Shown: positions 1 through 20,703 of the stretch, in pieces
How positions within the stretch are numbered: position 1 is the first letter of the stretch
Layout of the letters: each line of letters begins with the position of its first letter
NCBI GenBank assembly: GCA_964645535.1
Contig: CAZYCQ010000004.1
Location: forward strand, 87,428 to 108,130
Direction of reading: 5' to 3'
From: an uncultured archaeon
GTDB taxonomy: Archaea > Asgardarchaeota > Heimdallarchaeia > Heimdallarchaeales > Kariarchaeaceae
Length of the DNA: 20,703 nt
Notes under the pieces: generated by a model
Told to the model about the DNA's origin: nothing
The model's database searches: none
The model's input: only the letters and a program-made list of their open reading frames with translations
Position numbers and translations under genes: made by a program

Positions 1-102
1 AAATTAATCTTCTTGAAAAATTCGAGAATTTCTGAAATTCATTCAACGAATTTGATAATTTTCCATCTAAATTTCCCATAATTAAACGAAAAACAATGAA
101 CT

Positions 103-118
103 GATAAACCTTAAATAT
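103..118 (+). promoter_or_regulatory. Putative archaeal BRE/TATA promoter of the MBL-GrpE-Hsp70 operon
   Basis: GATAAACC-TTAAATAT lies in an AT-rich intergenic stretch, about 30-45 nt upstream of the candidate starts at 145 and 159. Confidence 0.45.
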
Positions 119-158
119 TATTATGAGAAATAGAATTTAAGTATATGGGGGGAACACC

Positions 159-1319
159 CTGGAGATATATAATCTTGGAAAATTAAACGATTCTTTTGCG
201 CCTTCGGTTCTTGTTCGGGAAAAATCTGGAATCCTTCTTGATTGTGGAAAAATAAACCAGAATTCCCCTCCAATTCCCCAATTGGAAAAAGTCGATATTT
301 CCAAGATTGAAGGAGTTATCATATCCCATGCCCATTTTGACCATTATGGTGCCTTGCCTTCACTAATGAAAATGGGCTATGACGGATCTGTCTTTACTGG
401 AAGGCTGACATCCCGTATTTTTTACTCTTGGGTCAAAAGAAAAATTGGGTTATTTGCCGGAGACTTTGGTGACTGGTTGCGGAATCATCTTGATCCAGTT
501 AATTATTTCGATGAAATCTCTCTCAACAATTATTCAATTGAATTACTTCCTTCCTATCATTCCTTTGATTCCTCCATGACACTAATTTCGAATGCACATA
601 AAACTATTCTTTACACCGGAGATTTGGGAATCAATGATGAGGCAATCCAAGTCAATTCTGAAATTGATGCAGTCCTCTTTGATGGTACCAATCTTTTTTT
701 GGAGGCAATTGATGATCCCAATGTTCTTCTAACCGGTTTCATCAAGATCATTAACTCAATCCTTGTTAGCGGACTGAATGTGGTCATTCCCGTCTTTACA
801 GTGCCAAGTCTGCAATTGATTGAAGCTATCCATTATTGGCTGGTATCCGGCCTGATCCCTGCAAAACCCAATTTCTATATCGACTCAAAAATTGAATTGA
901 CCCAATTTCTCCATGAATTTTACTTTGACAAAAAATTGATCCTTTCAAACCAAGAAGACTTGATTGAACCATATATCTTCCTCAAACATATCAACTCAAG
1001 AAAATCACCTAATTCCATTGAGATTCAACCCTTCCTATCCAAAAAGGATCTTCATGTTCAGGAATTGATCTCAATATATGGTTCCCTAGAGGAAGTCCCA
1101 TGGAATAGGTATGTTTCAACTTCATTATACTACCCTCTCTCAAACCACTTTCCTAGGAATAGACTTCCCACCTTTTTCAAAAAATTGAACGCCAAAATGG
1201 CCATTCCGATTGGGGATAATTATGGAAGGGAACAAAACCTTTTGCAGTGGTGGAGGGAAAACATTCCGAATACACATTTGCAATTCTTTCCACTACCTGA
1301 AAGAAAAATATCTGTGTGA
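159..1319 (+). CDS. MBL-fold metallo-hydrolase, divergent beta-CASP nuclease family (CPSF73/RNase J/SNM1-like)
   Basis: The frame is open upstream of the listed TTG at 282, back to TAA at 138-140. It encodes LEIYNLG...ILLDCG (motif 1, 231-248), then SHAHFDH (motif 2), SYH (motif 3), ILYTGD (motif 4), DAVLFDGT (motif A-like), GLNVVIPVF and YIDS (beta-CASP) and LSNH (motif B). The start is either CTG at 159 after GGGGGG, or ATG at 145 if one G is missing from the G-run. Confidence 0.85.
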   Translation: MEIYNLGKLNDSFAPSVLVREKSGILLDCGKINQNSPPIPQLEKVDISKIEGVIISHAHFDHYGALPSLMKMGYDGSVFTGRLTSRIFYSWVKRKIGLFAGDFGDWLRNHLDPVNYFDEISLNNYSIELLPSYHSFDSSMTLISNAHKTILYTGDLGINDEAIQVNSEIDAVLFDGTNLFLEAIDDPNVLLTGFIKIINSILVSGLNVVIPVFTVPSLQLIEAIHYWLVSGLIPAKPNFYIDSKIELTQFLHEFYFDKKLILSNQEDLIEPYIFLKHINSRKSPNSIEIQPFLSKKDLHVQELISIYGSLEEVPWNRYVSTSLYYPLSNHFPRNRLPTFFKKLNAKMAIPIGDNYGREQNLLQWWRENIPNTHLQFFPLPERKISV

Positions 1320-1328
1320 GGCAATACT

Positions 1329-2324
1329 ATGCAAGCCATTCTTCAAAACATCAGAAAAAACTTGGAAAACTCTCCGCAAGTCTTCAATGAAAGCTTCGCT
1401 CATGATTTGAGAATTGCGGAAGCCATAATCAACAATCCTGTAGCTTATCCACCAAAATTGATCCGAGATCTCAATGAGGAGGAGATAATGAACCGGTTAA
1501 GGCAATCCAAACTTTCTAAACCAGTTTACAGAAAATATTGGATTCGCCTATCACAAGATCTCTCTGATCGGATTCTTAACCTTTCAGAAGACAAGGAATG
1601 GGTTCTGAAATCCAAGAAAAAGCTCTTCGATTTGGGAAAGACCGATTTAACCGCAAAAATATTCTGGTTGACCCTGATCAATCAAATCAAAAAACATAGA
1701 GACAAACTTGAGATTGAAACGGATTTCATTGAATCTTTAAGGCTTTTGGCACCCAAAGTCAGGGTTTCTCATTTTAGGGATGTGATCAGAGACTACATAT
1801 CTTCAATTTACGGCTCCGATATTGTTGAAAGAAAAACCACCGAAGATATCCAATCTCTGCTCCAATATCTCGAAGTAATCCTGAATGAGGATCTGAATTC
1901 GGAAAAGATCGAAGAAATAGAATTTGCTCTTGCAGAAACCTACGAAAACCTATCCTCTGTTTACCAAACCTTACTCTGGGAAATCGAGGAGGCAAGGGAT
2001 TCTTCCATAAGATCCTTTTTGACAGACATGAATTCACAAAAAAATGGGTATCTTCTTGACCATGTCCTTACCTCATTGAAACACAAGGATCCTGATCTCA
2101 ACGAGAAATTTGTGAAACTGTTTGCATCTTTTCTCAAATTACATCAAATCAACCCAATCTTCCCAATGGGAAGAACAACCATCAAAAAAGACCAATTCGA
2201 TTTTATCGAAATTGTCGGGGAATCCTTTGAGGATGCCAACGACGTAGTTGTAGATATCATTTCCCCAGGATGGAGATACAAAAACTATGTAATCTCCAAA
2301 GCAAGGGGAGTGGAGGTAAAATAA
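1329..2324 (+). CDS. GrpE-like nucleotide exchange factor domain protein with an extended helical N-terminus
   Basis: The C-terminal ~75 aa (FLKLHQINPIFPMG...VDIISPGWRYKNYVISKARGVEV) follows the GrpE head pattern (V-x3-G[YW]-x5-VI-x2-A-x-V). The rest is helical or coiled-coil. It lies 9 nt after the MBL gene and 1 nt before the Hsp70 gene. Confidence 0.7.
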   Translation: MQAILQNIRKNLENSPQVFNESFAHDLRIAEAIINNPVAYPPKLIRDLNEEEIMNRLRQSKLSKPVYRKYWIRLSQDLSDRILNLSEDKEWVLKSKKKLFDLGKTDLTAKIFWLTLINQIKKHRDKLEIETDFIESLRLLAPKVRVSHFRDVIRDYISSIYGSDIVERKTTEDIQSLLQYLEVILNEDLNSEKIEEIEFALAETYENLSSVYQTLLWEIEEARDSSIRSFLTDMNSQKNGYLLDHVLTSLKHKDPDLNEKFVKLFASFLKLHQINPIFPMGRTTIKKDQFDFIEIVGESFEDANDVVVDIISPGWRYKNYVISKARGVEVK

Positions 2325-2325
2325 A

Positions 2326-5004
2326 ATGACACAAAATGTACCAACATTCGGAATCGATCTAGGAACAACCAATTCTTCCATCTCTTTTGCACAAGAGAAG
2401 AAATCCAACGGAGAAATCAATGTTCGAACCATCAGCTTCCGTCAGCTAACGGAAAATGGAGGACTTGAAACCGTGGATCTCCTTCCTTCATTCTTTTACA
2501 AGGAAGGAAACAGTGAATATGTCGGGGTTTATGCTAAAGCCAAAAGGAAAACCTCGCCTAATAATGTGATCCAATCAGTCAAAACAAAAATCGGAAGCGA
2601 TCACAGATATATCATTGATGGAGATACATTCACTCCAGTGGAAATATCCGCCAAGTTTCTTCAGGAATTGAAAAAACATGCATCAGCTGCCATGAAAAGA
2701 GAAATTGTTGATGCAGTTATCGCTGTCCCTGCAAATTTCGATCATGAAATGCGTCAAGCCACACTTGAAGCGGCACGAATGGCTGGATTTCATGTCTTTG
2801 AATCCGATGGTTCTCCAAGAGAAGGAATTCTGATCGATGAGCCAAGGGCAGTACTTTATGATATCCTCAATCGTCAACAAAATGGAGAATTCCCCACTCC
2901 CGTAATTCATGAAGATCAGGAAACAAATGTCTTGGTCTACGATTTTGGTGGGGGAACACTTGATGTCAGCCTTCATAAGGTTCGAATCTCTGATGACAGT
3001 CTTCTTGAAATAGAAGATTTGGCTATAGGAAGATATACCGAAATTGGTGGGGATACATTCGACAAAAGAGTACGGGATTGGATAAAAGACAAATTCTTCG
3101 AAGAACATCCTGAATTTGATTGGGACTCTCTTTCCCATAATGTAAAACAAGCATTTCTAACTCAAGCCCTTCTTGCCGCCGAAGAGGTGAAATATGCTCT
3201 TGTCAGAGATGAGATGTTCTCATCCGAAAATGGTGGCTGGGGTGAAATCTCAGAAGGAGTACCTCTTCAGACTGGGTTCCTTGTGGAAGATAAATCATTC
3301 TCCACATACATCACAAAAGATACATACAAACAAATTGTATCTGATCTTCTGGGCTTGGACTACTCCTTCCATGACTACGAATCTCTCAACATTTTCACTG
3401 ATCCCTCTGAAAAAAGGAACATCGTATTTCCTGTCCTTGATGTCATCTACAAGGCCTACAAGAAATTGGGGGAGGAACCAAAGATTGACCTTGTTCTCTG
3501 CTCTGGAGGAATGACCAATTTCTCTATCATCAGAGAACGATTGGAAGAACTCCTGAACATTAAACCAGTCCAAATTATTGATCCTGACAAGGCAGTTTCT
3601 CGAGGAGCGGCAATTTATGGCATTTACAGAAAAAGAGGCCTCAAAATCACACCAATCCTTGCAGAATCTATCTCACTAGGTCTTGAAGGAAATTTCACAA
3701 GCATACTTGTGGAGCAGGGAACAACGCTTCCCGTCAAGTCGAAGGTTGATGAGTTTTTTGTCGTTCCAAAAGATGGAACAAAAGAAATCCGTCTTCCAAT
3801 CTATAAGGGAGAGCATAAATATTCCTCGGAAAATCAACTCCTCAAAGGATTTGTTTTTGATCTTCAAAAACCAGTTCCTGCCGGGACAAATGTGGAAATT
3901 GAAGTCGAAGTAGACGTGAACAAAATCATTACCCTAAGGGTTTGGCTGAAAAACGATCCTGAAACTAAATTTGAAGGAAGAATTGCACCTTCGGAACTAC
4001 CTGAAACTTCAATGCAAGATCGAGAAAAACAAAAACTGCAACAGAAAGAAAAACCTGTTTTCAACTTCCCACCAATCAAGGTAGACACAGTTTTGAACAA
4101 ATATTTTTCCCGTCTTGACCAAAATACAGAGACTGGCACCAAGGAACTGGAAAATAAACTTATCTTGGCACCAAACGGAAAAGATGCCATTCCCAAATTA
4201 TGGAAAAAATACCGAAGCTCTTCAGCAACCCCTGCCGCCAGAAAACGTTTACCTTTCCTTCTTTCAAGACTTTACAAAAAGAATGGCAATGAACCATTCA
4301 GAAAAGATTTCGAGAAGGAGGTAATTAAAGTTCTTTCAAAGAATCGGATCGTGATCAGCCAAAGTGCTAGAAGTGAAATTTATGGGGCAATATTGGCTGC
4401 AATCACCCTTGAATTGAAGGGTGCCGCACAACCTCTCCGCAATTTGCTCCAAAATCCTCAGCTTTGGAGTTTTGATATTGCAATCATCGCTCTAGGGAAG
4501 CTTGGCGCAGACTCAAATGATTTTACCATTCTAAAGAAAATTCTAGAAAAGGCGGATAAGCTCCAGAAGATCGGTGCTTTGATCAATTCAACTTGGTCCA
4601 TAGGAAAACTTGCATCTCTTGACTTGCAGCCTCCTGTACCAAGAAGCCATTTCTATCCTCTAATCCCCAAAATGCAGGCAATTGCCCTTCGACATTTCAA
4701 TCCCAAAGGATTCAACAATAACTTACTTCGAAACATCATCTTCTCATATGGAGAAATGGCTGATTCAAGGAAGCAAGACATTTTTGATCCTCAACAGAAA
4801 TCAATCCTCCTCCAAAATCTAAAGGAAATACAGGAAAATCTTCTCAAAATGTCTTGGATAGGTCTTGAAGAATATCGAATAAAAGAAATCGAACATTTGG
4901 TTCAACTGGTGGAAACCGCCAAAAAAATGATTCTAGGAGAATCATTGACATCTGAAGAAGAGGAAACCTTGTTGACCATCAGATCAAACATAAACGTAGT
5001 CTAA
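2326..5004 (+). CDS. Non-canonical Hsp70-family protein (ATPase domain + SBD-beta + C-terminal HEAT/ARM-like repeats)
   Basis: Hsp70 motifs GIDLGTTNS, SVKTKIG, AVIAVPANF, DEPRA, YDFGGGTLDVS, IGGDTFD, SGGMT and DPDKAVSRGAA are present. SBD-beta-like segments follow (ILVEQGTTLPV, LPIYKGE, PAGTNVEIEVEVDVNKIITL). A ~300-aa helical tail carries IALGKLG, WSIGKL and FSYGEM. A GGAGGT SD sequence lies upstream. Confidence 0.93.
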   Translation: MTQNVPTFGIDLGTTNSSISFAQEKKSNGEINVRTISFRQLTENGGLETVDLLPSFFYKEGNSEYVGVYAKAKRKTSPNNVIQSVKTKIGSDHRYIIDGDTFTPVEISAKFLQELKKHASAAMKREIVDAVIAVPANFDHEMRQATLEAARMAGFHVFESDGSPREGILIDEPRAVLYDILNRQQNGEFPTPVIHEDQETNVLVYDFGGGTLDVSLHKVRISDDSLLEIEDLAIGRYTEIGGDTFDKRVRDWIKDKFFEEHPEFDWDSLSHNVKQAFLTQALLAAEEVKYALVRDEMFSSENGGWGEISEGVPLQTGFLVEDKSFSTYITKDTYKQIVSDLLGLDYSFHDYESLNIFTDPSEKRNIVFPVLDVIYKAYKKLGEEPKIDLVLCSGGMTNFSIIRERLEELLNIKPVQIIDPDKAVSRGAAIYGIYRKRGLKITPILAESISLGLEGNFTSILVEQGTTLPVKSKVDEFFVVPKDGTKEIRLPIYKGEHKYSSENQLLKGFVFDLQKPVPAGTNVEIEVEVDVNKIITLRVWLKNDPETKFEGRIAPSELPETSMQDREKQKLQQKEKPVFNFPPIKVDTVLNKYFSRLDQNTETGTKELENKLILAPNGKDAIPKLWKKYRSSSATPAARKRLPFLLSRLYKKNGNEPFRKDFEKEVIKVLSKNRIVISQSARSEIYGAILAAITLELKGAAQPLRNLLQNPQLWSFDIAIIALGKLGADSNDFTILKKILEKADKLQKIGALINSTWSIGKLASLDLQPPVPRSHFYPLIPKMQAIALRHFNPKGFNNNLLRNIIFSYGEMADSRKQDIFDPQQKSILLQNLKEIQENLLKMSWIGLEEYRIKEIEHLVQLVETAKKMILGESLTSEEEETLLTIRSNINVV

Positions 5005-5023
5005 TGATCTTTGAAATTGCATA

Positions 5024-6007
5024 TCACCTGATCCTCTCATAATCCGGAATCCAATTGCTGACTTCATCCAATTGTTTCAACTCGTCATCTGAAAGCTTGA
5101 CATCCAATGCACCCAGATTCTCTTCAAGCTGTTCCACTGAATTTGCTCCAATAATCGGTGCAGTTATGAAAGGTCTTGACAACACCCAAGCCAAAGCCAC
5201 TTGAGCTATTGTGGCATCATGGGTCTTGGCAATCTCTTCAACTTTCTCCAGAATTGCCCATCGTTTTTCAGAAAAGTATCTGGCTTGCACTCCCCTACTC
5301 CTTGGGGTCTCGGGAATCTCCCCATCTTTCCTGTATTTCCCTGTCAGGAAGCCTCCTGCAAGTGGACTATATGGAATGACACCAATCTTGTATTTTTCGA
5401 TCACCTTGACGAATTGGTGTTCAACCAAAAGCCTTCTCGCTAGATTGTAAACCGGTTGAAGCGTTTCAAACCTCACATAACCATTACGATCACTTACCCA
5501 AAATGATTCAACCATCTGCCATGGAAAAATGTTTGAGGCTCCAAGATAATTTACCTTTCCATCCTCCACCAACAAGTTAAGGGCATGCATTGTTTCCTCA
5601 ATTGGTGTCTCATCATCAAAGCTATGGATCTGGTACAGGTCTATCCAATCTGTCTGCAACCGTTTGAGGCTACCAGAAACCGCTTGGTGAACGTGCCTTC
5701 GTGAAAGGCCGCGGTCGTTGATATCGTCAGACATCGCCCCTCTGAGCTTTGTCGCTAAGATCAGATCATCCCTTGTGCCTCTATCTTTCATCCAGCGTCC
5801 GATGATCTCCTCCGTTTTGCCTGCATAGCTGTTCTCGCTCCAGGATGTGTAGATGTCCGCAGTATCGAAGCAGTTAATTCCCATCTCAATTGCCTTGTCC
5901 ATGACTTTGAACGATTCTTCCTCATCAATCCTCCATCCAAACTGCATTGTCCCCAAAATGATCTTGGAGACTTTAATTCCTGTATTTCCCAATCTTGTGT
6001 ATTCCAT
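5024..6007 (-). CDS. Aldo/keto reductase (aryl-alcohol dehydrogenase/Tas-like)
   Basis: Motifs LGNTGIKVSKIILGTM, FDTADIY (D,Y), LATKL (K), DLYQIH (H), YSPLAGGFLTGKY and PIIGANSVEQLEENL. Confidence 0.95.
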   Translation of the reverse strand: MEYTRLGNTGIKVSKIILGTMQFGWRIDEEESFKVMDKAIEMGINCFDTADIYTSWSENSYAGKTEEIIGRWMKDRGTRDDLILATKLRGAMSDDINDRGLSRRHVHQAVSGSLKRLQTDWIDLYQIHSFDDETPIEETMHALNLLVEDGKVNYLGASNIFPWQMVESFWVSDRNGYVRFETLQPVYNLARRLLVEHQFVKVIEKYKIGVIPYSPLAGGFLTGKYRKDGEIPETPRSRGVQARYFSEKRWAILEKVEEIAKTHDATIAQVALAWVLSRPFITAPIIGANSVEQLEENLGALDVKLSDDELKQLDEVSNWIPDYERIR

Positions 6008-6029
6008 CTCTTTTTAATCCAATGATGAG

Positions 6030-6037
6030 ATTAAAAA
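6030..6037 (-). promoter_or_regulatory. Putative TATA box for the aldo-keto reductase (near-leaderless transcript)
   Basis: The minus strand reads TTTTTAAT about 23-30 nt upstream of the ATG at 6007. The same arrangement is seen at several other genes in the window. Confidence 0.45.
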
Positions 6038-6165
6038 GTTTCAAAAAAGGGCAATCGATTTTTCTGGAACAGACGGGAAAGAAAAATGTAAGTTTTCCCG
6101 GATTTTTCCAATTTCAGGTTAAGTGCAAAATTAATAAGTGGTTCTCTCAACTTTCGCTTTGGAAA

Positions 6166-9100
6166 ATGAGAGTGTTCTTATCAACCATTTTTGTATTCCT
6201 GCTAGTGTTTCATTCTAGTCAACCCTTTGTACAAGAGGTTATTTCCCCCTCAAACGATACCCAAAGCGACAGTGAAAAAATCATGTGTTCTGATAGTAGC
6301 AACTTTCTGATGCCCTCAGAACTTAAATGATTTTAAGATACTTAGCCTTGTTTTCTTCGAAATTGAAAAGGACATACTGAAAACCGACCTTCCTCCTCCA
6401 ATGAAAATTTACCATAATTTGCGGGCTGCTGTTTATGAAGTATCTTCTGGCAATTATGATTTATTCCAAAAACATTTTGGAAATAAGTTATTCCCAATTC
6501 CAGAATTTTACCAAAAAATTAGATGGCCCATAACAGAACCCTCGGAAAAGAACATTGTATCATTGGGGGAAATTCCAAAAGGAAGTATGCATGGACTCGT
6601 TCCACTTTGGGAAAAAGGTTATAACGGAACAGGTGTAGTAATCGGCATTATTGATACTGGTGTCGAATTTTCAAATCCCTCACTTTCTCATGCCTATTAT
6701 GCCTATGAATTCTTTGGCTATCCAAATCTTCCAGGTGACAAAATTCATGGAACTGCAGTTGCGAGTGTCATGGTTTCGAATGGAAGTGGCTATCCTGATC
6801 CAGATTTTGCCAAAGGGGTTGCCTATGGTGCAAAACTTGCAGTTGCTGAAATGGCAATGATCGTTATATTTATGGTGACTTTATTGGCGCTTTCGATTGG
6901 TTGCTTGGAATGCCTAAGGTTAAAATAATTAATTTTAGCATGGGCACACGATTGAGTTGGTTTGGAATGATAGCCCAAAGAATTGAACAAGCGAATAAAA
7001 TCTTGGTTGCCAGTGCAGGAAATGGTGGTACAGGTGGATCTGATTTGGATGACCCTTTCACAGTAACTTCTCCTGCAAGTAATCCTCATGCAATTGGAGT
7101 TGGTGGAACAACACCTGACAAAACTCTTTATCAAGCCACTTCAGAGGGACCTGGAGATTTCGGAATCATGAAGCCAGATCTAGTTGCTCAAGCTACAAAT
7201 GTTCTTGTTGCCAGCAAAGAAGGAGACTACTTTTATTGGGAAGGCACCTCTTTTGCAGCTCCAACAGTTGCCGGATCCATTGCCACTCTGATTTCTGCAT
7301 TGGAAGCAAATAACGTGAACTGGACTGTGGCAACCCTTAAGGCAGCCTTAATGAGAACTGCAACTGACTTGGACTATCCAAATTATCAACAGGGAACTGG
7401 TTTGATTAATGTTTCAAGGGCTTTTGATTATTTGATGTCTTTACCAAAGGATCAAGAGGGAATTCCAATTGTCTTTGAAGTAACTCCAAAGGAAGGGTAT
7501 CCTCCGGAACTCAATTCTATACCTATCGGAAGGGATCTTCATTTCCCGGTGACAGTCATTACATCTCATCTGGAAAATGTCTCTTTTGAATTGCAAGGGA
7601 ATTTTACAAGTTTTGCTTCTATCGACGTTCCAATGGTACAGAATTTTTCAAGTCATGAAATAACAATTCACATTACCCCCAATGGATCACAATCGGTTGG
7701 GTATTATTCTGGGGAACTAAGAGTTAGTTTCAATAACGAAACCATGCATGTTCCCATATCTTTCAATGTCCTTTCTGAACCGGCAAAAAAAATTTATGTC
7801 GATGGCTATCATACAGTTCTTGACGACGTCGGAGGATTTGGACTTGCAAGTGACCTGACTGGGGCATTGTCATCAATTCTACTGCAGGATGGATATTGGT
7901 TAGAAATCAAAAATGAACCATTCTCACTGGAAACTCTCTCTCAGTTCGATGCTTTACTCATGATTTCCCCCTTTAAGGAAAATGGATACACGGGTTTTGT
8001 ACCCAATCCAATTACGGATACTGAATTGAAAGTTCTTTTTGAATACTTGGAGCAAGGAGGTTCGCTGTTCTTGACTGGTGATAGTGTAGAAAATGGATCA
8101 CATATTTCACAGCTTGAAAAAATTTCAAAACCATTTGGCGTAACCTTCACTTCCACAGTTCCAGATGATCAACTCATATTGAAGAGAATTGCAAGATTTG
8201 CCTTTAATGAAACTTCAATCAATAGAAATGCAGATGCAATCCAAGTATTCTATGGTTCCCTGAATGTTGAATCTCCTGGCAGACCTTTAGCCATTGATGA
8301 AAATGGTTATGTTTCCCTAGCTTATGGTGTTACATCAAATTATGCAGGAAGGGTAGTATTTTCTGCCACAACACACTTTTTCCAAATAGAATATTTGGAT
8401 AGGGATGTTAAATTTCCCCACTCCACTGAATTTATCCAAGATCTTTTCGACTTCCTCACAAGCAAGGAAAGAATCTCTGTTGTGAATGAAACAATAACCG
8501 AAAATCAAGTCAACTTGGTTGTTAGATCAATGCAGAACGGAACATTTTCTGAAGTTGATCCAAAAATCAAATTAAGGGTTGGAAATGAAGAGGCATTCAA
8601 TTATACCATTGAATACTTGGGTCAAGGGTTTTCTGAAATCCGACTGTTGTTTCTGGAAGATGGATTATTTGAACCGGTAATGTCTTTTGGCAACGATTAC
8701 GTTGCGAGACAGTATATTATCGATACCGCTCCACCTCATCTGCGGAGCGATGATCGCAATCCTTCGAAAATATCTTCAGATCGAGATATTGCTGTTTTGA
8801 ATTTCTTTGCAGAAGACGAATCCGGGATTGATTGGAATAGCTTGGACGTAACTTTGGATGGAAAAAGTGATGGTTTCAACGTCTTCTCCTCCTCAAGCAG
8901 AATTACTGTTTCCTTCGCTCCGCGTTCATTATTACCACTTGAAACCCACACGATCAAAATTGAACTTTCAGATCTTTTTGGAAATGAAGGAAATCTTTCT
9001 TATTCTTTCTTCGTTTCAGGTAGGATTGAAGAAACAAGTTCAAGTATTGAAGAAACAACCCCAAATGATACCGAAACCATGGAATCGCAGATCTCAAGTT

Positions 9101-9192
9101 CGGTACGTGACGTTCCATTTGCGGAAACATCTATGATATTCATGTTGGCAATACTTATGGGTAAAAGACGAAAAGTTCTATTTAGGTCATAA
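6166..9192 (+). pseudogene. S8 subtilisin-like serine protease, secreted/membrane-anchored, MBTPS1 (site-1 protease)-like architecture; split by two frameshifts (sequencing error or recent inactivation)
   Basis: A signal peptide MRVFLSTIFVFLLVF starts at ATG 6166. A +1 shift at about 6311-6328 leads into the ORF containing IGIIDTG (D, 6653) and IHGTAVAS (H, 6746). A -1 shift at about 6850-6855 leads into the ORF containing SAGNGG, KPDLVA and EGTSFAAP (S, 7249). Downstream are an Ig-like region, a GATase-like/DUF4350-like region (KKIYVDGYH...YLEQGGSLFLTGD), another Ig-like region, an S/T/E-rich linker and a hydrophobic-basic tail. The reconstructed length is about 1008 aa. Confidence 0.85.
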
Positions 9193-9202
9193 AAATTTTA
9201 AC

Positions 9203-9246
9203 AAATTGAGTCAATCAATTTTTCGCGTATAGCACGTACTATGCGC
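9203..9246. terminator. Two short inverted repeats between convergent genes (possible bidirectional terminator)
   Basis: AAATTGA-gtcaa-TCAATTT (9203-9221) and GCGTATAG-cacgta-CTATGCGC (9225-9246, one G-U pair) lie in the 61-nt gap between the protease and RING genes. Confidence 0.3.
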
Positions 9247-9253
9247 AATTCGA

Positions 9254-10522
9254 TCACTTTGGCCGCCACTCTTCTTTGCACCATGGGCACTTGGAGCTTA
9301 TCCTTGTCCAATCGTCCAGATGCTGTGAATGGATCGGTTGCGAGCAGATTGAACATCTCTCAAAGTCTTCTCCAAATGAAATCATGGATCTACAGATTGA
9401 ACAGTATTCTAGTTCTGTGCCACAATTTGGACAGTTGATGTATTGGGGATCCACAACTGATCCGCATTTCCTGCATTGAAGATTTCTGTTCCGTCTGTAA
9501 ATGTTCTTGGATCTCTGCCCCATCTGGTATGAAAACGTTTGGACACGCTCAATTCGTCTCCTGACCCAATCCGGATTGGCCACAAAAAGAACTGCCGCAG
9601 GAACAATAAACAAAATCGTGGAAAGGTAGAGCAAACCTTCAAACTTGGTAATGAAATAGCCGATGGAAAAGCCTATGGCACCGAATATGCTGATCATGGG
9701 AAGTCCTTCAAGAATTGTCCTGAAGTTCTCGTGGATCTTGGAGAGTGCCAGAACAACATAGGTAAATGAGGAGGCAACCACCCTCTTTGCAAACCGGGCA
9801 GAACGGCTCAAATACATCGGAAGTCTACTAATCCACTCGAAAAGTACGTTAATGCCGATCAATAGTGAATTCTTTACGAACACCAACATTGTCCAGATCA
9901 GTTCACGAGCTTCCACTCCAGTCAAAACGAGAATCATTGCAATGGTCGTGAGCTGGACGTTCTTTTCGCTTGGTTCAACCCTCATTGTCTCCAAAACAGG
10001 AAACAGGATCTCCTCAACTCCTGTAAAGAATGTGAAAACCAAGAAAACAACAAGAATCGAGATGAGAATGATCAACGGTGATGTCTTGATTCGGTGGATG
10101 ATCCTTTCCAAGGCAAGTTCAAACCCTATTTTCAGTTTTTTGAACGTAGATATCAGCTTAAGATTCAGTTCATACCTTGTGGTGACAAAGCCAAGGACGA
10201 TCAATATCAGTCCCACTGCTGCAAGTGTCCACTGAATCGAGGTATCCACGGTTATGGCAAATGAAAAAAGAAACATTGGCAATGAAACGATGATTGTCCC
10301 CAAGTATACTATGATTGACCCCAATGCCCAATATTCAGCACCCATGATCCGAAGCCTGTCAATGAGGTAACTCAAAATAACCACAAGAAACCCCAGCGTA
10401 ATCAGACCGAATGGAAGTGCTGATCCGATGATTTGCTGAAGAGTCGGAACAAGAAGCAGAATCATTCCAATGAAAGCAAGACCTATCCCTGCCTGTCCTA
10501 TCCGGGTTGTGTTTGCATTCAT
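9254..10522 (-). CDS. Multi-pass membrane protein with C-terminal Zn-ribbon and RING-type finger (putative membrane E3 ligase)
   Basis: About 8 hydrophobic segments are followed by CRKC-x10-CPNC and CSIC-x12-CSIC-x4-H-x2-H-x3-W-x6-CPWC. The start overlaps the upstream stop (ATGA). Confidence 0.8.
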   Translation of the reverse strand: MNANTTRIGQAGIGLAFIGMILLLVPTLQQIIGSALPFGLITLGFLVVILSYLIDRLRIMGAEYWALGSIIVYLGTIIVSLPMFLFSFAITVDTSIQWTLAAVGLILIVLGFVTTRYELNLKLISTFKKLKIGFELALERIIHRIKTSPLIILISILVVFLVFTFFTGVEEILFPVLETMRVEPSEKNVQLTTIAMILVLTGVEARELIWTMLVFVKNSLLIGINVLFEWISRLPMYLSRSARFAKRVVASSFTYVVLALSKIHENFRTILEGLPMISIFGAIGFSIGYFITKFEGLLYLSTILFIVPAAVLFVANPDWVRRRIERVQTFSYQMGQRSKNIYRRNRNLQCRKCGSVVDPQYINCPNCGTELEYCSICRSMISFGEDFERCSICSQPIHSQHLDDWTRISSKCPWCKEEWRPK

Positions 10523-12387
10523 GCCTTGGGACCTCCTAAATCAATTCCTGAAATCTTAAGATCCTCCCTTCTTGCGTAGGTATATCTGGGCATGAGGATG
10601 CCGAAAGTTACCATCATTCCTCCCAGAATGATTGTTTGCAATTCTGGCAGATCTGGAAGGAAGGATTCAAACCACGTTCCTCCGACCGTCCCGGAGAGGA
10701 TCAACAGGATCCCGAAGATGATGCCTGCTATGCCCAAAAAGAAGGAAAGAACCAGAAAAATGTTCGAAAGTATGGCTTCCACCACCTTGAGCATCCACTG
10801 TCCAAATCCTCCAAGGTTATTCCAGATACTCATGAGGATGTTTTTGGGAAGCGTATAAATCCAGAACCTGAAAAATCGGTTGACTGTCCCGAGTAGCACC
10901 AGCCCAAATAAGGCAACAACAGGTCTTGCATAGGGTAGGTCGGGTATCCAAAAATTGAAAATTGACATGGTCAGAAAGGTATATCCAAAGAAATATGCAA
11001 CAAACCTCTGATTTTGAAATGCCTTGAACATGCTCTTTCCAAACTCTTTCATGATTTGTGTGGTCGTATCAAAAGAGAGGGAAAATGAAAGGAAAGAAAG
11101 AATCAATGAAATCCACCATGGAAGGTAGCTTCCAGTCAGTACCACAATGAAGAATACAAGGCTCAAAGAGAGACCAATGAAGGCACGAAGAACCTTTCTG
11201 TTCGCAAAATGCTTGAAATATCTCCTGAATAAGGAACCAGTGATAATCATATAATAGGTCAACCTATCAACCAGTCTCAAAATCCAAAACCGATTGAACG
11301 ACATAATTAGGAGAGTTCCAACCCCTATTGCCAAAACTCTGTACTTTTCTGGAACAATGTCGATCTTTGCAACCAATGCAATTCCTGCAAAGGTCGGAAC
11401 AAGATTGTATTCAATTACAATTCTTCCTGCTGTGGATACTGCATGTCTTGTTCGTATTGCAACCGATTTGGCAAATCTGCCCAACATTCGATACAGCTTG
11501 AAATTGTCAAATGAGTAAAGGCACAATACAGAAAACACGAATAACGGCAATCTAAATTGTTCCTCAACAAAGAAAACCCCCCCAATGCCAATTATTCCTG
11601 TTCCCACAAGAAGAATAGAGGGGTCTTTTAGAATATAATCACGAATCTCAATGATCGTAGCTTTAAGCCCCTCTCCCAAAATTTTCAGCCCTATCCAGAA
11701 CAATCTTGCCATTTTTGGTCCAATGACCATTAAGTCCCTGAACAGAGCCATTACAATCATTACACTCCCGACAATCCAATAGTCAATAGGAAAGATGTTG
11801 GGAACTGGGAGAAATTCAACCATGACCAATATGACTCCAAAAAGAAATAGATGGTATTCAAGGGCAGTCAGTGGATCATTCATGATGAACCTTTGATATG
11901 ATCTTAAAAGCGAGATCAAGTTCTTCGGCAACTGTTTCAGGAATGCTCCGAACCAAATGATCCAGCCTTTGATAAGGGTAAAAAATCCTCGAAACACTGC
12001 TTCAAACAGCCTATCCAGAAGCAAAACCCGGCCAATTATGGCAAAGACTACCATCCAGAACCCAATTAGGGCTAGATTTATCCCAGTGTCCATAAATGTG
12101 TCAATTACCAGCAAAATCGTGGATGAAAGCAATAGGGCATTCAGGAAGTAATTACCCAATGTGCCTTTGTTGGAGAAAATACTAGTCACGAGAATAAATA
12201 GGGTTCCCACTCCTAGAACTTGGAACACTCCTGATGGGACATCTCTTCCATAGATCAAAAGAATGCCTAGAATCAAAGAAACCAGCATCAGGAGATTGAC
12301 AATAAAAAGAAACCAAAGGATAAACTTCTGATCACTGGTTTTCGTCTCATCAAGATTTTTCGAGGATTTGGTGCTCATCCAAGTCAA
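10519..12387 (-). CDS. Large multi-pass membrane protein of unknown function with repeated hairpin + amphipathic-helix units
   Basis: 622-aa ORF with about 14-16 hydrophobic segments arranged in pairs and separated by basic amphipathic stretches. An alternative ATG lies at 12378. Confidence 0.8.
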   Translation of the reverse strand: MTWMSTKSSKNLDETKTSDQKFILWFLFIVNLLMLVSLILGILLIYGRDVPSGVFQVLGVGTLFILVTSIFSNKGTLGNYFLNALLLSSTILLVIDTFMDTGINLALIGFWMVVFAIIGRVLLLDRLFEAVFRGFFTLIKGWIIWFGAFLKQLPKNLISLLRSYQRFIMNDPLTALEYHLFLFGVILVMVEFLPVPNIFPIDYWIVGSVMIVMALFRDLMVIGPKMARLFWIGLKILGEGLKATIIEIRDYILKDPSILLVGTGIIGIGGVFFVEEQFRLPLFVFSVLCLYSFDNFKLYRMLGRFAKSVAIRTRHAVSTAGRIVIEYNLVPTFAGIALVAKIDIVPEKYRVLAIGVGTLLIMSFNRFWILRLVDRLTYYMIITGSLFRRYFKHFANRKVLRAFIGLSLSLVFFIVVLTGSYLPWWISLILSFLSFSLSFDTTTQIMKEFGKSMFKAFQNQRFVAYFFGYTFLTMSIFNFWIPDLPYARPVVALFGLVLLGTVNRFFRFWIYTLPKNILMSIWNNLGGFGQWMLKVVEAILSNIFLVLSFFLGIAGIIFGILLILSGTVGGTWFESFLPDLPELQTIILGGMMVTFGILMPRYTYARREDLKISGIDLGGPKA

Positions 12388-12453
12388 TTTTGTCTTTTCT
12401 CTTTTTTAAAGTACATTGAACCCTATAGTAAATTGACCAATCTTTGGGTCACA

Positions 12454-12942
12454 TCAAATTTGATATTCCTTCTTGTTCATCACCTGACGGATGGTAAGCA
12501 TTCCTGTTTCCGTATCAAAGATGATGGTTCGTCCATAGTTTTCTCCGACATCTTCCGCAACAATTCGTATCCCCAATCCTTCAAGGATTTTCTTAACAGA
12601 ATCAATATTTCTCCTTCCGATATCTAGATTATTCGAGGCAGTATTGGTCTCAAACATCTTCGCTCCCCCTGCTATCTTCGCAATTAGGTTCTTCCGGCTT
12701 GCACCATGGGTTTCCAACATCCGGATTGCTTCCGGAATGGCTGTTGTTGCGAATTTTCCAGGATTGGCTCCCTGATCGCTATTCATTTCTGTCGGAAGAA
12801 GGACATGAGCCAAGGCAGCAATCTTGGTGTTCTTGTCATACAAAACCACGCCTACACAACTCCCAAGAGCTAGTGCCTGAAGTTTGGCGGGAGCACGGGC
12901 GATCTGAATCTCCCCGATTTTGGCAGTCAATACCTGCGACAT
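12454..12942 (-). CDS. cheD: Chemoreceptor glutamine deamidase CheD
   Basis: ALGSCVGVVLYD (catalytic C), AHVLLP (H), KIAGGAKMF, IGRRNI and DVGENYGRTI. The start is placed at ATG 12942, overlapping the cheC stop (TGATG). Confidence 0.95.
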   Translation of the reverse strand: MSQVLTAKIGEIQIARAPAKLQALALGSCVGVVLYDKNTKIAALAHVLLPTEMNSDQGANPGKFATTAIPEAIRMLETHGASRKNLIAKIAGGAKMFETNTASNNLDIGRRNIDSVKKILEGLGIRIVAEDVGENYGRTIIFDTETGMLTIRQVMNKKEYQI

Positions 12943-13604
12943 CAATACATCGCCTCCCAATTCTCTCCATACAGGGTGGTCATCAAGGCATTCATGGCCT
13001 TTCGATCCGGTAGCATGAGGATATCTCCCTTGATTTTTTCCTCGTCCGTGAAGATGTCCACCTCAACCAGAAGAAATTTGTCTCCTGTATCTCCTTCAAT
13101 TGAAACAAGCTCATCAGTTAATGCACCTACCATGTCTATGGCAAGGCTCGGTGCATGGGGGAACCATTTCGCTTCGGTAAAGCTGTTGATCGCTGAAATG
13201 GTATGAATAAGAAGGATATTGCCGGTTTCTTTGATGATGGATCTTGAAAGTTCATCTAAATCTTCAATCCGGCTTGGAATGGGTGATGCAACCAAGGTTC
13301 CAAGGAGTTGTTTGATGGATTCGAAATCGAATATGAGCAAAAGGTTCAGAACACCCTTTTCATCCTCAGACGTCTCTTGCAGTATACCTGCTACAACCTC
13401 CTCTGGTGTTTCCGCCAAGTATTCTCCCACATCTGCTATCGGGACAAACCTGACCCGCGGAATGCTCATATCAACCCGTCGGTTCAGAAGTTGCGAAAGT
13501 GCAGTTGCTGCATGACCCACACCAATATTGCTTAACTCCTGAAGGGCCTCAATCTTTGGATCATAATCTTCAAAGAGCCCATCATCGGGAATCCTTAAAC
13601 CCAT
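12942..13604 (-). CDS. cheC: CheY-P phosphatase CheC
   Basis: Two CheC E-x2-N motifs, ALQELSNIGVGHAATALSQLL...SIP and IIKETGNIL...APSLAIDM. Adjacent to cheD. Confidence 0.93.
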   Translation of the reverse strand: MGLRIPDDGLFEDYDPKIEALQELSNIGVGHAATALSQLLNRRVDMSIPRVRFVPIADVGEYLAETPEEVVAGILQETSEDEKGVLNLLLIFDFESIKQLLGTLVASPIPSRIEDLDELSRSIIKETGNILLIHTISAINSFTEAKWFPHAPSLAIDMVGALTDELVSIEGDTGDKFLLVEVDIFTDEEKIKGDILMLPDRKAMNALMTTLYGENWEAMY

Positions 13605-13724
13605 CTGTTCTCTATTACAACTTTTGCTGATAAAAACTAACTGTTAGTAAATGGTTTATTGATAGAAATTCCTTAATTTTGTTCTAGATCATGGACATTG
13701 ATGTCAATCCTTGTTTTTCCTTCC

Positions 13725-14318
13725 CTAGGCACGTTCACCATAATAGAAACCTAAGTAGATCGCAGCCGCTGCAATCCATTGTTCCAAAAACTGAAAGGTA
13801 GGGTTGAATGCAGTGACATAGAATGTGAAACCGACAATGGCTATTGCAGCAACTGCATTCAGATGTTCAATCAGGCTGGTTTTGTTCAATCGTTCCTCCT
13901 CAACTCCTCGGCGCCGTCGGAATGCCACCTTGAATCGGTTGAAGGTTCGACCGAAAAGAAATCCGAAAATAATGGTTGCAATGTCCATATAATAGTCTGG
14001 AATGCTGATCCCAATATATTGGAGATACAGTACCTGAAAAATGAAAAATATAATCAAGATGGTTCTGATGGTTCCTGAAGGCAACCCCCACGCCCGATCT
14101 GCTCGGGTTGAGGTATCTCTTGGAATTACCATCCCCCTGGCTCTCATTCGCCCTCCGAAATAAAATGCTAATGCCACGAGTACAATGCTTGCTACTTGGT
14201 CTGCAAACGGTTCCTCACGGATGGTGATCAGAAACAGATCCGTGGACAACAACAACGTCAATGTTGCACGGACAGAACCCTTAGGCAAACCCAACGGATA
14301 TGGATATGGAAATCCCAT
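13725..14318 (-). CDS. Small multi-pass membrane protein built from three 2-TM repeats (GLPxG[ST][VI]R ... [AG]F[YL][FY]G)
   Basis: The repeats are PLGLPKGSVRA...AFYFGGR, AWGLPSGTIRT...GFLFGR and ...GFYYGER. The start was moved from 14396 to ATG 14318, which removes the overlap with the upstream gene and places TTAATAAAA (14340-14348) upstream. Confidence 0.75.
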   Translation of the reverse strand: MGFPYPYPLGLPKGSVRATLTLLLSTDLFLITIREEPFADQVASIVLVALAFYFGGRMRARGMVIPRDTSTRADRAWGLPSGTIRTILIIFFIFQVLYLQYIGISIPDYYMDIATIIFGFLFGRTFNRFKVAFRRRRGVEEERLNKTSLIEHLNAVAAIAIVGFTFYVTAFNPTFQFLEQWIAAAAIYLGFYYGERA

Positions 14319-14361
14319 ACCGAGTCGATTCGTAAATGGTTTTATTAACCTATCGCGGCTC

Positions 14362-15054
14362 TTATACCACATAACGGGATGGTTTGGAAAAATCAAACCT
14401 TACATTGAATTTCTCTGCAAACTTGCAGTTGGCTTCCATTCCGTAGTTTCGCCTTCGTGTATAGAACCAGTCATCTGCTTCCTTCCAATCATAGATTTCT
14501 GAATAGAAATCAATTGCCGCTTTTGCCTGCTCAATGGCCGATGTGATGTCAACATATTTGATTGGCAGGTTTACTATGGATTCATAATAGCTAAGAAAGG
14601 TGACATTCTTGCGATGAGGCTCCATATTTACAATGTTTTTGATTCTCGCAAACTTGATTGCCTCAAAAGCCAGATAACCTGTGTTCTTGTGGTCACTGTG
14701 AATATTGAAAAATCCCCAAGAAATTACTGCATCAGGTTTGTTGGTGGCATAAAATTTGGCAACTTCCACCCTTTGTTCGTTTGTATTTTCAACCTTCCCA
14801 TCTCCAAAACCCAAAATATATGACGATTCAGCGCCAACTATTTTAGCAATTTCTTCTGTATGTCTTTTTCTTTCCTTCTTGATTTCTTCAGGGCTCAAGT
14901 CAGGAAGAAGTGTTGTCAGTTCCCCATAGGTCGTCCACGCCATGATTACCCGATCCCCACGTTCTGCATGATTGGCTAGAGTACCGATTGCACCAAGTTC
15001 GTCATCAGGATGGGCGAATAAAGAGATGATTGTCTTCTTCTCACTGTCTGCCAT
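14362..15054 (-). CDS. PIG-L/LmbE family deacetylase (BshB/MshB-like)
   Basis: LFAHPDDE, WTTYGE, GFGDG and HSDH motifs. Confidence 0.92.
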   Translation of the reverse strand: MADSEKKTIISLFAHPDDELGAIGTLANHAERGDRVIMAWTTYGELTTLLPDLSPEEIKKERKRHTEEIAKIVGAESSYILGFGDGKVENTNEQRVEVAKFYATNKPDAVISWGFFNIHSDHKNTGYLAFEAIKFARIKNIVNMEPHRKNVTFLSYYESIVNLPIKYVDITSAIEQAKAAIDFYSEIYDWKEADDWFYTRRRNYGMEANCKFAEKFNVRFDFSKPSRYVV

Positions 15055-15265
15055 GACCTGACCACTTGAAAATCGGTTAAAAACACCAACATTCAGGTAA
15101 TCTCACTTCGAAATGGTCTAAAAGGAAGTTTTTTTTCGGAATTGCTTCTCCTTTCTTCGAACACTGTTCGATATTTTTGGAAAAATGAACAAAATTGCAT
15201 TTTTTTCCGACCGTTTTTATAAATAATATCCGTAGAATTAAATACTATAGGGGTGAAAGGAATTT

Positions 15266-15949
15266 GTGGACACCATTTTTTCCATTCTGGATTTGGAGAC
15301 AGAGGAAATCGATGGTCTAGTTTACTATGTAAATATGGCATGTTCATTTGACGCTATTGTGGCGAAACAGGGGCATCCAATTGAGATCTCTGATGAAGAA
15401 GATTGGTCCATTGTTCACAAATTACGATCACAATCCGTTGCCGTTCTCGTCGGAAGTACAACAATCTTGGCCGACGATCCAAGCCTGCTGGTGAAATCAA
15501 AATATGTCCCAAATGCCCATCATCCCCTCAGAATTGTCCTTGATAGAAGAGGAAGATTGACAGGTCGCGAAAAGGTTTTCAAAAACCAAGACAAGTCACG
15601 AACATTATGGTTCACTTCAAAACGATTGAGACTTACCAAGGAACCAAAATACCATATAGTTAAGGTTCGGGAGAACATAGAAACCGAGGAATTAATCCAG
15701 TTGATTGCACAAACCTTGCAACAAGATTACAATATCAAAGAGGGATTCATCATGGTTGAGGGAGGACCTCATGTGGTGAAATCCTTCCTTGAAGCAGGCG
15801 TGGTTAAACGATTCAGGCTCTATCGATCCAATTCCATCGAAGAATCAGGGGTCCCCATTTTCTCATTAAGACCCCGTGTTACTCTGGTGCCCCATCAAGC
15901 AAGAGTCATGAAGTCAGGCATTGAAGAATTATATGAAATCAAGATATAG
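15266..15949 (+). CDS. RibD C-terminal/DHFR-family reductase (2,5-diamino-6-ribosylamino-pyrimidinone 5'-phosphate reductase-like)
   Basis: Motifs NMACSFDAIVA, ISDEED..VHKLRS..AVLVGSTTILADDPSL, PLRIVLD and IMVEGG. A GGGGTGA SD sequence precedes the GTG start. Confidence 0.88.
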   Translation: MDTIFSILDLETEEIDGLVYYVNMACSFDAIVAKQGHPIEISDEEDWSIVHKLRSQSVAVLVGSTTILADDPSLLVKSKYVPNAHHPLRIVLDRRGRLTGREKVFKNQDKSRTLWFTSKRLRLTKEPKYHIVKVRENIETEELIQLIAQTLQQDYNIKEGFIMVEGGPHVVKSFLEAGVVKRFRLYRSNSIEESGVPIFSLRPRVTLVPHQARVMKSGIEELYEIKI

Positions 15950-16027
15950 AAGTGTTTGCATCGAAATGAAGCGTTGCTTTCGTTCGGCTCGAAAATTGTT
16001 TTAATCATATCATGAGAAATATGTTCA

Positions 16028-16921
16028 TTGAAAGAAAAGACCGATGACCATCAAGAACTGGATGAAGTGACAAGATACCTACTTACCCTCAAGGAAGATG
16101 TGAAACCGCCAGAAGGGTTTGAAGTAAACTACATTCAACTTTCAGATGGTGGGAAAGTTCGTCACCTAAGATTTGTTCCTGAAAATCCAATTGCTCAAGT
16201 CATTCTCATTCCAGGCCTAAATACGTTATTGATGTCATGGTACAAGTTTCTTCTTCTTCTCCAAAAAGAACGATTTCAAATAGACTATGTTGAAACAAGG
16301 GAAAAAAGGACATCAATTTTGAAAAAGGCCAAGAGCATTACCTATGAACGACTTATTCAGGATGTAAAGGAAGCCTATGAGAAAGTGAATGAACAAGGTT
16401 TGAAAACCGTGGCTCTTGGATCTTCCATGGGGGCAAACCTTATTCTTCTTTCTTTGGCTAGGCAAGAAATCGATCCGGATTTTGCAGTTCTTGTTGGACC
16501 ACTTCTTGATTTTCATATCCCCAAATTCTTTAAGTTTGTCTCACCATTTCTCAACAGGGTCACTTTTACCATCATCAAACCGATAGCTTGGTGGTTTGTT
16601 CTTCCAAGATTCCTAAATAAGGAAAAGGATCCGTTTCAAGCCCATAAGTATGAACTTGGATTCAAGTTGGGGGATGCAACAAAAATGAAGTATGCTTTCA
16701 AAAGCTGGGCTGGAACCACATTGCGGGAGGATCTTCCCAAAATCAACGGAAAGAAAACCCAAGTTGTACTTATAGGTGCCGAAGAAGATAAGTTGCATGC
16801 GGCAGACGAAACCAAAAAAATCGCTGAAATGACTGAAAATGCCATGTATATTGACCTCAAGACAAATTTTGCCGCCCATGACCAACCTTTGGTTGATCTT
16901 CTGAAAGAACTTGTTTCTTGA
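16028..16921 (+). CDS. Alpha/beta hydrolase
   Basis: Oxyanion region LIPGLN, nucleophile elbow GSSMG, acid residue in GAEED and a C-terminal His in AAH. Confidence 0.88.
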   Translation: MKEKTDDHQELDEVTRYLLTLKEDVKPPEGFEVNYIQLSDGGKVRHLRFVPENPIAQVILIPGLNTLLMSWYKFLLLLQKERFQIDYVETREKRTSILKKAKSITYERLIQDVKEAYEKVNEQGLKTVALGSSMGANLILLSLARQEIDPDFAVLVGPLLDFHIPKFFKFVSPFLNRVTFTIIKPIAWWFVLPRFLNKEKDPFQAHKYELGFKLGDATKMKYAFKSWAGTTLREDLPKINGKKTQVVLIGAEEDKLHAADETKKIAEMTENAMYIDLKTNFAAHDQPLVDLLKELVS

Positions 16922-16984
16922 ATTATGATCCGTTTTTGAGACGAAATGGGGGAAAAATTCTTTTGTCATGCTGATGAATGATAT

Positions 16985-18070
16985 TTGTTGCCCGTTACTG
17001 TATTGATTGCGGATGATTCTCCTTTCATGCTCAAATTGCTGAATGACACCATCTCCACCGATCCAAATCTAAAGGTGATCGGCACTGCCAAGAGGGGGGT
17101 GGAGTGTATCACACAAGTAATTACCAAAAGACCACGGGTTGTTGTCCTTGATATCATGCTCCCTGATGAAAGCGGTCTGAACATCGTCTACCAGATTATG
17201 AGGGCAAGACCCACGGCAGTCGTTCTTTTCTCCTCTCTTACCGCTGAGAAAGTGAAGCAGGATTCCCTTGTGTTCAATTACGGAATTGTAGATTTCGTCT
17301 CAAAACCTCCAAACGAAATTGAGGATCCAATCGCCTATCTCAAGAAAACCCTGATCCCCAAAGTCCACACCCTTGCAAAACTGAATGTCCAGAAATTCAA
17401 GTATATGATATCCACCACAAATGATGAATTCCTTGGAAGGATTTCTACACAAAAGGAAAAGGAAATTCCCGTTGCTGAAACAAAGATCACTCCACGACAG
17501 GCCATTCGAAGGCTGATAGTGATTGGCGCAAGTACTGGTGGTCCAAGCGCCCTTGCTCATTTGTTTTCTCTGCTCCCTTCCAACCTCCCTCCTATTCTAG
17601 TGGTTCAGCATATGCCACCTGGTTTCATCGAATCTTTTGCAGTCAGGCTTGACAAGGCATCAAAAGTCCAAGTACAGGCTGCTGAAGAAGGCATGATATT
17701 GCAACCAGGTAATGCCTATGTTGCACAAGGTGGAAAACACATGGTGCTTGAAAAGAAGAAAAACGGTCAAGTCATGATCAAATTTGATGATGGACCTCTT
17801 GTCAATTTCGTCAAACCATCTGTGGACGTCACCATTCTTTCAGCTGCCGAGATTTTCCGGGACAACATGCTTGTTGTCATCATGACCGGAATGGGTAAGG
17901 ATGGCTTGCAAGGATCGCGTCTCGTGAAAAAATATGGTGGAAAGGTCTTGGCTCAAAGTAAGGAAGACTCAGTGATCTACGGAATGAACAAAGCAGTTGT
18001 TGACGCGGGCTTGGCCGATCGAATCATGCCAGTTGAACGACTAGCGAAAACAATCACGGAAATGATCTAG
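16985..18070 (+). CDS. cheB: Chemotaxis response regulator protein-glutamate methylesterase CheB
   Basis: An N-terminal REC domain (IADDS, LDIMLP, FVSKP) is joined to a methylesterase domain (IGASTGG, VQHMP, KPSVDV, MTGMGKDG). Confidence 0.96.
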   Translation: MLPVTVLIADDSPFMLKLLNDTISTDPNLKVIGTAKRGVECITQVITKRPRVVVLDIMLPDESGLNIVYQIMRARPTAVVLFSSLTAEKVKQDSLVFNYGIVDFVSKPPNEIEDPIAYLKKTLIPKVHTLAKLNVQKFKYMISTTNDEFLGRISTQKEKEIPVAETKITPRQAIRRLIVIGASTGGPSALAHLFSLLPSNLPPILVVQHMPPGFIESFAVRLDKASKVQVQAAEEGMILQPGNAYVAQGGKHMVLEKKKNGQVMIKFDDGPLVNFVKPSVDVTILSAAEIFRDNMLVVIMTGMGKDGLQGSRLVKKYGGKVLAQSKEDSVIYGMNKAVVDAGLADRIMPVERLAKTITEMI

Positions 18071-18429
18071 GAAGAAACCGTTTTTTCTATTGCCTTGACA
18101 ATTTCTTCATTTCTGAAAGGTTTAATGATGAATTCCCTCGCACCAGACTTGATGGCGTCCAAAACAAAAGCTTCCTGACCTAACGCCGTTACCATGACAA
18201 TTCTTGCATTTGGATCGAAGGACATAATCTGTTTGACTGCCTCAATTCCATTTTGCTTCGGCATGACAATATCTAGGGTCATACAGTCCGGTCTCTCTCT
18301 CGCCCAGATCTCAACGGCATCTACCCCGGTTTCACCCTCTGCCACGATTTCATGGCCCGCATCCGTCAATATCCTTCTCAAAACTAATCGCATAAATTTT
18401 GCATCGTCAACTATCGCTATTCGTGCCAT
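18067..18429 (-). CDS. cheY: Chemotaxis response regulator CheY
   Basis: Stand-alone REC domain with IVDDAKFMR, TLDIVMP, VTALGQ and FIIKPF. It resembles the Firmicutes/Thermotoga/archaeal CheY type. Confidence 0.88.
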   Translation of the reverse strand: MARIAIVDDAKFMRLVLRRILTDAGHEIVAEGETGVDAVEIWARERPDCMTLDIVMPKQNGIEAVKQIMSFDPNARIVMVTALGQEAFVLDAIKSGAREFIIKPFRNEEIVKAIEKTVSS

Positions 18430-18563
18430 GGTTTTCCCTCAACAAAACGGAAATGTATACATATTAAGAACTATTCTGCTACTATTTAATTGTTTTTTAG
18501 GGGAAGTGTCATGACTGACCGAAATTTCACGTTTTAGTTATATCGTTCATTTCGTTTTACTCT

Positions 18564-18935
18564 TCACGGATTATCCAAGACATTATTGATCACTTGAGCC
18601 AATTGGCTGAGCCGAAATGGCTTTGTCACAAAATCCTTGGCACCTGCTCTTAAGGCTGGCTGGACAATATGTGGACTGGAAATCGATGTGACCATGACCA
18701 CTTTTGCAGAGGGGTTGAGTGTCAAAATTCTTTTGAGAACTTGGAGTCCATCCATTTTTGGCATGACCACGTCTAAGGTGACTAAATCAATCTCGTGCAT
18801 GTGCTCCGCATAGATGTTGATGGCATCTTCCCCATTGACTGCTCGATAAACCACATCATGTCCCATCTTTCTCAGTAGCTTTTCAATCACCATCAACATG
18901 AAACGGGCGTCATCCACAACCATTATCCTAGCCAC
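18564..18935 (-). CDS. cheY: Second CheY-like stand-alone response regulator
   Basis: VVDDARFM, TLDVVMPKMDG, VTS and FVTKPF, with a GTG start. Confidence 0.8.
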   Translation of the reverse strand: MARIMVVDDARFMLMVIEKLLRKMGHDVVYRAVNGEDAINIYAEHMHEIDLVTLDVVMPKMDGLQVLKRILTLNPSAKVVMVTSISSPHIVQPALRAGAKDFVTKPFRLSQLAQVINNVLDNP

Positions 18936-19068
18936 TTAGATATTCACCGACAAGTCACATCACTTTCTCTTATTATTGAATTTTCCGAACATGTTCGTAA
19001 TTATTGCATCAATCAAATAGTATTCAATCAAAATATTCCCTAACTTTTTTCTTACTCTGTGAATGTTT

Positions 19069-19971
19069 TTATCCGCCCATATGCTCTTGGATCTTTTTCA
19101 CCAATTCATCCTTATTGCTTCGGGTGCTGACGTTCTCAATTCCCATTTCAATGGCTATTCTGATGAGCTCTGCCTTGGTGAGGCTATGAAGATCCAAAGG
19201 ACTTTCCCCGAACTGATCTTCTTCTGCCGGTTTTTTGGCAGGAGCCTCTTTTTTGGCTTTCTTTGCCGGCTTCGTTGATGTGACCGATTTTGGTTCTTCC
19301 TTCTTGACTACCTTCATCCCTTGGTCATCCACTATTATGTCCTCATCATCTGCAAGATCATCTATTGAGAAATCTGCGCCTAACTTGTCCTTTGAACTGA
19401 TACGGTCAATTTCATCGTTTGTGACAGTAACCTCGTCTGAGGTTTCGATCTCCTTCGAGAGCACCTGTTCGCGCACCGCAGCCAATTTTTCGAGTTGGGA
19501 TACCTCATACTCAGATAGAATGACCTGAAGTGTCAAGATGATCACAATGCCCAAATCCGTCTGGACAACTCCTTCAATGAAAGGAGTGGTCTGTTCCTTT
19601 GATAGGAGAGTCAATGATTCCTGAATGTCCTTCTCATCAACAGTAATGACGGCTTCCACATAATCAACCAAGAGCCCAACCAGTGATTTTCCAACATTCA
19701 CCATGAGAACGTAGTTCCTATCATCCTCATCATAGGTTCTTTTCGGTTTCCGAGTCTCTTCAATCAACAATCTTCTCTTGAGATCGATTGTGGAAATAAT
19801 TTGACCCCTGAAGTTGATTACTCCTGCAATGTAGTCTGGGGCTTGAGGAATGGGGGTGATGGTTTCAGGAACAAATACTTCCTGAACATTATGGACGTCA
19901 AACGCAAAGTATTCGTCATTGAGAAGGAAAGTGACCAACTTCTTCTGTTTTGTCGTCTGCGCAGTGCTCAT
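19069..19971 (-). CDS. cheW: Chemotaxis coupling protein CheW with acidic/low-complexity linker and C-terminal Rho_N/HeH-like domain
   Basis: CheW motifs LVTFLLNDEYFAFDVHNVQEV, ITPIPQAPDYIAGVINFRGQIISTIDL and VGLLVDYV, then the tail LHSLTKAELIRIAIEMGI...KDELVKKI. The start was moved from 20019 to ATG 19971, which has an AGGT SD-like sequence and a TATA-like TTTTTTATTA at 19999-20008. Confidence 0.9.
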   Translation of the reverse strand: MSTAQTTKQKKLVTFLLNDEYFAFDVHNVQEVFVPETITPIPQAPDYIAGVINFRGQIISTIDLKRRLLIEETRKPKRTYDEDDRNYVLMVNVGKSLVGLLVDYVEAVITVDEKDIQESLTLLSKEQTTPFIEGVVQTDLGIVIILTLQVILSEYEVSQLEKLAAVREQVLSKEIETSDEVTVTNDEIDRISSKDKLGADFSIDDLADDEDIIVDDQGMKVVKKEEPKSVTSTKPAKKAKKEAPAKKPAEEDQFGESPLDLHSLTKAELIRIAIEMGIENVSTRSNKDELVKKIQEHMGG

Positions 19972-20077
19972 GTAATACCTAACCTGTGTTTGAATCAATA
20001 ATAAAAAAGTCATTCCCATCCATGGTGGAAAAGGAGTCGAAACTTCACGCAGAAAACAACAGTGGTCTGAACCCAGT

Positions 20078-20569
20078 TTATTCCGTAGTTGGCTCCAGAA
20101 TCAGCAACAGATCAAGGGCATTGACTTGATCATTCGGATTGCAGACAATTTTCGAAACAACTCCTTTTGTAGGGGCAGTAATCTCATTTTCCATCTTCAT
20201 TGCAGAAAGTAGCAACAAATGATCTCCTTTTTCAACAGTATCTCCTTCCTTTACCAGAATTTTTGTCACTACTCCCGCCATTGGAGCATGAACTTCTCCA
20301 GTCACCTCCTCATCGGCACTTGACAAATCCATTGGATCCTCAATCTTCAAATCAACTGAAAATCCATTCAAATGAACACGAAAATCCCCTTCTGGCAATC
20401 TAATGATATCTTCAACCACAAAGGAATTTCCAGCATCATCCTGAAGTACAAATTCTCCGTTTAATCTATTGACCTTGAAAAGTTTCCCTTCCACCTTAAT
20501 GGATTTTCCTGAATTGATCAGTTCAGTTACATGCTCCTGATCTTTGTACCTTGCAATGAACTCTCTCAT
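20078..20569 (-). CDS. Biotin carboxyl carrier protein subunit of an acyl-CoA (acetyl/propionyl-CoA-type) carboxylase
   Basis: VHAPMAGVV and SAMKMENEITAP (biotinylated Lys), an N-terminal beta-rich domain, and a GAGGTG SD sequence. Confidence 0.92.
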   Translation of the reverse strand: MREFIARYKDQEHVTELINSGKSIKVEGKLFKVNRLNGEFVLQDDAGNSFVVEDIIRLPEGDFRVHLNGFSVDLKIEDPMDLSSADEEVTGEVHAPMAGVVTKILVKEGDTVEKGDHLLLLSAMKMENEITAPTKGVVSKIVCNPNDQVNALDLLLILEPTTE

Positions 20570-20703
20570 TTATGCCCACCTCACTGCCGAAAAATAGCTC
20601 CTCTTCCAGAACTGGTCTCCGGAAACGGTCTGGGAAACATCTGTATTCATGTTCTGCGGTCTCTGTTGCTGCAACATAAGCACCGCGGCACCACTTGCAG
20701 CCT
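20570..20703 (-). CDS. 3' end of an upstream gene, probably the biotin carboxylase subunit (partial, runs off the window)
   Basis: The minus frame reads ...AASGAAVLMLQQQRPQNMNTDVSQTVSGDQFWKRSYFSAVRWA-TAA, directly abutting the BCCP ATG. The Ala-rich helix, linker and W motif resemble biotin carboxylase C-termini. The call rests mainly on context. Confidence 0.55.
   Translation of the reverse strand, partial: AASGAAVLMLQQQRPQNMNTDVSQTVSGDQFWKRSYFSAVRWA

Follow-up and report, generated by a model that had tools for sequence, protein, structure and literature searches.

The window (the whole 20.7-kb stretch of DNA that was analysed, with 21 open reading frames) carries three closely spaced genes on the forward strand, encoding a predicted metallo-nuclease (MBL), a GrpE-like partner and an Hsp70-type protein with a C-terminal repeat domain, here called Hsp70-HEAT. 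The features of the three genes are as follows.

141..1319, + strand: gene for a nuclease of metallo-beta-lactamase fold, related to the beta-CASP group; ends 9 nt before the GrpE-like gene
1329..2324, + strand: gene for the GrpE-like partner (331 aa); 1 nt separates its stop codon from the Hsp70-HEAT start
1329-1823, + strand: helical N-terminal domain of the partner, residues 1-165
1890-2321, + strand: GrpE-like half of the partner, residues 188-331 (AlphaFold2 model, profile, homolog)
2326..5004, + strand: Hsp70-HEAT gene, 892 aa plus stop (open reading frame, translation, Pfam HSP70, family alignment)
2326..3645, + strand: nucleotide-binding domain (NBD), residues 1-440 (family alignment, PDB DnaK alignment)
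3646..3666, + strand: remodelled interdomain linker, residues 441-447 (…TPILAE) (alignments with E. coli DnaK and the genome's own DnaK)
3667..3975, + strand: substrate-binding beta-sandwich (SBD-beta), approximately residues 448-550 (DnaK alignment)
3976..4080, + strand: charged spacer, approximately residues 551-585, predicted to be disordered (pLDDT)
4081..4986, + strand: predicted HEAT/armadillo-like alpha-solenoid of 16 helices, residues 586-887, in the position of the lid (AlphaFold2, Foldseek, VIA-align, HEAT_2, ESM Atlas)

The Hsp70-HEAT protein and its place in the Hsp70 family

The 892-aa protein matches Pfam HSP70 (PF00012) at 4.8e-52, and the catalytic motifs that the initial annotation had described as intact were found where it had read them, with GIDLGTT starting at residue 9, SVKTK at 84, DEP at 171 and GGGTLD at 208. 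As judged from the family alignment, the catalytic residue set of the NBD is intact, the equivalents of D8, T11, T12, K70, E171, D194, G196-G198, T199, D201 and D233 (E. coli DnaK numbering, used for all residue equivalences in the family) being conserved in all 30 members. The NBD ends near residue 440 in the alignment, close to the earlier estimate of approximately 435, and is about 50 aa longer than that of DnaK. Three previously suspected inserts proved to be real: they begin at residues 156, 183 and 342, where DnaK has gaps, and their conservation throughout the family (consensus DGSPRN and NRQxxGEIPxxxIDF) marks them as family traits as opposed to noise. Within the SBD-beta region, where residues 386-545 align to DnaK 333-494 (PDB DnaK alignment), the pocket positions I401, F426, V436, I438 and I472 remain hydrophobic across the family, and the arch residues M404 and A429 are variable.

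The interdomain linker had been described as replaced by GLKITPILAE (residues 438-447), a claim that holds in part: the linker is remodelled and three residues shorter than VLLLDVTPL of DnaK, but a hydrophobic-acidic core is retained throughout the family ([IV][LT][NA][ED]), so that the linker has not simply been substituted. Because this core is kept and the P143/R151 relay is conserved in all 30 members aligned, allostery has probably not been abandoned. The three classical DnaJ-channel residues of DnaK, R167, N170 and T173, correspond in the family alignment to E/N/D, D and R. The Hsp70-HEAT operon contains no J-domain gene, and only one turned up in the whole genome, whose assembly is 89% complete and has no SSU rRNA; independence from J-domain proteins is plausible from these sequence features.

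Scores against the NCBIfam models were far from family thresholds, at 163 bits for canonical DnaK (TIGR02350 / NF001413; cut-offs 822.55 and 648) and 150-151 bits for HscA (cut-offs 620-708), none of which was reached. In a tree containing DnaK, HscA and HscC, and no Hsp110 sequence, the Hsp70-HEAT family was parted from all three by a long branch with SH-aLRT support of 100; E. coli HscA and HscC grouped with DnaK and not with the Hsp70-HEAT family, within which the Asgard copies formed two separate clades. Identity between the family and the genome's own DnaK is approximately 27%, and that DnaK is encoded in a canonical grpE-dnaK-dnaJ operon elsewhere in the genome, on contig C16, answering the earlier question of whether a separate canonical locus exists. 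By score and phylogeny, Hsp70-HEAT lies outside DnaK, HscA and HscC, as a deep lineage of Hsp70 proteins found in many bacteria and a few Asgard archaea, which bears out the earlier view of a specialised, non-canonical Hsp70.

The predicted solenoid and the two partner proteins

The C-terminal region was modelled with AlphaFold2 as residues 545-892 (pLDDT 86.6, pTM 0.81). Protein residues 545-577 (model residues 1-33) had pLDDT values below 50 and are predicted to be disordered, in keeping with the charged linker that had been placed after SBD-beta, and they are followed by sixteen modelled helices from residue 586 to 886, the first of which starts at nt 4081, within a few nucleotides of the position (approximately 4090) first proposed for the helical repeats. 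The best structural match was importin-beta (Z 17.7 over 290 aligned residues; Foldseek and VIA-align), and designed armadillo proteins, alphaRep, adaptins, INTS4 (Z 15.4) and symplekin were also recovered; all structure matches of this model were alpha-solenoids, with no Hsp70 or Hsp110 lid among them. The HEAT-like signatures reported earlier were borne out in the homologs, with Pfam HEAT_2 matching 10 of 14 homologous tails (best 3e-10) and HEAT_PBS five of the 14; the tail of the window protein itself has no Pfam HEAT match at E <= 0.01. ESM Atlas neighbours of the solenoid are HEAT proteins and long Hsp70 family proteins. As modelled, Hsp70-HEAT lacks a lid and carries a seven-to-eight-repeat alpha-solenoid tethered to SBD-beta via the disordered spacer, and an ordinary lid bundle, the structure that would have spoken against the initial annotation, is not what model and fold search returned. 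A stretched Hsp110-type lid was also considered for this region and was ruled out by the AlphaFold2 model and the fold searches.

Directly upstream, the 331-aa protein is, by profile and model, a divergent nucleotide-exchange factor of the GrpE type that carries an additional helical domain at its N-terminus. A short homolog (195 aa) passes the Pfam GrpE (PF01025) gathering score (30.8 versus 25.8 bits), alignment of the partner family profile to the GrpE profile with hhalign gave a probability of 94.6% (E 7e-8), and the AlphaFold2 model of residues 188-331 had GrpE structures as its top matches (1dkg_B, Z 8.1), the match covering 133 of 151 residues. The window's 331-aa protein itself has no Pfam match, and the nature assigned to it, like that assigned to the solenoid, is therefore drawn from homologs, profiles and models. 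Neither this private GrpE-like factor nor the nuclease of the cassette had been picked up by the initial annotation. A complex prediction of the MBL and the N-terminal domain of the GrpE-like protein against the solenoid gave no answer (score 0.00), which is uninformative in both directions.

The start of the nuclease gene is uncertain, with ATG, GTG and TTG absent between 141 and 281. Its product matches Pfam Lactamase_B and Lactamase_B_2, and its N-terminus resembles aCPSF1, Cas14 and RNase J. Across 10 MBL sequences the HxHxDH motif and the residues of motif 3, motif 4 and motif B show little or no variation. Orthologs in bacterial cassettes bear Beta-Casp and RMMBL domains (Pfam); in the archaeal clade to which the window's MBL belongs, the motif C histidine has been lost and the Beta-Casp and RMMBL signatures are not detectable by Pfam. 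As a result of these losses, the activity and substrate of the predicted archaeal MBL are uncertain.

Distribution and evolution of the cassette

Related loci were collected from genome searches (archaeal loci) and by scanning metagenome contigs for the back-translated motif DEPRAALYD[FLI] (metagenomic loci). In every one of the 18 loci examined (seven archaeal, 11 metagenomic), the gene directly upstream of Hsp70 encodes a GrpE-like homolog, and in 10 of the 18 an MBL gene lies upstream of the GrpE-like gene; flanking genes vary from locus to locus. In bacteria the MBL and GrpE-like proteins also occur as a 771-aa fusion, seen as a cluster of nine members on several contigs. A different RNase can fill the nuclease position, as at locus L190, where it is occupied by a Csm6-type HEPN protein and Cas1 adjoins; at locus L183 a STAND NB-ARC ATPase is a neighbour. 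Four short-form loci, which are close relatives representing one lineage, have neither solenoid nor nuclease and adjoin a Ser/Thr kinase, so that the Hsp70/GrpE-like core is not tied to nucleases alone. Obvious defence neighbours were present at two of the 11 metagenomic loci, and the neighbours of the cassette in the window are ordinary (aldo-keto reductase, subtilase and chemotaxis genes).

The GrpE-like marker comprises roughly 320 clusters; within the phylum, it was present in seven of 301 sampled genomes, all in one order. Between genome G000 and a genome of the same genus, identity was 91% for DnaK, 56% for Hsp70-HEAT, 45% for the GrpE-like protein and 29% for the MBL. Scans for related loci keyed on generic Hsp70 motifs returned canonical DnaK loci, or phage DnaK-like genes whose matches ended before the tail, and there was no Hsp70-HEAT family member among the 80 viral loci listed, which is all that these scans reveal about the family; a related-locus search using a single window protein gave no match. 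None of the three cassette proteins matched PADLOC-DB 2.0 at E <= 0.01, and a literature search did not find a description of the cassette. Overall, bacteria and a few Asgard archaea share the cassette as a conserved unit; its distribution is patchy, it evolves fast, and it moves horizontally. The Asgard copies seem to stem from horizontal acquisition and not to reflect a eukaryote-like trait, which cautions against reading the cassette as a precursor of Hsp110 or CPSF.

One possible role for such a cassette is housekeeping RNA processing or decay, in which the solenoid would scaffold the beta-CASP ribonuclease and the Hsp70/GrpE-like pair would assemble or remodel the complex or its RNP substrates. 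Symplekin scaffolds CPSF73, and INTS4, which belongs to the Integrator cleavage module, scaffolds INTS11; that the solenoid recovered both INTS4 and symplekin as structural matches is consistent with this role, as are the RNA-specificity domain RMMBL, borne with Beta-Casp by the bacterial cassette nucleases, and the ordinary character of the genes around the window's cassette. However, the INTS4 and symplekin matches are no better than those to other solenoids, importin-beta and designed armadillo proteins being higher. Further, occurrence in so few of the 301 genomes, evolution far faster than that of core genes, and replacement of the nuclease by a HEPN RNase beside Cas1 are all unexpected for a core RNA-processing machine, and this role is considered rather unlikely.

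A proteostatic role is less probable again. Here Hsp70-HEAT would be an Hsp110-like co-chaperone, a DnaK-derived paralog acting on or with DnaK as an exchange factor or disaggregation booster, with the solenoid recruiting special clients. A role of the co-chaperone type has been proposed for prokaryotic DnaK derivatives that contain an NBD (Goloubinoff, De Los Rios and Rebeaud, FEBS J 2026, PMC13580251), the genome has a canonical DnaK system with which to cooperate, and the hydrophobic pocket is kept in SBD-beta. Against this, Hsp70-HEAT comes with a GrpE-like factor of its own and a linked nuclease, it diverges rapidly, and only a few relatives carry it, all of which have DnaK; with every catalytic residue intact, there is also nothing to suggest a role limited to nucleotide exchange.

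Proposed function and comparison with known systems

The best explanation of the three-gene cassette, with a probability of about 0.5, is that it is an ATP-cycle-gated nuclease module of the conflict or defence type. Because the cassette is mobile and fast-evolving and has its own GrpE-like factor and a metallo-nuclease, Hsp70-HEAT probably controls the nuclease and not protein folding. The initial annotation had suggested a specialised Hsp70 for a specific target; the specialisation stands, but the linked nuclease points to effector control and not to a stand-alone chaperone of special clients. In the proposed mechanism, Hsp70-HEAT would alternate between ATP and ADP states, with the private GrpE-like factor resetting the cycle and, plausibly, no classical J-domain partner needed. 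The SBD-beta and/or the solenoid would capture a specific ligand, which may be the nuclease itself or else a protein or ribonucleoprotein that is foreign or aberrant, and a nucleotide-driven conformational change would then release, load or activate the nuclease. The most likely role would be in conflict or defence, or in nucleic-acid surveillance, and not in general protein folding.

Counted in favour of a conflict role were the HEPN protein and Cas1 at L190, the STAND ATPase at L183, the patchy distribution, the two Asgard clades and the rapid divergence, together with the precedents of CnuD and of lidless DnaK-like domains in protease-effector defence modules; counted against it were the lack of PADLOC matches, the ordinary neighbours in the window, the small number of defence neighbours, the lack of family members among the viral loci, the losses in the archaeal MBL and the short-form loci that have no nuclease. 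Rapid divergence and patchiness are also compatible with other accessory functions.

More tentatively, the cassette may represent an immune or surveillance machine of a new, Hsp70-based class common to bacteria and Asgard archaea, in which the beta-sandwich and HEAT solenoid would act as a sensor of foreign protein or RNP, and a cycle reset by the GrpE-like factor would license nucleic-acid degradation by an exchangeable RNase (beta-CASP or HEPN). Such an immune switch would be based on a chaperone cycle and not on a STAND, AAA+ or cyclic-nucleotide switch. The textbook view of Hsp70s is that of general chaperones; if the gated-nuclease interpretation is true, the Hsp70 ATP cycle has been redeployed as a molecular switch for an effector, with a solenoid exchanged for the lid, a dedicated exchange factor and a nuclease. 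The role of prokaryotic 'DnaK derivatives' has yet to be settled (PMC13580251), a question for which the cassette offers a directly testable three-gene unit.

Several known systems share individual features with the cassette. As in the symplekin-CPSF73/CPSF100 and INTS4-INTS9/INTS11 assemblies, a HEAT-type solenoid is encoded alongside a beta-CASP-family nuclease, but this likeness is an analogy only; the fold matches to symplekin and INTS4 are generic to solenoids, and those eukaryotic scaffolds are not fused to Hsp70. Hsp70-HEAT shares with canonical DnaK an identical catalytic set, the P143/R151 relay and a beta-sandwich SBD with a hydrophobic pocket, and differs from it in the NBD longer by approximately 50 aa, the linker shorter by 3 aa, the changed DnaJ-channel residues and the predicted lack of a helical lid. 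The adjoining gene for a GrpE-fold factor recalls the DnaK-GrpE-DnaJ system, whereas the operon has no J-domain gene and the GrpE-like protein has a 165-aa N-terminal domain. Like Hsp110, Sse1 and Grp170, Hsp70-HEAT derives from Hsp70, is approximately 900 aa long, has inserts in the NBD and diverges at the C-terminus. The helical lid bundle is retained in Hsp110, where it packs against the NBD, whereas the C-terminus of Hsp70-HEAT is predicted to be a HEAT/ARM solenoid behind a disordered spacer.

Lidless DnaK-like domains that are approximately 50% identical to canonical DnaK have been described as fusions to EACC1-protease defence modules, with a proposed function as sensors (bioRxiv 2025, PMC12642450). 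Hsp70-HEAT similarly appears to be without lid helices and is effector-associated, but unlike these domains it bears a solenoid, has a GrpE-like factor and a nuclease as partners, and is approximately 27% identical to the DnaK of its own genome. The closest described relative of the cassette, likened by description only, would be CnuD / CnuCD. CnuD of type III CoCoNuT is a computational prediction that combines an Hsp70 NBD/SBD with HEAT-like repeats (Bell, Makarova, Wolf and Koonin, eLife 2024, PMC11090510), and on the strength of this shared architecture Hsp70-HEAT could be regarded as the CnuD subunit of such an McrBC-related restriction system. This is very improbable, as domains of CnuB (NxD McrB-like GTPase, coiled coil) and CnuC (DUF2357/McrC-like) were not detected by Pfam among the 21 open reading frames of the 20.7-kb window or the scanned neighbours at related loci, the Walker A-like motif of CnuD is described as degenerate, with poor ATPase activity predicted, whereas every ATPase residue is conserved here, and the text of PMC11090510 never mentions GrpE or nucleotide exchange. 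In common with CnuD, Hsp70-HEAT is encoded with a nuclease in a predicted conflict system, in which the CoCoNuT RNases are of the HEPN type; CoCoNuTs have not been described with either of its own partners, a GrpE-like factor and an MBL nuclease of beta-CASP type. If the gated-nuclease cassette is an immune system, it would represent a new sensing principle and give experimental footing to the purely computational prediction of CnuD.

Anatomy and relatives of the Hsp70-HEAT protein

The Hsp70-HEAT protein belongs to an undescribed, widespread Hsp70 lineage that is coupled with a GrpE-like factor and with a nuclease, the three being encoded in the window as a cassette:

141–1319, (+) strand, metallo-beta-lactamase (MBL)-fold ORF, frame open from 141
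1329–2324, (+) strand, GrpE-like gene, 331 aa, stop 1 nt ahead of the Hsp70-HEAT start
2326–5004, (+) strand, Hsp70-HEAT ORF, open frame, 892 aa

The 892-aa protein matches the Pfam family HSP70 (4.8e-52), split over three stretches, and its NCBIfam scores against DnaK (163 bits) and HscA (approximately 150 bits) fall far below the curated cut-offs of 620–1019 bits. Among solved structures the closest are those of DnaK, to which query residues 8–258 and 385–545 match as two separate blocks, the second pairing with DnaK 333–494. Comparisons were made in an alignment of 28 family members with the DnaK of the same genome (alignment A1) and in a second alignment of 50 Hsp70s, E. coli DnaK among them. 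The ATPase-centre residues D8, T11, T12, K70, E171, D194, G196–198, T199, D201 and D233 (E. coli numbering) are kept in 30/30 family members, in agreement with the initial annotation of intact ATPase motifs, as are the aligned equivalents of P143 and R151, the interdomain relay of DnaK. The nucleotide-binding domain (NBD) insertions reported in that annotation are likewise a family-wide feature, beginning at residues 156, 183 and 342 and gapped in DnaK. The linker, originally described as replaced, is changed and three residues shorter than that of DnaK, but it is better regarded as remodelled, since a hydrophobic-acidic core is retained (ILAE in the window protein, ILNE or ILND in most family members).

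Residues 545–892 were modelled, with alignment A3 comprising 14 C-terminal tails taken from fetched loci. The model is of high confidence (pLDDT 86.6, pTM 0.81) and contains a disordered stretch (545–577) followed by 16 helices over 586–886. Foldseek against the PDB returned designed armadillo proteins, alphaRep, importins, MO25 and symplekin, while VIA-align against approximately 48,000 chains returned importin-beta (Z 17.7, 290 residues aligned, rmsd 4.1 Å), with adaptins, designed ARM proteins, IFRD2 and INTS4 ranking below it. No Hsp70 or Hsp110 lid was among the fold matches of either search and the model is a solenoid, bearing out the earlier proposal that HEAT-like repeats replace the lid. 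No Pfam match was found for the window protein's own tail; homologous tails matched HEAT_2 (10/14) and HEAT_PBS (5/14), and the ESM Atlas neighbours comprise HEAT proteins together with long bacterial sequences named 'Hsp70 family proteins'.

A word-indexed search returned many homologues of 870–960 aa that align end to end at approximately 30–37% identity, many with precomputed HEAT_2 or HEAT_PBS matches, the named ones being 'Hsp70 family protein' of Thermotogota, Fusobacteriota and Poribacteria. Hsp70-HEAT is thus a family member and no singleton. In a maximum-likelihood tree built on NBD and SBD-beta, in which the comparison set was 17 DnaKs together with HscA and HscC of E. coli, the family forms a single clade, including four short tail-less forms, which is separated by a long branch (SH-aLRT 100) from the clade of the DnaKs, HscA and HscC. 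Some bacterial members (P0093, P0101 and P0118; 1170–1275 aa) carry an extra ~280–330 aa N-terminal to the NBD, precomputed as PF28530. A separate canonical locus, the presence of which had been raised as a check, was found on contig C16 of the same genome as grpE-dnaK-dnaJ with full Pfam matches, and its dnaJ is the one J-domain gene detected in the assembly, which is 89% complete.

The GrpE-like partner and the nuclease slot

The 331-aa private partner of Hsp70-HEAT proves to be a cryptic GrpE relative. A 195-aa homologue clears the Pfam GrpE gathering score (30.8 vs 25.8 bits), the profile of the 331-aa family matches the GrpE profile (probability 94.6%, E 7e-8), and the AF2 model (pLDDT 82.7) has GrpE 4ani_B as its top Foldseek match (probability 0.99) and 1dkg_B as its top VIA-align match (Z 8.1, 133/151 residues, against model residues 188–331). 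Residues 1–165 form an additional helical domain for which no fold was recognised. Searched with a profile, 1.84 billion representatives yielded 375 clusters of the GrpE-like protein, 319 at E <= 1e-10 and mostly of 330–430 aa.

The MBL ORF ends 9 nt before the GrpE-like start. Its frame, with first strand LEIYNLG and motif 1 ILLDCG, has no ATG, GTG or TTG from 141 until the TTG at 282; possible starts are the CTG at 159 or, if the G6 run at 147–152 carries a one-base error, the ATG at 145, which is one base out of frame. MBLs of bacterial cassettes bear Beta-Casp and RMMBL domains of the CPSF73/RNase J type. Those of the window's clade keep HxHxDH and motifs 3, 4 and B (alignment A6; window 282–1319), the motif C histidine (VHG in bacterial copies) is I, F or V, and neither Beta-Casp nor RMMBL signatures were detected with Pfam. 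The window-clade MBL and the bacterial RNase-type copies may act on different substrates.

The effector is also subject to exchange and fusion. At metagenomic locus L190 (876–11220), the nuclease slot is taken by a 798-aa Csm6-type HEPN-domain protein, followed by GrpE-like, Hsp70-HEAT and a further, very divergent 1046-aa Hsp70-like protein, with Cas1 adjoining on the opposite strand; a STAND NB-ARC/TPR ATPase is the neighbour at another locus (L183). Protein P0197 (771 aa; a cluster of 9 members on several contigs from different sources) fuses an MBL/RMMBL nuclease (1–376) to a GrpE-like protein (401–766), which argues that the two would act together physically.

Conservation, evolution and possible function

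The three genes are arranged identically in G001, G002, G003 and G006, four related genomes, and also in G039, which belongs to the same taxonomic order, with differing flanking genes; in G032 the contig breaks off within the middle, GrpE-like gene. At 11 metagenomic loci retrieved by a back-translated family-specific motif, a homologue of the 331-aa protein lies directly upstream of the Hsp70 gene in every case (hmmsearch E 6e-14 to 3e-37), preceded by an MBL gene in 4/11. Four closely related loci (L181:1794–6320, L186, L188 and L189) encode a short-form pair, a 195-aa GrpE-like protein and a 567-aa Hsp70 lacking the solenoid tail, with no nuclease upstream and a 672-aa Ser/Thr protein kinase gene next downstream (4/4). 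Among the 18 loci, a small sample, the solenoid, GrpE-like N-domain and upstream nuclease are thus present or absent together.

Between the window's genome and same-genus G002, identities are 91, 81 and 80% for DnaK, GrpE and DnaJ and 56, 45 and 29% for Hsp70-HEAT, GrpE-like and MBL; against G003 the corresponding values are 77/59/58% vs 37/29/24%. The GrpE-like marker was found in 7/301 sampled genomes of the phylum, in one order only, and Asgard Hsp70-HEAT copies do not group together in the family tree but fall into two clades. Low identities, patchy presence and the two Asgard clades together indicate a cassette that is accessory, mobile and fast-evolving.

The proposed function is that the nuclease would be gated by the Hsp70 ATP cycle, in conflict/defence or nucleic-acid surveillance. 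Against a defence role, no cassette protein had a PADLOC match, the cassette neighbours in the window are ordinary genes, and defence neighbours occur at only 2/11 metagenomic loci. Across the family, the aligned equivalents of R167, N170 and T173, the classical DnaJ-channel residues of DnaK, are E/N/D, D and R, respectively, and the cassette operon has no J gene; these features, together with the single J-domain gene of the genome, suggest that Hsp70-HEAT could work J-independently. The observation in the initial annotation is real, and its reading, a specialised, possibly J-independent Hsp70, is borne out in part.

Elsewhere in the window, two overlapping ORFs in different frames each encode part of the catalytic domain of an S8 subtilase (6401–6928, Pfam profile positions 1–88; 6901–9192, positions 110–288), reflecting a frameshift, sequencing error or pseudogene. 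The region 9254–12387 encodes a 622-aa ORF with no Pfam match and, overlapping its stop, a 422-aa protein whose C-terminus carries a zinc ribbon and a RING finger. The right half (12454–20019) holds a chemotaxis cluster (CheD, CheC, CheB, a CheY-like receiver and CheW) unrelated to the cassette.

Comparison with known systems

Full-text literature searches found no published description of the nuclease/GrpE-like/Hsp70-HEAT cassette. A 2026 review notes numerous unexplained 'DnaK derivatives', for which it proposes a role as DnaK co-chaperones (PMC13580251), and a 2025 preprint describes DnaK-like domains without a lid, fused with protease-effector defence modules (PMC12642450). The nearest described relative is CnuD/CnuCD of type III CoCoNuT, computationally predicted to consist of an Hsp70-like NBD/SBD followed by HEAT-like repeats (PMC11090510), an architecture common to both. 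The McrB-like and DUF2357 partners that define CoCoNuT are missing from the window locus, and the ATPase motifs of Hsp70-HEAT are intact; the locus is therefore ruled out as a CoCoNuT component.

Follow-up and report, generated by a model that had tools for sequence, protein, structure and literature searches.

Hrd1/synoviolin and gp78/AMFR, polytopic RING ligases of ERAD, carry a membrane domain with cytoplasmic termini and a RING after the last transmembrane (TM) helix, and in its published layout Hrd1 has eight TM helices. Ligases of this type have Hrd3/Sel1- or Der1-like partners and occur in organisms with Cdc48/p97 and a ubiquitin E1/E2 cascade. Roles in E2 binding are established in c-Cbl, RNF4 and Arkadia for the hydrophobic residue of a CxxC pair, a Trp, a Pro and the basic residue that follows the eighth zinc ligand. 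A zinc ribbon followed directly by a RING ends several subunits of GATOR2/SEACAT (MIOS, WDR24, and WDR59) and IFT-A (IFT121, IFT122, and IFT144/WDR19), soluble coat-like proteins in which a beta-propeller and an alpha-solenoid precede the tandem; to our knowledge, these ends are largely structural and mainly glue subunits together. Ubiquitylation at membranes, as in ERAD, in the tagging of ESCRT cargo and by MARCH/RNF receptors, continues to be regarded as a eukaryotic invention. Archaeal ubiquitin operons encode soluble RING ligases of demonstrated activity. Active E1/E2/RING cascades have been reported for a Helarchaeial operon (bioRxiv 10.1101/2023.07.25.550441), in a preprint that cites the Caldiarchaeum reconstruction (Hennell James 2017), and in vitro E3 activity has been published for operon RINGs of the Caldiarchaeum 'srfp' and Helarchaeial kind.

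The locus described here lies in a window of 20,703 nucleotides, the whole stretch of DNA analyzed, from an uncultured archaeon. The gene encodes P0001, a protein with a predicted eight-TM membrane domain, a zinc ribbon and a C-terminal RING. Like Hrd1 and gp78, it has a polytopic domain, predicted cytoplasmic termini and a RING after the last TM helix, but it has an extra zinc ribbon and its partner is a polytopic protein without a Pfam family rather than a Hrd3/Sel1- or Der1-like protein. Cdc48/p97 and an E1/E2 cascade are encoded in its genome. Like the GATOR2 and IFT-A subunits, P0001 has a C-terminal zinc ribbon immediately ahead of a RING; in P0001 a membrane domain precedes the tandem, and its RING considered alone is more similar to those of catalytic ligases than to those of GATOR2 and IFT-A. 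The RING is of the same variant as that encoded in the Ub-Ub-E1-E2-JAB-RING operon of the same genome. P0001 differs from operon RINGs in being encoded outside the ubiquitin operon and in having a zinc ribbon, a conserved eight-TM domain and its own, probably co-translated partner, and by its sequence it is a candidate E3. We consider it slightly more likely than not (probability roughly 0.55) that P0001 is the catalytic subunit of a two-protein membrane RING ligase for ubiquitin or a ubiquitin-like protein found only in Heimdallarchaeia.

Zinc Ribbon and RING Finger

The zinc ribbon and the RING finger together occupy nucleotides 9275-9481 on the minus strand, where an earlier note on this DNA, made from the sequence alone, had correctly located a Zn-ribbon and a RING-like finger with C4H2C2 spacing. 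The zinc ribbon (residues 348-371; nucleotides 9410-9481, minus strand) was recognized by Pfam and by its invariant cysteines (C350, C353, C364, and C367), which form a CxxC-x10-CxxC pattern; the isolated tail of P0001 matched Zn_ribbon_3 (27.8 bits) and DZR (30.2 bits), both over the cut-off. The RING finger (residues 374-416; nucleotides 9275-9403, minus strand), delimited by sequence, profile, Foldseek and conservation, has the pattern C374/C377-x12-C390/C393-x4-H398-x2-H401-x10-C412/C415, i.e., C4H2C2. All 12 zinc ligands, W405 and P413 were invariant in an alignment of 24 sequences that share 20-64% identity, and this invariance is far beyond chance. Trp405 lies four residues past ligand 6 and Pro413 directly past ligand 7, two residues that the earlier note had singled out as marks of E2-binding RINGs. 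Position 376 is Ile or Val in all 24 sequences, and in 23 the last RING cysteine is followed by Lys or Arg (K416 in P0001). I376, W405, P413, and K416 align to the equivalent positions in RNF165; the family conserves the E2-contacting residues known from structures of RING-E2 complexes.

The best sequence and fold matches of the finger were the RINGs of Arkadia, RNF165 (Ark2C), RLIM, EL5, and RNF38 (rmsd 1.2-1.7 Å, 40% identity). A phmmer search of the PDB with the P0001 tail returned the RNF165/Arkadia RING-H2 domain (E = 2.4e-6) and the family profile had its best match in RNF165 (E = 1.8e-8), with further matches to EL5, RLIM, the HRD1 RING (4e-6), RNF38, listerin, gp78 (2e-4), RNF13, and Rbx. 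The best Foldseek match of the modeled finger was 5ulk_C (rmsd 1.2 Å over 47 residues, 40% identity), and the model superposed on the E2~Ub-bound RINGs of RNF165, RNF12, and RNF13 with an rmsd of 1.2-2.0 Å at 29-40% identity. In the AlphaFold2 (AF2) model, the central RING helix (residues 399-408) bears the conserved Trp. Like the Arkadia/RNF165 group, P0001 has the cross-brace ligand order, a hydrophobic residue within its first CxxC pair, a Trp in the central helix, a Pro that follows ligand 7 and a basic residue directly past ligand 8.

The finger differs from that group in its ligands, which are C3H2C3 in Arkadia and RNF165 and C4H2C2, without the ligand-4 His, in P0001; it also differs in being archaeal, in the zinc ribbon ahead of the RING and in the eight-TM anchor. 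The canonical C3H2C3 spacing, with Cys-x-His at ligands 3 and 4, is absent. In the alignment to RNF165, C393 coincides with canonical ligand 3, the residue opposite the ligand-4 His varies, and C390, three residues upstream of C393, is an extra ligand. The Pfam family zf-RING_2 (PF13639) scored 18.2 bits against the whole protein and 22.0 bits against the tail, below the cut-off of 27.3, and it matched 17 of the 24 family members at E<=0.01 (best 4.2e-6). A scan of the whole genome placed a zf-RING_2 match at the exact coordinates of the P0001 RING.

Membrane Domain and Topology

The open reading frame at nucleotides 9254-10522 on the minus strand is uninterrupted and encodes the 422-residue P0001, as supported by its translation and by homologues. 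The membrane domain (residues 9-315; nucleotides 9578-10498, minus strand) was defined by family-averaged hydropathy and charge and by AF2 helices. Averaging hydropathy and charge over 24 homologues gave eight TM segments, in agreement with the count of about eight in the earlier note, arranged as four hairpins (residues 9-32/36-55, 67-87/95-114, 148-167/187-203, and 273-292/296-315). The cytoplasmic segments of the family have net charges of +1.3, +3.5, +6.7, and +5.8 and the outside loops, which are very short, have net charges of 0, -0.4, -2.8, and -0.7. By the positive-inside rule both termini of P0001 are thus predicted to be cytoplasmic, and therefore so is the RING, a point of topology that the earlier note had proposed to check.

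Two stretches of basic amphipathic cytoplasmic helix follow the second hairpin (residues 115-147) and the third (residues 204-272). Residues 208-231 are hydrophobic in P0001 itself; because the family mean Kyte-Doolittle value is 1.22 and each sequence has on average 2.5 Lys and Arg residues there, this segment was taken to be amphipathic and not membrane-spanning. A basic juxtamembrane helix (residues 316-347; nucleotides 9482-9577, minus strand), recognized by its charge and predicted helix (residues 317-343), joins TM8 to the zinc fingers; it has about 8 Lys and Arg residues and a net charge of +5.8 per sequence across the family.

The AF2 model, built from the 24-sequence alignment, had a pLDDT of 84.6 and a pTM of 0.46, so that the packing of the TM helices is unreliable, while the secondary structure can be trusted. 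Residues L57, G68, G75, G111, L119, and N120 of the TM domain are invariant in the 24 sequences, and a GF-TE-YDLN-K motif after TM4 is kept in the family. No Pfam family was found for residues 1-345 in any of the 24 members, and the TM domain had no match among PDB sequences. With the model at pTM 0.46, a Foldseek comparison of the TM domain with the PDB returned generic hairpins only and no usable relative, and VIA-align found no membrane-domain relative; Foldseek rows for TRPA1 and IFT-A are meaningless, with an rmsd of about 29-44 Å. ESM-Atlas gave no usable match by features, and by structure its TM scores reached no more than 0.33 when scaled to the query and 0.53 when scaled to the matched model. 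Given the pTM of 0.46, the absence of a fold match for the TM domain is weak evidence. When the TM domain was compared with itself, hairpins 1 and 2 alone aligned, and weakly (hhalign 68%), and we do not claim an internal duplication.

Distribution of the Family

A search of 5.8 billion proteins yielded three full-length homologues of P0001, with 64, 62, and 41% identity. When a profile of residues 1-345 was run against 1.84 billion representatives, it matched 29 clusters, with E<1e-10 for 22, and nearly all of them comprise proteins of 400-450 residues with the same C-terminal zinc ribbon and RING. Family members were assigned to Candidatus Heimdallarchaeota (the 41% homologue), Heimdallarchaeaceae, and Hodarchaeales. 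Among 301 Asgard genomes, the TM-domain profile matched 36, with one copy per genome and only in the class to which P0001 belongs, Heimdallarchaeia, the Asgard group nearest to eukaryotes. The profile matched 8 of 10 genomes of its own family; for two other families of the order the counts were 19 of 29 and 1 of 1, and a further family had partial matches in 7 of its 21 genomes. There were none in the approximately 240 other Asgard genomes searched. Full-text literature searches, which covered few subscription journals, found no report of an Asgard RING that is polytopic or ERAD-like.

The Ubiquitin System of the Genome

The genome assembly that contains P0001 (3.6 Mb in 176 contigs, 89% complete) encodes ubiquitin-like, E1, E2, and Cdc48 proteins, the components whose presence the earlier note had proposed to check, and also a JAB protein. 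Three UQ_con matches were over the cut-off; two, on contigs 22 and 28, have the HPN motif and the catalytic Cys of an E2, and the third, together with one match below the cut-off, is UEV-like with coiled coils. The E2 reading frame on contig 28 begins at profile position 11 and may lack the N-terminal helix. There are three ubiquitin-like genes, three ThiF E1s, and three CDC48_N matches (Cdc48). One ubiquitin-like protein ends in ..EGG-YGNF and resembles a pro-form; the other two end in ..STAGK and ..STAGVW, with AG-K and AG-VW in place of GG, and are encoded as a pair in the ubiquitin operon on contig 22, which consists of genes for the two ubiquitin-like proteins, an E1, an E2, a JAB deubiquitinase, and a RING protein with three TM segments. 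About 16 RINGs of this genome, the operon RING among them, share the pattern CxxC..CPxC-x4-HxxH..W..CPxC. Five other paralogues have a zinc ribbon ahead of the RING. The tandem that ends GATOR2 and IFT-A proteins is a mobile unit in Heimdall archaea.

A prediction of a complex between the zinc ribbon-RING tail and the operon E2 (L025:4704-5225:-) scored 0.00 against a mark of 0.32; run without controls, it speaks neither for nor against binding. The best Derlin/Der1 (PF04511) match in the genome, which is 89% complete, reached 18.3 bits, below the cut-off of 26.6, and contained an internal stop. One ordinary rhomboid was present.

The Upstream Partner Gene

A gene for a 622-residue polytopic membrane protein (nucleotides 10519-12387, minus strand), with about 11-13 hydrophobic segments and no Pfam family, overlaps the start of the P0001 gene. 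The junction (nucleotides 10519-10536, minus strand) consists of an ATGA stop/start overlap at 10519-10522 and a Shine-Dalgarno-like GGAGGT hexamer at 10531-10536, 8 nucleotides before the ATG of P0001. The earlier note had mentioned neither this upstream membrane partner nor the restriction of the family to Heimdallarchaeia. The family loci came from two orders and several genera, and in 19 of 20 a large membrane gene lies directly upstream on the same strand, overlapping or abutting the RING gene. The genes are spaced by -4, -1, or 0 nucleotides, the -4 overlap recurs in distant loci, and a gap of -13 in some loci is an artefact of taking the first possible start codon. Across loci, and leaving out two reading frames cut by contig ends, the partner proteins have 500-1153 residues and 12-21 hydrophobic segments. 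The RING gene and its partner form a co-inherited module of two genes that are probably translated together, and roughly 30 genomes have both.

The partner has diverged more rapidly than P0001-type proteins, with identities of 45 and 62%, respectively, in one genome pair. Groups of partners that were not linked by pairwise BLAST or phmmer were linked by hhalign with probabilities of 95.9 and 89.1% over 371-478 columns, compared with at most 2.4% for 40 polytopic proteins of the P0001 genome used as decoys. The partners at two loci (L027 and L029) had no hhalign link to other partners (at most 19%). When the TM domain of the P0001 family was compared with three partner groups, hhalign gave probabilities of 1.6, 10, and 76%, which is suggestive at best of homology between the P0001 TM domain and the partner.

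Proposed Function and Alternative Explanations

The conserved E2-contact residues and the ubiquitin machinery of the genome favor a catalytic role as the most likely one for P0001, as do the conserved partner gene, the published activity of archaeal cascades and the nearness of ubiquitin-like and E1 genes at a distant Hodarchaeales locus. Points against it are the zf-RING_2 score below the cut-off, the noncanonical ligand spacing, the distance from any ubiquitin gene in the window, the mainly structural use of the tandem in GATOR2 and IFT-A, the AG-K and AG-VW ends of the operon's ubiquitin-like proteins, and the low pTM of the model. As a ligase subunit, P0001 would be anchored in the cytoplasmic membrane by its eight-helix, family-specific domain with both ends inside, and the basic helix would hold the zinc ribbon and the RING-H2-type finger just beneath the membrane. 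There the RING would dock a charged E2 of the genome's own ubiquitin system through Ile376, Trp405, and Pro413, and K416, the basic residue after the last cysteine, would favor transfer to lysines of targets close to the membrane. The polytopic product of the overlapping upstream gene would be a stoichiometric partner that either selects or holds clients or is itself the regulated target. We infer that P0001 binds an E2, acts as a ligase, assembles with its partner and has substrates. There is a slender chance that the pair is a prokaryotic ligase complex that chooses membrane proteins via the partner and marks them for extraction by Cdc48 and the proteasome or for ESCRT sorting. If so, the Heimdall lineage would already have had ubiquitin-dependent surveillance of membrane proteins, with the logic of ERAD or of endosomal down-regulation; it would rest on a membrane domain with no relation to that of Hrd1 and on the zinc ribbon-RING tandem that later ended the coat-like GATOR2 and IFT-A proteins.

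The chief alternative, which we regard as rather unlikely, is that the zinc ribbon and RING do not transfer ubiquitin and instead serve as an assembly or dimerization knob, as at the ends of GATOR2 and IFT-A proteins, in an oligomeric membrane scaffold formed with the partner. Over both fingers (positions 5-75), the family profile matched WDR24, MIOS, WDR59, IFT122, and WDR19 at E values of 1e-6 to 1e-4; in ESM-Atlas, residues 341-421 matched zinc-finger ends of the IFT121/IFT144 type over 74-79 residues (rmsd 2.7-3.0 Å); and GATOR2 chains appeared in the Foldseek and VIA lists. TM hairpins that alternate with long basic amphipathic helices would also fit a role in membrane shaping or scaffolding. 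The RING part by itself is nearer to catalytic RING-H2 domains, however (E = 1.8e-8, 40% identity, rmsd 1.2 Å), and the 24 sequences conserve both the E2-contact residues and the basic residue after the last cysteine, neither of which a purely structural finger needs; the RING of the genome's ubiquitin operon is moreover the same variant. It is highly improbable that the finger is something other than a RING, such as a PHD-like or different treble-clef fold that recognizes a peptide, a lipid, or a nucleic acid, or a MARCH-type (RING-CH) finger. The spacing of ligands 3 to 6, CxxC-x4-HxxH, equals the textbook patterns of PHD and RING-CH fingers, zf-RING_2 stays below the Pfam cut-off in P0001, and the family-profile search contained a single PHD-containing chain (KMT2C, E = 0.005). 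Against this, no PHD or RING-CH Pfam family was found for P0001 at E values up to 1 or in the scan of the 24 members, every top sequence match was a RING-H2, the top 50 fold matches were RINGs with the RING-H2 type foremost, ligand 6 is His and not Cys, and the model has a central helix (H399-408) with the conserved Trp. Sequence and predicted structure identify the finger as a RING rather than a PHD. The earlier note had named a PHD or other non-RING fold and a lack of E2 and ubiquitin genes as findings that would tell against a ligase; because the finger resembles catalytic RING-H2 domains most closely and genes of both kinds are present in the genome, neither finding was made.

The earlier note had gone further and proposed a membrane-protein quality-control ligase with the ERAD-like layout of Hrd1, gp78, or RNF145. 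Such an enzyme would be a functional analogue or forerunner of Hrd1, gp78, and Doa10 and would recognize misfolded or orphan membrane proteins, perhaps by means of the partner, and ubiquitylate them for Cdc48 and the proteasome. We consider this quite unlikely. The layout stands: eight TM segments followed by a C-terminal, predicted cytoplasmic RING-H2-like finger are the published layout of Hrd1, the family profile matched the RINGs of HRD1 and gp78, the genome has three Cdc48 proteins and a ubiquitin operon with a JAB deubiquitinase, and the dedicated polytopic partner could serve as a client-binding or channel-like subunit. Kinship beyond the RING is not supported. Comparisons by Pfam, PDB sequence, Foldseek, and VIA-align, the latter two with a model of pTM 0.46, showed no similarity of the TM domain to that of Hrd1 or gp78 or to any other membrane domain in Pfam or of solved structure, full-length synoviolin aligned through its RING only (8kes_A residues 289-332), and no Derlin was over the cut-off. 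Ligases outside ERAD, namely RNF165, Arkadia, EL5, and RLIM, outscored HRD1; the neighborhood of the gene does not point to membrane-protein proteolysis; and a family found only in Heimdallarchaeia and in none of about 240 other Asgard genomes is narrowly sampled for an ancestor of ERAD. On present evidence, the term ERAD-like therefore describes an analogy of layout and not homology.

As a plausible membrane-embedded ubiquitin ligase, judged from its sequence, P0001 bears on whether membrane-bound ubiquitin ligases predate eukaryotes, for which a conserved, single-copy polytopic RING protein with a probably co-translated partner is a cloneable candidate. Its value is tempered by the lack of detectable homology to the Hrd1 membrane domain and by a function that we infer throughout.

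Genomic Neighborhood

Apart from the partner gene, the neighbors of the P0001 gene in the window are cheC/cheD and a subtilase gene, and no ubiquitin gene is linked to it within the window. At one distant family locus, in Hodarchaeales, a gene for a ubiquitin-like protein and an E1 gene lie 3-5 kb downstream.

Ubiquitin system of the genome

The genome to which the window belongs (GCA_964645535.1) contains a complete ubiquitin operon on the minus strand of contig 22 (locus L025, positions 2929-7274), which encodes two ubiquitin-like proteins, an E1 (ThiF), an E2 (UQ_con), a JAB deubiquitinase and, as the last product, a 362-aa protein with three TM segments and a C-terminal RING. Both ubiquitin-like proteins have N-terminal extensions of 50-65 residues, and they end in STAGK and STAGVW instead of GG.

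A whole-genome scan revealed that RING domains of one variant are expanded in this genome, being found in about 16 places. The fusions include membrane anchors with one or three TM segments and large soluble proteins (695-908 aa), and five paralogues carry the tandem of zinc ribbon and RING seen in the RING protein of the window. Contigs 52 (4880-5638) and 9 (21705-22334) each encode a protein whose E2 fold lacks the catalytic Cys and is followed by a long coiled coil. These proteins look like the UEV-Vps23 type that has been described in Asgard archaea (bioRxiv 10.1101/2023.07.25.550441).

Genomic context of the RING gene and its partner

The cheC and cheD genes (12454-13604, minus strand) lie directly upstream of the gene for the polytopic partner protein, on the same strand and separated from it by a gap of 66 nt. 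Comparison with loci L011 and L012 showed that the order cheC-cheD-partner-RING is also kept in a relative with 62% identity; it was not kept at the examined loci of more distant family members. At locus L028, genes for a response regulator and a CheA-P2-like protein were observed nearby.

The surroundings of the module in a distant family member were characterized on the Hodarchaeales contig JBSWQE010000040.1 (locus L029, 2148-14812). An Arf-like small GTPase gene is located upstream of the module on the opposite strand. Downstream, at a distance of 3-6 kb and in the orientation of the module, are genes for a ubiquitin-like protein, a ThiF E1 and a protein with a weak match to E3_UFM1_ligase (23.9 bits).

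A frameshift near 6856-6859 interrupts the S8 subtilase gene of the window (6248-9192, plus strand). The intact orthologue at L011 (1013 aa) aligned in frame 2 over its residues 25-230 and in frame 1 over residues 231-1001, and both window ORFs (6401..6928 and 6901..9192) matched Peptidase_S8 (Pfam). The split gene is either a pseudogene or a MAG assembly error.

Partial recurrence of the TM domain

For proteins P0031 and P0032 and for f5, another Heimdall family of the genome survey, matches to the profile of the TM domain (residues 1-345) covered TM helices 1-4 of that domain and no others. The four helices sit within much larger proteins (540-1400 aa), which have several isolated CxxC zinc ribbons in place of the RING, as well as long coiled-coil or acidic regions.

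Follow-up and report, generated by a model that had tools for sequence, protein, structure and literature searches.

The locus described here raises a simple question. Canonical CheW proteins, such as those of Thermoanaerobacter tengcongensis (2qdl) and Thermotoga maritima (2ch4/3ur1), stop at the end of the CheW domain, whereas one CheW protein of an uncultured archaeon of the Kariarchaeaceae has about 145 more C-terminal residues, in which a helix is followed by a disordered acidic arm and then by an HeH domain. What is this extension, and what does it bind? The gene lies in a stretch of 20,703 nucleotides of contig CAZYCQ010000004.1, which we call the window. The original prediction was that CheW is fused here through an acidic/PAKK linker to a Rho_N/HeH (SAP/LEM-like) domain, and that the fusion tethers chemosensory arrays to the nucleoid, to RNA or to another scaffold.

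The gene, here named cheW-HeH, and the element in front of it are as follows.

19069-19971, minus strand: cheW-HeH gene, 300 codons plus stop (protein P0001), defined by the ORF, its translation and the starts of homologues
19997-20008, minus strand: A/T-rich TATA-like box, a putative promoter about 25-36 nt 5' of the ATG at 19971, read from the sequence

The listed ORF spans 19069-20019, that is, it extends back to an ATG at 20019. We rejected this longer start. In the alignment, all 24 full-length homologues (258-315 aa; where named, from Heimdallarchaeota or Kariarchaeaceae) have a start Met equivalent to the ATG at 19971, and the TATA-like box sits between the two ATGs, which also supports 19971 as the start. 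Judged from these sequences, the true start is almost certainly the ATG at 19971, and the product is 300 aa long. Every string that had been quoted from the ORF was found where it had been placed. The acidic stretch corresponds to residues 200-216 (nt 19324-19374), and the L-D-L...I-Q-E segment to residues 259-296 (nt 19084-19197).

The N-terminal half of the protein was clear.

19510-19938, minus strand: CheW domain, residues 12-154 (Pfam PF01584, AF2, Foldseek)

PF01584 matched residues 12-154 with 112.9 bits (Pfam cut-off, 23.5), and this is the highest-scoring CheW domain of the genome. The AF2 model, which was built on 25 homologues, shows a double beta-barrel with pLDDT of 80-89 over the domain. 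In the Foldseek search, the domain matched 2qdl (E 5e-12, TM 0.78, 36% identity), 2ch4 (TM 0.80) and 6s1k, with E values from 1e-10 to 1e-12 and TM values of 0.73-0.81 depending on the target. The G-x-x-N-x-R-G motif is located at residues 50-56 (nt 19804-19824), and G50, N53, R55 and G56 are invariant among 25 CheW-HeH sequences. The Arg residue of this motif is known as a receptor contact in E. coli CheW. That is, residues 12-154 have the fold and the Pfam family of canonical CheW, the invariant motif is the same, and the gene likewise stands among cheA/Y/B/C/D. The score against the NCBIfam CheW equivalog NF007903 was 54.8 bits, below the cut-off of 260 bits, so that on sequence grounds the protein is a member of the CheW family but not an equivalog of enterobacterial CheW. 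Identity with CheV was ruled out, because Pfam gave no Response_reg match in the protein. The CheW domain is canonical, and the protein is the array-coupling protein of one of the two chemosensory systems of the genome.

Several genes of this system are encoded in the window.

18564-18935, minus strand: cheY1, a response regulator directly 3' of cheW-HeH (Pfam Response_reg)
18067-18429, minus strand: cheY2, a second, slowly evolving CheY, 72-97% identical among relatives (domain search, tblastn)
16985-18070, plus strand: cheB, REC plus methylesterase (domain search)
12454-13604, minus strand: cheC-cheD pair of the same pathway (domain search)

In relatives, cheC/cheD are also found near cheW-HeH and cheA adjoins the che cluster; the cheA of the own genome is on contig C87. 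Contig C24 carries another che cluster, which is compact and includes an ordinary CheW of 148 aa. The genome has 14 MCP matches, each with 1-4 predicted TM segments. Since this holds for all 14, the arrays are probably membrane-bound and need no cytoplasmic scaffold. The own genome, 89% complete, yielded neither bacterial flagellin nor CheF nor archaellin. Among 47 genomes of the order, CheF was found in none and archaellin was above the cut-off in only one, although the Pfam models used may miss divergent Asgard versions of both. The own genome also encodes three T2SSE-type ATPases, and a recent survey described scattered, partial sets of type-IV-filament genes in this phylum (PMC13705601).

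The region after the CheW domain can be divided into four parts.

19450-19503, minus strand: conserved amphipathic helix right after the CheW domain, residues 157-174 (AF2, alignment)
19279-19449, minus strand: acidic arm, disordered, in which two short motifs are conserved (pLDDT below 50, charge, alignment)
19228-19272, minus strand: basic stretch rich in K/P/A, residues 234-248 (according to the alignment, an insert at genus level)
19072-19218, minus strand: HeH (Rho_N/SAP-like) tail, residues 252-300 (Pfam Rho_N, AF2, Foldseek, VIA-align)

The last of these parts was analyzed by both structure and sequence. The tail consists of an invariant G-x-x-P-L-D-L lead-in, a helix at 266-276, an extended loop and a second helix at 287-299. 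AF2 predicted the two helices with pLDDT of about 80 in the full model, and a model of the tail only had pLDDT of 85 with helices at its positions 16-25 and 37-47. The best Foldseek matches of the tail were to the Rho N-terminal helix bundle (1pv4/2a8v), with an rmsd of 1.1-1.3 A over 37-38 aa, about 30% identity and a probability of 0.95; the E values were about 1 because the domain is so small. In the exhaustive VIA-align comparison, the tail ranked closest to the SAP domains 1zrj (Z 6.3) and 2do1 (Z 6.0) and to Rho 1a62 (Z 5.9), and the SLX4 SAP domain, the emerin LEM domain, the SAP-like domain of MANF/CDNF and the LEM domain 7ndy (Z 5.1) were also matched, all values of Z 5-6.3 being below the caution level of Z 8. 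A language-model atlas placed the tail near Rho_N/SAP clusters at 0.79-0.84, which is below the 0.9 level and serves as a lead only. These predictions support the assignment of the tail to the Rho_N/SAP/LEM fold class, although a fold match alone is no proof of kinship.

The sequence evidence closes this gap. Rho_N (PF07498) matched residues 260-294 of the own protein with 20.9 bits when the full protein was used, 24.2 bits with the last 71 aa and 25.3 bits with the last 50 aa, the cut-off being 24.9, so that the own sequence lies right at the threshold; the SAP model scored below Rho_N. Among orthologous tails, 23 of 25 matched Rho_N at E <= 0.01, with a best value of 5.4e-9. The orthologue P0035 reached 36.3 bits, and P0025 and P0026 carry a precomputed PF07498 match. 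When the profile of the tail was run against a library of 1.84 billion sequences, dozens of bona fide small Rho_N proteins were recovered with scores of up to 55 bits. A search of PDB sequences with the same profile gave no matches at E <= 10. Taken comprehensively, the 23 tails, the 36.3-bit orthologue and the profile retrieval show that the family-level homology of the tail to Rho_N is more than chance. Both the fusion through a flexible linker and the Rho_N/HeH fold that had been proposed for the tail are thus borne out by Pfam, AF2 and the fold matches.

The tail has the two-helix helix-extension-helix fold in common with the Rho N-terminus and with SAP, LEM and HeH domains (PF07498, PF02037, PF12949; 1a62, 1zrj, 2odc), together with the pattern L-x2-L-x-K-x-E-L ... 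K-x-E-L-I. Unlike these domains, it is borne by a chemotaxis scaffold protein, it is net neutral to acidic, and it has the clade-specific invariant G-x-x-P lead-in. The protein also has no partner domain for nucleic-acid binding such as the OB fold of Rho.

The tail was also expected in orthologous CheW proteins, and it was indeed present in them. It is the best-conserved segment of the protein, with a mean column identity of 64% against 50% for the whole protein, and twelve of its positions are invariant across proteins that are only 39-45% identical overall. When 400 genomes of the phylum were scanned, CheW with the tail turned up in ten, all from two families of the window's own order. These were the own genome plus seven of eleven in the window's own, larger family (f1) and two of three in the other (f4). 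In the third f4 genome, the cheW-HeH gene is cut by the contig end just where the tail begins, and the f1 genomes in which the tail was not found either miss CheW altogether or have assemblies that are 68-86% complete. The tail occurs once per genome, always in the ORF with the best CheW domain, and a search with the tail found no second copy in the own genome. When the generic Rho_N model was used on the own genome, a 395-aa protein on contig C33 with three HeH-like repeats was also matched, together with weak matches; none of these is related to chemotaxis.

In the 1.84-billion-protein library, seven clusters matched the tail at E < 1e-10, and those checked were members of the tailed CheW clade or their fragments. 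One further protein, P0034 (942 aa, Utp25-like), matched tail positions 2-20 in ten short pieces; we discarded it as an artefact of low complexity. In the tree of CheW domains, all 27 tailed proteins fell on one side of a branch with support of 84/84, with the short-armed f4 form nested among them and the outgroups on long branches. This is consistent with, but not strong evidence for, a single origin of the fusion. It was thus confirmed that the CheW-HeH fusion is real and that it is confined to one Heimdallarchaeial clade.

As for novelty, a survey of CheW described 111 Pfam architectures, including CheW repeats, CheV, che-domain, PAS and 'other domains' fusions, and a fusion to Rho_N or HeH is not named in these architecture surveys (bioRxiv 10.1101/2022.05.07.491035,.491037). 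A literature search that combined CheW with SAP, HeH or Rho_N gave no relevant description. The CheW-HeH fusion is therefore undescribed in the literature searched, although the concept of array tethering itself is already known from ParP and FrzCD.

Between the CheW domain and the tail, the helix and the arm show conservation of a different kind. The helix, which spans residues 157-177 in the AF2 model, has an invariant L163 and a nearly invariant R167. The arm that follows is a disordered, acidic segment of about 100 aa, with pLDDT below 50 from about residue 197 to 255 and a net charge of -10 for residues 178-231. It contains two short motifs. The first is at residues 178-184 (nt 19420-19440), with an invariant E180, and the second is D-F-S-x-D-D-L at residues 200-206 (nt 19354-19374), with invariant D204 and D205. 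Both are conserved in f1, whereas the f4 genomes are without the acidic motifs. Invariant short motifs within an otherwise variable disordered region are typical of docking sites. The disordered linker is 30-115 aa long; in the alignment of homologues the length of the arm ranges from 38 to 116 aa, and by family it is 61-116 aa in f1 and 31-35 aa in f4. Its net charge was between -4 and -19 in all 25 proteins, and the HeH domain was near-neutral (-5 to +3, typically -1 to -2).

Of the acidic/PAKK linker that had been proposed, the acidic part therefore stands, whereas the PAKK part is a low-complexity insert at genus level. This K/P/A stretch is a short basic patch in the own genus (net +5). 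Only the closest homologues have it (P0001-P0005, with weak versions in P0008-P0011); its length and composition vary, and it is absent from P0007 and from P0013-P0026. Such restriction to one genus speaks against a conserved DNA-binding element, and we rejected this role for the stretch.

These features bear on the partner of the tail. The best-known members of the Rho_N/SAP/LEM class bind nucleic acids or chromatin proteins, and nucleic-acid binding is the commonest role of SAP/HeH domains. Protein binding is also known for several of the HeH or SAP-like domains that matched the tail, as with emerin LEM and BAF, MANF/CDNF and BiP, and SLX4 and MUS81. In the present family, the extension is unlikely to have a conserved electrostatic hold on nucleoid or RNA, because the arm is acidic and the HeH domain about neutral in all 25 proteins. 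Thus, of the scaffolds offered by the original prediction, nucleoid and RNA lost ground, and a protein partner is favored.

The best candidate for this partner is CheR. The own CheR (P0102), the one long CheR of the genome, has 464 aa, of which the first 50 are basic (+10) and the last 144 form a C-terminal extension with a net charge of +27; E. coli CheR has about 285 aa, so that the own CheR is about 180 aa longer. Among the f1 orthologues that could be read whole, the extension was 144-162 aa long with a net charge of +17 to +38 in eight of nine, and seven come from genomes with tailed CheW. The exception, in G047, is an extension of only 67 aa with a net charge of +1. All f1 extensions, that of G047 included, keep an amphipathic helix motif, which aligns with a similar helix in f4. 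In the f4 genomes, where the arm is only 31-35 aa, the extension is 69-73 aa with a charge of +11/+12. The CheR proteins of families f2 and f3, whose genomes are without the tail, have no C-terminal extension, and neither do the CheR paralogues of the second system within f1. The extension diverges too fast for a word-based search, which picked up only four close relatives.

This co-variation comes down to some three contrasts between related genomes, namely f1 and f4 against f2 and f3, long against short, and paralogue against orthologue. Two genomes, G046 and G051, have a long CheR but no detected tailed CheW. Shared descent could yield the co-occurrence of the CheW tail and the CheR extension, and the basic tail of CheR might just as well bind DNA, RNA or membrane by itself. 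What the analysis shows is the architecture, the fold class, the conservation, the clade limits, the charge pattern and the co-occurrence with the CheR extension; a protein partner of the arm, and CheR as this partner, are our inference. We tentatively prefer this reading, in which the arm is a CheW-borne tether that docks CheR, and would give it a little less than an even chance.

The mechanism would be as follows. The CheW domain would sit in the receptor/kinase baseplate as usual, and the acidic arm would extend from the baseplate into the cytoplasm. There, the arm and its HeH end would catch the basic, helix-bearing extension of CheR at the array, and in one sublineage CheY1 would perhaps be captured too. 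The adaptation enzyme CheR would thereby be concentrated at the receptors. The partners in the pathway would be CheA (on C87), CheY1, CheY2, CheB, CheC/CheD, the single long CheR and the membrane-bound MCPs.

A similar principle is known in E. coli, in which the C-terminal pentapeptide tether of high-abundance receptors recruits CheR and CheB. Like the proposed arm, that tether is flexible and raises the local concentration of adaptation enzymes. In contrast, the E. coli tether is on the receptor and its five-residue peptide binds the beta-subdomain of CheR, whereas the tether proposed here is on CheW, has a folded end domain, and has the CheR extension as its candidate ligand.

It is also conceivable, but rather unlikely, that the HeH tails pair with each other, or that their partner is a cytoskeletal or output component specific to the lineage, so that arrays would be cross-linked or coupled to the output of the pathway. 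Tail-tail pairing or a shared third partner would explain why CheW and CheY1 both bear the tail in one lineage. The scarcity of CheF and archaellin in the order, described above, is in line with such a reading. Among the fold matches is the HeH-like domain at the C-terminus of T4 endonuclease VII, a region that Pfam calls a dimerisation domain; however, the rmsd of this match is a poor 4.2 A. Moreover, no other gene of the genome bears the tail, and there is no candidate partner.

Binding of DNA or RNA by the HeH domain, aided by the basic K/P/A stretch and anchoring the array to the nucleoid, has in its favor the fold class and the +5 stretch in the own genus. In addition, there is a precedent for nucleoid scaffolding of chemosensory complexes, as the Myxococcus xanthus chemoreceptor FrzCD is held at the nucleoid by its basic tail (PMC5716589). 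FrzCD is thus a chemosensory component in which an appended tail fixes complexes to a cellular scaffold. However, FrzCD is a cytoplasmic receptor with a positively charged N-terminal tail, whereas the arm of CheW-HeH has the opposite charge and all 14 MCP matches of the genome are predicted to be membrane proteins. The K/P/A stretch is missing from most orthologues, and the charges of the arm and the HeH domain given above argue against such a tether in all 25 proteins. We therefore regard a nucleoid or RNA tether as unlikely.

A related reading, that the HeH tail binds DNA or a chromatin protein and thus tethers a membrane-bound array to the nucleoid, seems to us a long shot. If it were true, the same fold with which eukaryotic inner-nuclear-membrane proteins (LEM/HeH/SAP) hold chromatin would be used here, and this would be a prokaryotic precedent of membrane-to-chromatin tethering in close archaeal relatives of eukaryotes. 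It would also offer a possible non-motility output for a Che pathway without detectable CheF and archaellin.

The neighboring gene suggests another partner. The cheY1 orthologue is immediately downstream of cheW-HeH in all nine f1 loci (51-95% identity by tblastn); it evolves fast, and the phospho-acceptor residues D8, D9, D55, T/S83 and K105 are conserved. The arm or tail might recruit this co-transcribed CheY1, as an analogue of the P2 domain of CheA or of CheV. The motif D-F-S-x-D-D-L may be loosely like the acidic CheY-binding peptides of FliM and CheZ. Furthermore, the tail profile matched a CheY of 193 aa, P0036, with E 2.8e-7 over tail positions 2-49. In this protein, a receiver domain at 20-131 is followed by the same lead-in and HeH domain as in the CheW-HeH tail. 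P0036 is orthologous to CheY1, and its gene comes directly after that of a CheW of 272 aa within a complete che cluster; tailed CheY1 is represented by nine near-identical variants only. The tail module was thus copied from CheW onto the neighboring CheY1 in one sublineage. This is a link of the Rosetta-stone type, and it fits a portable docking or localisation module of the pathway, which also speaks for the preferred reading. On the other hand, the f4 genomes keep the tail yet have neither an adjacent cheY nor the acidic motifs, and both CheA proteins of the genome already carry P2. The complex prediction for CheY1 with CheW residues 150-300 gave a score of 0.07 against a mark of 0.32 and speaks neither for nor against binding. 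Taken comprehensively, docking of CheY1 as the function of the arm is improbable. That the tail is a neutral appendage without function is hardly credible, since free drift in the length and composition of the linker fits it, but the twelve invariant positions, the higher column identity of the tail and its retention in two families do not.

A more general parallel to the preferred reading, a tether docking CheR, is ParP of Vibrio, a CheW-like array tether that consists of an array-integration domain and an N-terminal ParC-binding region (PMC5706961). Both proteins have a CheW-like domain in the array and an extra region for tethering, to ParC in ParP and as proposed here in CheW-HeH. ParP, however, carries its CheW-like part at the C-terminus and has the ParA-like ParC as its partner, whereas the order is reversed in CheW-HeH, in which the extra part is the C-terminal HeH domain. 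ParP is bacterial, and outside the CheW-like domain there is no sequence relation between the two. We therefore rejected the identity of CheW-HeH with a ParP-type tether.

In conclusion, CheW is among the most uniform parts of chemosensory arrays, and here the main CheW of a Heimdallarchaeial clade has a long tether with a folded end. The CheR extension is complementary in charge to the CheW arm and matches it in length class. If the two bind each other, this would be a new and independently evolved way to hold the adaptation enzyme at the array. The organism has a full Che pathway and 14 receptors without detectable CheF or archaellin, the latter being missing from the order but for one genome, and the clade-specific tail may thus be a rare handle on the output of this pathway.

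The comparison across the order showed that the acidic arm of the tailed CheW (CheW-HeH; 300 aa in the own genome) and the length class of the CheR extension go together. The CheR of the organism's own genome (G000), which we propose as a partner of this arm, is encoded as follows.

G000, contig C16, locus L038, 1033-2424, minus strand: cheR, encoding P0102 (464 aa).

The first 50 residues at the N-terminus of P0102 are basic, and its C-terminal extension of 144 aa has a net charge of +27 and contains a conserved amphipathic helix.

A copy of the CheW tail is also present on the CheY P0036, the gene of which is located directly 3' of the tailed CheW gene. A tailed CheY of the P0036 type is known solely from one narrow lineage, in Logan assemblies. 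Apart from CheW-HeH, only one clear HeH protein was found in G000, and its C-terminal half carries three tandem Rho_N/HeH-like repeats.

G000, contig C33, locus L006, 1426-2613, minus strand: 395-aa protein of no known family.

In sister families, four to six CheW-like domains follow one another in single ORFs of 974-1142 aa (G010:C100, G013:C281 and G014:C24). These frames hold more such domains than the published CheW.II/III forms.

The own genome also possesses a second, compact che cluster.

G000, contig C24, locus L031, 4040-11140: MCP, 148-aa CheW, 658-aa protein, CheY, CheA and CheC-like gene.

The single Pfam match of the 658-aa protein is a partial CheW-like domain at residues 202-291, and a dimerisation domain was not detected in the CheA of this cluster. 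Among the 14 MCP candidates in G000 are eleven short ones of 319-399 aa. For ten of the eleven, three or four membrane segments are predicted at the N-terminus and a large extracellular domain is missing; for the eleventh, only one segment is predicted.

A related Heimdallarchaeial che locus contains a gene for an Arf/Ras-like small GTPase (L025:1581-2198), with cheB on one side and the cheY genes on the other. In the window, a subtilase is divided between two overlapping ORFs.

Window, 6401-6928, plus strand: Peptidase_S8 profile positions 1-88.
Window, 6901-9192, plus strand: Peptidase_S8 profile positions 110-288.

This split, at 6401-9192, may reflect a frameshift or an error in sequencing, or else the gene may be broken.

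With regard to chemosensory output, none of the 47 genomes of the order had a match to CheF, and archaellin was above the cut-off in G047 alone. CheW is nevertheless present in 17 of the 47, and most of those 17 possess a full che set.
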